A DNA stretch of 64,000 bases from Polyangium jinanense (GCF_028435265.1 NZ_JAGTJK010000012.1:102900-166899); one strand, 5' to 3'; numbered from the stretch's first letter, positions 1 to 64,000 are shown. Numbers and translations: made by a program. The notes: a model not told the origin generated them from the sequence alone.

Positions 1-159
1 CGGCGGGCTCGGGCGCGAGGAGCGGGGCGTTCGCTTGCGAATCGGACTTCGGCGTGGGGGAGCACGCGGCGAAGCCGAGGAGGGCGAAGCGGGCGAGGGA
101 CCGGGGCGCGAATCGAGGGGCCGAGGGGAAGGCCATGTGGCCGTGAGCGTGGATCGAAT

Positions 160-285
160 CGAGCAGGCGCGCTCGCGCCTTGGAGCGGCTTTTGCGTGTG
201 GAAATGGCGAATGCCTCACCGTGTTACCATGATGTCGTGAAAATGGTGTTCACGGGATTCGAGCTTTCCGTGGTAGGGTGATCTC
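160..285. repeat. Conserved ~125-bp non-coding element upstream of the HAD lipoprotein gene; a diverged (~75%) second copy lies at 2054-2180
   Basis: Direct alignment: ccttggagcggcttttgcgtgtgga..gtgttaccatgatg..ttcacgggattcgagctttc (copy 1) against ccctggagcggctttgggcgtgtgga..gtgttaccacgatg..ttcaccggattcgagctttc (copy 2). Confidence 0.6.
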
Positions 286-303
286 AGAAAGGGGATCCTT
301 GCC

Positions 304-1758
304 ATGATCAAGATTCGATCTTTTCTTCCCGTCGCGCTCGTTGTGGGGATGGCGACGCTCTCGGCGGCTTGCACGGACGAGGGAGAGAACGGCTCCGGAG
401 GCAACGGGGGAGCAGGCGCGACCGGTGGCACGGGCGGTACGGGCGGCACCGGTGGAATGGGCGGCACGGGCGGAATGGGCGGGGCCGGGGGAATGGGCGG
501 CGCGGGTGGAATGGGCGGCGTCGGCGGGATGGGCGGCGCGGGAGGCGCGATGGCCGCGCCGGACCTGGATTCGAATCTGATGTGGTACGGCCAGAACCGC
601 GAAGCGCTCGACAAGATGATCGACGAGGTCGGGGTGAACAGCGCGTCGTACGATCCGGCGCAGAAGCCCGTCGCGATTTTCGACTGGGACAACACGGTCA
701 TCAAGAACGACGTGGGGGATCTCGTGTTCTTCTGGCTCGTGAAGAACGACAAGATCATGCAGCCGCCGAACAAGGATTGGCGCACGACGAGCCGTTTCCT
801 GACGAATGACGCGCGGAACGCGCTGAACCAGGCGTGCGGAGCGCTGGTCGACGCGGGGATGCCGCTGCCAACGAGCACGAACGCGGAATGCGCGGACGAG
901 ATCCTCGCGGTGTATACGACGGGGAAGACGGTGGACGCGAAGGCGGCGTTCGAGGCGTGGAACTATCGCACGATGGAGCCTGCGTACGCCTGGGCCGCAG
1001 AGGTGCAGGCGGGATACACGCCGGCCGAGATGAAGGCATTCGCGAACACGGCGATCGAAGAGGGGCTCGCCGCGGCGGAGGGGACGAAGCAGACGATCGG
1101 GACGACGTCGGTCAATGCGTACGTGCGGATCTACGAGCAAATCAACGATCTGATCGACGTGATGCAGAAGAATGGGCTCGACGTGTGGGTGATTTCAGCA
1201 TCGCCGCAGCCGAACGTGGAGGCGTTCGCGGAGCGCGTGAACGTGGGCGCGGATCACGTGATCGCGATCCGGAACCTGCTCGACGGGGCCGGGAAGCTGA
1301 CGTACGACTTCGAGGGATGCGGATCGGTCGTGGATGGGTCGGGGAACGGCGCGAATCCCGTCGGCAATACGATGATCACGTACATCGAGGGCAAACGCTG
1401 CTGGATGAACAAGGTGATCTACGGGGTGACCGGGGCCGACGCGGAGAAGCCGAACGCGGACATGAAGAAGCGGCCGGTGTTCGGCGCGGGCGACTCGGAT
1501 ACGGACATCTCGTTCCTGCACGACGCGACGGTGCTGAAGCTCGCGGTGAACCGCAACAAGAACGAGCTCATGTGCAACGCATACGCGAACTACATGAACA
1601 AGTGGCTCGTGAACCCGATGTTCATCCTCCCAAACCCGCAGAAAGCCGCGCCGTACCCGTGTGCGACGACGGGCTGCAAGGACGCGTCGGGCGCCTCCGT
1701 TTCGTGCGTGAACGAGGTGGGTGAGGGGATCCCGGATCAGATGGATACGGTGTTCTGA
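304..1758 (+). CDS. Secreted lipoprotein, HAD-superfamily hydrolase/phosphatase (subfamily IB-like) with an N-terminal Gly-rich linker
   Basis: Signal peptide plus lipobox (LSAAC). HAD motif I DWDNT (DxDxT) and motif IV GDSDTD are present. The ORF is 484 aa with no internal stops. Confidence 0.8.
   Translation: MIKIRSFLPVALVVGMATLSAACTDEGENGSGGNGGAGATGGTGGTGGTGGMGGTGGMGGAGGMGGAGGMGGVGGMGGAGGAMAAPDLDSNLMWYGQNREALDKMIDEVGVNSASYDPAQKPVAIFDWDNTVIKNDVGDLVFFWLVKNDKIMQPPNKDWRTTSRFLTNDARNALNQACGALVDAGMPLPTSTNAECADEILAVYTTGKTVDAKAAFEAWNYRTMEPAYAWAAEVQAGYTPAEMKAFANTAIEEGLAAAEGTKQTIGTTSVNAYVRIYEQINDLIDVMQKNGLDVWVISASPQPNVEAFAERVNVGADHVIAIRNLLDGAGKLTYDFEGCGSVVDGSGNGANPVGNTMITYIEGKRCWMNKVIYGVTGADAEKPNADMKKRPVFGAGDSDTDISFLHDATVLKLAVNRNKNELMCNAYANYMNKWLVNPMFILPNPQKAAPYPCATTGCKDASGASVSCVNEVGEGIPDQMDTVF
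400..545 (+). repeat. In-frame tandem 12/24-bp repeats encoding (GGT/GGM)n Gly-rich linker
   Basis: ggcggcacgggcggaatgggcgg units are repeated and translate to GGTGGTGGTGGMGGTGGMGGAGGMGG. Confidence 0.7.
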
Positions 1759-2053
1759 TCGCGGAAACGAAAAGGGAGGGCTCCGCGCGGGGCCCTCCCC
1801 GGGTGTTCACGGGTTCCGGACGCAACGAAAGCCGAGCCCGGGGACCTCGTAGGTGTGAATGGCGGCGCCGCGGAAGGCGGTCTGGATGCCGAGGTTCGAT
1901 CGATTCCAGCCGCCGCCACGCACGACGTGCACGAGCACGCCGGGCTTTTGCACGTGGGGATCCGTGACGGCGTCGGCGCCATATTTGGCATAGGTGTCGT
2001 CGCACCACTCCCAGACGTTGCCCGCGAGGTCGTGGAGCGTGCCGGTGGGCCAG
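1527..2053. repeat. Segmental duplication A, copy 1 (527 bp; ~99% identical to 3048-3573). It spans the HAD gene 3' end, the convergent intergenic region and the FGE gene 3' end
   Basis: Base-by-base comparison found only a few mismatches (e.g. gtgaacccgatg vs gtgaccccgatg; cacgtgggg vs cacatgggg). Confidence 0.85.
1807..2053 (-). pseudogene. Truncated duplicate of the C-terminal ~80 codons of the FGE-sulfatase gene (intact copy 3328-4371)
   Basis: Lies inside duplication A copy 1. It has the same sequence as 3328-3573 but lacks the upstream 5' portion of the gene. Confidence 0.5.
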
Positions 2054-2180
2054 ATGCGGTCGCGCCCTGGAGCGGCTTTGGGCGTGTGGAGTGCGTGTGG
2101 AAATAGGGAATGGTTCAGCGTGTTACCACGATGTAAATAAAATTACGTTCACCGGATTCGAGCTTTCTGGCGCGGGATGA
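2054..2180. repeat. Second, diverged copy of the conserved upstream element (see 160-285)
   Basis: ~75% identity to 160-285 over ~120 bp. Confidence 0.6.
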
Positions 2181-2361
2181 CCTCTTGGGGGAGTGGGCGC
2201 GACCAGCTGCACGAACACATATCAATTGTTCAGTGTTGTGGCGCATGTCTGTTCCATACTATAGTTCCTTGCCTCTCTGCGAGGGCGTAGTGCTAGGTGG
2301 CACGGGGCGCAGCGCAGCCAGGTGCGGTCAGGATGATCGATAGCAGAGGACGAGGTGAATC

Positions 2362-2793
2362 ATGCCTTCGAGCAAGATCGACGCGATGATGTTCACGGTT
2401 CTCATCGGAATGGTGTCGGCAGGCTGCATCGCCGAGGACGGCTCCGTCCAAGACGAGTATGCGATGCGTGCAGAGGAAGAGGTCGAGGCGGTTGAGGAGG
2501 CCGCGCAGGCGCTCGATACATGCACGACGACCGGCGGCGGCACCTGGGGAAACATCATTACCCTCTGCAGGACGTCGAACAACAGCCTCTACGTCAAGAA
2601 ACGCGACGGTGGGGCGTTTACGTCTTCGGGGACGATGAAGCTCAAGACGTGGTTGGGTACCATCGACACGAGGCCCGTATACGTCGGACAAAAGGAGGTC
2701 TGGTTCGGCCCCCCGGGGCCGGGATGGTATTCTGCTCTCTACGAGTCTAATGCGCCCGGGACGGCTTATACGGGCGAGATTCAGGTCCAGTAA
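2362..2793 (+). CDS. Small secreted/lipoprotein (143 aa) of unknown function, encoded in a lower-GC islet
   Basis: GAGG RBS 7 nt upstream. Signal peptide with lipobox (VSAGC). Codon usage has many A/T-ending codons, unlike the surrounding genes. Confidence 0.55.
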   Translation: MPSSKIDAMMFTVLIGMVSAGCIAEDGSVQDEYAMRAEEEVEAVEEAAQALDTCTTTGGGTWGNIITLCRTSNNSLYVKKRDGGAFTSSGTMKLKTWLGTIDTRPVYVGQKEVWFGPPGPGWYSALYESNAPGTAYTGEIQVQ

Positions 2794-2829
2794 TGATCGT
2801 CTGCCCAGCGCCGCTACCCAAGCGGCGCT

Positions 2830-3047
2830 GGGCGGGTGGGATCAGTCGAGGCCGAGGCGCGCGCGGGCGTCGGCGTACGCGTCGCTCACCGAGAACACGA
2901 TGAGCTCGCGGGCCTCGGCATTGCGACCGATCCAGGTGAGGCGCTCCTTGCCGGACGCCGGAGGCTGGTTCGTGTGGCCGCCAGCCCAGGCAATGCCCGT
3001 GAGCGCGATGTTGGGATCACCGACCGCGAGCAAGCCCGCGCGCGCAC
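2830..3047 (-). pseudogene. Displaced ~99% identical copy (segment B') of the 3' end of the giant TPR gene (original 4331-4548)
   Basis: Direct alignment shows two mismatches in ~218 bp. The segment is joined to duplication A copy 2 at 3047/3048 with gcacgacg microhomology. Confidence 0.75.
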
Positions 3048-3279
3048 GACGGTGCTGAAGCTCGCGGTGAACCGCAACAAGAACGAGCTCATGTGCAACG
3101 CATACGCGAACTACATGAACAAGTGGCTCGTGACCCCGATGTTCATCCTGCCAAACCCGCAGAAAGCCGCGCCGTACCCGTGTGCGACGACGGGCTGCAA
3201 GGACGCGTCGGGCGCCTCCGTTTCGTGCGTGAACGAGGTGGGTGAGGGGATCCCGGATCAGATGGATACGGTGTTCTGA
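3048..3279 (+). pseudogene. Duplicate of the HAD lipoprotein gene 3' end (last ~77 codons), part of duplication A copy 2 (3048-3573)
   Basis: Near-identical to 1527-1758. It encodes TVLKLAVNRNKNELMCNAYANYMNKWLV(T/N)PMF..DQMDTVF with no start or upstream part. Confidence 0.75.
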
Positions 3280-3327
3280 TCGCGGAAACGAAAAGGGAGG
3301 GCTCCGCGCGGGGCCCTCCCCGGGTGT

Positions 3328-4371
3328 TCACGGGTTCCGGACGCAACGAAAGCCGAGCCCGGGGACCTCGTAGGTGTGAATGGCGGCGCCGCGGAAGGCG
3401 GTCTGGATGCCGAGGTTCGATCGATTCCAGCCGCCGCCACGCACGACGTGCACGAGCACGCCGGGCTTTTGCACATGGGGATCCGTGACGGCGTCGGCGC
3501 CATATTTGGCATAGGTGTCGTCGCACCACTCCCAGACGTTGCCCGCGAGGTCGTGGAGCGTGCCGGTGGGCCAGCTTCGCGCGCCCTTCGGATGCGAACG
3601 CACGGGCGAGGTGCCACCGCCGTGGCAGCCGGAGTCGCCTCCGGGCGAGACGAGGACACCAATGGTGAAATCGGCGTGCTCGCAGGTGGGTTCGTCGTTG
3701 CCCCAGGGCCATTTGCGTCCGTCGCCGCCGGTCGCCGCCCATTCCCATTGCGCCTCGGTGGGGAGGTCTTTGCCTTGGGCCTTGCAATACTTCTTGGCCT
3801 TGTCCCAGGAGACCTCGTTGGCGGGGTGATCGGGGCGGCGCGGATAGTTCGCAAAGACTTCGAGGGTCTTCGGCGGGTCGCAGGTCTTTTCGTCGACGCA
3901 TGGTTTCATGGCGGCGACGGTGACCTCGGTCTCGTCCATGCAAAACGGGCGCGTGAGGACGACGCGGTGCGGGCGATCGGAGTCGGGCTGGTGTCCCTTG
4001 CGGAGGCGGCGCGCGCCGCCATTCAAGGTAAAACCTTTGCCCATGACGAATCCGTCAGGGCCGGTTTTCGGGATGTAAACCTCGCCCGCAGGGCAATGCG
4101 GGACACACGCGCCCGTGGCCTCGTCGCAGCGCTCGATCGAGGCGCAGGTGACGCCAGCGCAGCGGGAAGGTTCGGGCGGGGGCGCGGCCGAGGGGAGGGG
4201 CGTGGGCGCCGGCGGCGGAGATGCCGCAGACGCGGGTGGGGTGGGCGCGGGGGAGGCGTCCGGGGAGGAGCAGGCGGCGGCCCCGAGGAGGAGGGCCGCC
4301 GCAGAGGAGAGCAGGCGCGAGGCCAAGCGAGGGCGGGTGGGATCAGTCGAGGCCGAGGCGCGCGCGGGCAT
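3328..4371 (-). CDS. Formylglycine-generating-enzyme (FGE)/sulfatase-modifying-factor family lipoprotein
   Basis: Lipoprotein signal (LLLGAAAC). Cys-rich N-terminal module. C-terminal FGE-sulfatase domain with signature residues (WEW, GGxWxWxxD-like, RGGxW, RCV). Confidence 0.85.
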   Translation of the reverse strand: MPARASASTDPTRPRLASRLLSSAAALLLGAAACSSPDASPAPTPPASAASPPPAPTPLPSAAPPPEPSRCAGVTCASIERCDEATGACVPHCPAGEVYIPKTGPDGFVMGKGFTLNGGARRLRKGHQPDSDRPHRVVLTRPFCMDETEVTVAAMKPCVDEKTCDPPKTLEVFANYPRRPDHPANEVSWDKAKKYCKAQGKDLPTEAQWEWAATGGDGRKWPWGNDEPTCEHADFTIGVLVSPGGDSGCHGGGTSPVRSHPKGARSWPTGTLHDLAGNVWEWCDDTYAKYGADAVTDPHVQKPGVLVHVVRGGGWNRSNLGIQTAFRGAAIHTYEVPGLGFRCVRNP

Positions 4372-7300
4372 CGGCGTACGCGTCGCTCACCGAGAAGACG
4401 ATGAGCTCGCGGGCCTCGGCATTGCGACCGATCCAGGTGAGGCGCTCCTTGCCGGACGCCGGAGGCTGGTTCGTGTGGCCGCCAGCCCAGGCAATGCCCG
4501 TGAGCGCGATGTTGGGATCACCGACCGCGAGCAAGCCCGCGCGCGCACCCCAGCCGTTCACCGCGGTGTTGAGGGTCGAGGCGCGGTTGCCGATGTTGGC
4601 GATGACGTCGGTCGCGAGCGTGCGCACCTGCGGATCGAGGCTCGCCGGGAGCGCCTTGGCGACGCGCGCCGACGCATCGTTGAGCTTGGCCGGGTCGACA
4701 CCTTGCGGGGCAAACCCGGGGCTCAGCGCCTTGAGGTACGCGGCGAGCAGCGGCCAGAGGTCGATCGGCGCGGTGCGCGCGAAGGCCGTGGCATTCGCCT
4801 GGACGACCTTGAGCGCGCGGTGAACGAGGAACGTGCGGACAGCCTCGTTCGTCGCGGCCACGAGCGGCGCGCCGAGCACGATCGTCGGTGGATGCGCGCT
4901 CGCTGCGACGCACACCGAGCCGAGCGTGGACGACTGCAGCACCTTGAGATCCTCGATCCCGTAGGCGCGTGCGAGCTCCTTGATCTCCTCGGCGAGGTGC
5001 GCCTGCGGGGGCGGGAAGGGCGTCGCGCGGACCGACGTGACGTCGAACGGCACGGCCGTGTCGAGCATCGGCCCAGTGCGCTGCAGGAGGTCGCGGAACG
5101 CAGGCGTCATCACGTCGGGCGCGACCAGCTCGTCGAGCGAGAGGTCGCCGGCCGCCACGCCCGCGCCCGGAAGATCGACCGCGCCGCCGTCGAGGGCCGC
5201 CACGCTGCCACGCGCGATGCGCGCGACCTCGGGCCTTCCGCGTAGATCGGCGACGGTGGCGACGGTGCTGAAGAGGTACGGCTCGAAGCGGCCGGTGCCG
5301 AGCGCGCGGCGCGCGTCGGCGACGGCACGATCGAGCAGGACGTTCGCAGCCTGCGCCTGATCGGTGCGCTGGTAGAAGCTCGCGAGCGCGCCGAGCGCGA
5401 CGTCGTCCTTGGGCCAGGTCTTGCGCGCCTGGAGCAAGGTCTGCTCGGCCTTCTTGAGGTCGCCCATCGCCTCGTAGATCTCGGCGAGCTGCGTCGTGCG
5501 ACGGCACTTCGCCTCGGGCTCCTCGACGTTGTTGATGAGGATCGTCTGCTGCTCGAGGGCCTTCGCCGTGTCGCCGAGGTTCTTGTAGAGGTCGACGAGG
5601 CGCTCACGCGCGGGCTCGTTGTTCGCGAAGCGCTTCAAGACCTCCTGGTAGGAGAGCTCGGCGCGCTCGGCGTTCGGCAACGGTCCGTTGTAGAGGTCGC
5701 CGAGGCGCATGTAGAGCTCGGCCTGGCGCTCGGGCTCCGCGACGAGGCGCGCGAGCCGGATCCAGGCCTGCTCCGCGCCGCCCCAGTCGTCTTCCCTCGC
5801 GCAGACGTCGGCAAACGCCGTCAGAGCCTCGACGTGGTCGGGGTTCTGATCGAGCGCCGCCGCGAGAGCCTGCTTCGCCGCCGCCGCGTCGCCGACGTCG
5901 GCGAGCGCGCGGCCACGCAGGACCTCCATCTCGACACGCTCGGCCGGATCGGTGACGGCGTCGAGGCGACGTTCGAGGAGCGCGGCGAGCTCGGCCCGCG
6001 CGCCACTCGCGACGTAGATCGCCTGTAAGCGCTGGAAGACGTCGAGGTACGAGGGATCAACCGCGAAGACGCTCTCGAAGGCGCCACGCGCGCGCTCGGT
6101 CTCGCTCGTCTTGTCGGCCCAGAGGACCGCGGCGAGGTAGAGGTTGCGCACGCGCTCCTCGGCCGTCGCGCTGGTCTGCGCGGCAGCTTCGAGCGTGGTC
6201 GCAGCCCCGACGAAGTCGCCGCTCTGCTCGAGGGCGCGGGCACGTTCGAGGTGCACCACGAGGTGACCAGGCACGAGCTCGATCGCCTTTTCGAGGAGCT
6301 CGCGGGCCTTCTCGGTTTGCCCCGCACGCGTCGCGGACTCGGCAGCGCGCAGCGAGAGCGTGGCGATCTCGGAGGCGCGCTCGGTGCGGTTCGCGAGCTC
6401 GAGGTCGGCTTCGAGCGCCGTCGCCTCGTCGCCGCGCGCGCGAGCATGCGCCGCCGTTTGGCGGAGCGCCCAGAGCCCGCGAGGCTCGTTGCGATAGGCG
6501 ATCTCGACCGGCTCGCGCGTCTCGTCCCAGCCGTGGATGCGGAGGCGGAGGCGCGCGGAGAGGTGCGCATGCGCGATGGCCTCGGGGCCTTCGAGCGTCC
6601 TCGCGAGCGTGAAGACGACCGGCTCGAGCTCCTCGTCGCGGCCGCCCGCGATGAGGGCGCTCGCCACGCGGCGGAGCGTCGGCAGGTGCGTAGGCGTCTC
6701 TTCGAGGATCGTGCGGCGCCAGAGCAGGCCGCTCGCCGCGTCGCCACGGCCGATCTCGTCGAGCTCGGCGAGGCGCTCGTACGCCTGGAGCCGCTCGACG
6801 GAATCCTCCGTCGCGCGGGCGTACTGCAAGAGGCCGTCGACGAGATCACTCGTGCCATGGCCCGCGAGCGCGGCGCGGTACGCGCAGAGCGGCGCGAGGA
6901 GCGTCTCGCCCGCGGCGATGGCTTGCCGCGAGAGGGCCGCGGCCTTCTCGAGGTCGCCGTCGCGCTCGTACTCGAGCGCGGCTTCGAGCGAGAAGCGCGC
7001 GGCGTCGGAGCCCGTGGAGGCAGCCGCGCGCTCGGCACGCCAGGCCGCGCGATCCGCGGGGCGCTCCGGCGAGAGGCGCTCGTAGAGCTCGCGCAGGCCG
7101 ATGTCGTCGGGACGCGCCGTGAGCGCCTGCGCGAGCAGGCCCGCCGCATGCGCCGCGCCTTCCGGCGTGATGAGGGCTTCGCGCACGAAGTCGCGGGCCT
7201 GCTCGATCGGATCCTCGCTCGCCTGACGGCGGAGGTGGAGCCACTCGATGAGGCCGTCGCGATCGCCCACGCCGCGCGCCGTGCGCTCGCCGAGGTGCAC

Positions 7301-9379
7301 GGAGAGCGGGAGGCGCGCGTCGATCTCGGCCGCGCCGCGGAGGAGTTTGTCGCGTTCGTCGTCGATCGAGGTGTCGGGGACCTCGACCTCGAGCAAGCGG
7401 ATCGCCGCCTCCGTGAGCAAGAGCGCGGCGCGCGTGCCAGGCTCGATCGACTGCGCGAGGCCGGCGAGGACACTCGAAGCGGTCGCGGCGTCGGCGCCCG
7501 TCGCGCGAGCGCGCGTGGCGCCTTCGTGGGCCGGATCCGATTGGCGCGCGCGATCGTACCCTTCGGCCGCGAGCTCCGCGTCGCCCGCGAGCTCGGCGAG
7601 GAGCGCGCTCGCCAGCGCGCTGTCGCGATCCCCGTCCTCTGCACCGCGCCACGCGGCGACGGCGCGGGCGACGTTCGCGCCAGCCTTCGACTCGAGGTCG
7701 AGCTCGAGCTTGAGCGCGCGGCCCGTGCCGCTGTCGGCGGCGTGCTCGGTGTAGCCGAGGATCGCCGCCGCGAGGGCGTCGTTCTCGCCGAGGGGCTTGC
7801 CGTCGGGGCGAGCGTCGGCGAGGGCGCGGCCGAGCGCCGCGGAAGCACGCGCGCTCGGGCTGCCAGCGCCGATGACGCTGCTCGAAGACGCGTCGGTTTC
7901 GCGGGAGGCCGCGCTCGCCGCGGCGAGCAGCGGCGCGAGCTCGTCGTCGCCCGCGGCCGCGTCGACGGCCTGGTCGAAGAGCTCGCGCGAGCCTCCGGTG
8001 AGCGCCGTCAAGGAGAGGCGGTCGGCAGCCGAGAACGCGATCGTGTCGCTGCCCTCGACGGCCGCGCGCGCCGCGGCGGCGTCGCCGAGCTCGATCGCGC
8101 GGGCCGCGAGGGCGCGCCGCGCGTCGGCGTCGTGCGTGCCGTCGAGCGCGCCGCGCAGGGCCTCGATCGAGCCCGGACGCGTGTCCTTGCGCGCGGCCGC
8201 GAGCATGCCCGCGAGCCAGCCCGCGCCGCCCTTGAGGGAGGCGGTGCTGCGCAGGCGCCCGAGGCTCGACACCGCGAGGGACACGTCGCCCGCTTCGAGC
8301 GCGGCGCGCGCGCGGAGGAGCGCGTCGTACGCGGAGACGACACCGCGGATGCCACGCGGCACCACGCCGCGGTGGATCGCGACCTGCGTGAACGCGTCGC
8401 GCAGCGCCGAGAGCTCGCTCGTTTCCGGCGCGCGAACCTTCGTGAAGGCGTCGTCGGCGCTGCCGAGCGCCTCGGAGAAGCGCTGCACGTGCGGGCGCGG
8501 ATCCGTGGGCAGCGAGCGCTGCGCGAGGTCCATGCGCTTCTGGGCGCCTTCCTCGTCCTCCTGGCGGATGCGCAGGACCTCGGCGCCGAGCACGGCGGCG
8601 TGGGCCCGCGCGGCCGGCGTCGGCGCGATGCGCGCCTCGGTGTCGAGCACCTCGATCGTGCCTTGCCAGTCCTGATCACGCGCGAGGAGCCCGCGGATCT
8701 GGCGATGCGCGAGCGGAGAGCTCGGCGCGAGCTCGCGCGCCTCGGCCGCGATCGCGCGCGCTGTCTGCTCCTCGCCCGCCATCGCGTAGATCTCGGACAC
8801 CGCCACGAGCGCTCGCGCGCGCGCGGCCTTGTCCTCCATCGCCTCGGCTTCGGCGCGCAGCCACGCGGCCCGCTCGGCCCACGCGTCACGCTGCTGCGTG
8901 CGCACGAGGTGCGCGCTCGCGTCCTGCTCGTCGTCGAACGTGGGCGCTCCCGCGACGGGCGCGCGCTCGCGCCGCGACGGCGCGATCGGCACGTCGTCCT
9001 CGGCTTCCACCTCGGCCACGACCGCGGCCACCGGCGTCTCCACGACGGAAGGTCCCGCGGGCGTCACCGCGTCGTGGGCGCTCGTGTCCGCGGCCGGCAG
9101 CGTGTTCGTCTCGTCGACGAGGGCCTCCACGAGCCCGTCGTCCTCGGGCCTCGTGGGCAACTCGTGCCGCACGTCCTCCTTCATGCGCGCGGTCACCTCG
9201 CCGATCTCCGGCTCGCTGCCGGAGTTCCGCAGCGACGCCATCAGCTCGTCGGGCACGTGCGCCATGATGGTCGCAGCGTCGTCGTCGTCGTCTTCGATCG
9301 CGTCCTCTGCGAGGTCGATCTCGTCGTCTTGGGGCTCGCTCACGGGACCTTGATCCTTTGCTCCAGAGTCGTGGCTCAC
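4343..9379 (-). CDS. Giant TPR/helical-repeat protein (~1678 aa) with an acidic N-terminal region; start reassigned to the GTG overlapping the upstream stop
   Basis: The 2419-aa six-frame ORF is mostly real, but its first ~740 codons are an Arg-rich shadow of the upstream gene. Real protein features begin at VSHDSGAKDQ../MAHVPDELMASL. The GTG at 9377-9379 overlaps the TGA (GTGA) of the upstream gene. TPR-like Ala/Leu-rich repeats run throughout. Confidence 0.7.
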   Translation of the reverse strand: MSHDSGAKDQGPVSEPQDDEIDLAEDAIEDDDDDAATIMAHVPDELMASLRNSGSEPEIGEVTARMKEDVRHELPTRPEDDGLVEALVDETNTLPAADTSAHDAVTPAGPSVVETPVAAVVAEVEAEDDVPIAPSRRERAPVAGAPTFDDEQDASAHLVRTQQRDAWAERAAWLRAEAEAMEDKAARARALVAVSEIYAMAGEEQTARAIAAEARELAPSSPLAHRQIRGLLARDQDWQGTIEVLDTEARIAPTPAARAHAAVLGAEVLRIRQEDEEGAQKRMDLAQRSLPTDPRPHVQRFSEALGSADDAFTKVRAPETSELSALRDAFTQVAIHRGVVPRGIRGVVSAYDALLRARAALEAGDVSLAVSSLGRLRSTASLKGGAGWLAGMLAAARKDTRPGSIEALRGALDGTHDADARRALAARAIELGDAAAARAAVEGSDTIAFSAADRLSLTALTGGSRELFDQAVDAAAGDDELAPLLAAASAASRETDASSSSVIGAGSPSARASAALGRALADARPDGKPLGENDALAAAILGYTEHAADSGTGRALKLELDLESKAGANVARAVAAWRGAEDGDRDSALASALLAELAGDAELAAEGYDRARQSDPAHEGATRARATGADAATASSVLAGLAQSIEPGTRAALLLTEAAIRLLEVEVPDTSIDDERDKLLRGAAEIDARLPLSVHLGERTARGVGDRDGLIEWLHLRRQASEDPIEQARDFVREALITPEGAAHAAGLLAQALTARPDDIGLRELYERLSPERPADRAAWRAERAAASTGSDAARFSLEAALEYERDGDLEKAAALSRQAIAAGETLLAPLCAYRAALAGHGTSDLVDGLLQYARATEDSVERLQAYERLAELDEIGRGDAASGLLWRRTILEETPTHLPTLRRVASALIAGGRDEELEPVVFTLARTLEGPEAIAHAHLSARLRLRIHGWDETREPVEIAYRNEPRGLWALRQTAAHARARGDEATALEADLELANRTERASEIATLSLRAAESATRAGQTEKARELLEKAIELVPGHLVVHLERARALEQSGDFVGAATTLEAAAQTSATAEERVRNLYLAAVLWADKTSETERARGAFESVFAVDPSYLDVFQRLQAIYVASGARAELAALLERRLDAVTDPAERVEMEVLRGRALADVGDAAAAKQALAAALDQNPDHVEALTAFADVCAREDDWGGAEQAWIRLARLVAEPERQAELYMRLGDLYNGPLPNAERAELSYQEVLKRFANNEPARERLVDLYKNLGDTAKALEQQTILINNVEEPEAKCRRTTQLAEIYEAMGDLKKAEQTLLQARKTWPKDDVALGALASFYQRTDQAQAANVLLDRAVADARRALGTGRFEPYLFSTVATVADLRGRPEVARIARGSVAALDGGAVDLPGAGVAAGDLSLDELVAPDVMTPAFRDLLQRTGPMLDTAVPFDVTSVRATPFPPPQAHLAEEIKELARAYGIEDLKVLQSSTLGSVCVAASAHPPTIVLGAPLVAATNEAVRTFLVHRALKVVQANATAFARTAPIDLWPLLAAYLKALSPGFAPQGVDPAKLNDASARVAKALPASLDPQVRTLATDVIANIGNRASTLNTAVNGWGARAGLLAVGDPNIALTGIAWAGGHTNQPPASGKERLTWIGRNAEARELIVFSVSDAYADARARLGLD

Positions 9380-12300
9380 CGGACACCCATGCCGAGCTTC
9401 TTGCGCAGCTCGAGGTAGCTGGGGGAAAGCACGAACGAGAGAAGGCGACGCGAGCGCTCGCTCTCGGTGACCACCGAGCCGAGCTGATCCCGCGGCACGC
9501 TCACGATGTCGCTCAGAACGATCGAGACGTCGCCGGCGGCGATCACCGCCATGCGATCCAGGCTGCGACGCGCCGCGTTCGTCCACGCGCGTGCATCCTG
9601 CTTGCTCGACACGACCTTCTGGCAGACCTCGCCGATGCTCTTGCGGATCTTGCGCGAGATCTCCTTGTGCACCGCGCGCTGGATCTCGCCGTAGACCGCG
9701 TAGCCGGGGTTTTGGACCTTGATGTCGACCTCGTTGCACGCCGCGATGACCACGGACGCGACCGTGGCCTCGTCGCGCGTGCGGAGCGAGGTGATCCCGC
9801 GCCGCAGGGCGAAGACCGTGCGTGCGATGGCCGAGCGCGCCGCCGCGTCGAGCGGCGTCGTGATCCCGGGCCCGACGACGATCGCGGGCACCTCGCCGGC
9901 GACGCCGTGCACGCCCTTCGGCTCGGGGCCGCCCACGTAGAGCTCGAAGTCGCCCTCGAAGCCCACCGCGCCCATCCACTCGGCGACCGCCACGCGCAGC
10001 GGGTGGCCGCCGCGCGAGTCGATGCGCTCCTTCTTGCCGACGTTCAGCGAGCCGAGCGTCGGGCCGAGCGCGAGCGTCACCGTCTCGGCCATGAGCACGA
10101 AGAGCTCCGCGATCGGGCCGTTGTCCTCCGGATCGGCGATCTCGGCCATGGCCTTCGCGTCGAGCACGATCTGCGGCCGCGTCGCGACGCGACCGTCGAT
10201 CCGTTTGAGCTCCGTCGAGATCGCGTCGTCGTCGCGACCGAGCGAGACGAGGCAGCCGAGCGTCGCCTGGCGGAGCGCCGCGTCCTGCCCGGCCTGCGCG
10301 ATCTTCGCGAGCCGCTCGACGCGGTCGGCGTCGCACGGATCCTCGGAGAGCTTCTGCACGAGCACGTTCTTCGCGCGGCCGAGCAGGCGCTGACGGAGCG
10401 ACGCCTCGTAGCTCGTGGTGAGCACGAGATCGAGCGCCTCGCCGTCGTCCGGCGACTCGTCGAGCAGCTTCACGACCGCGCTCTCGGCCTTGAGCGGATC
10501 GTTCTGCTTGTCGCGCCAGATGGCCATCGCGAGCCGCGCGGCCTCCATGCGACCCTCGCGCTTGTCGCGCTCCTGCATGAGCTGCTCGAGGATCGACGTC
10601 GCGCGCGACCACGCGCCCGTCTTCGCCGCGACGCGCGCGAGGCGCTCGCGCACGGGCGGCGTGGACAGGCCCGCCTCGTGGAGACCCACGAGCACCTTGA
10701 GCGCCTTCTCCGGGGCGTTCAGCTTGTTCTCGTAGATGTCCACCGCCGCGACGCCGGACATCAGCCGCTGCTGCGCCGGCGCCTCGCCGATGCCCGAGAG
10801 CCGACCGAGCAGGTCCGCCGCCTCGGCGAACTTGCCCATCGTGATCGAAATCTCGCCGGCGAGCGCGAGCGCGCCGACGTGATCGGGCTCGAGCATCGTG
10901 ACGTTCTCGAGCGCCGACAGCGCGCCCTCGCGATCGCCCTTCTTGCGAAGCACGCGCGCGCGCTCCCAGAAGAGCTTGCCGATTTCCGCCTCGTCGTCGG
11001 CCACGTCGAGACGGCGCCCGATGATGTCGAGCAGCTTGTCGTCCTCGTTGCGCGAACGGACGCGGCGGAAGAGTTTGTCGAAGGCGACCGAACGGCTCGG
11101 ATCCCGATCGAATGCGCGGGCGAACGCGATCTCCGCGTCGTCGTGCGCGTCGGTGTGATCGAGCAGGATGATGCCCGCGGACTCCCAGAACGCCGCGCCG
11201 CGCGTGTCGTCCTTGCTGAGGGCGCCGAGCTGCGCGAGCGCGAGCGCCGTGGAGACGTGGTCGCCGAGCGCCTCGCTCGCCGCGCGCACGCCCTCCCACG
11301 ACACGATGTCGTCCTGGCGGCGCTCGACGGCCGCGCGGAAGGTGGCGAGCGCCGCCTCCACGTTGCCCGCCGCGAGCTCCGACCAGCCGGAGAGCGCCGA
11401 AGCGTCGCTGCCCGCATCCTCGCCGAGCGCCCCGCCCACGTTCTGCAGGGCGAAGGCGCGGCGGCGCGGATCGCAGCCGGGCATCGCGAGCTCCAGGTTC
11501 GCGAGGCGCGTCGCGTCCGACGTGCCGGCGAGCAGGGGCTGCGGCGTGCTCGGCTGATCCAGCATCGCCACGAGCGCGGCCGACGCGTCCATCGCCGACC
11601 ACGGCTCGTCGTCGAGGAACGTTCCCACCGCGCGGCGCGCGGCCACCTCGGCATCACGATCCTTCGCGGCGAGCGCCGCCCCGAGCCACTCGAGCGCGGC
11701 GTAGAGCTTCGGCTCCGCGTCCGCCCAGGCCGCCGCGCGCGACACCGCCGCGCCCGGGTCCTGATCGACCGTGCGCGCAAGGCGATACCGCTCCGCGCGG
11801 GCGATCGCCGTCGCTTCGTCGCCCTGGTCTTCCAGACGATCGAGCGCGCGATCGATCGCCCCACGATCACTCTGCGCCTCGGGCCACGTCAGGCGCGCGA
11901 GCCCCGCGGCGACCGTGATGTCGCCCGAGCCCTCGGCCTCCGCCGTCTCCAGCGCCGTGAGCGCCTCGGGGCGGTCACCCGCCTCGCCCTGGCCCACCTC
12001 CAGGCCGAAGCGCTCGATCGCGATGCTCGCCGGATCGGCGCCCGCCTCCGCTGCCGTGAGCAGCGCGCGGCGACGACCGTCGAGGCTGTCGGGATCGGCC
12101 CCGCGCAGCGCCCACGCGAGCAGCGCCGCGGCCGCCTTCGACGCGCTGCCGCGCGCCTGCTCGATGAGCTCGATCGTCTTCTGCCGATCGCCGATCCGCC
12201 ACGTGAGAAGCGCGGCTTCCAGGTAGAGCGCGGCGCCGAGGTCGATGTCCTCGGTCGCCGTCGCGCATGCCGACAGGATGTTCGACGCGGCCGCGAGGTC

Positions 12301-14205
12301 CCCTGCGCGGCGCTCGAGGTCCGCGAGGAAAAGCGCCACCACCTCGTCCGACGGCTGCGCCTCGTGCAGCTCGCGCAGTCGCGCGCGCGCCGCATCGAGG
12401 TTGCCCGCGCGCGTGCTGCGCAGTGCAGCGACCACCCAGAGGCCCCGCGCGAGGCTCGGGTCCGTCTCGACCTTCGCGAGCTCCTCGATCGTCGCCGCGA
12501 TCGGGCGGAACGCGCTCACCTCGCCCGGCGCCGGCTTCTTCGCGCCGAGCGCGTAGGCCGCGAGCACACGCCCGAGCCACGTGGAGGCATCACCGTCGAG
12601 CGCCGCGAGCTTCGAGAACGCCTCGGCCGCGCCGTCCGCATCGCCTCGGATCGAGCGGCTCCGGCCGAGCTCGAACCAGAGGCTCGCCTCTTCGCCCGGC
12701 TCCGCGCCGCTCGCCACGAGCTCCGCCGTCACCTGCTCGTACCACGCCGCATCGCCCCGAACCGACGCGAGCGTGCGGGCGATCCGCGCGAGCAGCGGCG
12801 CCGGCGTACCGAGCGCCGCGGCCCGACCGAGCGCCGCCTTCGCGGCGTCCGAGTCTCCGGCCTGGCAGGCCCACACGTAGGCCGCGATGATCTCCGCGCG
12901 CGCCTTCGCCTCGTTCGTCGGGCACGACGCGCCCGAAGCTTCGAGCGATCGCGCGAGCGCCGCCGGATCCTGCGCGTCGCTCAAGAGGTCGAGCTCGAGC
13001 GCGCGCGCCATGATCGACGCCGGGTCTGCTTCGAGCGCGCTGCGCAGCGCGGCGAGTGCGCCATCCCGGTCGTTGTCGAGCATCGCCGCCTCGGCGATAC
13101 GCAGCCACAGCGCCGCCGCGGCCGGGCCCGGGGTGCCGCGCTCGAGCTCGGCCCGCGCGAGATCCGCCGCGCCCTTCGCGTCGCCGTTCGTCTCCAGCGA
13201 TGCGAGCCGCGAGCGCGCGATGAGCGACGACTGCGGGAGCTGCTCGGCGGCTCGCGCGAGCAGCTTCACCCAGCCTTCTTGATCCCCCGCGCGCCGCTTC
13301 AGCTCTGCCGCGCGCAGCCACGCGTCGGCTGCGTACTCGGCGCGCCGCGCGTAGCGGGGCACGCCGCTCGCGTCACCGCGCTCTGCGTCTTCGAGGGCCT
13401 CCTCGATGAGCTGCGCTTGACCTTCGAGGGCCCGCGCGAGCGCCGTCGTGTTGTCCTCCCGCGCCGCGATCGCTTCGAGCGTCACCTGCGACCGGAAACG
13501 GCCCTGACCATCCAGCGCGGCGGCGGCGTCGATCAGATCGTAGGCGCGCTGCGTGTCGCCGGCCTTCGCCGACAGCTCCGCGAGCTCGATGAACAGGAAC
13601 GCCTTCCACGTCGGATCGGATGCGAGCTCGGCGCGCGCCTCGATGGCGCGCATGCGGCCGGGCAGATCACCGTCCTTCGCCGCGATGAGCTCGAGCTCGA
13701 GCCACGGCGTCGGGTCCTCGGGGCTCGCGCCGACGGCCTCTTCGAGCGCTTCTTTTGCGCCCGGAAGATTCTGCTCGTAGTCCTGCAAGAACGCGGCGCG
13801 CTCCCAGAACGCGCGGGCACGCTCCTCCGGGGTCACGGAGGCGCGCGTCAGCGCTTCGAGCAGTTTCCCGAGGTTCTTGATGGACTTGCGTCGGGTCAAG
13901 ATCCGGACGAGAGCCTCGAGCGACTCGCGGTTTTGCGGATCCGCGTTGAAGGCGGCGAGGTAGTCCCGCGCGGCGGACGGCTCCTCCCCGTGCTTCTCTT
14001 CGAGGACGCCGCACTCGTGCAGGAGCAGCGCTTGGAGCGCGTTGTCCTCCTGCGCGGCGTGCTCGGACCGTAAACGATTGAGGAAGGCCGCCGCATCCTC
14101 GGCCTGCCCCGTGGGCATGGGTGTCTCTACCGTCATTGGGCTCGACGCGCCTCCCGCGGAGACGGGTTTCTGGTCCATTGCATGCTGCGTGTGGAGACTA
14201 GCCAA
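9376..14205 (-). CDS. Giant TPR/HEAT-like helical repeat protein (1609 aa)
   Basis: Continuous ORF with an Ala/Leu/Glu/Arg-rich helical-repeat composition. It is translationally coupled to the downstream TPR gene. Confidence 0.7.
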   Translation of the reverse strand: MASLHTQHAMDQKPVSAGGASSPMTVETPMPTGQAEDAAAFLNRLRSEHAAQEDNALQALLLHECGVLEEKHGEEPSAARDYLAAFNADPQNRESLEALVRILTRRKSIKNLGKLLEALTRASVTPEERARAFWERAAFLQDYEQNLPGAKEALEEAVGASPEDPTPWLELELIAAKDGDLPGRMRAIEARAELASDPTWKAFLFIELAELSAKAGDTQRAYDLIDAAAALDGQGRFRSQVTLEAIAAREDNTTALARALEGQAQLIEEALEDAERGDASGVPRYARRAEYAADAWLRAAELKRRAGDQEGWVKLLARAAEQLPQSSLIARSRLASLETNGDAKGAADLARAELERGTPGPAAAALWLRIAEAAMLDNDRDGALAALRSALEADPASIMARALELDLLSDAQDPAALARSLEASGASCPTNEAKARAEIIAAYVWACQAGDSDAAKAALGRAAALGTPAPLLARIARTLASVRGDAAWYEQVTAELVASGAEPGEEASLWFELGRSRSIRGDADGAAEAFSKLAALDGDASTWLGRVLAAYALGAKKPAPGEVSAFRPIAATIEELAKVETDPSLARGLWVVAALRSTRAGNLDAARARLRELHEAQPSDEVVALFLADLERRAGDLAAASNILSACATATEDIDLGAALYLEAALLTWRIGDRQKTIELIEQARGSASKAAAALLAWALRGADPDSLDGRRRALLTAAEAGADPASIAIERFGLEVGQGEAGDRPEALTALETAEAEGSGDITVAAGLARLTWPEAQSDRGAIDRALDRLEDQGDEATAIARAERYRLARTVDQDPGAAVSRAAAWADAEPKLYAALEWLGAALAAKDRDAEVAARRAVGTFLDDEPWSAMDASAALVAMLDQPSTPQPLLAGTSDATRLANLELAMPGCDPRRRAFALQNVGGALGEDAGSDASALSGWSELAAGNVEAALATFRAAVERRQDDIVSWEGVRAASEALGDHVSTALALAQLGALSKDDTRGAAFWESAGIILLDHTDAHDDAEIAFARAFDRDPSRSVAFDKLFRRVRSRNEDDKLLDIIGRRLDVADDEAEIGKLFWERARVLRKKGDREGALSALENVTMLEPDHVGALALAGEISITMGKFAEAADLLGRLSGIGEAPAQQRLMSGVAAVDIYENKLNAPEKALKVLVGLHEAGLSTPPVRERLARVAAKTGAWSRATSILEQLMQERDKREGRMEAARLAMAIWRDKQNDPLKAESAVVKLLDESPDDGEALDLVLTTSYEASLRQRLLGRAKNVLVQKLSEDPCDADRVERLAKIAQAGQDAALRQATLGCLVSLGRDDDAISTELKRIDGRVATRPQIVLDAKAMAEIADPEDNGPIAELFVLMAETVTLALGPTLGSLNVGKKERIDSRGGHPLRVAVAEWMGAVGFEGDFELYVGGPEPKGVHGVAGEVPAIVVGPGITTPLDAAARSAIARTVFALRRGITSLRTRDEATVASVVIAACNEVDIKVQNPGYAVYGEIQRAVHKEISRKIRKSIGEVCQKVVSSKQDARAWTNAARRSLDRMAVIAAGDVSIVLSDIVSVPRDQLGSVVTESERSRRLLSFVLSPSYLELRKKLGMGVR

Positions 14206-14385
14206 ACGGTGCGTCGGGAGTAAAGCGTGCTCGCGACGGATCGCGACGATCGCGCGCCTTGCCGCGATGCGCGGGTATTCCCGTGCGGCACGTGTTCGAC
14301 GCGGCCGGTCCCGATCGTGGGCGAGAGCCCCGCCCGTGGACCCCGGTGGGGGCGCCTTCCCGGCCTCGCCTGCTCGCTTGCTCGC

Positions 14386-14682
14386 TCAGGCCTTGCCGAG
14401 CATCGCGTCGAGCTTTTCGTGCAGCTTCGACTCGACCACGGGGCGCATCGCGCGGAGCAGGAGCGGCAGCTCCACCCGGATCCGCACGGCCTCCGCGGTC
14501 ACGCGCACCGACCCCCGCGTCCCCTTCGCAGGCCCGTTTGGCGCGTCGAGCCGGAGCTCGTCGCCCTCCCAGCGCCAGCGCACCCCGCGGCGTTGTTCCA
14601 GCCGCCTCGCCAGGTCCTCGGCGCGCCGCCGCGCCGCGTCCTCGCTCATGCCGTGGGGCCTCAGGATGTCGATCTGCGCCAT
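14386..14682 (-). CDS. Polyhydroxyalkanoic acid system family protein (PHA_gran_rgn-like, 98 aa)
   Basis: MAQIDILRPHGMSEDAARRRAEDLARRLEQR..WEGDELRL..GSVRVTAEAVRIRVELPLLLRAMRPVVESKLHEKLD matches the ~90-aa PHA-system protein family pattern. Confidence 0.7.
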   Translation of the reverse strand: MAQIDILRPHGMSEDAARRRAEDLARRLEQRRGVRWRWEGDELRLDAPNGPAKGTRGSVRVTAEAVRIRVELPLLLRAMRPVVESKLHEKLDAMLGKA

Positions 14683-14707
14683 CGCGTCCGTCCCCTTCGT
14701 ATCGTGC

Positions 14708-15298
14708 CTACTCGATCCGTGTCACGATCCAGTAGCCGCGCGGCGTGTCGACGACCTCGCTCACCGCGCCCTTGGCCAGGCTGAAGAGAACATACTCCGG
14801 CGCGGGCTCCAAAATTCCGCGCGGCAGCCGCCCCGCGTTCTCCATCGAGCCCTTGTCGCCCTTCGCCACCGCCGCCTTGAAGTCCGTCTTCGCCTCCTCG
14901 GCGAGCTGCTTGGCGAGCGTCAGCGCCTCCTCGCGCGGCCGCGCGTTCGGGAGCGCGCCCTGCGCGCCCTTGTACTGCACGAGGATCACCCCGAACACGA
15001 CCGACTTCGGCACCTCACCCGCGAGGGGCGGCGGCGCCTCGCCCGTGAGCAGCAACGTCCCGCCCGCGTCGACCGGACCCGCCGGTTCCACCTCGCTGCC
15101 AGGCTCGCCGCTCGCGCCTGCATCCGAGGGCTCCGCGCCTCCGTCCGCCGCCGTCGCCGCGCCCGCGTCGCTCGGCGCGCCTGCATCGGCCGTCGCCGTC
15201 TCGGTGGACGGGCTTCCGCCGCGACCGCGCGGGACGACGACGAGCGCGATGGCCCCGAGGACCAACACGGCGAAGAGGAAGGCGGTCGCTTTCTGCAT
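14708..15298 (-). CDS. Membrane-anchored PpiC/parvulin-type peptidyl-prolyl isomerase
   Basis: N-terminal TM anchor and Ala/Gly/Asp-rich linker. C-terminal rotamase-like domain (VILVQYKGAQGA...GYWIVTRIE). Confidence 0.6.
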   Translation of the reverse strand: MQKATAFLFAVLVLGAIALVVVPRGRGGSPSTETATADAGAPSDAGAATAADGGAEPSDAGASGEPGSEVEPAGPVDAGGTLLLTGEAPPPLAGEVPKSVVFGVILVQYKGAQGALPNARPREEALTLAKQLAEEAKTDFKAAVAKGDKGSMENAGRLPRGILEPAPEYVLFSLAKGAVSEVVDTPRGYWIVTRIE

Positions 15299-15482
15299 GG
15301 GGCGAGCGCGTTAGCATATTTCCCCGGCCCAGCGGAAGCGAGAGGCGCGAATCCACGCCGCTCGGCCGCCCGCTCGGCCCGCGCTCGCCGCCCTCCTCGT
15401 GTCGCAAAAGAGCCGCGAAGCCTCAAACCCTGGTAGAAGTGAGCAACGCGAACCATCGCGCGCCCCAGGGCCCCTCGAAGGC

Positions 15483-18400
15483 ATGAGCATGGTCAAGGTC
15501 GAGTGCGACTCCTGTAAGTCGCCGTACCAGGTGGAGGAACGACGGATCCCGGCGACGGGGCTCAAGATGCGCTGCTCGAAGTGCGGCACGAGCCTCTTGG
15601 TCCGCAAGCCCTCGGAGCCGGCGGAGGAGGAGATCGATCTCCCCTCGCCGGTCGCGCCGCGCGCGAAAGGTGGCTCCGAGCCGCTGCTCCCGCGCCCCGT
15701 GGCGGGCAAGGCGCCTGCCGCTCCGCTCGCGCCGAAGCCGCCCGTGCTCCCCGCCCAGCCGAAGCCGGCCGCGCCCGCAAAGCCCGCCGCGCCCGCAAAG
15801 CCTGTCGCGCCCGCAAAGCCTGTCGCGCCGGCGAAGCCCGTCGCGTCCGCGCCCGCGCCGAAGCCCGCCGAAGCCACGGAGCTCGATCTGTGGGGCGAAG
15901 GCGACGATCCGGGGTTCGGCGAGATCGATCTTCCCTCGCCCGCGAAGCCGACGGTGCGGCAGATGCCGGCGTCCTTGCCCGCGGCCGAAGAGGAAGAGCT
16001 CGTGGATCTGCCGGTGCCCGCGAAGCCCACGGTCCGGCAGATGCCCGCGGCGGCCGTGAACGAGTTCCCCCTCGATGAGGAAGAGGAGGAAGACGCCGCG
16101 CTCGCGGCGATCGAGCTGCCCCCCGGGATGCCCTCGACCAAGCCGACGGTCCGGCAGATGAAGGCCGTGGCGGCGACGACGTCGCTCGAAGTGGATCTGC
16201 CGTCGCCGTCGCCCTCGCCGACGCGCGCGGCCGCGTCCAAGCCGGGTCCTCCGAAACCGGAGGACAAACCGACCGCGCCCGCGCGTCCCGCGACGAAGGG
16301 GTTCGGCGAGATCGACCTGCCCTCGCCCGCGCGCCCCGCCGCGCCGAAGCCGCCGCCGAAGCCGGACGAAAAGCTCCCCGCGCCCGCGCGTCCCGTCGCG
16401 AAGAGCGCGCCCGAACCGGAGATCGATCTGCCGAGCCCGGCGCGCGCTGCGAAGAAGAGCACGCCCGAGCTCGATCTGCCGGCCCCCGCGCGCCCCGCGC
16501 CCGCGGCCAAGGGCTTCGGCGAGATCGACCTCCCCGCGCCGGCGAGGCCCGCCGCCGCGCGCCCCGCGCCGCCTGCGGCGAAGGGGTTCGGCGAGATCGA
16601 TCTCCCCGCGCCGGCGCGGGCTCCCGCGAAGAACGAGCCCCCCGATCTCCCCGCGCCGGCCCCGCCCGGCCCGAAGCACCGCTCCTCGGGCGCGATGACG
16701 GCGCTGCGCGGAAAACCCTTGAGCAGCTTCGACCTGCCCGCCGTTACCGCCGACACCGACCTCGGCAATTTCGGCGAGATCGATCTCCCGGCGCCCGATC
16801 TCGGCGGCTTCGGCGAGCTCGACCTGCCCGCGCCCGAAGGCCCGTCGTTCGGCGACCTCGAGCTCCCGCTGCCGCCGACCGCGGGCTCCGCGACACGGAA
16901 CGACGTGACCCGCAGGATGGATCCTGGCGCGACCGTCCCGTCCAGCGCGATCGCGGCCTTTGATCCGGGCGACCTCGGCGAGCTCGAGTTTCCCCTCGCG
17001 AGTGACCCTCCGCCTGCGCCCGCCGCCGCGCCCGCCGCGCCTCCGCGCGCCGCTCAGCCCTCGACGCCCAGCTTCGAGCTCGACGACGCGGCCTTCGACG
17101 CCGCGTTCGCCGATCCCCCGCCGAACAGGACCGCTGCCGCGCCCAAGACCACGCCGCATCCGCCGAACAGCACGCGTGCCGCGGCCCCTGTCTCCAAGCC
17201 GGGCGAGGAGTTTTCCCTCGAGCCGGCCATCGACCTCGCGGTGAGCGCGCCGATCAGCACGGGCGCGCCGACCCAGCGCGCCGAGGTCGACCTCGGCGCC
17301 GCGCCCGAGCCGCCTCCGGACGACAGCGCGGGCATCGGCGACGAGGTCGACCTTGCGCCGGGCGAGTCCGACGGAGCTGATGCGCCGCTCGCCAAGCGCG
17401 ACAAACCTCCGAAGAGCGTCGCCAGACCCGCGAGTGAAACGCGTCCCCGCGGCCGTGGCCGCGTCTATGGCATCGGCGCGGCCGTCCTCATCGCGATCGG
17501 CGGCGGCGCGCTCGCGCTCCTGCCCGACATCGGCCCGTTCGGCGTGCACGCCGTGAGTGATCTCGTGAATGCCTCCGCGCACGCCGAGGCGCTCACCGGC
17601 CTCGAAAAGAACACGCAGGCCACGCTCGACGAGGACACCGCCGCGGCCGCCGCGCGCGCGCTCGAAGCTGCCAAGGCCGCGCAGGTCTCGCGCCCGCGCC
17701 ACCGCGCGACGGCTGCGTACGCCGCGTACGTCGCCTTCGCGCGTAGCCTCCGCCATGGCCGCCGTGGCGACGACGAGACCCTCGGCAAGCAGCTCCTCGG
17801 ACAGACCGAGAGCCCGAGCCGCGAGCGCACCCTCGCGGTTGCCGCAGAGCACGCGCTCGCGGGCCGCCTTGAACCAGCCCGTCGCCTCGCCAAGGACGCG
17901 CTCGACGCCAATACGAACGACATCGACGCCGCGGTTCTGATCGGCGAGATCGAGCTCGCCTCCGGCGCCGCCGCCGACGCGCTCGTCGCGTGGAAACGCG
18001 CCGTCTCCCTTCACAAGGGCGCCCGCTCCCTTTATGGCCTCGCCCGCGCCGAGCTCGCCAAGGGCGACGCCGCGAGCGCCGAAAAGACTGCCCGCGCCGC
18101 GCTCGAAGCCTCCCCCAAGCACGCCGGCGCGCGCACCTTGCTCGCCTCGATCCTCGGCCGCGACCCTGCCAAAGAAACCGAGGCCCTCGATCTCCTCGGC
18201 AAGGTCACCGCCGACGGCGACATTCGCGCCTCTGCCAGCGAACGCGAGCTCGTCGAGGCCTACATCGAAATCGGCCGCATTCACCTCGGTCGCTCCCGCA
18301 TCACCGCGGCCGAGCAGGCCTTTGCTGCGGCGCTCAAGATCGACCCGCGCAGCGCGGCCGCGCTCATCGGCGACGGCGAGCTCTTTTATCGATCGAGCCG

Positions 18401-19898
18401 CTTCTCCCAGGCGCTCCTCCGCTTCGAGGAGGCCATGCGCGTCGACGAGACCAGCCTTCCGGCCCGCATCGGCGCCACGAAAACCCTCCTCGCGCTCGAA
18501 CGCCTCAAGGACGGAAAGGCCCTCGCCGAAAAACTCCGCGCCGACAAACCCGACGCCGCCGCCTCCGCCTACTGGCTCGGCCGCGTCGAGGATGCGCTTG
18601 GCAACAAGAAAGAAGCCGAGGCCCTTTACGCCCAGGCCATCAAGCTCGGCGGCGTGCAGACCGAGGCCGTCGAGGCCTACGTCGCGCTCGCCTCGCTCCT
18701 CTCGGCGGCCGGCCGCAATGACGAGGCGCAGGCCAAGCTTGGCGAGGCCAGCACCAAGTTCCCCGATCTCCCGGCGCTCCACCGCGCCAAGGGCGAGGTC
18801 TTCTCGCAGGCGGGCCGTTATTCCGAGGCGCGCACCGAATTCGAGGCTGCGCTCGCCAAGGAGGACGACCTCGGCACGCGCTTCCGCCTCGGCGTCACGC
18901 TCCGCCGCATGGGCTCGTTCGAGGAATCGCAGAAGGTCTTCGACCAGATCGCGACCATCGACAAGGAATTCCCGGGCCTCTCGCTCGAGCGCGGCCTTCT
19001 TTACGAGGAGACGGGCCAGAGCGAGCGCGCGCTCGAGATGTATGCGGCGGCGCTGGAGAAGGCGCCGAATGACATCGACCTCAAAATGCGCGTCGGCTCG
19101 GCGCAGGTCATGGCGGGCCATGCGGCGCAAGCCGAGCCGATTTTGCGTGAGGTCTTGAAGGAGCGCGGAAGCTCCTCGGACGCGAACCATTTCCTCGGCC
19201 GCGCGCTCCTCTTGAAGGGTGGCTCGACGGCGGCGGGGGATGCGATCCGCTTCCTCGAGCGGGCCACGGAGATCGACGGCAATCGCGCTGAATATTACCT
19301 GTACGTCGGCTGGGCGGCGAACGTCCTCGGCCAGTTCCCGAAGGCCGAGGCGGCCTTGAAGCGCGCGCTCGAGCTCGACCGCGAGCTCGCGGACGCCTAC
19401 TGGCAACGCGGCGTCTTGCTCCACAAGCAAGGCCGCACGCTCGATGCCCTCGCGGACCTCGAGATTGCCTTGCAAAAGCGCCCCTCCCGGCACGAGGCGC
19501 ACGCCACGATGGCGCTCTGTTATCAGGAGCTCGGCCGCTGGCCGGAGGCGCAGACGGCGTGGCAAAAGGCGATCGCCGGCAATGGCTCGGTCGCCGAGTG
19601 GCATTATCGGCTCGGGAAGATCTTCGAATCGAACGGGAACAAGCACGCGGCAACGCCGGAGCTCGACAAGGCCGTGGAGCTGCTCCTGCAGAAGGGCGGA
19701 CCGGCGGAGAGCTGGCACGCCGACGCGTATTTCCTCCACGGCGAGGCGATGCGCGCGACGGGGCAAAAGGACAAGGCCGTGAAGAGCTTCCTCCGATTCA
19801 AGGACGTGGCGGCGATGGATAATGCGTACCGCACCGACGTGGAGCGGGCGCTCGTGTCGCTGGGGCAGGGGGGAACCCCCCCTCGCCCCAATCCTTGA
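15483..19898 (+). CDS. Zinc-ribbon (MJ0042-type) / TPR-repeat protein with a long internal tandem-repeat region
   Basis: N-terminal CDSCKSPYQV..RCSKCGT CxxC-x-CxxC ribbon. ~20 repeats of GFGEIDLPxPARPAxx follow. The C-terminal ~900 aa are TPR repeats. Start chosen at MSMVKVECDSCK. Confidence 0.75.
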   Translation: MSMVKVECDSCKSPYQVEERRIPATGLKMRCSKCGTSLLVRKPSEPAEEEIDLPSPVAPRAKGGSEPLLPRPVAGKAPAAPLAPKPPVLPAQPKPAAPAKPAAPAKPVAPAKPVAPAKPVASAPAPKPAEATELDLWGEGDDPGFGEIDLPSPAKPTVRQMPASLPAAEEEELVDLPVPAKPTVRQMPAAAVNEFPLDEEEEEDAALAAIELPPGMPSTKPTVRQMKAVAATTSLEVDLPSPSPSPTRAAASKPGPPKPEDKPTAPARPATKGFGEIDLPSPARPAAPKPPPKPDEKLPAPARPVAKSAPEPEIDLPSPARAAKKSTPELDLPAPARPAPAAKGFGEIDLPAPARPAAARPAPPAAKGFGEIDLPAPARAPAKNEPPDLPAPAPPGPKHRSSGAMTALRGKPLSSFDLPAVTADTDLGNFGEIDLPAPDLGGFGELDLPAPEGPSFGDLELPLPPTAGSATRNDVTRRMDPGATVPSSAIAAFDPGDLGELEFPLASDPPPAPAAAPAAPPRAAQPSTPSFELDDAAFDAAFADPPPNRTAAAPKTTPHPPNSTRAAAPVSKPGEEFSLEPAIDLAVSAPISTGAPTQRAEVDLGAAPEPPPDDSAGIGDEVDLAPGESDGADAPLAKRDKPPKSVARPASETRPRGRGRVYGIGAAVLIAIGGGALALLPDIGPFGVHAVSDLVNASAHAEALTGLEKNTQATLDEDTAAAAARALEAAKAAQVSRPRHRATAAYAAYVAFARSLRHGRRGDDETLGKQLLGQTESPSRERTLAVAAEHALAGRLEPARRLAKDALDANTNDIDAAVLIGEIELASGAAADALVAWKRAVSLHKGARSLYGLARAELAKGDAASAEKTARAALEASPKHAGARTLLASILGRDPAKETEALDLLGKVTADGDIRASASERELVEAYIEIGRIHLGRSRITAAEQAFAAALKIDPRSAAALIGDGELFYRSSRFSQALLRFEEAMRVDETSLPARIGATKTLLALERLKDGKALAEKLRADKPDAAASAYWLGRVEDALGNKKEAEALYAQAIKLGGVQTEAVEAYVALASLLSAAGRNDEAQAKLGEASTKFPDLPALHRAKGEVFSQAGRYSEARTEFEAALAKEDDLGTRFRLGVTLRRMGSFEESQKVFDQIATIDKEFPGLSLERGLLYEETGQSERALEMYAAALEKAPNDIDLKMRVGSAQVMAGHAAQAEPILREVLKERGSSSDANHFLGRALLLKGGSTAAGDAIRFLERATEIDGNRAEYYLYVGWAANVLGQFPKAEAALKRALELDRELADAYWQRGVLLHKQGRTLDALADLEIALQKRPSRHEAHATMALCYQELGRWPEAQTAWQKAIAGNGSVAEWHYRLGKIFESNGNKHAATPELDKAVELLLQKGGPAESWHADAYFLHGEAMRATGQKDKAVKSFLRFKDVAAMDNAYRTDVERALVSLGQGGTPPRPNP
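15905..16870 (+). repeat. Intragenic tandem repeats encoding (G)FGEIDLP(S/A)PA(R/K)P.. units
   Basis: gggttcggcgagatcga(c/t)ct(g/c)cc units recur every ~60-120 bp. Confidence 0.7.
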
Positions 19899-20017
19899 CC
19901 CGCGTTTCCTTCCTCGCCGAGCCAGACCCCAGAAAGCACTTCCTTCCATCCGCTGGCACGTGGTACAGGACCCTACCACGATTGTGCAGTGTGTACTGCT
20001 ACAGTGGATGAGGGGTT

Positions 20018-23000
20018 ATGTCTGGACTCGTATCTTCGTGTCCGAGAAAGGGAGCCGCGTCCGGTGTCGCGGCTCGTGATCGTATTCGGCGCGGCATCGG
20101 GGCCGCGCTCGTCGTCTGGCTCGTCGCGCTCGTCGCGTCGTGCTCCGCCCGCGATGCGGAGCTCTCGATGGGCGAGACCGCGCCTCCGGAGCCGGCGCCT
20201 CTGCGCGCGCCGGGGAAACGCACGCAGACGTCCGCTCCGTTTGATCTCGACGGGGTCATGCGGCAGGTCCATTTCGCTTTCCGGAAGGACGGCGAACGCT
20301 GGACGGGCGGGCACAGCACCTACGAGGTGCGCGCCTCGACCTCGGCCTTCGCGGTTCGGCCCGCGTCTACCGAGGCGCAGGGCGCGGAGGCCACGTTCGA
20401 AACCGTCTCGATGACCCGCGGCGCGGCCCGCAACCTTCGTGGCGTCGAAGGGCGCGTCGAGCAGGATGGCCACCTCGCCATCGCGCGGGGCGACGTCACC
20501 GAGCACCTGCGGAACGACGACGAGGGCGTCGAGCAGAGCTTCTCGTTCGAGGCGCAGCCGAAGGGCCGCGGCGATCTCGAAATCCGCGTCCGGGTCACGG
20601 GCCAGGCCTACGCGGGCGAGACCGCGGCGGGGCACCATTTCGTCGATCCGGCGACGGGCCTCGGGCTTCGGTATGGCCTGGCGACGTGGATCGACGGGCG
20701 CGGGGAACGGACGGCGGTCCCGGTGCGGTATGCCAAGGCCGGGGGCGAGCTCGTCTTGACCGTGCCCGCGGCCGTCGTGGAGGGCTCCGCTTACCCTGCG
20801 GTGCTCGACCCGACGATTGGCCCGGAGTTTGGCCTGGATGCCCCCATTTATTTCCCGGTGTCCGCAGCGCAGACGTACCCGCAGGTCGCCTTCGACGGGA
20901 CGAACTTTCTCGTTACCTGGCTCGACGCGCGGCAGATCAACAAAGTCGGCCTGCAAACGGTCGTGGGCGTCCGCGTCACGCCCGCGGGCGTGATCCTCGA
21001 CCCGGGGGGCTTCGAGATCGGAAACGCGGTACACTCCAACGGCCCAACCAAGGGGCCGGCCGTGGCCTTCACCGGCACCCATTACCTCGTGGTATGGGCG
21101 GGGGGCAGCGCCGAGGGCGGCGTCGTGGTAGGCGCGCGCGTCACGCCGGACGGCGCCGTGCTGGACCCGAAGAAATTGGGAAGCCAGACCGCCGGGGTAA
21201 GCGCGATCGACGTGGCCGCCGCGGGCGCGAATTCCCTTGTCGTCTGGGCGGCCGACGGGAAGGTGCAAGCTGTGCGCGTCGACGCGACGGGCGCGGCCGT
21301 CGGCAGTCAATTCCCCGTCCTCGCGAGCACGGCCAAGATCGAGTCCAACCCCGTGGTGGGGTCGAATGGAACCGACTTCCTCGTCGCGTGGGAAGACACG
21401 CGAAACAACGCCATCGCGGACATCTACGGCGCGCGCGTGACAGCGGCCGGGGCCGTGCTCGATCCCACTGGCTTTGCCATCTCGCTCGGGGCGCAGACCC
21501 AGCTCCTCCCCTCCGTCGCCTCCAATGGAACGGACTACTTCGTCGCCTGGGAAGACGGCAGGTGGGGAAACAAAGACATCTACGGCGCGCGGGTCTCGTC
21601 GTCCGGAGCCTTGCTGGATCCGATCGGCGTGCAGGTTTCCAAGAACGCGGGAACGCAGACGTCCCCCGCTGTCGCGTTCGACGGCAGCGGGTACGTCGTC
21701 GTCTGGAACGACAATCGCACGGGCGACTCCGACATCTGGCAGGGGCGGGTCTCGGTCGCCGGCGCTGCGCTCGATGGGACCGGGACCGCGGTCGCCGTCG
21801 CCACGAACCAGCAATCCCGGCCGAGCGTCGCGTGCGCGGGCGGCGCTTGTTTCGCTGCCTGGGAAGACCTGCGCGCCGGCGGCAATGCGGCCGCCTATGG
21901 TGCGCGCTTCACGGGGAGCACGGTCGACGATGCGGGCGGCCTGATGCTCCTCTCGGCCGCCAACCAGCAGGACGCGCCCTCCCTCGCCTACGACGGCACG
22001 AACTACCTGGTCGTCTGGCAGGACCTGCGCAACAACACGAACCTCGACATCTATGGCGCGCGGGTCTCGCCGGCCGGCGACGTGCTCGATCCCTCGGGCA
22101 TCCAGGTGTCGGCCGCGACCGGCGATCAATCCTCCCCGAAGGTCGTTTGGGGCGGCAGCCAGTACATGATCGTCTGGGAAGACAAGCGCTCGGGGACCTA
22201 TTACGACCTCTACGCCGCGCGCATGACCGCGGCCGGCGTCATCACCGATCCCAGCGGGATCCCCCTCGTCGCCGTCGCCAACCGGCACGAACAAGCCCCG
22301 CAGCTCGCGTTTGACGGCACGAATTACCTCGTCACCTGGCAGGACAATCGTTCGAGCGCCTCCTCCTTCAGCGTCTACGGCGCCCTGCTGACCCAGGCCG
22401 GCACGCTGCTCCAGCCGACCGGCTTCCAGATCGGATCGCTCGGCGTGGCCGGTTTCTCTCACGCCATGGCGTTCGGCGGGGGCCAATACTTCGTGGCATG
22501 GTATACTCCGGGTATCTTGGGCGGCGTGGGGGGCTTCCGAGGGGGGCGCGTCACGACCGCCGGGGCGCTCCTGGACAACACGGCGATCGTCATTCGTAAC
22601 ACCACGACCAACGGCCCCGTTGCGACGGCGTACGACGGGCTGAACTTCACCGTCGCGTACACCAGCACTCGCGTCTTTCTGGCCCGCGTGACGGGCGCCG
22701 GGGTCCTCATCGACACCCTCGACGTCGAGCTGACCCCCTCCAATATCTACAGCAGCCATCCCGCCATCGCCTTCGACGGGACCGATTGCCTCCTCGTCTG
22801 GCGTGACGGGAGGCATGGCAACAATGGTGCCATTTACGGCAGTTGGGTGACCGAGGCCGGCGACGTCCTCACCCCCGGCGGCCAGCCCTTCGCGGGCAAT
22901 GGCGCCATGTTCCACGGTCGCCCGGCGCTCGCGAGCGACGGCGCGGGCCACCTGCTCCTCGCTTATACGAAGGGCGATACCGCGCCTCCCTTCGGAAGCA

Positions 23001-23725
23001 ACCGCATCCGCGCCCGTCTCCTCACGACCTCCCAGCCCCTCGGCGCCGCCTGCTCCGCATCGACCGATTGCGCGAGCGGCTTCTGCGCCGACGGCGTCTG
23101 CTGCAACACGAGCTGCGGCGGCTCCGCGCCCGATTGCCAGGCCTGCGCGGCCGCGCTCGGCGCCTCCGCCGACGGCACCTGCACGCCGCTCACGGGCGCG
23201 ACCTGCAACGACGACAATGCCTGCACGCAAAGCGACACCTGCAATGCGGGCGCGTGCGTCGGCGCCGCTCCCGTCGTCTGCACGGCCCAGGACGAATGCC
23301 ACGATCCCGGCACCTGTGATCCGGCGACGGGCACCTGTGACGACCCGGCGAAGGCGGACGGCGAAGCCTGCGCGGGCGGCACCTGCATGGGCGGGGTTTG
23401 CCAGAGCAGCGGAGCCGGCACGGGCGGGAGTGGCGGCAATGGTGGGAGCGGCGGCAATGGTGGAAGCGGCGGGAGCGGCGGAAGCGGCGGAAGCAGTGAA
23501 TCCAGCTCCTCGGGCACCGGCGTGACCACGACCGGCGCGGGCGGTGGAAACGACCTGGCCCCGGGCGGCGGAGCCGACCAGGCCAAGGGCTCGGCCGTAT
23601 CCGTCGGCTGCCAGGCCGCGAATGCGCCTGCGACGGGCGCTCCGATCGCCGCGCTGATGCTCGCCGCCGGGCTCCTCGCTCGTCGACGCGTCACCTCGCG
23701 CCGCCGCGCCGCCTCTCTCGCCTGA
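20018..23725 (+). CDS. Cell-surface repeat protein with a MYXO-CTERM sorting signal (1235 aa)
   Basis: Signal/lipobox (LVASCS). ~13 copies of a ~55-aa unit (..DGTNYLVVWQD.R.....DIYGARVS.AG.VLDP.G..V). A Cys-rich module (CSASTDCASGFCADGVCCNTSC..). C-terminal GC..hydrophobic stretch..RRR tail typical of the MYXO-CTERM sorting signal. Confidence 0.75.
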   Translation: MSGLVSSCPRKGAASGVAARDRIRRGIGAALVVWLVALVASCSARDAELSMGETAPPEPAPLRAPGKRTQTSAPFDLDGVMRQVHFAFRKDGERWTGGHSTYEVRASTSAFAVRPASTEAQGAEATFETVSMTRGAARNLRGVEGRVEQDGHLAIARGDVTEHLRNDDEGVEQSFSFEAQPKGRGDLEIRVRVTGQAYAGETAAGHHFVDPATGLGLRYGLATWIDGRGERTAVPVRYAKAGGELVLTVPAAVVEGSAYPAVLDPTIGPEFGLDAPIYFPVSAAQTYPQVAFDGTNFLVTWLDARQINKVGLQTVVGVRVTPAGVILDPGGFEIGNAVHSNGPTKGPAVAFTGTHYLVVWAGGSAEGGVVVGARVTPDGAVLDPKKLGSQTAGVSAIDVAAAGANSLVVWAADGKVQAVRVDATGAAVGSQFPVLASTAKIESNPVVGSNGTDFLVAWEDTRNNAIADIYGARVTAAGAVLDPTGFAISLGAQTQLLPSVASNGTDYFVAWEDGRWGNKDIYGARVSSSGALLDPIGVQVSKNAGTQTSPAVAFDGSGYVVVWNDNRTGDSDIWQGRVSVAGAALDGTGTAVAVATNQQSRPSVACAGGACFAAWEDLRAGGNAAAYGARFTGSTVDDAGGLMLLSAANQQDAPSLAYDGTNYLVVWQDLRNNTNLDIYGARVSPAGDVLDPSGIQVSAATGDQSSPKVVWGGSQYMIVWEDKRSGTYYDLYAARMTAAGVITDPSGIPLVAVANRHEQAPQLAFDGTNYLVTWQDNRSSASSFSVYGALLTQAGTLLQPTGFQIGSLGVAGFSHAMAFGGGQYFVAWYTPGILGGVGGFRGGRVTTAGALLDNTAIVIRNTTTNGPVATAYDGLNFTVAYTSTRVFLARVTGAGVLIDTLDVELTPSNIYSSHPAIAFDGTDCLLVWRDGRHGNNGAIYGSWVTEAGDVLTPGGQPFAGNGAMFHGRPALASDGAGHLLLAYTKGDTAPPFGSNRIRARLLTTSQPLGAACSASTDCASGFCADGVCCNTSCGGSAPDCQACAAALGASADGTCTPLTGATCNDDNACTQSDTCNAGACVGAAPVVCTAQDECHDPGTCDPATGTCDDPAKADGEACAGGTCMGGVCQSSGAGTGGSGGNGGSGGNGGSGGSGGSGGSSESSSSGTGVTTTGAGGGNDLAPGGGADQAKGSAVSVGCQAANAPATGAPIAALMLAAGLLARRRVTSRRRAASLA

Positions 23726-23815
23726 TTCGCTCCCCCCTCATTCTTGTGCGCTCGATTTGCCATCCCGTAACCTGGGTCGCCACGGGACTCCTGCGGCCTG
23801 TAGGGAGGGCTTGTC

Positions 23816-25396
23816 ATGACCTCGCACCGTGCGCTCTCACCCTCGTCGAATGCTCGCCTTTGGGGCAACGGTGCCGCCCTGATGCTCGTGGGCGCTGCTG
23901 TGCGGTTTCTTCGGCTTGCGTTTCCGCTGCTCTTCGCTGTTTGCGTCTCGGTATGGCTCGTCGGGTGCGGGGCGGCGGGCGTGCGCGCGGAGGGATGGGC
24001 GCAGGAGCTCCAGGGCAAGAGCTTGTTTCGCGTCTGCCGGCGTCATCCCCGCGTCGGCCCGCATGCGCGCTACTGGTACGAGCTCGGGGACGGAGTGCAT
24101 CGACCGGCGTTCGAACCGCTCGAAAAGCTCCTGGAAAACCCTTCGGTCAAGGCCGTCTTCATCCATGACCCCCACGCGCCGCCCGAGAGCCGGAGGCTTT
24201 TGGGGCTCGCGTATCAGGATCTGCCCTGCGACAAGCCGCCGCCGCCGCCGCCGCCGCCGCCCGAGAAGATTGCGGCGGAAGAGCCGGAAGCCGGGCCGGC
24301 CAAGCGCACCACGGTCCGAACCGAGACGCGGACGTCGGCGATGAGGCCCTGCGAGAGGCCGCGCAAGAGGCCACCCGATCAGCGTTTCCTCGGGCAAACG
24401 GCGCCCACGCCCGCTCCGATGCCTGGGACGAGGGTGCCGTGTCCGCCGCCTCCTCCGGGGAAGACATACGAAGAACAGAAAGTCAACCTGGCGCGGAGGG
24501 ACGCCGAGGAGGAGGCGAGGCGCACGGGGGAGCGGATCGGGCGCGAGTGGGGGGCGACGCTCGGCAAGGCGGCTGGAGTGAAGGACTCCATCGACGTCAC
24601 GTATTTAGGAAACTTCGATTATGACATTCGGGACAAACCTGATGCCGAAGTCTTCGAAGTCATCCGGACCAATCTTGCCAAACAACTCGATGCAATCCCT
24701 GACCTGCCGACATACGACGACGAGCGGCTCGCCACGATCGCCTGGGAGGGCTTCCTCAAGGGGTATGGGCGAGGCTGGGCGGACGCCGAGCTGAAATTCG
24801 CGATCGTGAACGCCCTGGCGGACACCTTGTTGATGGTCGCCTCCGGGGGAGCGGCGGCCCTGGAGACCGTGGGGGCGAGGGTGCTGCGGGGCGCCCAGCA
24901 GAGGCTACGAAGTATGCCGGTGTTCCTGCCGAGCGCGGCGGGCGGACCGGGCGGGTTCTTGCGGCGGCCGAAGCTGCCGAGTCCGCCGGCCGCGAGCACG
25001 CCGAAGGCAGTGGCACCGCCCAGCGCGACGACAGTCACGACGACGACGAAGCCGGTCAGGGCGCCGAACGGCGCGGCGGGGCAGGCGGGGGCGCCGAAAA
25101 TTCGGAACCAGCACCTCGCGGGCAAGAACCACCCCAAGACCGGGGTGCCCTTCGATGCCGAGGGGTATCCGGATTTCAAGGCTGCTGGCGTCGTAAAAAG
25201 GGAGGTAAAGATCACCCAGACGGGGGACCGGCCTCATGATTACCGGCTCGCGAATGAGGCAGCGGGAGAGAAAGTAACGCCCAAAGACCATACGTGGCAC
25301 CATCACCAGGACGGGAAGACGATGCAGCTCGTGCCCACACAAATTCATGCGGACACAGGACATACCGGCGGGGTCGCAACGAAGGGGAGACCATGA
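23816..25396 (+). CDS. Lipoprotein polymorphic toxin with a C-terminal WHH-type HNH/EndoVII nuclease domain
   Basis: Lipobox LVGCGAAG. Pro-rich linkers (PPPPPPPPPPE, PCPPPPPGK). C-terminal ..KDHTWHHHQDGKTMQLVPTQIHADTGHTGG (WHH + H..H + GG). Its stop overlaps the immunity gene start by 1 nt spacing. Confidence 0.7.
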   Translation: MTSHRALSPSSNARLWGNGAALMLVGAAVRFLRLAFPLLFAVCVSVWLVGCGAAGVRAEGWAQELQGKSLFRVCRRHPRVGPHARYWYELGDGVHRPAFEPLEKLLENPSVKAVFIHDPHAPPESRRLLGLAYQDLPCDKPPPPPPPPPEKIAAEEPEAGPAKRTTVRTETRTSAMRPCERPRKRPPDQRFLGQTAPTPAPMPGTRVPCPPPPPGKTYEEQKVNLARRDAEEEARRTGERIGREWGATLGKAAGVKDSIDVTYLGNFDYDIRDKPDAEVFEVIRTNLAKQLDAIPDLPTYDDERLATIAWEGFLKGYGRGWADAELKFAIVNALADTLLMVASGGAAALETVGARVLRGAQQRLRSMPVFLPSAAGGPGGFLRRPKLPSPPAASTPKAVAPPSATTVTTTTKPVRAPNGAAGQAGAPKIRNQHLAGKNHPKTGVPFDAEGYPDFKAAGVVKREVKITQTGDRPHDYRLANEAAGEKVTPKDHTWHHHQDGKTMQLVPTQIHADTGHTGGVATKGRP

Positions 25397-25397
25397 C

Positions 25398-25916
25398 ATG
25401 GAAATCACAGACCGCGGAGAACCTTTGAGCGAGCAGGCCCTCCGAGAGTTGGAGGAGAAGCTCGGCGTGCGCCTGCCCGAACCCTATCGCCGGTTTTTGC
25501 AAGAGTACAATGGAGGCCGGCCAGACCCGGACATACTCGACATCGCCGGAGCCCCCTTCAAGGGCGCGGACGTCCACGTATTCTTTGGCCTAGGACGAGA
25601 GTACGAATCCGAGGATCTCTTGTGGAACAATGAGGACTGGAAGCGGCCCAGCTTGGGCAATGATGTCCTCGCAATCGCGTGTGATTCAGGCGGAAGCCTC
25701 TTCGGCATCGTCACCGAGGGGGAGCAGCGAGGCCGCGTGTACTATTTCGACTACTATGCGGACTGGGAGCCCTACTTCGTCGCCAGCGACTTCGACGCGT
25801 TCCTCCAGAAACTGCGAGCGTGGACGCCCGAGGAGCTAGCCGAGATCAAAAAGCTCGCGGCGGAGAACGCGGCGGCGAACGCCGCGGAGCTTGACCCCGA
25901 CAAACCTGCCGAGTAG
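25398..25916 (+). CDS. SUKH-1 (Smi1/Knr4) family immunity protein
   Basis: Hallmark LPEPYRRFLQEYNGG motif. 172 aa. Lies immediately downstream of the toxin (TGA-N-ATG). Confidence 0.8.
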   Translation: MEITDRGEPLSEQALRELEEKLGVRLPEPYRRFLQEYNGGRPDPDILDIAGAPFKGADVHVFFGLGREYESEDLLWNNEDWKRPSLGNDVLAIACDSGGSLFGIVTEGEQRGRVYYFDYYADWEPYFVASDFDAFLQKLRAWTPEELAEIKKLAAENAAANAAELDPDKPAE

Positions 25917-25932
25917 GATTCGCGGCAGAGAC

Positions 25933-26616
25933 ATGGACGACCAACTCGACCTCGGTCCGGCGTACGCGCCGTCCGCCGCGTCGCCGCCCGCCGCGCCCCT
26001 CCCCAGCGTGGTCGCGCCCTACGAAAGGGTGGTGATGTTCTCTTTCCCGGTCGGCGTCGTGGTCGGGCTGGTTGTAGGCTCTGTGGAGTATCTCCGGTTC
26101 GCCTACGCGCTGAGCTTCTTCGATCCGGACAAGCTCCTCCCGTATTTCACGGGCATCGCCGTGCTCCGCGTGATAGGCCCCTCCAGCGCCATGATCGCCG
26201 CATCGATCACGGCGGTCCTCGTCCTTCATCGCGCCGGGCGCAGGGCAAGCGGACCCATCGAGATCGATCACGCGCGCGTGCTCCTCGTCCTGGCGGCGCT
26301 CCCACATCTCACGGTCGTGACGATGCCATTCTGCGTCCTCGGCGCCCTGCTGGTGTGGCTTGCAAGAACCGCGGGAGCCGTGACCGTGTTTTTGAAAGCC
26401 ATGCTCGACGTCGGGGTGATATGGACCCATTTCGCTTTCGGCCTGGCCTTCACCGCGCTCTGCGGGCTTTGGCTCACGTACCTGCTCCGCATCGGGGCAA
26501 ACTGGCTCACCACGAAGAAGCACGGCCTCGCCCTGAAGCTCTTCGTCGCATTCGCCTCGCTCGCCATACCCAATGCTGTTCTACGGGCTGTCCTTTCGCT
26601 CGTGGATCCGGTTTGA
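25933..26616 (+). CDS. Polytopic membrane protein, function unknown
   Basis: 5-6 hydrophobic helices. No recognizable catalytic motif. Start uncertain (alternative upstream ATG at 25891). Confidence 0.5.
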   Translation: MDDQLDLGPAYAPSAASPPAAPLPSVVAPYERVVMFSFPVGVVVGLVVGSVEYLRFAYALSFFDPDKLLPYFTGIAVLRVIGPSSAMIAASITAVLVLHRAGRRASGPIEIDHARVLLVLAALPHLTVVTMPFCVLGALLVWLARTAGAVTVFLKAMLDVGVIWTHFAFGLAFTALCGLWLTYLLRIGANWLTTKKHGLALKLFVAFASLAIPNAVLRAVLSLVDPV

Positions 26617-26619
26617 GCC

Positions 26620-26945
26620 CGCTCTTCCGGTTGCACACCTCAGCTACCCAGCGGGTCGTCCTCAGCGAGCCGGCAGGCCGTCCTCGTCCTTCCGCAGGCC
26701 GTCGTCACCTACGCGGCAAGCCGTCCTCGTCCTTCCGTAGGCCGTTCTCATCTACGCGGCAGGCCGTCCTCACCTAACCGGAAGGCCGTCCTCACCTACC
26801 CGGCAGGCCGTCCTCGTCCTCCCGCAGGCCGTCGCCACCTACCCGGCAGGCCATCCTCAGCCTCCGAGAGCCTGGCCTCAGCGAGGCAAAAGCCCATCCT
26901 CGTCCTCCCGCACCCCGTCCTCAACCTCCGCCCCTGACGAGATCG
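26620..26945. repeat. Non-coding tandem array of ~43-bp units (each built from two ~21-bp half-units sharing the 10-mer ggccgtcctc)
   Basis: cggcaggccgtcctcgtccttccgcaggccgtcgtcacctac-like units appear ~7 times head-to-tail with point variation. Confidence 0.75.
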
Positions 26946-27009
26946 TGCTGCCCCTGAAGGAAATATCCGGCGTCAGCGTCTCTCGCGCACCCCTAACCGG
27001 AGGTGCTCG

Positions 27010-27510
27010 ATGACGACGGATACGTTCTCTCCTTATGCTGGCCCTTATGATGTGACCCTCGCTGACGTGAAGGACGATCTCGTCGATCTCCCCGCTGGAT
27101 CCTCCAAGGGCTTCCGTGGCGTGCAGCCTGGCATCGAGGACGTCGTCGACGAGCTTGCCGGCGCCATTCCCGTGTTCGGTGATGCCGCGGGGATCCCCGC
27201 GAAGGTCTACGAGCGCTTCACCGTCGAGACGATGAGCATCGACGCCCTCACCAGGAAGGAGGCGCTCCTCGAAAAGATGCTCGAGGCCACCCGCGAGTCG
27301 AGGCGCCTCAAGGTCCACCAGCGCGAGAACACCATCGCCCAGATGGTCGACATCGCCAAGTCCACCGCCCAGCGCACCCGCAACAAGGGCATCCTCGCGC
27401 CCTTCGAGAAGACCGTCCGCTACAACGCCCAGACCGCGCTCAAGGCCGTGAAGACCCGCCGCAAGAACGAAGCCGCGAAAGCCGCGGCCACGTCAAGCCT
27501 CGAAAAGTAG
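27010..27510 (+). CDS. Hypothetical protein (166 aa), first gene of the T6SS-containing block
   Basis: GGAGG RBS 7 nt upstream. Predicted helical and basic C-terminus. No recognizable family. Confidence 0.5.
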   Translation: MTTDTFSPYAGPYDVTLADVKDDLVDLPAGSSKGFRGVQPGIEDVVDELAGAIPVFGDAAGIPAKVYERFTVETMSIDALTRKEALLEKMLEATRESRRLKVHQRENTIAQMVDIAKSTAQRTRNKGILAPFEKTVRYNAQTALKAVKTRRKNEAAKAAATSSLEK

Positions 27511-27692
27511 CCCTTCGTTCGACGCTCGGGGGCTACGCGCGGGCAAGCCGAGCTACGCCCCCAAACCCCCGCCCCCTCCTCGGCCATCCCACAGCCGTCC
27601 CCCCTAACCCATCGATTCCGCTCTCCTCTGTAGTCTACCTTCGCGAGTTTGTAGACCCGTCCCGCACGATCGCTCTACCCTATACGACACTC

Positions 27693-28190
27693 ATGGGTTC
27701 GTGTAGGCACGCTCGGGGCGGAGCGAGGGGCAGGGCGCGATGGATCGCAGCGCTTGCCCTGGTCTTGCCTTTGGGCCTCGGGTGCTCCGCGGGTCCCCCG
27801 CCGACCCGGTTTCTCGTCGAGGTCGCAATCACCGCCAAGGCGAACCGGAATTCGCCCGTCCCCATGACCCTCGTCGCGGTCCAGGACGCGAAGCTCTTCG
27901 ACCAGATCATCAAGCTCACCGCCAAGCAGTGGTACGAGCAGCGCGAGCAGATGCGCCGGGATTTCCCGAGCGGCACCGCGTTCACCGAGTGGGATTGGGA
28001 ATTCGTCCCGGGCCAGGCCCCACCACCCATGGTCGTCGAGGTCGACGGCAAGGCCCTCGGCGCCGTCATCTTTGCAAACTACCGCTCGCCCGGCGATCAT
28101 CGCTTTCGTATTGGCCCGCAACGCCGGATGCGGGTCGACCTCGGCGACGACGACCTCGTCGTGAGCCCCCTCGATGCTCCGGAGGATTGA
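27693..28190 (+). CDS. tssJ: Type VI secretion lipoprotein TssJ
   Basis: ~165 aa. Lipobox LGLGCS. The size and position immediately before tssK fit TssJ. Confidence 0.7.
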   Translation: MGSCRHARGGARGRARWIAALALVLPLGLGCSAGPPPTRFLVEVAITAKANRNSPVPMTLVAVQDAKLFDQIIKLTAKQWYEQREQMRRDFPSGTAFTEWDWEFVPGQAPPPMVVEVDGKALGAVIFANYRSPGDHRFRIGPQRRMRVDLGDDDLVVSPLDAPED

Positions 28191-28191
28191 C

Positions 28192-29520
28192 ATGCGCGCC
28201 GACGACATTCCGCTCGCGATTCAATGGCACGACGGGATGCTCCTGTCGCCGCAGCACTTCCAGGAAGCCGATCGCAGATCCGAACGCCTGCTCGCCTATC
28301 ACCTCGGACAAGCCGCGCCGTATCACCACGGCATCGTCGAACTCAAGCTCGCCGAAGGCACGCTCGGCAGCGGTCTCCTCCGTGTTCAGAAGGTCGAAGC
28401 CATCATGCCCGATGGCACCCTCGTCCATCACGCCGGCGGCAAACACGACCTCTCCGTCGACCTCCGCCCCCAGGCCGCGCTCGTCCGCGACGCACCCGCC
28501 ACCGTCTTCCTCGCCGTCCCGCGCGCGCAGGCCGCCGTCTCCGCCTCCGCCGCGGACCTTGCGCGCCACCGCTCCGCCGAAGGCGCGGCCGTCGTCGACG
28601 AACACACCGGCGAAGATCCCCTCGAGATCCCGCGCATCGCCCCGAGCGTCCGCCTCCTCGTCGCGGCCGAACCTCCGCCGCGCCTCGTCTGTTTGCGCAT
28701 CGCGCGCGTTCGCCTCGAAGGCGAGGCGTTCGTCGCGACCGACTACATCCCGCCGACCCTCGGCGTCGCCCCGGGCTCGCCCCTCGACGAGATGTGTCAA
28801 CGCCTTGCCGGTCGCCTCCGCGAGAAGGCCATGCGCCTCGCCGAAAAGGCGAACTTCCTCTCACGCACCACCGATCGCGAGCTCATCGGCGAGATCCGCC
28901 GCCAGATCCAGTGCCTCGTCGCCGCGCTCCCTCCCTTCGAGGCCGTCCTCTACTCCGAGCGCCCGCATCCGTTCTCCCTGTTCGTCACGCTCACGGGCCT
29001 CGTCGGCCAGATCTCCTCGCTCGCGCGCACGCCCGTGCCGCCGCTCCTGCCGAGGTACCGGCACGACGACCTCCGCGCGACCTTCGAGAATGCCCGCGAT
29101 CACATCTTCCGCATGGTCGACGAGGGCATCATCGAGTCGTTCACGGCCTATCCGTTCGACCTCAAGGAGGGCAAGTACAACGTCCTCTTCCAGCGCGAGT
29201 TCCGAACGCGCGCCGTCGTCATCGCCGTCCGCGCCCCGCGTGGCGTGCGCGAGGATCAGCTCCTCAACTGGATGAACGGCGCGCTCATCGGCGCCCCGGG
29301 GCGCCTGCGCACCATGCAGGAGAGCCGCATCCTCGGCGCTGGCAGGAAGCGCGTCGAGCGCCACGGCGACCTCGTCGCCACGCCCGGCACCTTGCTCTTC
29401 GAGCTCGAAGAGCAGAGCGTCTACCTCGACCCGGGCGAGCCGCTCACCTTGTGCAACACGGCCGATCCGACGGGCCAGAGCGGACCGTCCGAGGCGGTCC
29501 TCTACGTGAAGAGCGGGTAG
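28192..29520 (+). CDS. tssK: Type VI secretion baseplate protein TssK
   Basis: The N-terminus IQWHDGMLLSPQHFQEADR matches the TssK signature (W.EGMFL.PQHFQQ.DR). 443 aa. Confidence 0.85.
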   Translation: MRADDIPLAIQWHDGMLLSPQHFQEADRRSERLLAYHLGQAAPYHHGIVELKLAEGTLGSGLLRVQKVEAIMPDGTLVHHAGGKHDLSVDLRPQAALVRDAPATVFLAVPRAQAAVSASAADLARHRSAEGAAVVDEHTGEDPLEIPRIAPSVRLLVAAEPPPRLVCLRIARVRLEGEAFVATDYIPPTLGVAPGSPLDEMCQRLAGRLREKAMRLAEKANFLSRTTDRELIGEIRRQIQCLVAALPPFEAVLYSERPHPFSLFVTLTGLVGQISSLARTPVPPLLPRYRHDDLRATFENARDHIFRMVDEGIIESFTAYPFDLKEGKYNVLFQREFRTRAVVIAVRAPRGVREDQLLNWMNGALIGAPGRLRTMQESRILGAGRKRVERHGDLVATPGTLLFELEEQSVYLDPGEPLTLCNTADPTGQSGPSEAVLYVKSG

Positions 29521-29527
29521 GGGCGCG

Positions 29528-30283
29528 ATGGCTGCTTCTCCGGGACGCTTTGCGCTCGGCCCCAAACAGGCCGCCCTGCGGGACCAGCGCGTCCTCGTCG
29601 ACGCGTTCTGCAACTTCCACGCGGACGTCGTCACGCAGAAGCGCATCGTCGTCGCCTCGGGCGGCGTCATGCCCTACGACGCCGTCCAGCAGCGCCTCCT
29701 CGACGCCTTCGAACAGCAGGCCGGCAAGATCCAGAGCTCGCTCCCCGAGCACGAACGCCGCCTCTTCGAGGAGACCCGCTACGTCATGATCGCCATGGCC
29801 GACGAGGTCTTCCTCCACCTCGACTGGTTTGGCAAAGAGTACTGGGCAGACAAACCGCTCGAATCGATCGTCTTTCAGACCCGCGACTCGGGCGATCGTT
29901 TCTTCAATCGCATCGACGACGCCCTCAACGGACGCACCCCGGCGTCGTCGCAGCTCCTCACGGTGTACCTCACGGCCCTCGCGCTCGGCTTCCGCGGCCG
30001 GTACGCGCCCCTCGGCACCGGCGAGCCCGAGACCTACCGCGCGCGTATCGTCGACTTCCTCGCCCGCACCGATCCCGAGATCGTCCGCGGCGAAGACCTC
30101 TGCCCCCAGGCGCACGAGCACACCGCGACCGATACGCCCCAGAAACGTTTGCCCTCCCTCTCCCGAGGCATCCTGCCGTTCCTCGTCGTCATCCTCGGCT
30201 GGATCGTCATCGGTGAGATCCTCTGGCTTTATCGCACGGCCGAGCTCGACACCGTGCTCGACCGCATCGAGGACGCCACGTGA
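29528..30283 (+). CDS. tssL: Type VI secretion membrane protein TssL (DotU family)
   Basis: DotU-like core (LLTVYLTALALGFRGRY). Single C-terminal TM helix. Confidence 0.85.
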   Translation: MAASPGRFALGPKQAALRDQRVLVDAFCNFHADVVTQKRIVVASGGVMPYDAVQQRLLDAFEQQAGKIQSSLPEHERRLFEETRYVMIAMADEVFLHLDWFGKEYWADKPLESIVFQTRDSGDRFFNRIDDALNGRTPASSQLLTVYLTALALGFRGRYAPLGTGEPETYRARIVDFLARTDPEIVRGEDLCPQAHEHTATDTPQKRLPSLSRGILPFLVVILGWIVIGEILWLYRTAELDTVLDRIEDAT

Positions 30284-33200
30284 CCGTCGGCACCCTCCTC
30301 AAGATCGTCGCCGGCCTGATCGCGCTCGCCGTCGTTGGCGTCGGGATCTACGCGTTCGTCCTCGCGCAGAAAAAGAAAGCGCAGAAGGCCGCGGAGCTCG
30401 CGAGGCAGGGCGGCGCGCCCGATCCCATCGCCGAGATCCGCGCCTCCGTGGCCAAGGCCAAAGCCGCGCTCGTCAAGAAGGTCCAGGACAAGACCGCGCG
30501 CGAGGAGATGCCGCGCTACCTCGTCCTCGGCGAACCCTCGTCCGGAAAAACCACGCTCCTCGGCGGCTCGGGCCTCAGCGTCCAGCTCATGGAGGGCGGC
30601 GATCCCGCGCCCGGCGATACGTCGTCCGTCAACCTCTGGATGCTCGGCAAGGCCCTCATCGTCGACGTCGCCGGCCGCCTCCTCTTCGGCGAGGGCGGCA
30701 CGGCCGCGCCCGATCCGCCGTATCGCGCCCTGCTCCAGGAGCTCAAGCGCCTCCACCCCGATCGCCCCATCGACGGCATCCTGCTCACGGTCCCTTGCGC
30801 CGAGGTCATGCAGACGGCGCGCTCCACGCCCGCCGAGCGCAAGCGCAAGGCCACGATCCTGCGCGCCGCCATCTCCTTGGCGCAGCAGACCCTCGGCATG
30901 AACGTCCCGGTCTACGTGATCGTCACGCAGACCGATCGCCTCGCCGGTTTCCGTAGCCTCGGCATGGAGGTCGCGCAGACCCGTCGCGACGACATCCTCG
31001 GCTGGTCGAGCCCGCACCCGCCCTTCACCGACGGCTCCGAGGACTGGGCCTCCGAAGCGCTCGGCACCGTCCGCGATGCACTCCTCCGTTACCAGGCGCG
31101 ACGCTTCGCCGGCCCCTCCGTCGTCCGCGCGCCTGACGACTTTTTCCTGTTCCCGAGCGAGATCGAGGCGCTCACCGACGGCCTGCAAACCTACGTCGAC
31201 CCCGTCTTTCTCGAAGGCGCCGGCCAGGACACGCTCACCCTCCGCGGCATCTACTTTTGCGGCCTCGCCGATCCGCCCGGTCCTCCGCAGCTCACGGCCC
31301 CGGGCGCCACGCCCGCCGCGCTCGCGCCGCCGCCCGCGGCCGCGGCTGGGTCGGGCAAGGTCCTCTTCTCGAAGGACCTCTTCGAGCACAAAGTGTTTGC
31401 CGAGCGGAACCTCGGCCAGCCCGCGGCCGCCGCGCTCAGGAGCCGCCGGCGTATCAACCTCGCGCTCCAGATCGCGGCGTGTTGCCTCGGCGGCGCCTTC
31501 CTCGCGGCCCTCTGGATCGACGCCTCGCGCCTCGAACGCCGCACGAACGCGCTGATGCCGTTCCTCCGCGACGTGCAGAGCAACGTCCTTTCGGCGAAGA
31601 GCGAGGCCCCGGGCACCGAGGCGAACTTCGACGCCAAGAAGCTCCGCGCCAAGGCCCTGATCGAAAAACTCGAAACGATCGAAGAGTCGGGCCGCCTCCG
31701 CTCCCCGCTGAACCCCTCTTCCTGGTGGGGCCGCCTCGATCGCCGCGTCGATCAGGCGTTCGTCGTGGCCCTCGAGAGTGTCCTCGTCGACACCTTCCGC
31801 GCCGGCCTCAACGAGGAGGCCGCGCACCTCTTGCGCCCGCTCCCGCCGCAGCCCCCGCCCGACGCGTTTTTCCCCCTCAGCGTCGAGAAGAGCCAGGAGT
31901 ACATCAACCTGGAGACGTGGCTGCGCGAGCTCACCGCGTTCGAGGCCCACGTCGCGCGCCACGACGGCCTGCTCGGCGAGTTGCCCAAGGACGCCACGCC
32001 CGACGCCCGCATGCAGAGCGTCGCCGACCTCTCGGATTACCTGCTCGGCTACAAGACTTCGCCCACGATCGCGGTCGACTACTACCGCAACGCCCTCGCG
32101 CGCGGCGCGCGCCGTCAGCCCTTTGACGTCGCCCCGCGCCGCGATCCGGCTCGGGAGAAGGCCACGGCGCTCTTCAAGGGCCTGCAGGATCGGGTCCTCG
32201 AAGCCTACAGCGACGCCGTCGTCCGCGCCGACGTCGAGCAGCTCGTGCAGAGCCTCAAGGACCTCGAAACGAAGGGCGCCGAGTACACCGTGCAGGACCT
32301 CTGGACCTTGCGCGACACGATCGCCCGGGTCGAAGCGCACCTCGGCGCGCCCACGCTCTCCTGGGTCTCGGGCGAGTCGCTCCCGCCGAACGAGGGCATC
32401 GCGAACCTGCTCAAGACCGTCAAGAATTCGCGCCTCCTCGGCCCCGACGTCGAGGCGTCCTTGCGCGGCGGCGTCGACGCGCGCCTGCTCGACCTCAAGA
32501 CCTACGTCGCGAGCGCGGGCGCGCCCCTCTCCGGGCCCATCCTGGAGCGCAAGGGCGGCGTCCTGCTCATGCGCCTCTCGCCCTTCATCCTCGGGCTCAA
32601 GGCGCCCATCGACGCGCTCCGCCAGCAGACGTTCATGACGGCCGAGGAGGAGAAGACCCTCACGCCCGACGTCGATCGCTCGCGTGTCGACTGGGACGGC
32701 GAGGTGCTCAAAGAGGCCGCGCGTTTGCCCAAGGACTACGAGGCCTTCGTCCAGGGCGGCGTCCTCAAGACGGTCGATTCGCGCATCCGCAACACCATCT
32801 CCGACCTCACGGTCCGCCAGGTCAAGGCGAACACCCTCGGCGCCGTCGCCCGCGCCGCGCGCCCGGCCACGCCGCTGTCGGGGAACAACAATCGCCAGTT
32901 CGAGAACGTCCGCGCCGACGCCGCGAACCTCGGCCAGGCGATGGCGCCCATTCGCGAGATGATCGGCGCGTTCGTGCGCCTGCGCATGGACGACGCCCGC
33001 GATCGCCTGCGCGAGGTCTTGCGTGGCCAGGGCTCCGAGGTCCTCGGCCGCGGCGCCGACGTCCTGCGCGCCGAGAACCTCTACGGCCTCAAGAAGGGCG
33101 GCTTCACCTGGTGGGATGGCAAATCGACGCCGGCGTTCGAGGCGTTCAGCGTCCCCGACGCCGGGCGTTTGTCCGAGTATGCCGCGGCCCAGCGCACGCG

Positions 33201-34326
33201 CGCGGCCACGTTGCACAAGGAGCTCGCCGAGCCGCTGCTCACGGCCATGGAGAGCCCCGAGGTCGCGGGCGACGCGAGCGGTGATCCCAACGTCTCGCTC
33301 TGGCAGAACGTCGCCTGGCCGCTCAAGGATTACGAGAACAAGAAGGCGGGCAACGGGGTCTCGAACCTGGAGACCTTCATGCTCTCGGATCTCCCGCTCA
33401 TCACGGCGAAGAACTGCATCGCCGAGCTCGACAAACGCGCCGGCGTCGACGGCTCGGGCGGCTTCTTCGCGGGCAAGCAGAAGTACATCGTCGAGGAGCT
33501 GCGCGAGCGGTGCCGCGTCCTTGCCGGCGAGGAGATGCGTGATCGTTATGCCGCGCTCCGCCGCACCTTCAACCGCGAGCTGTCGGGCAAGTTCCCCTTC
33601 GTGAAGATCGAGCCGGGCATCCGCGTCGAGGACGCGCGGCCCGAGACCGTGCGGCGTTTCCTCCAGGACGCCGCCGATTTCCGTTCCGATTTCGGCTACG
33701 TCCTCGGCAAGGACACGAAGGCCTCGGCCGGCGAGGTCGGGCGATTCCTCGAAAAGATCGAGGCTGTCCGCGCCTTCATGATGCCCATGTGGGCGCAGGT
33801 CGAGTCGGCCGAGGACGGCATCTACGACGTCAAGGTCGAGTTCCGCGTCAATCCCGGCCTCGAGGTCGGCGGCAACCGCATCGCCGAGTGGGCCGTGCGC
33901 CTCGCGGACGAACGCCTGTGGCGCGACGGCCCCAAGGCCGAGGCGAGCTGGCGCGTGAACGACTCGGTCCGCCTCGATCTGCGCTGGGCGAAGAGCAGCC
34001 TCGACGTCCCGCTGCCGACGCAGGGCCCCAATGTCTTCGTCAATGATCGGACCGTCACGTTCGAGGAGCGCGGCCCCTGGGCGCTCTTGCGCATGATCGC
34101 GTTCCATCAGACCGCGGCGCGCGACGGCTCGCAGAAGACCGAGGGGGGCTCGCACGTGCTCGGCTTCGTCGTGCAATCGTCGCCCGATCCGACGGGTGGC
34201 TTCATCGAGCGCGTCGGCACCGACGCCAACACCGTCCGTGTCTTCATCCGCGTCGCGCTCACCGGCGTCGAGAAGGACCGGCTCCTCCGATACCCCGAGT
34301 TTCCGGCGATCGCCCCGAACCTTTAG
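30280..34326 (+). CDS. tssM: Type VI secretion membrane ATPase TssM (IcmF family)
   Basis: N-terminal TM. Walker A GEPSSGKTT. 1348 aa. The GTG start overlaps the tssL stop. Confidence 0.85.
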   Translation: MTVGTLLKIVAGLIALAVVGVGIYAFVLAQKKKAQKAAELARQGGAPDPIAEIRASVAKAKAALVKKVQDKTAREEMPRYLVLGEPSSGKTTLLGGSGLSVQLMEGGDPAPGDTSSVNLWMLGKALIVDVAGRLLFGEGGTAAPDPPYRALLQELKRLHPDRPIDGILLTVPCAEVMQTARSTPAERKRKATILRAAISLAQQTLGMNVPVYVIVTQTDRLAGFRSLGMEVAQTRRDDILGWSSPHPPFTDGSEDWASEALGTVRDALLRYQARRFAGPSVVRAPDDFFLFPSEIEALTDGLQTYVDPVFLEGAGQDTLTLRGIYFCGLADPPGPPQLTAPGATPAALAPPPAAAAGSGKVLFSKDLFEHKVFAERNLGQPAAAALRSRRRINLALQIAACCLGGAFLAALWIDASRLERRTNALMPFLRDVQSNVLSAKSEAPGTEANFDAKKLRAKALIEKLETIEESGRLRSPLNPSSWWGRLDRRVDQAFVVALESVLVDTFRAGLNEEAAHLLRPLPPQPPPDAFFPLSVEKSQEYINLETWLRELTAFEAHVARHDGLLGELPKDATPDARMQSVADLSDYLLGYKTSPTIAVDYYRNALARGARRQPFDVAPRRDPAREKATALFKGLQDRVLEAYSDAVVRADVEQLVQSLKDLETKGAEYTVQDLWTLRDTIARVEAHLGAPTLSWVSGESLPPNEGIANLLKTVKNSRLLGPDVEASLRGGVDARLLDLKTYVASAGAPLSGPILERKGGVLLMRLSPFILGLKAPIDALRQQTFMTAEEEKTLTPDVDRSRVDWDGEVLKEAARLPKDYEAFVQGGVLKTVDSRIRNTISDLTVRQVKANTLGAVARAARPATPLSGNNNRQFENVRADAANLGQAMAPIREMIGAFVRLRMDDARDRLREVLRGQGSEVLGRGADVLRAENLYGLKKGGFTWWDGKSTPAFEAFSVPDAGRLSEYAAAQRTRAATLHKELAEPLLTAMESPEVAGDASGDPNVSLWQNVAWPLKDYENKKAGNGVSNLETFMLSDLPLITAKNCIAELDKRAGVDGSGGFFAGKQKYIVEELRERCRVLAGEEMRDRYAALRRTFNRELSGKFPFVKIEPGIRVEDARPETVRRFLQDAADFRSDFGYVLGKDTKASAGEVGRFLEKIEAVRAFMMPMWAQVESAEDGIYDVKVEFRVNPGLEVGGNRIAEWAVRLADERLWRDGPKAEASWRVNDSVRLDLRWAKSSLDVPLPTQGPNVFVNDRTVTFEERGPWALLRMIAFHQTAARDGSQKTEGGSHVLGFVVQSSPDPTGGFIERVGTDANTVRVFIRVALTGVEKDRLLRYPEFPAIAPNL

Positions 34327-34340
34327 GAGACAGAGCCTCG

Positions 34341-35420
34341 ATGTCGACGAAGGCCCCGCTCATCGATCTGGAGATCCTGCTCCAGCCCATCTCCGAGGAG
34401 GCGCCTTGTGGCACGTCTCTCCGGTACGAAGGCACCTACGATCGGGTCCGCGAGGCGCGCCGCGAGGACGACCCCTCGCTGCCGATGGGCGAATGGGAGA
34501 CCAAGCTCAAGGTCTCCGACCTCGCGCTCGTGGACAAACTTTGCCAGGAAGCGCTGCGCAAGAAATCGAAGGACCTCCAGATCGCGGCCTGGCTCGTGGA
34601 GGCGTGGCTCCGGCGTTACCGCGTGAAGGGCCTCGGCCATGGTTTGTCCCTCGTCACCGGGCTCTGCGAGCGATTCTGGGACGGCCTCTTCCCCGAGGTG
34701 GGCGACGACCCCGACGCCGCGGCGCGCGCCGCGCTTTACGAGTGGATGGACGACGTCCTCTCCGATCGCCTGCGCCGCACGCCTTTCACGGAGGGCGACG
34801 GATCCTTTTCGCTGCTCGATTGGGAGCTCGGCGGCGCGTCTGTGTCCGCCGACGGGGAAGGGGAGGGCGCGCGGCCCACGCGAGAATCGCTGCTCGCCAA
34901 GATCTCGCTCGGCGGCGCGGGCACGCGCTGGACCGACATCGCGCTCGACGCGGGCACGGCCATCATGGCGGCCGAGGCGGCCGAGGCGGCGATCGCCGCG
35001 CAGATCTCGCGCCCGCCCACGCTCCGCCGCGTGCGGGAGGTCCTCACGCAGATCGAGCTCCTCGCGCGCGAAACGGCGCGTATCAACGGCGAGAGCGTGC
35101 CCGTGGCGAGCGCGCCCGCGGCGAGCCCGCCGCCGCTCGGATCGGCCGCTGCGGCTGCGGCGGCGTTCACGGCGCCTTCCGGGGGAGGGGCGGGCGGCTC
35201 GTTTGCGATCACGAGCCGCGCCGACGCCTATTATCGGCTCGCCGAGGCGGCCGAGTACCTCATGCGGACCGAGCCGCACAGCCCTGTGCCGTACCTGGTC
35301 AAACGTGCGGTGCAGTGGGGCAACATGTCGCTCGCCCAGCTCCTCTACGAGTTCGTAGGAAACCCCGATGATCTCGTGGCGATACAGCGCTTGCTCGGGA
35401 TGCGCGGGAGGGAGGAGTAA
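34341..35420 (+). CDS. tssA: Type VI secretion protein TssA (ImpA N-terminal domain)
   Basis: ImpA_N-like N-terminus (PISEEAPCGTSLRYEGTYDRVREARRED...WETKL..DL). Confidence 0.8.
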   Translation: MSTKAPLIDLEILLQPISEEAPCGTSLRYEGTYDRVREARREDDPSLPMGEWETKLKVSDLALVDKLCQEALRKKSKDLQIAAWLVEAWLRRYRVKGLGHGLSLVTGLCERFWDGLFPEVGDDPDAAARAALYEWMDDVLSDRLRRTPFTEGDGSFSLLDWELGGASVSADGEGEGARPTRESLLAKISLGGAGTRWTDIALDAGTAIMAAEAAEAAIAAQISRPPTLRRVREVLTQIELLARETARINGESVPVASAPAASPPPLGSAAAAAAAFTAPSGGGAGGSFAITSRADAYYRLAEAAEYLMRTEPHSPVPYLVKRAVQWGNMSLAQLLYEFVGNPDDLVAIQRLLGMRGREE

Positions 35421-35593
35421 CGCCGGGGGGAAAAAGGGGGGGTGCGAGAGAGCGCCCCTACGAGGGTGTTGTGTTGACGAGCCTGGGCACGGTAAAAGGG
35501 TAATGCGCCAGCCTTACGCGCCGTGCGCGGGCGGGTTTTCGGAGAGTTCGCAAGCCGCGGCGCCGCCGCGAGAGCCGAGGAAGGGAGCCATCG

Positions 35594-36094
35594 ATGGCAG
35601 AGAGCAAGCAGCACTGGCTGGACCGAAACCGTCCGCCGCGTGTGCAGATCACCTATGACGTCGAGACGGGCAACGCAATCGAGAAGAAAGAGATCCCGTT
35701 CGTGGTCGGCGTGCTCAGCGACCTGGGGCGGAACGAGGCAAACCCGCTGCCCAAGCTGAAGGATCGCAAGTTTGTCGAGATCGACCGCGACAATTTCAAC
35801 GACGTCCTCGCCTCGACGAAGCCCGAGATCACGGTGAAGGTCGACGACGTCCTCAAGGGCACCGGCAAGATCGGGATTCCGCTGACGTTCACGCACCTCG
35901 ACGATTTCCGGCCCGAGCGTCTCGTCGAGCGGATCCCGGAGCTCCGCAAGCTTCTTCGCGCGCGCGAGCGCCTGAACGATCTTCTCGCCAAGCTCGAGGG
36001 CAACGACGAGCTTTCGGCGGCGCTGCGTGAGGTCATGGAGAGCACGGATGCTCTCCAGAAGATCACGGCGGAAGTCTCCAAGGATCAGAGCTAG
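35594..36094 (+). CDS. tssB: Type VI secretion sheath small subunit TssB (VipA)
   Basis: RVQITYDVETG...EIPFVVGVLSDL matches the TssB N-terminal signature. Confidence 0.9.
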   Translation: MAESKQHWLDRNRPPRVQITYDVETGNAIEKKEIPFVVGVLSDLGRNEANPLPKLKDRKFVEIDRDNFNDVLASTKPEITVKVDDVLKGTGKIGIPLTFTHLDDFRPERLVERIPELRKLLRARERLNDLLAKLEGNDELSAALREVMESTDALQKITAEVSKDQS

Positions 36095-36114
36095 GCCGCG
36101 CGGAGGGTACGAAC

Positions 36115-37617
36115 ATGCCGGAAACTGTAAGCGTCAAGCAACTCATCGCCTCGAGCGCGGACGGCTCTGCCATCATCGATCAGATCCTCTCCGAGGGCGC
36201 GATGGTTCGCGGGGACAACCCCGTTCAGAAGAAGCACGCGCGCGACATCATCGGGGAGTTTTGCCAGCAGATCCTCGACGAGCGGGATCCGAACGACAAG
36301 CAGCGGGCCCTCGATCTCGGCGCGGTCGCGGCCATTCAGGATCGCATCAACGAGATCGACGAGATCATCGGCAAGCAGCTCGACGCGATCCTGCACGCGC
36401 CCGAGTTCCAGTATCTCGAGTCGCGTTGGCGGGGGCTTCACTACCTCGTCATGAACACGGAGACGAGCACGCGTCTCAAGATTCGCGTGATGAACGTCCG
36501 CAAGGACGAGCTACGCAAGGATTTTGAAGCCTCGCCCGAGTTCGATCGCAGCTCGCTTTTCAAGAAGGTGTACGAGGAGGAGTACGGCACGTTTGGCGGC
36601 GCGCCCTACGGCCTGCTTCTCGGCGACTACGAGTTCGACGGTTCGAATCCGGACGTCGGCCTTTTGACCGAGCTTTCGAAGGTCGCGGCGGCGGCGCACG
36701 CGCCCTTCATCTCGGCGGCGAGCCCGCACCTCTTCGACATGGAGAACTTCGGCCAGATCGGCGTGCCCGGTGATCTCGCCAAGCTCTTCGAGAGCACGCA
36801 GCTCATCAAGTGGAAGGAGTTCCGCGAGAGCGAGGACAGCCGTTATGTCGGCCTCGTCCTGCCGCACGTCCTCGTGCGCCTGCCGTATGGCCCGAAGGGC
36901 GTCCCCGTGGACGGGTTCGTCTACGAGGAGAACGTCGGCGCCGAGGACAAGAACTTCCTCTGGGGCAACGCGGCGTACGCGCTCGGCCAGCGCATCACGA
37001 ACGCGTTCGCGCATTATGGCTGGTGCGCGGCGATCCGCGGCGTCGAGGGCGGCGGCCTCGTCGAGAACCTCCCGGTGCACGTCTTCAAGACGAGCGAGGG
37101 CGATCTCGCGGTGAAGACGCCGACCGAGGTGGCGATCACCGATCGCCGCGAGAACGAGCTCTCGGAGCTCGGCTTCATCGGGCTTTGTTATCGCAAGAAC
37201 AGCGGCCAGGCCGCGTTCTTCGGCGGCGCGACCGCGAACAAGCCCAAGGTGTACAACCTGCCCTCGGCGACGGCGAACGCCCGTTTGTCGGCGCAGCTCC
37301 CGTACATCCTCGCGACGAGCCGGTTCGCCCATTACATCAAGGTCATGATGCGCGACAAGATCGGCAGCTTCATGACGAAGGACAACGTGTCGTCGTACCT
37401 CAACAACTGGATCGCGGACTACGTGCTCCTGAACGACGACGCGGGTCAGGACACGAAGGCGCGACTGCCTTTGCGTGAGGCGCGGATCGACGTGACGGAC
37501 GTGCCCGGCAAGCCCGGCGCGTACCGTGCTGTCGTTTTCTTGAAGCCGCACTTCCAGCTCAACGAGCTCACGGTCTCGATGCGCCTCGTGGCGGATCTTC
37601 CGCCTCCGGCTGCGTGA
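36115..37617 (+). CDS. tssC: Type VI secretion sheath large subunit TssC (VipB)
   Basis: 500 aa. Conserved TssC core (LHAPEFQYLESRWRGLHYLV..; FISAASP.LF). Confidence 0.9.
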   Translation: MPETVSVKQLIASSADGSAIIDQILSEGAMVRGDNPVQKKHARDIIGEFCQQILDERDPNDKQRALDLGAVAAIQDRINEIDEIIGKQLDAILHAPEFQYLESRWRGLHYLVMNTETSTRLKIRVMNVRKDELRKDFEASPEFDRSSLFKKVYEEEYGTFGGAPYGLLLGDYEFDGSNPDVGLLTELSKVAAAAHAPFISAASPHLFDMENFGQIGVPGDLAKLFESTQLIKWKEFRESEDSRYVGLVLPHVLVRLPYGPKGVPVDGFVYEENVGAEDKNFLWGNAAYALGQRITNAFAHYGWCAAIRGVEGGGLVENLPVHVFKTSEGDLAVKTPTEVAITDRRENELSELGFIGLCYRKNSGQAAFFGGATANKPKVYNLPSATANARLSAQLPYILATSRFAHYIKVMMRDKIGSFMTKDNVSSYLNNWIADYVLLNDDAGQDTKARLPLREARIDVTDVPGKPGAYRAVVFLKPHFQLNELTVSMRLVADLPPPAA

Positions 37618-37654
37618 CGGGCCTCGCGAATCGGTGTAGGGTACATCAGGATGT

Positions 37655-37690
37655 TGCCGTCCCGCGCTCGAAGGGAGCGCGCGGGCGGCG
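37655..37690 (+). terminator. Imperfect GC-rich hairpin between tssC and hcp (possible attenuator/processing site)
   Basis: cccgcgctc-gaaggga-gcgcgcggg inverted repeat in the 103-bp tssC-hcp spacer. No clear U-tract. Confidence 0.25.
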
Positions 37691-37720
37691 ACGGTCGACG
37701 GGGACGCGGAGGATTGCACG

Positions 37721-38215
37721 ATGGAAACTAGTTTCTTGGAGATCGAGGGCGTCAAAGGCGAGAGCACGGCGAGCCAGGGGAAGGACAAGATCGAGATCCT
37801 TTCCTTCAGCCACACCGTCGCGATGCCTCTGACGGCGGGCGGCTCGGCGAACGCGCGCGCGCACGGCCGCACGGTTCATTCGGACTTCACGTTCAGCAAG
37901 TATCTCGACATCTCGTCGCCCACGCTGAACCTCAAGTGCAGCGGCGGCGACAACATCAAGAAGGCCGAGCTCACCGTCTTCCAGGCCGACAAGAATGACG
38001 GCGACATGGTTCTTTATTACAAGATCACGTTCGAGGACGTGATCCTGACGAACGTCGCGGTGAGCGGCGGCAGCGGCGGTCGTCCGGTCGAGACGGTCAC
38101 GTTCAACTACCGCAAGATCAAGTGGTCGTACGCCCAGCAGGGCCAGCCTTCGCCGGCCGGCAAGAAGGGCACGGCCGAGGCGGGGTGGACGCTCGAGGAA
38201 AACAAGAAGCTCTAA
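37721..38215 (+). CDS. hcp: Type VI secretion tube protein Hcp (TssD)
   Basis: 164 aa. The N-terminus FLEIEGVKGEST....KIEILSFSH is a classic Hcp signature. GGAGG RBS. Confidence 0.9.
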   Translation: METSFLEIEGVKGESTASQGKDKIEILSFSHTVAMPLTAGGSANARAHGRTVHSDFTFSKYLDISSPTLNLKCSGGDNIKKAELTVFQADKNDGDMVLYYKITFEDVILTNVAVSGGSGGRPVETVTFNYRKIKWSYAQQGQPSPAGKKGTAEAGWTLEENKKL

Positions 38216-38251
38216 CCCGAGGACGATTCGGCGTCCCAGGGGAACGACAGA

Positions 38252-38728
38252 ATGGCGAAAGCGTGGGGAGCCACGAGCGCGGGCAGGGTTCCCCTGTTCG
38301 ACCGGCTGGTCGACGAGAACCCTGCTCAAAAACAGGAAGCCGTCCCCTATTGCACCCTCGATCGAGACGGGCTGCGCGCCTCGGTGGCCCGCGAGCTCGG
38401 TCGAATCCTCGGCACCCGCAGCCCCATCTCCGGCGACGAGGCTCTCTCCCGGCAGCGCACGACCATCGATTATGGTTTGCCCGACCTCGAGCTCGGCGGC
38501 CGTGCGCTCGTCCCGGAGGAGCTTCGCCGTCTCGTGCGCCTCGTGCAAAAGACGATCGAGGCGTACGAGCCGAGGCTCCAGAACGTACGCGTGGAAATCA
38601 AGCGATGCGAGGACGCGCCGCCGCATGCGCGCCTCGTGGTCGCGCTCTCGGCGACGCTCGTCACCGACGAGGTGCGTGAGCCCCTCTCGTTCGAGGCGCC
38701 GCTCGAAGGAGGCCCGGGGGCCGCATGA
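38252..38728 (+). CDS. tssE: Type VI secretion baseplate protein TssE (gp25-like)
   Basis: PLFDRLVDE..SV.RELGRILGTR...YGLPDL...RLV.L.IE.YEPRL..V.V matches the TssE/GPW-gp25 pattern. Confidence 0.85.
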   Translation: MAKAWGATSAGRVPLFDRLVDENPAQKQEAVPYCTLDRDGLRASVARELGRILGTRSPISGDEALSRQRTTIDYGLPDLELGGRALVPEELRRLVRLVQKTIEAYEPRLQNVRVEIKRCEDAPPHARLVVALSATLVTDEVREPLSFEAPLEGGPGAA

Positions 38729-40533
38729 GCAAGGGTGATCCGGATCGGGAAATGCTCGAGCTGTATGCGCGTGAGCTCGCGTATCTGCGCGAGCGTGGCG
38801 CCGAGTTCGCCAAGGATTATCCGAAGATCGCGGCGCGCCTCGGCACCTCGAACCAGGCCTCGTCCGATCCACACGTCGAGCGCCTGGTCGAGGCATTCGC
38901 GTTCCTCTCGGCGCGCCTCACGCGCGACATCGAGGCGGAGCTGCCGATTTACACGACCTCGCTGCTCGGCACCCTTTATCCGCAGCTCGCGTGTCCCGTG
39001 CCGGCGATGGCGATCGCCGGGTTCGAGATCGACCCGAAGGAGGCCAAGCTCGGCTCCGGGTACACGGTCGAGAAGCACACGCCGCTTTTCGCGGCCTCGC
39101 AAACCGGGCCGGTCTGTCATTTCCGCACCGCGTATCCGGTCACGCTCTGGCCGATCGAGATCGTCAATGCGGGCATGGTCCCGCCCGAGAACCTCGACGT
39201 TCCCTCGTGGCTGCTCACGAACGCGGCGGCGGCGCTGGAGATCGAGATCGCGACGGGCGGCGTTCCGCTCGACAAACTCGGCATGCGCTCGCTCCGCTTC
39301 CACATCACGGGCGGGGGCATGGGCGCGGCGCGCCTCTACGATCTGCTCGCGGCGCACGCCGTGCAGGTCCTCGTGGTCGGGGAAAAACCCTCGGAGGACT
39401 GGGCCTACGGAAAGATCCGGCCCGTCGGCTTCGAGGCGAACGAGGACGTCCTGCCGTATCCGCCGCACGCGCACCGCGGCCATCGCCTCGTGCAGGAGTA
39501 TTTCGCGTTCCCGGAGAAGTTCCATTTCTTCGACCTCGAACTGCCGAAGCTCCCGCCGCGCAAGAACGCGAAGATCCTCGTCCTCTTCGATCAGAAGCCG
39601 CCGGCCGGCGTCGCGGTTCGCCCGACGACGTTGAAGCTCGGCTGCACCCCGATCATCAACCTCTTCCCGCGCAGCGCCGAGCCCATCCGCGTCGATCACA
39701 CCCGGCCCGAATATCGCCTCGTCGCGGACGCGCGTCGCGAGCGGACCACGGAGATCCATTCGATCACGCGCGTCGCGGCCACGGCGCCCGGCGAGCCCAA
39801 GCAGATCGATTACGCGCCTTTCTTCTCGTTCGTGCACCACCGCGCGGGCGAAAGACCCCGCGCGTTCTGGCACGCGCGCCGCGTCGCCACGGGCCGCAAG
39901 GATCTGCCGGGCACCGACGTCTGGCTCACGTTCGTCGACACCGATTTCAAGCTCTCACGTCCCCCGTCGGAGACCGTTTACGCCGGCGTCCTCTGCACGA
40001 ACCGCGACCTCGCGAACGAGATCGCCAAGGACACGCAGCTCTCCCCCGAGCGCCCCGTCCCGGCCAAGAAAATCGTTTGTCTGACGAAACCAACCCCCCA
40101 GCGCGCCGCGCCGATGGGCGGCGAAGCGCTCTGGCGGCTCGTCTCGAACCTTTCGCAGAACCACCTCTCGATCACGGACGGCAAGACCGGCGTCGCCGCG
40201 CTCCGCGAGATCCTGCGCGCCTACGTCTTCGGCGATTCGCCCGACGCCGAGCGCCAGATCGACGCGCTCCTCGAAATTTCGAGCCGCGTGGTCACGCGTC
40301 GCCTCGGCAATGACGCGTGGCGGGGGTATTGCCGGGGCCTCGAGATCACGCTCACGCTCGCGGACGAGCAGTTCGCCGGATCGAGCCCGGTCCTTTTGGC
40401 CTCGGTCTTGAGCCGATTTTTCGCCTTGCAGGCGCACATCAATGCGTTCACCGAGCTCGTCCTGAAGCGCGCCTCGCGCGCGGAGGTCTGGAAACGATGG
40501 CCGCCCACGGCTGGCGAAAGAGCCCTTCTGTAG
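38725..40533 (+). CDS. tssF: Type VI secretion baseplate protein TssF
   Basis: N-terminus LELYARELAYLRERGAEFAKDYPKIAARLG..DPHVERLVEAFAFLSARL is the TssF signature. 602 aa. Confidence 0.9.
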   Translation: MSKGDPDREMLELYARELAYLRERGAEFAKDYPKIAARLGTSNQASSDPHVERLVEAFAFLSARLTRDIEAELPIYTTSLLGTLYPQLACPVPAMAIAGFEIDPKEAKLGSGYTVEKHTPLFAASQTGPVCHFRTAYPVTLWPIEIVNAGMVPPENLDVPSWLLTNAAAALEIEIATGGVPLDKLGMRSLRFHITGGGMGAARLYDLLAAHAVQVLVVGEKPSEDWAYGKIRPVGFEANEDVLPYPPHAHRGHRLVQEYFAFPEKFHFFDLELPKLPPRKNAKILVLFDQKPPAGVAVRPTTLKLGCTPIINLFPRSAEPIRVDHTRPEYRLVADARRERTTEIHSITRVAATAPGEPKQIDYAPFFSFVHHRAGERPRAFWHARRVATGRKDLPGTDVWLTFVDTDFKLSRPPSETVYAGVLCTNRDLANEIAKDTQLSPERPVPAKKIVCLTKPTPQRAAPMGGEALWRLVSNLSQNHLSITDGKTGVAALREILRAYVFGDSPDAERQIDALLEISSRVVTRRLGNDAWRGYCRGLEITLTLADEQFAGSSPVLLASVLSRFFALQAHINAFTELVLKRASRAEVWKRWPPTAGERALL

Positions 40534-41558
40534 AGGCCTGGCTCTTCGACGAGGGGCACGCCTTCGATTTTTATCAGGCCGTCTCCCTCCTCGAACGCTT
40601 TCGGGAAGGCGACGCCGTCCCCGTCGGCGAGGGCTCCGATCCTTCGCGCGAGTCCGTGCGATTCGCCGGGAGCATCGCGCTCGCCTTCCCCGAGACCGAC
40701 GTCGCGCGCATTCGCCCGCCGCACCGCGAACGCGAGCCCGCGCAGATGCTCGTGAACTTCCTCGGTCTCGGCGGCGCCCTCGGCCCACTGCCGCCGCCGA
40801 TCGTCGAGTCGATTTACATGCGCGCCGTCCGCGGCGACACCGCGGCGCGGGATTTCCTCGACATCTTCAACCATCGCCTCGTCTCGTTCGCATATCGCAT
40901 CCGCAAGAACCATCGCCTCGGCCTCGGCATCTCCTCGCCCGAAAAAGACGGCGCGGCGCGGCACCTCTTCGCGCTCATGGGCCTCGGCTTTCAGGCGCTC
41001 GAAGGCCGCCTCGCGGTCCAGGATCGCGCCCTGCTCGAACACGCGGCAAACCTCGGAAGCGAGTCCCGTTCGCTCGAAGGCCTCGTCGCCATTCTCCGCC
41101 GGCATTTCGGCGTCCCCATCGAGCCCATCCCGCTCACAGGCGCCTTTCACCCGATCGAGGAAAACGATCGCACGGCGATCGGCCGATCCGGTCAGAACCG
41201 CGCACTCGGCCGCGACGCATGTCTGGGGGGCCGTTTCTGGGATCAGGAGTCCACGTTCGATCTGCGCATCGGGCCCATGAAGCTCGATGAATTCCTGCGA
41301 TTCCTCCCGGACGGCGACGCGCTCCGGCCTCTCTGCTCCCTCGTCCGTTTTTATGCAGGCGCACGATTCCACTTTGGCCTCATCCTCGTGCTGGCCGAGG
41401 GCGAGGCGCCGCGGATCGAGCTCGGCCGCGCCACGTGCGCGCTCCTCGGCCAAATCGCCTGGCTCGGAAACGTGAACAAGCACGGCGGCAGGGTGCGCGA
41501 GGTGCGTTTGTCGCGTGCGGCCATTCGGAAAGGCCTCGGTGAGGCGCCGGGCGGCTGA
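40497..41558 (+). CDS. tssG: Type VI secretion baseplate protein TssG
   Basis: FDFYQAVSLLE motif. 353 aa. Overlaps the tssF 3' end. Confidence 0.85.
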   Translation: MAAHGWRKSPSVEAWLFDEGHAFDFYQAVSLLERFREGDAVPVGEGSDPSRESVRFAGSIALAFPETDVARIRPPHREREPAQMLVNFLGLGGALGPLPPPIVESIYMRAVRGDTAARDFLDIFNHRLVSFAYRIRKNHRLGLGISSPEKDGAARHLFALMGLGFQALEGRLAVQDRALLEHAANLGSESRSLEGLVAILRRHFGVPIEPIPLTGAFHPIEENDRTAIGRSGQNRALGRDACLGGRFWDQESTFDLRIGPMKLDEFLRFLPDGDALRPLCSLVRFYAGARFHFGLILVLAEGEAPRIELGRATCALLGQIAWLGNVNKHGGRVREVRLSRAAIRKGLGEAPGG

Positions 41559-41611
41559 AACACTCCCTTGTCAACCGTCTGCGCGCCGGGATATCGTTCT
41601 GCTGAGGCCTT

Positions 41612-44600
41612 ATGACGACTGCAGAACAGAGCCAGGGCGCCACGGAGAGCATTCCGAGCAAGCTCGGGAAGTTCGCCACGGAGCAGATCGACAAGGCCGA
41701 GGTCACGGTCACGAAGGGCGTCTCTACCGTCCGTGACTCCACGAACCAGATCATCAGCAAGGCCGAAGAGCAGATCCTCAAGCTCAACAAGGCCCTCTAC
41801 GAGACCAAGAACGGCATCTCGTCCGGCATCGACACGGCCATCAAGGAGACGGAAGGCCAGCTCAAAGGGATCACGCCCGAGCTCAAGAAGATGGGCGAGG
41901 ATGCGATCAAGACGGCCAAGGACAAACTCGACGGACTCGTCGACGAGGTCGAGGGCAAGCTCGAATCGCAAAAAGACTCGCTCGTCAAGACGGCGCAGGA
42001 TCAGATTCGGAACGCGGCCGATCAGGCGAAGGGCAAGATCGACGAGATCGGACAGCTCGGCGAGGATCAGGCGAAGAAGGTCCTCGATGCGGTCAAGACG
42101 CAGGCCGACACCGTCGATCAGAAGCTCGGCGATCTCGAGGGGCAGATCGACGGCAAGATCCAGGCGATCGGCGACGACGTGCGCGGCAAGTTCGAAGCGG
42201 CGCTCGCCAAGGTGCCGGATCACGACGGCGCGAAGGTCGAGATGTCGGCGAACGTCGACGCCGTCGTCGCGGAGCTGCGTAGTGCCACGAAGGACTCGAT
42301 CGAGCAGGCGCGCGAGACGCTCAAGTCGCTGGTCAAGCAGACCGACGACACGATCATGCAGACGATCGGCGACGTGCGGCGCGCGATCGGCGAGGTCCCC
42401 GCTCGCATCAACCAGTGTGCGCAGGACATCCTCGCGAAGGTCAATGACGCGATCCAGAAGACGATCGACGAGATCTCGAACCTCGCGCACGGGCTCGTGG
42501 CGCGCACGGCGGAGCTGCTCAACCAGGCGCTGCTCACGATCACGAGCACCGTCGACAAACTCCTCGCCGACGGCTTCGCGCTCGTGCGTGGGATCAAGGC
42601 GGATCTCGATCGTCTCCTCGACAAACTGCTCGAACAGATCCGGGATCTGACGCTCGGCACGCTGGAGGACGTCCGCAAGGCGGCGAACGAGCTACTCGGC
42701 ACGTTCGAGGCTGAATGCAAGAAGATCCTCCAGACGATGGAGGAGTCCGTCATCGGCTCGGTCGAGGAGCTCGGCGGCAAGATGAACGCCTCGATCAAGG
42801 CGCTCCAGGCCGACCTGAACCTCGATGCCGACAAGATCGTCCGGGACCTCGTGGCCGAGGGCGCGAAAGGGCACGACGACGCGCTCGCCGACTTCATCAG
42901 CGCTGGTTATTCCGAGGACACCTCGGTCATCCCCAAGATCCGGGCCAAGGGCGAGGCTGCGATCAAGCAGATCGAGGCCAAGACGAAGGCCCAAGGGGAG
43001 AAGCTGATCAAGGACTTCGAGATGCAGGCGACCCTGCTGAAGCCCAAGATCCAGGCGCAGGGTATCAAGGTCGTCGCGCAGATCGCCGCGCTCGGACCGA
43101 AGCTTGCGATGCAGGCGGTCCAGATTGCGACGAGCATCGCGTCGTCCATCAAGGACAAGGGCGAGGCGGTCAAGAAGACGTTCGAGGAGCTGCAAAAGAC
43201 GCTCGTCGACGCGATCACGAAGAAGATCCCCGATTACCTCGAAAACTGCAAGAAGCAGATCAAGGCCGCGGCCGATGCGCTCGTCGAGGCGGGCAAGACG
43301 TTCTACGAGAAGACGCTCGCCGACATCATGGGGGCGATCAAGGCGGCCGAGGCGCGGTTCAAGCAGCTTGCCTCGGAGATGAAGGACCTCATCGAGACGC
43401 AGGTCCTCGCGCTCGTGGCCTCCATTCGCAGGACGGTGGAGACGTCCATCCAGCGCTTCAAGGATCTCGGCGCCGCGTTCGAGGAAAAGACGAATGCGCT
43501 CGTCAACGACATCCCGGCGCGGCTCATCAAGCTGGAGCAGGTCGCGCGGCTCGCGGTCGAGCGCGAGATCACGCTGGCGAAGGGGCTCGCCAATGCGACG
43601 AAGGACGACATTCTCCTGAAGGCGCGGACGACGCTGTCGGAGATCAAAAAAGCGGCGTACGGGGTCCTCGGCGGCATCCGGGGCGATTTCGGCGCGGTGC
43701 AGGGATCGCTCGCGCTCATCGTCCCGGCGGGCGCGGGGCTCGACGCGGCGGGCGCGATCAACCTCGCGGTCTCGGGCGGGCTCGAAGGGATGATCGCGTC
43801 GGCGGCGAATGCGGCGCAGGCCGCGGTGACGGCGGGCGTGAATGCGGCCGAGGCCGTGAACAATGCAGCCGAGCAGGCGGCGGCCGCGATGAGCGCGGCT
43901 GGATTCGACGGCGCGGCGAAGTCATTGACGGACGTGCTCTCGCAGCAGATGGGCGAGGTGCGGACGGAGGGCGAGAAGGCCAAGAACGTCATTGCCGCGG
44001 CGAAGGAGAAGATGACGGCGGTCGCCAAGGAGGCGACGGACACCTGCACGCAGGCGGCGCAGGCGGCGCAGGCCGCGGCCGCGGAGGTCGTGGCGGCCGC
44101 GAATTCGACGGGCGACGCGATCAAGGCGTCGGCGGAGAACCTGACGAAGGGCCTCGAAAAGGCGAAGGACATCGTCAAGGATGCCGGCAAGGCCGCGATG
44201 CAATCGATGAAAGAGGCCCAGGACGTGCGCAAGGGAGGCGACGGCGCGCAAGCCGGCGCGGGTGCGCAGGCCAAGGCCGGCGGGGCGGATGGCGCGGCGG
44301 CGGGCGCGGATGCGGGCGGCGCGGATGGCTTGGCGGTGCCCGAGGGCGAGGCGGCGGCTCCGGAAGGGGAGGCGGCCGCGGCTCCGGGCGGCGCGGAGGC
44401 GGCTCCGGACGGCGCGGCGGCGGCTCCGGATGTCAAGGCAGCGGCTCCGGATGCCAAGGCGGCGGTTCCGGATGCCAAGGTGGCGGTTCCGGATGCCAAG
44501 GTGGCGGTTCCGGATGCCAAGGTGGCGGCTCCGGATGCCTCGAAATCGGCGCCGGATGTCCCGAAATCGGCGCCGGATGTCTCGAAACCGGAACTGGACG

Positions 44601-45289
44601 TCTCGAAACCGGAACCAGGCGCCGATGTAGCGGCGGTGGCCGCCAAGGTACCGGATCCGGCTGCCAAGGTAGCGGCTCCGGCCGCCAAGGTAGAGGTGCC
44701 GGCCGCCAAGGTAGAGGCGCCGGCCGCCAAGGTAGAGGCGCCGGCCGCCAAGGTAGAGGCGCCGGCCGCCAAGGTAGAAATTCCGGGCGCCCCGAAAGCG
44801 GCGCCGGCCGCCAAGGTAGAAATTCCGGCCGCCCCGAAGGCGGCGCCGGCCGCCAAGGTAGACATTCCGGCTGCCAAGGTAGACGTTCCGGCTGCCAAGG
44901 CGGTGCCCGGCGTGCCGGAAGGCAAGGCTCCGGCGCCCCCAGGCAAAGCTGCGATGCCGGAAGGCAAACCGCAGGTGCCCGAAGGCGGCATGCCCGGGGT
45001 GCCAAAAACCGGCGAAAAGCCCGCCTTTCCTCCCGCCCCCGCGCCTCAGGCCCCCGCGCCTCCCGCTCCGGCGGACGTGGCCCCCTTCGCGCCCGCGCCG
45101 AAGCCGCCGGCCGCGCCCGCCGTCCCTGCCGGCGCGAAACCCGCGCCCGCCGCGCCCGCCGCCCCCGTGATCCCTGCCGGCGCGAAACCCGCGCCCGCCG
45201 CGCCCGCGCCGCCCGCCACGCCCGCGGCCAAGCCCGTCGTTCCCGCCGCCCCCGGCAGCAAATGGCCTGGCAGCGGCAACAAGCCTTGA
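41612..45289 (+). CDS. Giant (1225 aa) all-helical repeat protein with C-terminal 7-aa tandem repeats and an Ala/Pro-rich tail. Function unknown. Located 53 bp after tssG
   Basis: No Cys/Trp-rich domains. K/E/D/A/Q-rich amphipathic 11/22-mer-like helices over ~1000 aa. Then (VPDAKVA)n and (PAAKVEA)n repeats, then a PAPAPKP-type tail. Weak GAGG RBS. Confidence 0.7.
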   Translation: MTTAEQSQGATESIPSKLGKFATEQIDKAEVTVTKGVSTVRDSTNQIISKAEEQILKLNKALYETKNGISSGIDTAIKETEGQLKGITPELKKMGEDAIKTAKDKLDGLVDEVEGKLESQKDSLVKTAQDQIRNAADQAKGKIDEIGQLGEDQAKKVLDAVKTQADTVDQKLGDLEGQIDGKIQAIGDDVRGKFEAALAKVPDHDGAKVEMSANVDAVVAELRSATKDSIEQARETLKSLVKQTDDTIMQTIGDVRRAIGEVPARINQCAQDILAKVNDAIQKTIDEISNLAHGLVARTAELLNQALLTITSTVDKLLADGFALVRGIKADLDRLLDKLLEQIRDLTLGTLEDVRKAANELLGTFEAECKKILQTMEESVIGSVEELGGKMNASIKALQADLNLDADKIVRDLVAEGAKGHDDALADFISAGYSEDTSVIPKIRAKGEAAIKQIEAKTKAQGEKLIKDFEMQATLLKPKIQAQGIKVVAQIAALGPKLAMQAVQIATSIASSIKDKGEAVKKTFEELQKTLVDAITKKIPDYLENCKKQIKAAADALVEAGKTFYEKTLADIMGAIKAAEARFKQLASEMKDLIETQVLALVASIRRTVETSIQRFKDLGAAFEEKTNALVNDIPARLIKLEQVARLAVEREITLAKGLANATKDDILLKARTTLSEIKKAAYGVLGGIRGDFGAVQGSLALIVPAGAGLDAAGAINLAVSGGLEGMIASAANAAQAAVTAGVNAAEAVNNAAEQAAAAMSAAGFDGAAKSLTDVLSQQMGEVRTEGEKAKNVIAAAKEKMTAVAKEATDTCTQAAQAAQAAAAEVVAAANSTGDAIKASAENLTKGLEKAKDIVKDAGKAAMQSMKEAQDVRKGGDGAQAGAGAQAKAGGADGAAAGADAGGADGLAVPEGEAAAPEGEAAAAPGGAEAAPDGAAAAPDVKAAAPDAKAAVPDAKVAVPDAKVAVPDAKVAAPDASKSAPDVPKSAPDVSKPELDVSKPEPGADVAAVAAKVPDPAAKVAAPAAKVEVPAAKVEAPAAKVEAPAAKVEAPAAKVEIPGAPKAAPAAKVEIPAAPKAAPAAKVDIPAAKVDVPAAKAVPGVPEGKAPAPPGKAAMPEGKPQVPEGGMPGVPKTGEKPAFPPAPAPQAPAPPAPADVAPFAPAPKPPAAPAVPAGAKPAPAAPAAPVIPAGAKPAPAAPAPPATPAAKPVVPAAPGSKWPGSGNKP
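44440..44900 (+). repeat. In-frame 21-bp tandem repeats (ggcggttccggatgccaaggt x4; gccggccgccaaggtagaggc x4 and variants)
   Basis: Direct reading of the sequence. The repeats encode (A/V)VPDAKV and APAAKVE heptads. Confidence 0.8.
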
Positions 45290-45296
45290 AGAGCGC

Positions 45297-45686
45297 TCAG
45301 GGCACCTGCACCGTGACCTGCCCGGGGAACGAGATCTGAATCACCCCGCCCCACATGCACATCAGCTTCGAGCTGTTGTTCAGCGCGGGCATGTTCGCGA
45401 GCAGCACCGTTGGGGCACCGACGATCCACGGCGCCGGCGTGTTCGGAATGCACGGCATTGGCGTGAGCACGCCCATCGCCGCCGCCGTCGCCGCGGCCAC
45501 CGTCGGGTTCGCCAGGCTCTGACACATCCCGAACGGCAGCACGTTCAGCATGGGCTTGCCGTCCATGATGTTCGCCAGCGGCCCCGCGCTGTTCATCGTC
45601 CGGTTCGCGGGAAGCACCGTGAGCGAGCTCGGCGCCACGCCGAAGCTGCATTGCATCATCGCCCCCATGCATACGTGCTGGCCCAT
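45297..45686 (-). CDS. DUF4280-family PAAR-like protein (T6SS spike tip)
   Basis: VCMGAMMQCSFGVAPSSL.V...N......PLANIMD..P..NVLPFGMC.S.ANP.V...TAAAMGVLTPMPCIP.T..PW..GAPTVL....PAL...S...C.WGG.I.I.FPGQ matches the DUF4280 pattern. Confidence 0.85.
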   Translation of the reverse strand: MGQHVCMGAMMQCSFGVAPSSLTVLPANRTMNSAGPLANIMDGKPMLNVLPFGMCQSLANPTVAAATAAAMGVLTPMPCIPNTPAPWIVGAPTVLLANMPALNNSSKLMCMWGGVIQISFPGQVTVQVP

Positions 45687-45688
45687 CG

Positions 45689-46441
45689 TCAGCCTCCCGC
45701 GAGCTTGTTCACGACCTTGTCGAAGAAGGACTCTTTTTTCTCCTCCTTCGCCTTCGGAATGCCCTTGTCGTCGTACTCGACCTCGCCGCGCTTCTCGCCG
45801 TCCTTGTACGTCGCCTTCGCCTTCAGCTTGCCCTGCACGTCGTAGCTGAACGCGTCGCCTTGCTTCTTGCCGTTGTCATAGATGGCGCGCTCGCGGACCT
45901 CGCCGTTCGGGAAGTACTCGATCACCTCCCCGTGCAGTTTGTCGGCCTTGTAGCTCGCTTTGCGCAGGGTGTTGCCCTTGCCGTCGAGGAACAAGGATTC
46001 CCCTTCGAGCTTGCCGTTCTTGTAGAACGACCGGACGACCTCGTTGCCCTGCTCGTCGAACGACATGAACGGGCCGTTCTGCTTGCCCTTCTCGAAATGC
46101 ATGAGCGTCCGGAGCCGGCCGTCGTCGTAGAGCCGCGTCGGCCCGTGCTGCTCGCCCTTCGCGAACGTGACGATCTGCGAGACCTTGCCGTTCTCGTCTA
46201 CGATCTTCGTCTCGCCGTGGAGCACGCCGTCCTGGAATGACGAACGCTCGACCTCGCGTCCTTCCGGATCGTACGTGATCGACAAACCGTGCAGCTTGCC
46301 GTTCTTGTAATTCGCCCGGTGCGCGATCTGCTTTTCGGTCTCCCCGTACTGGACGAACTCGCCGTGGAGCACGCCGTCTTCCATCTCGAACCGGGAGATC
46401 AGCTTGCCGTTCTCGTCGCGCTCTTCGTGGTCGGTCGGCAT
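45689..46441 (-). CDS. MORN-variant (YwqK-family) repeat protein
   Basis: Eight repeats of Y/F-K-N/D-G-K-x-H/Q-G-x-x-x-x-Y/F-D-x-x-G. Confidence 0.8.
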   Translation of the reverse strand: MPTDHEERDENGKLISRFEMEDGVLHGEFVQYGETEKQIAHRANYKNGKLHGLSITYDPEGREVERSSFQDGVLHGETKIVDENGKVSQIVTFAKGEQHGPTRLYDDGRLRTLMHFEKGKQNGPFMSFDEQGNEVVRSFYKNGKLEGESLFLDGKGNTLRKASYKADKLHGEVIEYFPNGEVRERAIYDNGKKQGDAFSYDVQGKLKAKATYKDGEKRGEVEYDDKGIPKAKEEKKESFFDKVVNKLAGG

Positions 46442-46451
46442 CGGATCCTCG

Positions 46452-48452
46452 CTAATTGATCTTCACCATGCCGCCCTTCAAGGTCAGCATGCCGCCGCCC
46501 TCCACCGCCGCCTGCGCGCCGCCCTTCGCCTTCAGCGCGATCGCGCCCTCGAGCGTCATGTTCGTCCCGCCCTTGGCCTTGAAATCGGTGCCGGCCTTCA
46601 GGTCCATCGCCGTCCCGGACTCGGCCTTGAAATCCGTGCCCGCCTTCATCGAAAACGCCTGCTTGGCCTTGATCGTGACGCTCTTCGCCTCGATCACGAG
46701 GTCGCCGTCGACCTTGATCGTGTAGTTCTTCGTCACCTTGTAATCGAGGTTCGCCTTGTTCGTGTGCGCCTCGTCCTTGGTGACCGTGAGCGTGCGTTTG
46801 CCCTTCACGCTGTGCGTCTCGTCGCCCTTGTCGACCTTGATCGTGCGGTTGCCCTTGGTGACCGTGAGCGTCTCGTCGCCCTCCTCGATCGTCACCTTCC
46901 GCTCGTTTTTGACGTTCTTCGTGTAATCGTGGAGGACCTTGACCGTCCAGTCGTTCTCCACCTCGAAGAGCATGTCCTTCTGGGCGTGCGCGTAAAACTC
47001 CTCGTTATCCTTCTTGTCGTCGAAGCGCAGTTCGTTCCCCGCCTCGCCCTCCTTCGACGATCGGCTCAGGATCGTGCTCTTCGTCTGCGCGCCCGGCAGC
47101 CCATAAGGCACCGTCTGCTCGGCGTTGTACACCGAGCCCGTCACGAGCGGCCTGTCCGGGTCGCCGTCGATGAAGCTCACGACGACCTCCTGCCCGATGC
47201 GCGGCAAGAACCACGCGCCCCAGCTCTTGCCCGCCCACGCCTGCACGACGCGCACGAAGCACGAGCTCTTGTCGTCCTTCGCGCCCTTGCGATCCCAGTG
47301 GAACTGGACCTTGATGCGCCCGTATTCGTCGGTCCACTGCTCCTCGCCGCTCTTGCCCACGACGACGGCCGTCTGCGTGCCGGGGATCGCGGGCTTCGGC
47401 GTGATGCGCGGCGGGCGGTACGACGTCTTCTTCGGGAACGCCTCGAAGGTATTCGTGTACCCCTCCTGGCTTGCGCGGTGCATGATCGAGGTGAGAACCC
47501 AGTCCGTGTTCGCGTCGTCCCGATCGTGCTCGTCGAGCTTGAACGCGTGCCCCGCCGTGAAGGCGCGGCAGCTCGATGTACCCGACAAACGCACCGCCCG
47601 CGCCTCCTCGGCCTCGATGCGGAGCTTCGCGCGCGTGTCGCCCGGGCTTTTCTCGATGTGCCCGCCCGGGTACTCGAAGAGCTCGAGCTTGGCCGTTTCG
47701 CCCGAGACCTCCGCGAGCAGCGACGTGCTCGGCATCTCGAAGTTGTAATCCGTCGACGCGTACTTTCCCGCGACGATCTCCTCTTCGAGCGTGCACTCGA
47801 GGACGGCGTCCTCGTCCGTCGACGTGGAGAACTGCTCGACGAACCGCGCCTTGTCGAGGTTCGGGCACGGCGCGGCCGACGCGCTGTCGTCCGAGAGCAC
47901 CATCACGTGCTTGCCGTCCTCGTGCTTGAAATAATAATGGATCCCCTCGTCCTCCATGAGCCGCGACACGAAATCGAGCGCGGTCTCCTGGTACTGCACG
48001 CAGTAGGGGCGCGGGGTGTAGGAGCCCTTCAGCGAATCCTTGAAGTGCTCGCCCGACGAGAAGCCGAGCTCCTGGAAGAGCGCCTTCAGGATGTCGGGCA
48101 CGCTCTTCTCCTGGAAGATCCGGCAATCGCTGGTCTTGCCGAGCAGCCATAACCACGGGTGCAGCTCCGCGCGGTAACGCGTCTGCTTGCCGACGCGCCC
48201 CGCCTGGACGAACCGCGTGCAGATCCCGTGGATGAAGCGCGGCTTCTCCTTGGCCATGCCCCGGATCGTCAAGGTCACGCCCTTGCCGACGATCGCCTTG
48301 AAGTCGAGCGCCTTCTCCGGCGACAAAAGCTCGAGCTCGAAGCGGAAGAGCCCCGAGATCCGCTCTTCGCCATGCAGATCGACGAGCAGCACCGCGTCCG
48401 CGCCGAAGGGCGTCGAGATGGCGATGCCGAGGGTGCCCTGCGGATAAGGCAT
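46452..48452 (-). CDS. vgrG: Type VI secretion spike protein VgrG (TssI), 666 aa, no C-terminal toxin extension
   Basis: The N-terminal gp27-like and gp5-like regions are conserved (..TRYRAELHPWLWLL..; ..IKVQFHWDR...SCFVRV.Q.WAG..WGA.F.PRIGQEVVVSFIDGDPDRP). C-terminal beta-helix repeats. Confidence 0.9.
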   Translation of the reverse strand: MPYPQGTLGIAISTPFGADAVLLVDLHGEERISGLFRFELELLSPEKALDFKAIVGKGVTLTIRGMAKEKPRFIHGICTRFVQAGRVGKQTRYRAELHPWLWLLGKTSDCRIFQEKSVPDILKALFQELGFSSGEHFKDSLKGSYTPRPYCVQYQETALDFVSRLMEDEGIHYYFKHEDGKHVMVLSDDSASAAPCPNLDKARFVEQFSTSTDEDAVLECTLEEEIVAGKYASTDYNFEMPSTSLLAEVSGETAKLELFEYPGGHIEKSPGDTRAKLRIEAEEARAVRLSGTSSCRAFTAGHAFKLDEHDRDDANTDWVLTSIMHRASQEGYTNTFEAFPKKTSYRPPRITPKPAIPGTQTAVVVGKSGEEQWTDEYGRIKVQFHWDRKGAKDDKSSCFVRVVQAWAGKSWGAWFLPRIGQEVVVSFIDGDPDRPLVTGSVYNAEQTVPYGLPGAQTKSTILSRSSKEGEAGNELRFDDKKDNEEFYAHAQKDMLFEVENDWTVKVLHDYTKNVKNERKVTIEEGDETLTVTKGNRTIKVDKGDETHSVKGKRTLTVTKDEAHTNKANLDYKVTKNYTIKVDGDLVIEAKSVTIKAKQAFSMKAGTDFKAESGTAMDLKAGTDFKAKGGTNMTLEGAIALKAKGGAQAAVEGGGMLTLKGGMVKIN

Positions 48453-48570
48453 GGATCTTCAGACGAGAGCGTACCGGGCTTCTCGGGTTTTCGGCAAGAG
48501 GCTTGATCTCCGGCGCACACTCATCGATGATCGAGCGCGCTGTGGTGTGCTTTCAGGAAGAGACCTGCCG

Positions 48571-49860
48571 ATGACGTTCTTCCGAACGGGCCATGGTCTC
48601 TTCCAGTTCGGGAGGCCGAAGCGCCTCGACAGGCACGGGATCCTCGCCTTTCTGCGCAGCGTCGCGACCGATCGTGGAGGCATGCTGGAGCTTCGGCGCA
48701 TCCTCGCCGACGAGCTGCATCGCACGTCGATCCACAACATGCGCGACGAGCTCGTGATCGAGCAGCTCGCGGACCGTTACCTGCGCGGCTCGCTCACGCT
48801 CGTCCACGTGCGCCCGCTCGACATCGGGATCGAGCTCGAGGGCTTCCTCGTCGAAGGCGCGGACGCCACGCCTTTGACCGGCCCGAAGAACGAGGCCGGC
48901 GACCTGCGCCCCGCGCCCGAGGTCCCACCCGAATATCCGGTCCTCGCGCGTGTCGAGTCCGATCAGATCATCGACTCCACGCTGAAGCTCGTCGCGAAAC
49001 TCGGCGATCTGCTCTTCGGGGCGTTTGGCCTGCAAAAACGTCCCTCGACGCTCGCGAAGGAGCTCGTGCTGCTCGCCGCCGAAGAGGCGAGCGGCGTGAA
49101 GCTCGCGAACACGAAGGTCGATCTCGATCTCGGGTTGCAACTGCATCCGCAGGGCAAGATCCTGCTGCCCGATCCGCAAGTGAAGGACGCGTACGTCGCC
49201 GCGGCGGCCGAGATCGCGGCGGGGCCGCGTCCGGCGGCAAAGGGTCTCATCGATTTGATGTGGCCGCTCACGCGGGTCGACACGAACCGCCGCTTCGACA
49301 ATCCCGTCGGGGCCGGGCCGGTGAAGAGCGATCAAAGCGACGGGAAGAAGGGCCCCGAGGCCGCGCTGGATTGGGTCGAAATCGAGCTCGTCGACGACGG
49401 CGATCCGCCGAAGCCCTACGCCGGCGCGCGGTATCGAATCGAGCTCGAGGGCGGCAAGGTGATCGAGGGGACGCTCGACGACGACGGCAAGGCGCGCGTC
49501 GATGGGATTCCGTCGGGCAGCGGGACCGTCACGTTCCCGGACATCGACGCCGGGTTTTGGGGGACGAACGGCGCAGGCAGCGCAGGCGCCGCCGCGCCGC
49601 CGCCTCCGTCTTCGTCGTCGTCCTCCGCGGTCTCCGCGGACGAGGCGTGGGTCGAGATCGAGCTCGTCGACGACGACGACCCGCCGAAGCCCCGCGCCGG
49701 CGCGCGATATCGTATCGAGCTCGAGGGCGGCAAGGTGGTCGAGGGGACGCTCGACGACCAAGGGAAAGCGCGCGTCGACGGGATTCCGTCGGGCAGCGGG
49801 ACCGTCACGTTCCCGGATATCGATGGCAGCACGTGGGGGCCGGGAGAACGAGGCACATGA
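48571..49860 (+). CDS. Hypothetical protein (429 aa) with two C-terminal copies of a ~55-aa repeat (W.EIELVDD.DPPKP.AGARYRIELEGGKV.EGTLDD.GKARVDGIPSGSGTVTFPDID)
   Basis: AGGAAG RBS. The internal duplication is exact at many positions. No catalytic motif recognised. Divergent from vgrG. Confidence 0.55.
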   Translation: MTFFRTGHGLFQFGRPKRLDRHGILAFLRSVATDRGGMLELRRILADELHRTSIHNMRDELVIEQLADRYLRGSLTLVHVRPLDIGIELEGFLVEGADATPLTGPKNEAGDLRPAPEVPPEYPVLARVESDQIIDSTLKLVAKLGDLLFGAFGLQKRPSTLAKELVLLAAEEASGVKLANTKVDLDLGLQLHPQGKILLPDPQVKDAYVAAAAEIAAGPRPAAKGLIDLMWPLTRVDTNRRFDNPVGAGPVKSDQSDGKKGPEAALDWVEIELVDDGDPPKPYAGARYRIELEGGKVIEGTLDDDGKARVDGIPSGSGTVTFPDIDAGFWGTNGAGSAGAAAPPPPSSSSSSAVSADEAWVEIELVDDDDPPKPRAGARYRIELEGGKVVEGTLDDQGKARVDGIPSGSGTVTFPDIDGSTWGPGERGT

Positions 49861-50072
49861 GCGACGAAGTCCTTTACTCCGATCTCGGGATTCCCGAGTG
49901 GGATCCGGACCGCGAACCTGCGGCGGAGCCCGAGGCCGGCGCGTCCCCCCCGGGGCCGCCCGCGCAGGGCTCCATCGAGGATATGGGCGTGCGCTGCGTG
50001 GCGCGGTCGGCGGACGGGACACGAGCGGTGTGTACGCTCGAAGTGCTGCGGCCGTTTGTCCTGTCCGCTTGA
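49857..50072 (+). CDS. Small acidic hypothetical protein (71 aa), translationally coupled (ATGA) to the upstream gene
   Basis: The ATG overlaps the stop of 48571-49860. Short ORF, so weak support. Confidence 0.3.
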   Translation: MSDEVLYSDLGIPEWDPDREPAAEPEAGASPPGPPAQGSIEDMGVRCVARSADGTRAVCTLEVLRPFVLSA

Positions 50073-50098
50073 GCTGACGACGCATCCTGGAGAACGCC

Positions 50099-53000
50099 AT
50101 GAGCAAGAAGATGCCGACGAAAGGGGTGCTCACGTTCGAGGCCGAGGGCAGCGACTCGAGCAGCTCGCCTTATTACTCGCGCGTGCTCCACCACCCGACG
50201 ATGGGGTCGGGCGTGACGATCGGCCGCGGCTACGACATGAAGGACCGTTCGTCCGCGGACGTCGAAAAAGATTTCGTCGCGGCGGGTCTGTCCGCGGATG
50301 TCGCGAAGAAGTATGCCAAAGGCGCGGGGCTCACGGGGTCCGAGGCGCGGACGTTCGTCACGAACAACAAGGGCGTCTTGCCCGAGCTCACGTGGGACCA
50401 GCAGCTCGCGCTCTTCGAGTCCACGTATGCGTGGCACGAGAAGGACGTCAAGCGCATCTGCGACAAGGAAGATTGTCAGAACATCTACGGCGTCGTGGAC
50501 TTCAAGACGCTCCACCCGCGCATCCTCGACGTGCTCGTGGATCTCAGGTTCCGCGGCGACTACACGCCCGCGTCGCGCAAGCGCATCCAGAAGCTCGTCG
50601 TCGAGAACGATTATGCGCGCTTCCGCGCGGACCTCTCCAATCGGTCGAACTGGAGCGCGGTGCCGGAGGACCGTTTCGATCGGCGGAGCAAGTACCTGAA
50701 GGACGCGCCGCAGACGGACGACACGGCCGATCACGAGGATGTGACGTACAGCACGCCGACCAAATCGTTTGACCTCAAGACGATGGGCGAGGCAGAGCTC
50801 TACGATCACCTCCGGAGCGTGTGGAAGGCGGAGCAGAAGGCGTTCGGCAACGAGGGCAAACCCGAATTCGACTTCCAGGACGAGGAGGGCCGCGTGAACC
50901 TGCTCGGCGCGCGCGGGTTCGACGCCGACCAGATGGTGCCCGTGCCGAGCACGAACACGAAATACGACGACACGCTTTTCCTCGTCTACAAGAAGGACGG
51001 CGCGAAGCACGTCGAGAAGTTCCACTACTCGAGCGAGTGGACGAGGACGGGCTCGAAGGGGGCCGTGATCATCCTCGGGCAGCACAAGTACTGCCTGGCG
51101 ATCCACAAGAAGCTCAAGGAAGACGGCACGCCCTACCCGTACAACAAGCTCCCCGCGTGGCGCGATTACTACAACACGAACAAGACGCAGCCGCCGGGAG
51201 CCGGTTACCGCGCATTGAACCCGGACCCGACGGTCGGCATCGTCCGCGTGCACGATGCAAGCGCGGCAGGATCCGTGGGCGCTGAGACCACGGGGGTCAC
51301 GCAGAACGCCTCGATCAACATCCATTACGGCGGCGAGGTGCCGAGCGGCTGGACGCCCAGCAAGGGGTGGTCCGACGGGTGCCAGGTCCTCATGCGCGGC
51401 GACCGGTACCTGCGGTTCATGGAGGTCATCGAGTCCGATCACTCCCTGAAGGGCACGATCAACAACGAGCTCGCGCCCAAGCCTTCGGCCGACGGGAAGC
51501 GGTCGCTCATCTACACGCTCGTCAAGGGCGACTCCCTCGCGCCGAGGGACGCGCCGTCCATGGGGTTCCCCGTGGACATCGGCAAAGGGAAGAAGATCGA
51601 CAATTCGACCACGCTCGCGATGTTCGAGCACACCGAGAAGACGATCGACAGCGGCTATTTCCCTCTCGGGACGAATACGACCTGGCACGGCGGCGCCCAT
51701 TTGCACGTCGCCGAGGGGACCGCGGTCCACGCGATGTTCGACGGGCGGATCGTCGCCGCGCGGCTGCCCGCGGCGGCGGACAAATCGAAGGGGGCCTTCG
51801 GCAGCAGGAACTTCATCCTGATCCGGCACGAGATCGACGGGGATCGCTTGAACAAGGCGAATGCCCTGCTCAAGCGCACCCTCATCGGGTACACGATCCG
51901 CGCCGAGACGCTCGTGCTCCGCAAGGAGCCGGGCAACGCCGCGGCCGTCGTCGATACCTTGAAGGTGGGCGACGAGGTGCTGCTGAAGACCGTCCCCCAT
52001 CCGAAGAAGGACGGCGTCTCGTGGGCGCACGTCGTCGTTTCCAAATCGGCGAAGGAAGGCCTGAAGGACAAGGTCGGCTATGTGGCCGCCACGTCCTTGC
52101 TCGTCACGCCCAGGTACGCGCCGCCGAAGGAGCGCGTGAAGCCGTCCGAGACGCGGGTGGTGTATTCGCTCTACATGCACCTCGGGCCCCAGGCGCTCGA
52201 CACGACGAACTCCGTCCTCGCCTCGATCCCCTGGGTCTCGGGGGCGCAGTGGAGCGTGTCGGACGACGTCCGGCTCCGCAGCGCGCCGGGCGTCCCGGAT
52301 CCGGACAAGACGCAGATCGGTACGCTCGTCTCCGGCGACACGTTCGTGCAGCTCACCCCCGACCTCGTGACCGCGGGGAGTTATCAGTGGATGAAGGTCC
52401 GCGTCACCAAGGCGAAAGACGCGAAGCTCGCGAACAAGGAGGGGTTCGTCGCGAAGCTCGACAAACGCATGAGCCTCACGAAGGCGCCGAGCGCGGAGAT
52501 CCTCGACAAGCTCAAGTCCGGCGACGTGGTCAAGCTCGACAAACCGGTGGTCGCGGGGGAGCAGATCTGGACGGCGGGCACGATGACGGGGGCCTCGGGT
52601 GGGGCGCAGGCGGGCATTCACTGGGAGGTCTTCTCGGAGCAGCCCCTCTTCCCGGACTGGCCGTCCGCCGACGATCCCGACGAAAATCTGAACATGGACG
52701 TGAAGAAGATTTTCGACATGATCGAGCAGGAGTTCTGGGGGTACAACGACACGATCTCCGCGTCCGAGCTGAACGATTTCTACAAGAACAATCCCAAGGC
52801 GAAATCGCTGCGATACTACGCGTGCCGGTTCATGAGCGAGTGGGGCTGCGACATCGACAAGGCCGTCGCGCAGATCCAATCGAGGGGGCTCTACAGCGTC
52901 TCGGGGCTCGCCGACAAGATGCGGCCCTACCTGTGGTGGAAGGAGGCGGAGGGCAAGAAGGTGGAGCTGCCGAAGAGCCCGATCGTCTGGCACTACAACC

Positions 53001-53986
53001 CGATCGGGTTCGTCTACGCGATGACCAAGATCGAGGAGACCCCCGCCCCGCGCACCGAGCCGGCGCAGACGAAGGAGGATCCGAAGGTCGCCACGGAGAC
53101 GCAATGGTCCGGCGTCGCGTACGGCGATTACGTGCTGAAGAAGGGCGACGACGACGGCAAGCAGACCTGGGGCGGCCTCGCGCGCAAGGAGAAGGGCACA
53201 TACGTGGTCGAGCTGCAGAAGGATCTGCTCGAGCTCGGCTACTGGATCAGCGCCGCGAGCTCGAACAAGGGGATGAACGCCGACGGCAATTTCGGCGGCA
53301 CGGTGCGCGGCGCCGTCATGCTCTTCCAGCGCGAGCACGGGTTGAAGGAGACGGGGGAGGTCGACGCGGCGACGGCGAAGCTCATCAAGGAAAAGACGAA
53401 GGTAGCGAACTACGAGCGGCCCGGGCACAAGGCGGGCGATTACGGTCAGTTTTATCAGCTCCCGCCTTCGGAGAACTACGAGCGGTACGACGAGGTGCGC
53501 GACGACAATTGCATCCCGAAGGACAACTGGGGCACGAAGGAGATGATCAAGATGCTCACCTCCGCGGGCAAGGCCTGGAAGGAGCAAGGAAAGTCGCTGT
53601 TCCTGGTCGGGGACGTCTCGCTCTACAACGGTGGCAAGATGGACCCGCACAAGTCCCACCAGGACGGCACCGGCGTGGACCTCGACTCCGATGAGCTGTG
53701 CAGCATCAACCGGGCGACGTTCAAGAAAGAGGAGTCCCTGTCGCTCACGCAGCTGCTCATCAAGCACGGCGCGAAGCGCGTCCTCTTCAATTGCAAGTAC
53801 GTGACCGACCAGGTGCCCGAGGCGTTCGCGTTATCGGGGCACCACCACCATTACCACGTCGACGTGAAGCCGGGGCTGAAGACGAACGAGCACCCCGAGG
53901 AGGAGTGCAAGTGGTGCCACAAGTCGGTGTACAAGAAGTGCGACTACGCCAAGAAGGCGAAGCGCTCGGACTCGGAGCTCACCTGA
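50099..53986 (+). CDS. Multi-domain peptidoglycan hydrolase (1295 aa): N-terminal lysozyme-like (phage/pesticin-type) domain, M23/LytM-like domain with atypical metal-ligand motifs, PG-binding domain and C-terminal M15/VanY-like (LAS) peptidase domain
   Basis: GSGVTIGRGYDM..LVDLRFRGDY (T4-lysozyme-like). EGTAVHAMFDGRIVAA / YSLYMHLG / TGASGGAQAGIHWEVF (M23 pattern with HLHF replaced by IHWE). LQKDLLELGYW..DGNFGG.VRGAVMLFQREHGL (PG_binding_1). KSHQDGTGVDLD...HHHYHVD (SxHxxGxAxD-like M15 motif). GGAGA RBS. Confidence 0.75.
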   Translation: MSKKMPTKGVLTFEAEGSDSSSSPYYSRVLHHPTMGSGVTIGRGYDMKDRSSADVEKDFVAAGLSADVAKKYAKGAGLTGSEARTFVTNNKGVLPELTWDQQLALFESTYAWHEKDVKRICDKEDCQNIYGVVDFKTLHPRILDVLVDLRFRGDYTPASRKRIQKLVVENDYARFRADLSNRSNWSAVPEDRFDRRSKYLKDAPQTDDTADHEDVTYSTPTKSFDLKTMGEAELYDHLRSVWKAEQKAFGNEGKPEFDFQDEEGRVNLLGARGFDADQMVPVPSTNTKYDDTLFLVYKKDGAKHVEKFHYSSEWTRTGSKGAVIILGQHKYCLAIHKKLKEDGTPYPYNKLPAWRDYYNTNKTQPPGAGYRALNPDPTVGIVRVHDASAAGSVGAETTGVTQNASINIHYGGEVPSGWTPSKGWSDGCQVLMRGDRYLRFMEVIESDHSLKGTINNELAPKPSADGKRSLIYTLVKGDSLAPRDAPSMGFPVDIGKGKKIDNSTTLAMFEHTEKTIDSGYFPLGTNTTWHGGAHLHVAEGTAVHAMFDGRIVAARLPAAADKSKGAFGSRNFILIRHEIDGDRLNKANALLKRTLIGYTIRAETLVLRKEPGNAAAVVDTLKVGDEVLLKTVPHPKKDGVSWAHVVVSKSAKEGLKDKVGYVAATSLLVTPRYAPPKERVKPSETRVVYSLYMHLGPQALDTTNSVLASIPWVSGAQWSVSDDVRLRSAPGVPDPDKTQIGTLVSGDTFVQLTPDLVTAGSYQWMKVRVTKAKDAKLANKEGFVAKLDKRMSLTKAPSAEILDKLKSGDVVKLDKPVVAGEQIWTAGTMTGASGGAQAGIHWEVFSEQPLFPDWPSADDPDENLNMDVKKIFDMIEQEFWGYNDTISASELNDFYKNNPKAKSLRYYACRFMSEWGCDIDKAVAQIQSRGLYSVSGLADKMRPYLWWKEAEGKKVELPKSPIVWHYNPIGFVYAMTKIEETPAPRTEPAQTKEDPKVATETQWSGVAYGDYVLKKGDDDGKQTWGGLARKEKGTYVVELQKDLLELGYWISAASSNKGMNADGNFGGTVRGAVMLFQREHGLKETGEVDAATAKLIKEKTKVANYERPGHKAGDYGQFYQLPPSENYERYDEVRDDNCIPKDNWGTKEMIKMLTSAGKAWKEQGKSLFLVGDVSLYNGGKMDPHKSHQDGTGVDLDSDELCSINRATFKKEESLSLTQLLIKHGAKRVLFNCKYVTDQVPEAFALSGHHHHYHVDVKPGLKTNEHPEEECKWCHKSVYKKCDYAKKAKRSDSELT

Positions 53987-53990
53987 GCCG

Positions 53991-54665
53991 CTAGAGCCCG
54001 TACACCTTCGCGAGCGCCTTCTGCGTCGTCGCGTCGTACTTGCCCGTCACGGAGATCTTTTCGGCGCGCTGGAAGGCCTCGATCGCCGCGGTCGTCGCCT
54101 CGTCGAGCGTGCCGCTCGGCTCGTCGGCATGAAGCCCGAGGTTCTTGAGGCGCGTTTGCGCCCCGCGGATCGTGTCGATCGGCTCGAGCTCGCCGAGCGC
54201 GAGCTTGTACGTTTGTCGCCGGTTCGGCAGCTTCAGCACCGCCTCGGCCTGATCCGCCGGCACCTCGGCTTCCAGTGTCCCGTCGTCCCCTGTCGTCCCC
54301 TCGAGCTTGCGCTCGCCGCACTCGATCTCCCAGGGCTCGTTCGCGAGCGGCTCCTGGCCCGCGGTGAGCTTCAGGTAGACCCGGACCTTTTCGCGCTTGA
54401 CCACGAACCTGTGCGACTTGCCCGTCTCGATCGGCGACGGCTTCGGCTTCGGCTGCGGCACCGTCACCTTGTCGCCCGGCGCGAGCACGTTCGGATCCTT
54501 GCGCAGCTTGCGCAGCGCCGCGTTCTCCGGCGCCTCCCATACCGTCTTCCACGGAAGACCGTATTTCGCCGCGATCGTCGCGATGCACTCCCCCGCCTGG
54601 ACGTCGTGTGTCGTGCCTGCCATGGCGATTCCCAGGCGATGATACACGTCGCGCTGTCCGATCAC
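53991..54665 (-). CDS. LysM + PG-binding-domain protein carrying the same ~55-aa repeat found in 48571-49860
   Basis: LysM (HDVQAGECIATIAAKYGLPWKTVW...LAPGDKVTVP). Repeat-like core (..WEIECGERKLEGTTGDDGTLEAEVP). C-terminal PG_binding_1 (IDTIRGAQTRLKNLGLHADEPSGTLDEATTAAIEAFQ). Convergent with the hydrolase gene, 4 bp apart. Confidence 0.7.
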   Translation of the reverse strand: MIGQRDVYHRLGIAMAGTTHDVQAGECIATIAAKYGLPWKTVWEAPENAALRKLRKDPNVLAPGDKVTVPQPKPKPSPIETGKSHRFVVKREKVRVYLKLTAGQEPLANEPWEIECGERKLEGTTGDDGTLEAEVPADQAEAVLKLPNRRQTYKLALGELEPIDTIRGAQTRLKNLGLHADEPSGTLDEATTAAIEAFQRAEKISVTGKYDATTQKALAKVYGL

Positions 54666-56203
54666 TCCATCAAAAAGCCCATCCGCGCAAAGCGCAGGAG
54701 CTTCTGCTCGGTGATCTCGGCGAACACCTCCGCATCCGTGCAGGGCGCGCCGTTCATCTCCACCGACACCACACAGCGACGCGCGTCCTCGAGCGCCGCC
54801 TCCGTGAGCGCCGAAGCGTCACGCGTCCCATCCATGCGCGCGAGGATCGCCCGATCGAACGTGTCGACCTGCACGCCCTCGTGCAGGAGCGTGGTGCAAA
54901 ACGGGCTGCCCACGCTCGCCTGATAACGCGCGAACGGGAAGACGCGCGGGCGCTCGGCGGGCGCCTGGGCCACGGGCTTTGGCGAGGCCCAGAGCCGGAT
55001 CGCGCCTTTCGTGTAGAGCCCGAGGAGGTTTCGCGCGAGCCGCGCCCGCGCCTCGCCCTCGAACGCCGCGAGCCCGAGCTTCTCGCCGGTTTGCCACGCG
55101 AGCGCGTCGAACGGGAGCCCGCCGGGCGTGTATTCGGAGAGCGTGACGAGCGCGGCCTTGAGCGTGGCCTGATCGGTGCCGATCGCCCCGCCTGGCCCGA
55201 TGAACGTTTCCTCCACGCCCTCGGCGAGGTTTGGCGCCGTGACCCCCGGCGCGAGCGGCGAGGCGAGCACGAGCGAAAAGATTCGATCGGCCGAGACGCG
55301 GGGCGAGAGCGGGGCGTCGTCGCGGCAAAGGACGGCGCGGCGAAAACACCGGAGCTCGAGGAGGTCGAGCGATTGCTGGAGGGAGACGAGGTCGCCACTG
55401 CCTGCCCGCGCCCGGACGGCCTCGTCGGCGGCGGGCCCGAGGCGCTCGGGAAACACGAGCGGCACGTGGGCGTCGGTGACGAACGCGAGCCCCGCGCCTT
55501 CCATGTCGCGGACGAAGTCGGCGAAATACTCGGCGTGGTTGTTCGGGGCGAGGTGCTCACCGATCAGGTAGTGGTCCGAGAGCTCGGCGAGGGTTTGCAG
55601 CTCGCTCGCGAGCCAGGCGCGCGTGGGATCGGAGCCTGTGGCCTCGGTGCCGAGGAAACGCAAAAAAGCGCGCGCCTTCGCGACGCGCTCGGCGGCGGAT
55701 CCTTCCGTGCCGACCTCACGCCGTAGCATGTCGCGGATCGCGCCGCGCAGGTGCCAGCCGGGCAAGGTATTGAAGCTGATGTAGGCGAGGCCGTGGGGCG
55801 CGAGGTGCCGGCGGACGACGCGGCGAATGGCTTCGCGGGCGTCGTCGGGGACCCACGAGTAGACGCCGTGGCAGACGATGTAATCGAAGGAGCCGGGTTC
55901 GTCCTCGAATTCGCGGATGTCGGCGAGGTGGAGGGCGAGGTTTGCGAGCCGGGCGCCCTCGGCGTGTTTTCGAGCGACGGCGAGCGAGTCTTCGGCGCGA
56001 TCGAGGGCGACGAAGCGGCTCTCGGGGAAGGCGGCGGCCATGGGAAGGACGTTGCCGCCGGTGGCGGTGCCGATCTCGAGGACGCGGCATCGAGCGGGCG
56101 GGGCGGGCCGGAGGCCAAAGAGGACGCCGATCGCGCCGAGGTGGTCGGGGTGCGTCTCGGCGAAGGGCAGGGCCTCGTAGAAATAATCCTCGTTCGCGTC
56201 GGC
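54662..56203 (-). CDS. Class I SAM-dependent methyltransferase with a C-terminal regulatory/unknown domain. Start uncertain (non-ATG)
   Basis: Motif I VLEIGTATGGN. Acidic motif ..FDYIVCHGV. The upstream part of the six-frame ORF is an antisense shadow of 56313-57233. Overlaps the LysM gene by 4 nt. Confidence 0.6.
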   Translation of the reverse strand, partial: ADANEDYFYEALPFAETHPDHLGAIGVLFGLRPAPPARCRVLEIGTATGGNVLPMAAAFPESRFVALDRAEDSLAVARKHAEGARLANLALHLADIREFEDEPGSFDYIVCHGVYSWVPDDAREAIRRVVRRHLAPHGLAYISFNTLPGWHLRGAIRDMLRREVGTEGSAAERVAKARAFLRFLGTEATGSDPTRAWLASELQTLAELSDHYLIGEHLAPNNHAEYFADFVRDMEGAGLAFVTDAHVPLVFPERLGPAADEAVRARAGSGDLVSLQQSLDLLELRCFRRAVLCRDDAPLSPRVSADRIFSLVLASPLAPGVTAPNLAEGVEETFIGPGGAIGTDQATLKAALVTLSEYTPGGLPFDALAWQTGEKLGLAAFEGEARARLARNLLGLYTKGAIRLWASPKPVAQAPAERPRVFPFARYQASVGSPFCTTLLHEGVQVDTFDRAILARMDGTRDASALTEAALEDARRCVVSVEMNGAPCTDAEVFAEITEQKLLRFARMGFLME

Positions 56204-56312
56204 CAAGCGCGTCCTCCGGAAGGGCCGCCACCTTGGCGGGATCGGGAGGCGGGCGCAAGTGTTTGCCTTGAAGGGCCTGCCTGCCCCATGCTGGGCGCGC
56301 GCCGGTGCGCGT

Positions 56313-57233
56313 ATGGATGGGCTCTCGTTGATTCTGGTCGCGGTGGTCTGCGCGCTCGCGCTCGTGATCGGAGTGCTTTTGCGATCACGAGGCGCGCTCG
56401 CGCGGGAGCTCGGGGCCGCGCGGGAAGAGGCGCGGGCGCTCGGGAAAGCCGCCGCCGAGGCGAAGCGGGCTCTGCCGCAGGCGGAGGCGGAAGCGGGAGC
56501 GGCGGCGGCAGCGGAGGCGGCGGCGGCAGCGGAGGCGGCGGCGGCAGCGGAGGCGCGCGCGAGATCCGCGGAGCTGGAAAGCGAGCTCCGGGAAGCGCGC
56601 GAGCGGTCCGAAGAGCTGTCCCGAGTGGTCGGGGAGGCGCGCAAGAGCGCCGAAGAGCTGTCCCGAGACGTCAGGGAGGCGCGCAAGAGCTCCGAAGTGC
56701 TGTCCCAAGAGGTCGGGGAGGCGCAAAAGAGGTCCGAAGAGCTGTCCCGCGACGTCGGGGAGGCTCGCAAGAGCTCCGAAGCGCTGTCCGGAGAGCTCCG
56801 GGAGGCGCGCGCAAGGGCCGAGGCGCTCGAACGTGAGCTCGCCGAGGCCCGCAGCAAGACCGATGACAGGGGAGGGGACCTCGCCGCCGCGATGCGCCGC
56901 ATCGAGGAGCTTTCGCGCGCCTATCGGCAAGCCGAGCAGGACGTCGAGGCCCTCTCGATACAAAAGGACGCCTTTGCCGCCGAGGTGCGCGCCCTCAGGG
57001 ACGAACTCGAGCGCCGCAAGAAGGCCGCGGAGGCCGCAGCCGCCGTCGAAGGAAAACCGCTCGCCGCGCCGCCGTCCCGGCAGCCAGCCAAGAAGCCGCC
57101 GCCGCCCGAGCCTATCACCGCGTTTTTCTGTCTCATTTGCGGGGAGGGGAGCTCGGGGGCAAAGCCGCACCGCTGCCTCGTCGAGGAGGCGGAGCTCGCG
57201 AAGAAGAAAGCTGCGGCGACAGTGAAGCGGTAG
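56313..57233 (+). CDS. Membrane-anchored coiled-coil protein with 5 tandem SEELSRDVGEARKS-type repeats and a C-terminal CxxC..C motif
   Basis: N-terminal TM (LSLILVAVVCALALVIGVLL). Repeat region. Pro-rich spacer. FFCLICGEG...HRCL. Confidence 0.55.
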   Translation: MDGLSLILVAVVCALALVIGVLLRSRGALARELGAAREEARALGKAAAEAKRALPQAEAEAGAAAAAEAAAAAEAAAAAEARARSAELESELREARERSEELSRVVGEARKSAEELSRDVREARKSSEVLSQEVGEAQKRSEELSRDVGEARKSSEALSGELREARARAEALERELAEARSKTDDRGGDLAAAMRRIEELSRAYRQAEQDVEALSIQKDAFAAEVRALRDELERRKKAAEAAAAVEGKPLAAPPSRQPAKKPPPPEPITAFFCLICGEGSSGAKPHRCLVEEAELAKKKAAATVKR

Positions 57234-57346
57234 GCGGCGGGGTGCGGCGCGTATCGCCTGGATCGGCCGCAACACTCTTGTAAGGAGGTCCTCGCTGCGG
57301 ATACGATGGGACCGCCCTCTCACCTTTTTATCAGGCAGGCAGCCCT

Positions 57347-60300
57347 ATGACGCGGCGGACCGGGTACTCCTTGCTGGGGCTCTTGATGGCGGCGATGACC
57401 ATCCTGAGCTGCACCACGATCCTCGGCATTGATACCGAGAGCGACGAGAACCCGTGCAGCGCCGGGGACCTGCCGCCGCTCGAGTGCGGCGTCGGCGCCT
57501 GCCGCACGATCCGGCCCGCGTGCGTGAACGGCCTGCCGATGACCTGTCCGCCCGTCGACTCCCAGGCCGACGAGATCTGCGACGGCATCGACAACAACTG
57601 CGACGGGCTCATCGACGAGGGGTGTCCCTGCATGGAAGGGGCGGTCCAGAGTTGTTATAGCGGCGCGCCCCTCACCCGGAACGTCGGTATCTGCGTCACC
57701 GGCATCCAGACCTGCACGAACGGCATCTGGCTCGATTGCACCGGCGAGGTGCTACCGGGCCTCGAGAACTGCGACGACAGCTTCGACAACGATTGCAACG
57801 GCAAGGTCAACGACAACTGCGCCTGCACCGAGGGGCAGACCCGCAAGTGTTACGGCGGCCCGCCGATCACGCAGGGCGTCGCGAACTGCAAGGAAGGTGA
57901 TCAGACCTGCCTGAACGGCTTCTGGGGCGACTGCAAGGCGGACGTCATCCCCGGCGGCGAGGTCTGCGACGGCGTCGACAACAACTGCGATGGCGCCATC
58001 GACGAGATTTCCGGCTGCGAGTGCTCCGGGGATCAGACGAAGGAGTGTTACACGGGCGACGACAAGTTCGTCGGCATCGGCGTCTGCAAGAAGGGGTATT
58101 ACCCCTGCAAGGGCGGCAAGTTCGACGAGACGAAGTGCCTGACCGAGGTGCTCCCCGGCGCCGAGGTCTGCAATGGCCTCGACGACGATTGCAACGGCCT
58201 GCCCGACGACGCGATGGGCCTCGGCCTCGATTGCACGACGAAGCTGCCCGGCATCTGCAAGTTCGGCAAGACGGATTGCGGCATCGACGAGGAGACGGGC
58301 AAGCCGGGCACGATCTGCACGCCCGACGTCAAGCCCTTCCAGAACCCCGAGCAGGGCTGCAACCTGGTCGACGACAACTGCGACGGCGTCATCGACGAGG
58401 GCGTCCTCTGCTGCCCGGAAGACGGCATTCAGAACGGCAGCGAGACCGACGTCAACTGCGGCGGCACCTGCGTGATCAAGTGCCCCGACGGCAAGAAGTG
58501 CAACACGGGCGACGACTGCGTCTCGCAGGTCTGCGTGAGCGGCATCTGCGTCGGCGACACGTGCGACGACGCGACGGAGAACGGCACGGAGACGGACGTC
58601 GATTGCGGCGGCTCCGCCTGCCCCGGCTGCCAGCCCACGAAGAACTGCGAGTACGGGTCCGACTGCCTCTCGAACGTGTGCGTCGGCGGCAAGTGCCAGG
58701 CGCCGACCTGCTTCGACGGCGTGGAGAACGGTAACGAGAGCGACAAGGACTGCGGCGACGCCTGCAAGCCTCTGCTCTGCGTCAACCTCCAGAATTGCAA
58801 CAGCGCGCTCGATTGCGTGAGCCTCTCCTGCAAGGACAAGGTCTGCCAGGCGGCGACCTGCGGCGACACCACGAAGAACGGCAGCGAGACGGACATCGAT
58901 TGCGGCGGTGGCCAGTGCCAGGGCTGCGGCACGGGGCAGGGCTGCAACGTCGGCGCCGATTGCAAGGAGAAGGTCTGCGGGGCGAACAAGACGTGCCTCG
59001 CGCCGACGTGCACCGACAGCGCGGCGAACGGGCAGGAGACGGACGTCAACTGCGGCGGCCCCGACTGCGTCGCCCGCTGCGACACGGGCCAGAAGTGCCT
59101 CGTGGCGACCGACTGCCAGAGCAAGATCTGCACGAACAACATCTGCGCCCCCTCGCAGTGCACGGACTTCGTGCAGAACGGGACCGAGACGGACGTCGAT
59201 TGCGGCGGCGGTTGTCCGGAGAAATGCGACCCGTCCGAGAAGTGCAAGACCAACGTCGACTGCAAGAGCGACGTCTGCACGGGCGGCATCTGCCTTTCGC
59301 CGACCTGCTCGGACAACAAGAAGAACGGCGCCGAGACGGACCTCGACTGCGGCGGCCCGTGCGTGCAGGAGCAGAAGAAGTGCTCGGACGGCAAGCAGTG
59401 CCAGTTCGCCGGCGACTGCCAGAGCGGCGTCTGCACGGGCGGCATCTGCGTGCCCGCGCAGTGCAACGATCAAACGAAGAACGGCAACGAGACGGACATC
59501 GACTGCGGCGGCGGCCTGCCCTGCCAGGCCTGTGACATCGGCAAGAATTGCCTGAACGCCATCGACTGCAAGACGAACATCTGCTCGGCCGGCAAGTGCG
59601 CGCCGAAGCCGATCGGCGAGTTCTGCCTCTCGGCGCTCGAGTGCGCGAGCGGCAACTGCGTCGACGGGTTCTGCTGCAACAGCTCCTGCGACGGCACCTG
59701 CTTCGCGTGCTCGGCCGCCAAGAAAGGCCAGGGCAACAACGGCTTCTGCCAGGCGATCGTCGGCAACGCCGATCCGGACAACGAGTGCGCGTCGGACAAC
59801 CCGAGCAGCTGCGGCAACACGGGCTTCTGCAACGGCGCCGGGGCGTGCGCGAAATACAGCAATAGCGTCGAGTGCGTGGTGGCGACGTGCAAGGACATCA
59901 CGACGGCGAAGCTGCCGCAGTTCTGCAACGGCAACGGCGCGTGCCTGACGAGCGCCGAGCAGTCGTGCGTGCCGTACACGTGCAGCGCCGGCCAGTGCAA
60001 CACGAGCTGCGCGATCGACGCGCAATGCGCGGGCGGGTACTACTGCAACAATAGCCAGTGCATTCCGAAGGGCACCATCAGTTCGTCGTGCCAGACGAAC
60101 AACCAGTGCGCGAGCGGCAACTGCGTCGACGGCGTCTGCTGCGACTCGGCCTGCACGGGCACCTGCTACGCGTGCTCGGCGGGCAAGAAGGGCCAGGGTA
60201 GCGACGGCATCTGCGGGCCGGTCGTGAACAACGGAGACCCCGACAACGAGTGCGCGACGACGTCGATCGCGAGCTGCGGGACGACGGGCGTCTGCGACGG

Positions 60301-63300
60301 CACGGGCAAATGCGCCCTGCACCCGAACGGCGCCCCCTGCGCCGCGGCGGAGTGCCTCAACGCGACGACCCTGAGCCCGAGCTCGACCTGCAACGGCTCC
60401 GGCACCTGCACGGCCACGTCGCAGATCTCGTGCGCGCCATACCTCTGCAAGAACAACGCGTGTTCGAGCACGTGCGTGGGCGACGTGGACTGCGCGACGG
60501 GCAACTACTGCCTGCTTTCGTCTTGCCAGGCGAAGAAGGCGGACGGCAACTCGTGCATTGGCAACAACGAGTGCGCGAACGGCAACTGCGTCGACGGCGT
60601 CTGCTGCAACAACGCGTGCACGGGCCTCTGCCAGGCCTGCTCGGCGGGCAAGAAGGGCAGCGGCGCGGACGGTACGTGCGGGCCGATCGCGAACGGCCAA
60701 GACCCCGACAACGATTGCATGGACGGCCAGTGCGCGGACAGCACCACGCTCAACGTGACGCAGGTCTGCAACGGCGCGGGTGCGTGCAAGGCCGGGGTCA
60801 CGGCGAGCTGCACGCCCTACGTGTGCGCGCCGGGCGTCTCCTGCCCGACGACGTGCACGAGCGACGCAAACTGCGCGTCGACGCATTATTGCAACGCCTC
60901 GAACCAGTGCGTCTCGAAGAAGGCGACGGGACAGACCTGCACGAACCCGACCGGCAACGAGTGCACGAGCGGCAACTGCGTCGACGGCTATTGCTGCAAT
61001 GAGGCGTGCGCGGGGACGTGCCGGGCGTGCTCGATCGCGGCGGGCGCGGCGACGAACGGCTCCTGCGCGAACATCCAGAACGGCGGCACGGACGCGAACC
61101 CGGTCTGCGGCGGGCTCAACACGTGCGACGGCGGGGGCGTCTGCAAGAAGGCGCTCGGTCAGGCGTGCGGCGTGGGGAGCGATTGCTCGAGCGGTTTCTG
61201 CGCGGACGGCGTCTGCTGCAACGAGGCGTGCGGCGGGACGTGCCGGGCCTGCACGCTGGCGAAGAAGGGCGCCGGGACCGACGGGCAATGCGGCAACATC
61301 GCGTCGGGCAGCACGGATGACGCGCCCGTTTGCGGCGGCGCGAACGTGTGCGACGGGACCGGCGCGTGCAAGAAGAAGATGGGCGAGGCTTGCGTCGTCG
61401 GGACGGAGTGCGTGAGCGGCTCCTGCGTCGACGGCGTTTGCTGCAGCTCGGGGTCGTGCTCGACGTGCCAGACCTGCAACAAGAACATCATGACCGCCGG
61501 CACGTGCCAGAACATCAACGCCGGCACGACGGACAACAACCCCGTCGGCGCCTGCACCGGCACGAACACCTGCGACGGGAGCGGGACCTGCAAGAAGAAC
61601 GACGGGCAGGTCTGCGGGAACGCCAGCGAATGCCTGAGCGGCAACTGCGTGGACGGGGTCTGCTGCAACGGCACGTGCACCGGTGAATGCCAGGCGTGCT
61701 CGGTGGCGGCGGGCGCCGCGACGAACGGCGTTTGCGGCAACATCACGTCGGGCCAGCCCGACAATTACCCCGCGAACACGTGCGCCGCGCCGAAAGCCTG
61801 CGACGGCGGCGGGGTGTGCAAGAGCGCGAATGGCATCGTGTGCGCGACGGGCAGCGACTGCGTCACCGGCAACTGCGTGGACGGGGTCTGCTGCGACACC
61901 TCGTGCACCGGCGTCTGCAAGGCGTGCTCGGTGGCGAAAGGCGCCGCGGCGAACGGCGTCTGCGGGAACATCGCGCCGGGCAGCACGGACGACGCGCCCG
62001 TCTGCGGTGGCTCGAACGTCTGCAACGGCAGCGGCGCGTGCCTGAAGACGAAGGGCGAGGTGTGCTCGACGGCCTCCGAGTGCGCGAGCGGCGCGTGCGT
62101 CGACGGGGTTTGCTGCACGGCGATGGCCTGCGGGTCGTGCCAGACCTGCAACAAGAACATCATGCTCGCCGGCACCTGCACGAACATCGACAGCGGTCAG
62201 CCGGACAATTTCCCGGCGGGCAACTGCACGGGGACGAACGTGTGCGACGGCGCCGGCGTGTGCAAGGAGCTGAACGGCAGCGCGTGCTCCACGGCCGGCG
62301 AGTGCTTCAGCGGCAACTGCATCGACGGGTTCTGCTGCGACTCCGCGTGCAACGGCACCTGCCGGACGTGCGCGGCGGCATCGGGCGCGCCGGCAAACGG
62401 CACGTGCGGCAACGTCACGTCGGGCACGCAGGACACGGTCCCGGCGAACGCCTGCACCGGGACGAACGTGTGCGACGGTACGGGCACATGCAAGAAGTCG
62501 AACGGCGCGGTGTGCGGCGCGGGGAACGAATGCCTGAGCGGCAACTGCGTGGACGGGGTCTGTTGCAACAGCACGTGCACGAGCACCTGTCAGGCGTGCT
62601 CGGCGGCGGCGAAGGGGCAAGGCTCGGACGGCACGTGCGGCAACATCGTGTCGGGCATGCAGGACAACGTCGCGGCGAGCACCTGCGTCGGGATGAACGC
62701 GTGCAACGGCTCGGGCGTCTGCAAGGAGACGAATGGCTCGGCGTGCTCGACGACCGGCGAATGTTTGAGCAACTTCTGCGCGGACGGGGTCTGCTGCAAC
62801 GCGGCATGCACGGGCACCTGTGATGCCTGTTCGATCGCGGCCGGCGGGACCACGGACGGCACGTGCGGCGACATGATCCCCGGCCTGGAGGACACGAACG
62901 CGACGACTGTCTGCAGCGGCGCGAACGCGTGCGGGCCGAGCGGCACGTGCGTCAACAACAAGAAGGAAAATGGCCAGTCTTGCACCATGGCGAACGACTG
63001 CGCCTCGGGGCAATGCGTCGAGGGGGTCTGCTGCAACTCGGCGTGCACTGGCACGTGCCAGTCGTGCAGCGTGACGGGCAATGTCGGTATGTGCTCGCCG
63101 ATCCCGGCAGGACAGCCGGACAACGTGCCAGCGAACACGTGCACGGGGACGAGCGCCTGCGACGGCGCGGGCACCTGTGAAAAGGCCAATGGCCAGACCT
63201 GCTCGACGCCCGACGAATGCGGCAGCGGCAATTGCGTGGACAACGTCTGCTGCAACTCGTCGTGCAACGGGGTCTGCCAGGCGTGCAATACCGCCGGAAA

Positions 63301-63625
63301 CCCGGGCGTGTGCTCGCCCGTCCCCGTGGGCACGTCCGATTCGCTCTGCCCCACGGGCCAGGGCTGCGACGGCGCGGGCGGCTGCAAGAAGCTGAACGGG
63401 CAGGCGTGCGCCAGTGCAGCGGAGTGCAACAGCGGCCACTGCGTGGACGGCGTCTGCTGCAACGGCGCCTGCTCGGGTGTCTGTGAGGCTTGCTCGGCGG
63501 CGGCGAAGGGCAGCGGGGGCAACGGGACCTGTCAACCGATCACCTCGGGTAAGTACGACGACTTCCCGGCGAACACCTGCGTCGCCCCGAGCGCCTGCAA
63601 CGGCGCCGGCGTCTGCTCCCCGTGA
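57347..63625 (+). CDS. Giant Cys-rich repeat lipoprotein (2092 aa). N-terminal MopE-like DxDNNCDGxIDE motifs, then ~11 TDVDCGG-type ~38-aa repeats, then ~26 Dickkopf-N-like ~50-aa repeats (GNCVDGVCCNxxCxGxCxACSxAxxG..)
   Basis: Lipoprotein signal (MAAMTILSCTT). Extreme Cys periodicity visible by direct translation. Single uninterrupted ORF. Confidence 0.8.
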   Translation: MTRRTGYSLLGLLMAAMTILSCTTILGIDTESDENPCSAGDLPPLECGVGACRTIRPACVNGLPMTCPPVDSQADEICDGIDNNCDGLIDEGCPCMEGAVQSCYSGAPLTRNVGICVTGIQTCTNGIWLDCTGEVLPGLENCDDSFDNDCNGKVNDNCACTEGQTRKCYGGPPITQGVANCKEGDQTCLNGFWGDCKADVIPGGEVCDGVDNNCDGAIDEISGCECSGDQTKECYTGDDKFVGIGVCKKGYYPCKGGKFDETKCLTEVLPGAEVCNGLDDDCNGLPDDAMGLGLDCTTKLPGICKFGKTDCGIDEETGKPGTICTPDVKPFQNPEQGCNLVDDNCDGVIDEGVLCCPEDGIQNGSETDVNCGGTCVIKCPDGKKCNTGDDCVSQVCVSGICVGDTCDDATENGTETDVDCGGSACPGCQPTKNCEYGSDCLSNVCVGGKCQAPTCFDGVENGNESDKDCGDACKPLLCVNLQNCNSALDCVSLSCKDKVCQAATCGDTTKNGSETDIDCGGGQCQGCGTGQGCNVGADCKEKVCGANKTCLAPTCTDSAANGQETDVNCGGPDCVARCDTGQKCLVATDCQSKICTNNICAPSQCTDFVQNGTETDVDCGGGCPEKCDPSEKCKTNVDCKSDVCTGGICLSPTCSDNKKNGAETDLDCGGPCVQEQKKCSDGKQCQFAGDCQSGVCTGGICVPAQCNDQTKNGNETDIDCGGGLPCQACDIGKNCLNAIDCKTNICSAGKCAPKPIGEFCLSALECASGNCVDGFCCNSSCDGTCFACSAAKKGQGNNGFCQAIVGNADPDNECASDNPSSCGNTGFCNGAGACAKYSNSVECVVATCKDITTAKLPQFCNGNGACLTSAEQSCVPYTCSAGQCNTSCAIDAQCAGGYYCNNSQCIPKGTISSSCQTNNQCASGNCVDGVCCDSACTGTCYACSAGKKGQGSDGICGPVVNNGDPDNECATTSIASCGTTGVCDGTGKCALHPNGAPCAAAECLNATTLSPSSTCNGSGTCTATSQISCAPYLCKNNACSSTCVGDVDCATGNYCLLSSCQAKKADGNSCIGNNECANGNCVDGVCCNNACTGLCQACSAGKKGSGADGTCGPIANGQDPDNDCMDGQCADSTTLNVTQVCNGAGACKAGVTASCTPYVCAPGVSCPTTCTSDANCASTHYCNASNQCVSKKATGQTCTNPTGNECTSGNCVDGYCCNEACAGTCRACSIAAGAATNGSCANIQNGGTDANPVCGGLNTCDGGGVCKKALGQACGVGSDCSSGFCADGVCCNEACGGTCRACTLAKKGAGTDGQCGNIASGSTDDAPVCGGANVCDGTGACKKKMGEACVVGTECVSGSCVDGVCCSSGSCSTCQTCNKNIMTAGTCQNINAGTTDNNPVGACTGTNTCDGSGTCKKNDGQVCGNASECLSGNCVDGVCCNGTCTGECQACSVAAGAATNGVCGNITSGQPDNYPANTCAAPKACDGGGVCKSANGIVCATGSDCVTGNCVDGVCCDTSCTGVCKACSVAKGAAANGVCGNIAPGSTDDAPVCGGSNVCNGSGACLKTKGEVCSTASECASGACVDGVCCTAMACGSCQTCNKNIMLAGTCTNIDSGQPDNFPAGNCTGTNVCDGAGVCKELNGSACSTAGECFSGNCIDGFCCDSACNGTCRTCAAASGAPANGTCGNVTSGTQDTVPANACTGTNVCDGTGTCKKSNGAVCGAGNECLSGNCVDGVCCNSTCTSTCQACSAAAKGQGSDGTCGNIVSGMQDNVAASTCVGMNACNGSGVCKETNGSACSTTGECLSNFCADGVCCNAACTGTCDACSIAAGGTTDGTCGDMIPGLEDTNATTVCSGANACGPSGTCVNNKKENGQSCTMANDCASGQCVEGVCCNSACTGTCQSCSVTGNVGMCSPIPAGQPDNVPANTCTGTSACDGAGTCEKANGQTCSTPDECGSGNCVDNVCCNSSCNGVCQACNTAGNPGVCSPVPVGTSDSLCPTGQGCDGAGGCKKLNGQACASAAECNSGHCVDGVCCNGACSGVCEACSAAAKGSGGNGTCQPITSGKYDDFPANTCVAPSACNGAGVCSP

Positions 63626-63715
63626 AATGGCAGCGGCCCGGCTCCCTTCGCGGGGGCCGGGCCGGCAGAAGGCGGGCGCCGCAAGGGCGTCCGCGGTGCT
63701 TCGAGGGACGACCGA

Positions 63716-64000
63716 TCAGAACTTCGCGCGGAACGACGCGATCATGCGCATCCCCTCGGTACGCGTCGACTCCGGCGCGCTCTTCTCGAACAGATAAAAG
63801 ACGAAGGTCTTCTCCTCGCGTCCCGCGTCGACGACGGCATACTGGAAGCCCGCTTCGCCCATGGCGATGCGGCATGCGCCGTCGCTCGCCTTCGCCTCGA
63901 GCTGCCCCTCACCCACGCGAATCGAGCGTTCCTCGGCGAGACGCACCTCGGTCGCGCCGAACACGGCGAGCGCGGCGTCGCGCTTGCCGGCCAGGGTGTC
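63716..64000 (-). CDS. Partial ORF running off the window edge, hypothetical
   Basis: An open frame continues to position 64000. There is no family assignment and the true start lies outside the window. Confidence 0.25.
   Translation of the reverse strand, partial: DTLAGKRDAALAVFGATEVRLAEERSIRVGEGQLEAKASDGACRIAMGEAGFQYAVVDAGREEKTFVFYLFEKSAPESTRTEGMRMIASFRAKF

Follow-up and report, generated by a model that had tools for sequence, protein, structure and literature searches.

Among the closest described systems are two T6SS effectors built on the same kind of domain. Awe1 of Aeromonas jandaei is an example of WHIX subclass II (Fridman et al., PLoS Biol 2025, PMC12135965); there, the WHIX domain is defined by a WHxxxH motif and is sufficient for T6SS secretion via the VgrG C-terminus. 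Most WHIX effectors have signal-peptide immunity genes, and double-blade effectors need two (PMC12135965). The same WHIX-type domain has also been reported as the amidase TseP-N, i.e. the N-terminal part of TseP of Aeromonas dhakensis, a dual amidase-lysozyme T6SS effector (Wang et al., eLife 2025, PMC11893102). TseP-N binds VgrG2, and members of the WHIX/TseP-N family have been found experimentally to be T6SS-secreted (PMC12135965, PMC11893102).

In the window, i.e. the whole stretch of 64,000 nt of Polyangium jinanense DNA that was analysed, an effector locus adjoins both a complete T6SS cluster and a spike operon (VgrG/MORN/DUF4280), and the three are contiguous. The core genes TssK, TssL, TssM, TssA, TssB, TssC, Hcp, TssE, TssF and TssG (28165..41558, plus strand; Pfam, E 1e-13 to 1e-196) lie directly upstream and make up a canonical T6SS (TssB/C/K/L/M), not an eCIS. 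The spike operon is on the minus strand. It encodes a DUF4280 (PAAR-like) spike-tip protein of 129 aa (45297..45686; PF14107, E 1e-35), which is present in all syntenic loci, a MORN_2-repeat protein of 250 aa (45689..46441; PF07661, E 1e-18), whose position is taken by a 250/251-aa gene in every related locus, and the 666-aa spike protein VgrG (46452..48452; Phage_GPD E 3.5e-97, Gp5_trimer_C, Phage_base_V). As the first-pass annotation had stated, vgrG is divergent from the effector operon; it lies on the upstream side across a gap of 118 bp, and the effector slot beside it recurs in six other related loci. No ClpV was seen within the window, which was counted against the main reading.

The effector gene (50099..53986, plus strand) encodes a protein of 1295 aa, for which NCBI has an identical (100%) Polyangium jinanense entry under the name 'penicillin-insensitive murein endopeptidase'. 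The ORF and its domain homologies define a multi-domain, peptidoglycan-targeting protein of the WHIX class. Three enzyme blades surround the WHIX domain, therefore the protein is a member of subclass II, the 'double-blade' class, that carries three blades. Blade 1 (residues 1-203, 50099..50707) is a pesticin/TseP-C-like muramidase with a GVTIGRGYD motif, related to PF16754-bearing domains (E 1e-35 to 1e-48). Over residues 4-203 it shares 40-47% identity with the pesticin-like C-domains of TseP-type proteins, and E16 is aligned with the catalytic E663 of a TseP-like protein. Blade 2 (residues 219-494, 50753..51580) is a divergent Cys/His domain of the YkuD / L,D-transpeptidase fold with an invariant H409 and S-x-G-C428; it is without a Pfam model. 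A PG_binding_1 domain follows the WHIX region at residues 1033-1095 (53195..53383; PF01471, E 4e-12). Blade 3 (53519..53878; H1187, D1194, H1251/H1253) is a LAS-type zinc peptidase, M74/MepA-like or M15-like, that matches Peptidase_M74 (PF03411) with 31-35 bits against a cut-off of 25. Both LAS motifs, SH1187QDGTGVD1194 and H1251-Y-H1253, are intact and conserved with the homologue P0006. An assignment of blade 3 as a MepA orthologue was ruled out, with 29.5 bits in NCBIfam against a cut-off of 272.

The first-pass annotation was thus right on the lysozyme-like N-domain, the peptidoglycan-binding domain and the C-terminal peptidase, but it missed the YkuD-like module. Its 'triple activity' likewise counted the wrong three, given that its M23-like domain is the WHIX domain, the catalytic role of which is disputed. 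In the domain-wise HMM searches that it proposed, PG_binding_1 was matched clearly and M74 above the cut-off, but Pesticin and M23 matched the 1295-aa protein below the gathering thresholds. These two sub-threshold matches were counted against the main reading.

The region read earlier as M23-like (WHGGAH...YMHL...IHWE) does carry the motifs described, WHGGAH at residues 529-534 and IHWE at 840-843, but it is the bipartite WHIX domain, which serves in T6SS loading. Region 1 (residues 505-600, 51611..51898), assigned by BLAST and motif, contains W529-H530-G-G-A-H534, the M23-like 'motif 1'; BLAST pairs residues 501-586 with the N-terminal ends of TseP-type proteins from Aeromonas, Pseudomonas and Enterobacter, and the WHGGxH motif occurs 75 times among 90 other matches. 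The variable spacer (51899..52483) has a conserved YMH694L strand between two inserts that resemble SH3b (about residues 601-668 and 720-795; weak SH3_3 match). In homologues, other modules replace the inserts, and FYSLYMHL is kept. Region 2 (residues 800-985, 52496..53053) contains I-H841-W-E, followed by a helical part up to WHYNP, and is conserved across homologues; an xHFE motif is found in P0040, a close homologue of TseP. HMMs of this region match WHIX/TseP-type proteins of Pseudomonas and Enterobacter weakly (iE 4e-4 to 1e-3), and the weak similarity to these gammaproteobacterial proteins (iE about 1e-3) was also counted against the main reading.

Two further proteins flank the effector, and the first-pass annotation described them as sharing a private repeat. 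The upstream protein, of 429 aa (48571..49860, plus strand; the start agrees with the homologues and with NCBI model P0092), consists of a conserved, mostly helical N-terminal region of about 260 aa and two TTR/prealbumin-like repeats, and its homologues (280-515 aa) adjoin vgrG in all Polyangium loci. The repeats, which are prealbumin/TTR-like beta-sandwiches at residues 264-325 (49360..49545) and 356-417 (49636..49821), are identical at 55 of 62 positions. The pairwise similarity of the repeats to the central domain of the downstream LysM protein is weak (E 0.07); at the profile level the sharing is real (hhalign 95%, E 3.8e-8, 40 columns). The repeat is not private, however, given that VgrG and PAAR proteins of other genomes carry the same type C-terminally. 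Repeat and LysM protein family co-occur in Sorangium, in Planctomycetota and in one metagenome locus. In the AF2 model of the 429-aa protein, confidence is restricted to residues 20-75 and the repeats, and the N-domain gave no match to a known adaptor family; the low confidence and the missing family match for this domain were counted against the main reading.

The ATGA junction (49857-49860) had been taken as a sign of tight co-expression. It joins the 429-aa gene not to the effector but to a previously missed acidic ORF of 71 aa (49857..50072, plus strand; pI 4.1), which ends 26 bp before the effector. The C-terminal motif of this ORF, MGVRxVxRSAxGT...L/V..F.LS, is conserved in relatives: it is shared with ORFs of 94-98 aa directly upstream of effector homologues in loci L002, L004, L008 and L009 (E 4e-9), and in P0135 it is fused to the LysM protein. 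The downstream protein, of 210 aa, has the LysM and PG-binding domains attributed to it (PF01471 E 3e-12; LysM match weak) with a TTR-like sandwich between them, but its gene is on the opposite strand (53991..54623, minus) and is convergent with the effector, therefore the two are not co-transcribed. All 29 homologues and the NCBI model begin at the ATG at 54623, hence the 4-bp junction at 54662-54665 reported earlier is an artefact of the longest ORF. Members of this family lead effector cassettes in L002, L004, L008, L009, L010 and L006. A co-oriented cassette of 210-aa gene, small ORF and effector is seen in L002, L004, L008, L009 and the orphan locus L010, in the last case away from any vgrG. 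In the Planctomycetota locus L006 the family heads three cassettes, whose large genes gave no PG-hydrolase Pfam match, one being weakly alpha/beta-hydrolase/lipase-like.

The analysis established directly the gene structure, the domain homologies, the conservation of catalytic residues, the synteny and the lack of export signals. A role of the 1295-aa protein as T6SS cargo that attacks peptidoglycan in its glycan and its peptide part, as had been suggested, is well supported by the full T6SS core, the recurrent slot beside vgrG and the membership in the WHIX/TseP-N family. We consider it likely that the protein is a WHIX-class subclass II cargo of the T6SS next to it in Polyangium jinanense; how it is secreted, which partners load it, which bonds it cuts and what the accessory proteins do we infer from sequence. 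By analogy with Awe1 and TseP, the WHIX domain (residues about 505-985; M23-like beta core with WH530xxxH534, YMH694 and H841WE) would put the effector onto the neighbouring VgrG, probably aided by three accessory proteins, i.e. the 71-aa acidic protein, the 210-aa LysM-TTR-like-PG_binding_1 protein and the 429-aa protein, whose TTR-like repeats are of a kind that VgrG and PAAR proteins normally carry at the C-terminus. The predicted target is the Gram-negative periplasm, where PG_binding_1 and the SH3b-like inserts may anchor the effector on the sacculus. Judging from domain homology, the muramidase (E16) would cleave glycan strands, the YkuD-fold module (H409, C428) would attack L,D bonds in the stem peptide, be it by carboxypeptidase, endopeptidase or exchange activity, as Tlde1 does, and the LAS zinc peptidase (H1187, D1194, H1253) would be an M74/M15-type D,D- or L,D-peptidase of stem peptides or cross-links. 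The WHIX domain may in addition act as a MurNAc-L-Ala amidase, as reported for TseP-N (PMC11893102), which would be a fourth activity.

This last role is disputed. An active Zn-dependent amidase, which would bring the number of lytic activities to four, agrees with the conservation of four histidines at M23-like metal and catalytic positions (H530, H534, H694, H841), with Pfam M23 matches in 6 of 20 family segments (best E 6e-7) and with TseP-N, whose activity is lost by His-to-Ala mutations or EDTA and regained with Zn (PMC11893102). However, the Awe1 WHIX domain alone is non-toxic in the E. coli periplasm, and it can carry GST and GFP and therefore behaves as a loading chassis (PMC12135965). 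Moreover, the canonical HxxxD is replaced by HxxxH, there is a Gly at the first His of HxH, and the published residue numbers map inexactly onto a homologue, so amidase activity seems to us possible rather than probable. The flanking proteins raise a similar question. Both show genetic linkage to the effector in several genomes, LysM and PG_binding_1 are domains that would attach to the substrate, and an immunity gene is normal on each side of WHIX double-blade effectors (PMC12135965), which would suit the earlier proposal of immunity proteins shielding the producer's own peptidoglycan. We find this proposal unlikely. No Sec-like hydrophobic N-terminus or TM-like segment was found in the effector or its neighbours; for the effector this bears out the earlier remark and favours the T6SS route, but for the flanking proteins it speaks against a periplasmic location, the LysM domain beginning within about 5 residues of the N-terminus in 29/29 family members. 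The L006 cassettes pair the family with large genes that do not resemble PG hydrolases, the 210-aa gene is transcribed separately in the window, and the repeat sits at VgrG and PAAR C-termini, i.e. where effector-loading domains are located. Since the flanking proteins are without signal peptides and their repeat is of this kind, a role as adaptor, which had been named as the alternative, or as co-effector fits better. Neither here nor in the syntenic loci does a signal-peptide gene, the candidate for periplasmic immunity, stand beside the effector, and this too was counted against the main reading.

Two other explanations place the protein outside T6SS warfare. The position at the edge of the T6SS cluster, the lack of an immunity gene and the NCBI name murein endopeptidase would agree with a housekeeping or T6SS-assembly enzyme like TagX or MltE, i.e. 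no toxin, that opens the producer's own wall. We regard this as highly improbable: there is no signal peptide or membrane anchor for reaching the own periplasm, the WHIX loading domain and the homology point to secreted effectors, and the score is far below the MepA equivalog cut-off. In addition, the architecture is highly polymorphic between closely related Polyangium genomes (1186-1701 aa, with differing C-termini), as is typical of effectors rather than of core accessory enzymes. The genus Polyangium is commonly counted among the bacteriolytic myxobacteria, and a lysin released independently of the T6SS by lysis, in vesicles or as phage-tail-like eCIS cargo could act on prey walls from outside. 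Some relatives of the muramidase module (P0030-P0034) bear a DUF4157 'eCIS core domain', and the L010 cassette without vgrG points the same way. The outer membrane of Gram-negative prey, however, shields peptidoglycan from external enzymes. The local machine is not an eCIS, the effector is without an export signal, and WHIX proteins occur almost only in T6SS-positive genomes (PMC12135965), which leaves such a lysin a very small chance. The preferred reading is that of a T6SS cargo effector.

Tlde1 is an L,D-transpeptidase-like effector that is delivered by the T6SS and attacks stem peptides. Blade 2 is like Tlde1 of Salmonella Typhimurium (PDB 7UMA) in its YkuD fold and H...(S/T)xGC catalytic motif; it differs in that there is no detectable sequence similarity, the motif is SDGC and not SHGC, and the domain, about 275 aa long and extended at the N-terminus by a helix and beta region, forms one module of a mega-protein, whereas Tlde1 stands alone with about 170 aa. 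The 62-aa repeat is a small prealbumin-like sandwich like the cargo-recruiting TTR extensions of EAEC VgrG1-Tle1 (PDB 6SJL) and P. aeruginosa VgrG4b-PldA (PMC6684961). In other genomes the repeat type takes the corresponding place, at the very end of VgrG and PAAR proteins, but here it is duplicated on a separate protein whose effector binding is putative, and the LysM/PGB protein contains a related sandwich. Tse4 of Acinetobacter baumannii (Le et al. 2021, cited in PMC11893102 and PMC12135965) is a bifunctional transglycosylase and endopeptidase that likewise cuts glycan strand and peptide part within one T6SS effector; its domains are unrelated, it is without WHIX, it has two activities against three or four here, and it needs a single immunity protein.

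The likeness to TseP lies in the homologous pesticin-like lysozyme module (about 40% identical to that of P0040, the catalytic Glu being aligned), in the WHGGxH / YMH / xH(F/W)E module and in the direct binding of VgrG by TseP-N (PMC11893102). TseP carries WHIX at its N-terminus and the lysozyme at its C-terminus (856 aa in P0040), whereas the Polyangium protein begins with the lysozyme and has YkuD-like, PGB and LAS modules in addition. A cognate immunity protein, TsiP, belongs to TseP, and none is recognisable at the Polyangium locus. With the Awe1-type double-blade effectors the protein shares the central bipartite WHxxxH domain with its variable spacer, peptidoglycan-targeting domains on both sides of it, a gene beside vgrG in a T6SS-positive genome and the lack of a signal peptide; pesticin-like, MepA-like and PG_binding_1 + M15 modules are all in the fused-domain lists of PMC12135965. 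Unlike Awe1-type proteins, it has two enzyme modules N-terminal to WHIX, SH3b-like inserts in the spacer and a YkuD-fold module that is not in those lists, and accessory genes (LysM-TTR-PGB, small acidic, TTR-repeat) stand in place of flanking signal-peptide immunity genes. The host belongs to Myxococcota, and the parts of the PMC12135965 supplement text considered here contain no Polyangium or Myxococc entries. The module order is also swapped relative to the commonest WHIX layout, with the muramidase N-terminal and the LAS peptidase C-terminal. In other words, the protein is an elaborate variant of a known toxin class, in which several cell-wall cutters are joined to a recently described loading domain.

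Gene calls in the window, where the GC content is 64-75%, were based on GC3 and on comparison with homologues. The gene of the 1295-aa effector (50099-53986, + strand) begins 26 bp after a small acidic ORF of 71 aa (49857-50072, +), which overlaps the stop of a 429-aa gene (48571-49860, +) through an ATGA junction. Divergent from the 429-aa gene lie the genes of VgrG (46452-48452, -), a MORN_2 protein (45689-46441, -) and a PAAR-like DUF4280 protein (45297-45686, -). A gene for a 210-aa LysM/PG_binding_1 protein (53991-54623, -) is convergent with the effector gene. Directly upstream, on the + strand, is the full T6SS core set, i.e. TssK, TssL, TssM, TssA, TssB, TssC, Hcp, TssE, TssF and TssG. 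The first-pass annotation had reported ATGA and 4-bp gene junctions. The 4-bp overlap, between the LysM gene and the methyltransferase ORF upstream of it, is not real, because all 29 homologues and the NCBI model use the ATG at 54623 that gives 210 aa, as opposed to a GTG that would give 224 aa. The methyltransferase ORF itself (54662-56902, -) is 746 aa long vs 513-527 aa in its homologues, therefore its true start is probably far downstream of 56902.

BLAST comparison with its 90 database relatives splits the effector into independently mobile modules, here called A to E from the N- to the C-terminus. Module C, at about residues 505-985, is the one that had been annotated as M23-like. Its conserved features are WH530GGAH534, a GS-NF-L-H strand, FYSLYMH694L and LH841WE-FSE, followed by a helical part ending in WHYNP. 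These features point to WHIX, which was defined by a WHxxxH motif and a bipartite layout with a variable spacer (Fridman et al., PMC12135965). The motif is W529-H-G-G-A-H534 in the effector; WHGGxH is seen 75 times in the other 90 hits, with every protein of the type of TseP, the Aeromonas dhakensis effector, among them, and it is invariant in alignment A2. Region 2 (residues 800-985) is kept across the relatives and the spacer is variable, and HMMs of region 2 match TseP-type proteins of Pseudomonas and Enterobacter weakly (iE 4e-4 to 1e-3). Two variable inserts break the module, SH3b-like in this protein and PG_binding-like or other modules in relatives. Homology to experimentally secreted, TseP-type members is seen in the match of residues 501-586 to residues 13-117 of the TseP-like protein P0040 (BLAST E 8.5e-8), with similar matches to P0024, P0027, P0038 and P0042. 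P0040 also has YMHI and VHFEVF; the residue numbers published for TseP (H19, H23, H109, H339...) could not be mapped onto it, so that the agreement is limited to spacing and motif order. Finally, the locus belongs to a T6SS-positive genome and lies beside VgrG and a PAAR-like gene, as is often the case for WHIX proteins. In other words, the WHIX tests that were run, on the motif, the bipartite arrangement, the relation to secreted members and the T6SS surroundings, all have a positive outcome.

Module C was also compared with the strict M23 (LytM/lysostaphin) family. A PF01551 match is present in the corresponding segments of 6 of 20 relatives (best E 6.3e-7), WHIX region 1, used as a profile against PDB, found no more than marginal lysostaphin matches (E 0.04) and spurious L35 ones, and the middle catalytic His of M23 is retained as YMH694. 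In the effector, PF01551 scores 17.6-20.4 bits vs a gathering threshold of 28.7 and aligns over profile positions 3-41 only, while HxxxD is replaced by H530xxxH534 and HxH by G839-I-H841. The effector thus falls short of strict M23 membership in both score and motifs. The motif alterations noticed in the first-pass annotation are genuine (a second His takes the place of the Asp in HxxxD, and HxH lacks its first His), but they are a family-wide trait of WHIX and not private to this protein. The presence of DUF4157 in some relatives had suggested an eCIS, a reading that was rejected because the local machine is a canonical T6SS. The name given by NCBI to a 100% identical P. jinanense protein, "penicillin-insensitive murein endopeptidase", would make the effector a MepA orthologue. 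In module E (residues 1141-1260) the Pfam family Peptidase_M74 (PF03411) does score above gathering (31.4-34.7 bits vs 25), with a match that spans only profile positions 31-111 of 240; close relatives carry M15_3 in place of M74. MepA orthology is ruled out by NCBIfam NF006947, which scores 29.5 bits vs an equivalog cut-off of 272, and the NCBI name covers only about 6% of the effector.

The catalytic role of the WHIX domain is disputed. WHIX is sufficient for T6SS secretion, has been proposed to cap the C-terminal tail of VgrG, can be flanked by toxic domains on either side ("double-blade", subclass II) and shows no toxicity alone in the periplasm (PMC12135965). TseP is listed as a WHIX protein in the same study. 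In TseP, the same region was described as a Zn-dependent MurNAc-L-Ala amidase, the model of TseP-N superposes on the M23 structure 3SLU, and TseP-N binds VgrG2 directly (Wang et al., PMC11893102). Both papers, on the domain found here as module C, date from 2025.

The flanking modules are enzymatic or wall-binding by homology. Module A (residues 1-203) is 40-47% identical over residues 4-203 to pesticin-like lysozyme domains in proteins of Aeromonas, Enterobacter, Pseudomonas and Sporocytophaga (BLAST), and the aligned domains carry precomputed PF16754 matches. The Pesticin model PF16754 itself remains sub-threshold on the effector (18.9-20.4 bits vs gathering 25.8). E16, within LTFEAEG, aligns with E663 of P0040; E663 is the essential catalytic Glu in TseP (PMC11893102). 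Module D is a PG_binding_1 domain (residues 1033-1095, E 4e-12). Module E has the LAS motif as H1187-x6-D1194 and H1251-Y-H1253, which is kept in P0006, the sole relative with the same C-terminus. PDB sequence searches with the whole effector, residues 1-220 and residues 1101-1295 gave chance or His-tag matches only. No segment of the effector resembles a signal peptide or a transmembrane helix, which bears out the earlier statement that its N-terminus has no obvious Sec signal.

Module B (residues 219-494) had been missing from the earlier domain list. Residues 221-490 have no Pfam match at E values up to 10, i.e. neither PF03734 nor a related family is matched by sequence profile, and a PDB search with the profile of the module B family found nothing. 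A signature, INIH-YGG...W-S-x-G-C-Q-V, is invariant across 17 relatives. In the effector INIH409YGG is followed after 15 residues by S425-D-G-C428-Q-V, and the H, S, G and C are invariant in the 17 sequences; this is the arrangement of YkuD enzymes, i.e. a His with (S/T)xGC about 14-19 residues further on. The AF2 model of the module (pLDDT 83, pTM 0.85) is predicted to have the fold of the YkuD catalytic domain, and a Foldseek search with it gave nothing significant. A full-library profile search returned 56 representative clusters (50% identity) at E<1e-30, a number that rises to about 1190 at E<1e-3. Fusion to PG_binding_1 is seen in several distant members, and the YkuD model of Pfam weakly matches one distant relative (E 0.006). 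From these observations module B is read as a divergent, putative YkuD-fold Cys/His enzyme that would act on stem peptides.

The proteins beside the effector are connected by a 62-aa repeat, of which the 429-aa protein has two copies (55/62 identical). The first-pass annotation had described this repeat as private to, and shared by, the flanking proteins. The sharing holds at the profile level, where a profile of 36 copies matches the central-domain profile of the 210-aa family with 95% probability (E 3.8e-8, 40 columns), but it is marginal in pairwise comparison with the 210-aa protein (E 0.07). The repeat is not private, since VgrG proteins (P0128-P0130 and that of Sorangium in locus L005) and PAAR proteins (P0125, P0126) also carry it at their extreme C-terminus. 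It shows weak CarboxypepD_reg and SpaA ("prealbumin-like") Pfam matches, in accordance with a TTR-like spike extension, i.e. a prealbumin-like sandwich at VgrG and PAAR C-termini.

It had been suggested that the accessory proteins could confer immunity. Signal-peptide immunity proteins accompany WHIX effectors in the "vast majority" of cases, and double-blade effectors need two (PMC12135965). Such flanking genes are a typical and not a defining WHIX feature. No signal-peptide immunity gene flanks the effector, and no periplasmic immunity candidate was found at the effector locus or the syntenic loci. This absence is the main weakness of the mechanism proposed below. None of the 429-aa, 71-aa and 210-aa proteins has a hydrophobic N-terminus, and signal peptides are absent from all 29 proteins of the 210-aa family, in which LysM begins within the first few residues. 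The known T6SS adaptors DUF4123/Tap, DUF1795/Eag and DUF2169 were considered for the three proteins and rejected, as there was no Pfam match; PADLOC-type defence functions were dropped for lack of matches. In a Planctomycetota MAG (L006, 1-12913) three successive cassettes, with three copies of the 210-aa family, lie downstream of vgrG. A protein of 129 or 145 aa with the repeat domain at its end comes immediately before two of these copies, and the middle cassette contains a third repeat-ending protein (134 aa). None of the large proteins following the copies (502, 693 and 747 aa) has a PG-hydrolase Pfam match, nor any known domain except for one weak lipase-like match. In Sorangium, two family members (239 aa and, in divergent orientation, 217 aa) are located beside VgrG(+repeat)-PAAR-VanY. 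This pattern resembles that of an adaptor or co-effector at the head of effector cassettes, and not that of immunity. P0135, a 240-aa member of the family from a metagenomic Polyangium, has the motif of the small acidic ORF, GMTFVARSADGTKLVNALDVTPRFELSV, at its C-terminus. Whether this reflects a natural fusion or a read-through in the gene call, P0135 links the two genes.

Six related loci (L001-L004, L008, L009) share the frame of the window. VgrG and MORN genes are present in all six and the DUF4280 gene in five, the sequence of L009 stopping short of that position; T6SS core genes are alongside in L003 and L004, the loci that stretch that far. Next comes a divergently oriented gene (280-515 aa) that shares homology with the N-terminal part of the 429-aa protein, and then a variable effector slot. 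Class I effectors (1186-1295 aa) have a C-terminal PG_binding_1 domain and M15/M74 peptidase. The long C-terminus of class II effectors (1674-1701 aa) is of another kind, and a 260-aa gene comes after them. Such polymorphism between loci is as expected of T6SS toxins. The 260-aa protein is conserved (L001 15111-15893, L003 15030-15812), has no signal peptide and no Pfam match, and is a candidate partner for the class II C-terminal domain. In all other class I loci the 210-aa LysM gene, the small acidic ORF (94-98 aa) and the effector gene are co-oriented with gaps of 15-27 bp, and the small ORFs of the different loci are homologous (E 4e-9). On the metagenomic contig L010 the three genes form the same cassette, with vgrG not nearby. 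Compared with L002, L004, L008 and L009, the small ORF and the effector gene are inverted in the window and now follow the 429-aa gene. Despite the inversion the small ORF has acquired its ATGA overlap with that gene. Inverted repeats were considered as the cause; none that is convincing was found, only short arms, 70-80% complementary, which are the shared sandwich motif seen on opposite strands. In L009 (6661-7950, -) HNH and GmrSD_N genes lie between two paralogues of the 429-aa gene family, which suggests that mobile or defence genes have a hotspot in the effector slot. A 1836-aa relative in L011 (8818-14328) combines a muramidase, Amidase_2, a YkuD-like module and WHIX, in a housekeeping neighbourhood with no vgrG called within the 24 kb covered; this architecture shows that the blades, i.e. 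the enzyme modules, are shuffled freely.

Several other genes of the window deserve mention. A probable second T6SS effector, of the nuclease type, is a 526-aa protein (23816-25396, +) encoded just upstream of the T6SS core, with a C-terminal WHH/colicin-DNase nuclease toxin domain (E 1e-15, 2e-13); neither of the two small ORFs that follow (25840-26616 and 26938-27510) matches Pfam. The space from tssG to the spike operon is occupied by a gene for a 1225-aa protein (41612-45289, +) with a long coiled-coil-like N-part and an Ala/Pro/Lys-rich tandem-repeat tail at its C-terminus (PAAKVE..., APDAKVA...); P. spumosum (L003) has a 1237-aa gene at this position. A membrane-anchored coiled-coil protein (56259-57233, +) carries ELSxxxREA repeats as well as a CxxC...HRC motif at its C-terminus and has a conserved counterpart of 340 aa in L001; its gene overlaps the implausible N-terminal extension of the methyltransferase ORF. 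An extremely Cys-rich repeat protein of 2092 aa (57347-63625, +) consists of CxxGxCV-type modules, with faint MopE-like matches in homologues; its gene is kept beside the methyltransferase in all the related loci L001-L004 and L008.

The anatomy of the effector, its conserved catalytic residues, its synteny and its lack of export signals are direct observations, and the following mechanism is proposed. Like Awe1 and TseP, the effector would be docked on the tail of VgrG by its WHIX domain. The TTR-repeat, small acidic and LysM-TTR-PGB proteins would help its loading or accompany it. Within the periplasm of the target the PG_binding_1 domain and SH3b inserts would keep the effector on the sacculus, which would be cut by modules A (muramidase), B (YkuD-like) and E (LAS peptidase), possibly by the WHIX amidase too. 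It is possible, if rather doubtful, that the 210-aa LysM-TTR-like-PG_binding_1 protein, the small acidic protein with its conserved C-terminal beta motif and the free-standing TTR-like repeat form an undescribed T6SS cargo-loading system (adaptor or co-effector), common to Polyangia, Sorangium and Planctomycetota, that replaces the usual adaptors and flanking immunity genes, and that module B is the founder of a new YkuD-fold toxin family.

The core idea of this architecture is already known since the WHIX and TseP papers; what is new lies in the additional blade, the cassette of accessory genes and the absence of immunity genes. The results extend the WHIX double-blade class, described only in 2025, to Myxococcota, and bring to notice a putative YkuD-fold module that has no Pfam model. 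With a muramidase, a YkuD-like module and a LAS peptidase at once, and four possible activities if the contested WHIX amidase is counted, the effector could take apart the sacculus at nearly every bond type. It is a natural template for engineered lysins as well. The conserved accessory cassette without export signals makes two questions testable, i.e. how very large cargo is loaded on the spike and how the producer survives without a recognisable immunity gene. As to the known systems, the host belongs to the Myxococcota, and the part of the WHIX supplement text covered here (PMC12135965) has no Polyangium or Myxococc entries. In both its position and its fold, the repeat corresponds to the TTR-like loading domains that T6SS spikes are known to carry. 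The described WHIX members have one or two blades and, in the published domain lists (PMC12135965), no YkuD-fold blade, whereas the present effector has three, a putative YkuD-fold one among them; its module order is swapped, and it has accessory genes where the described members have immunity genes.
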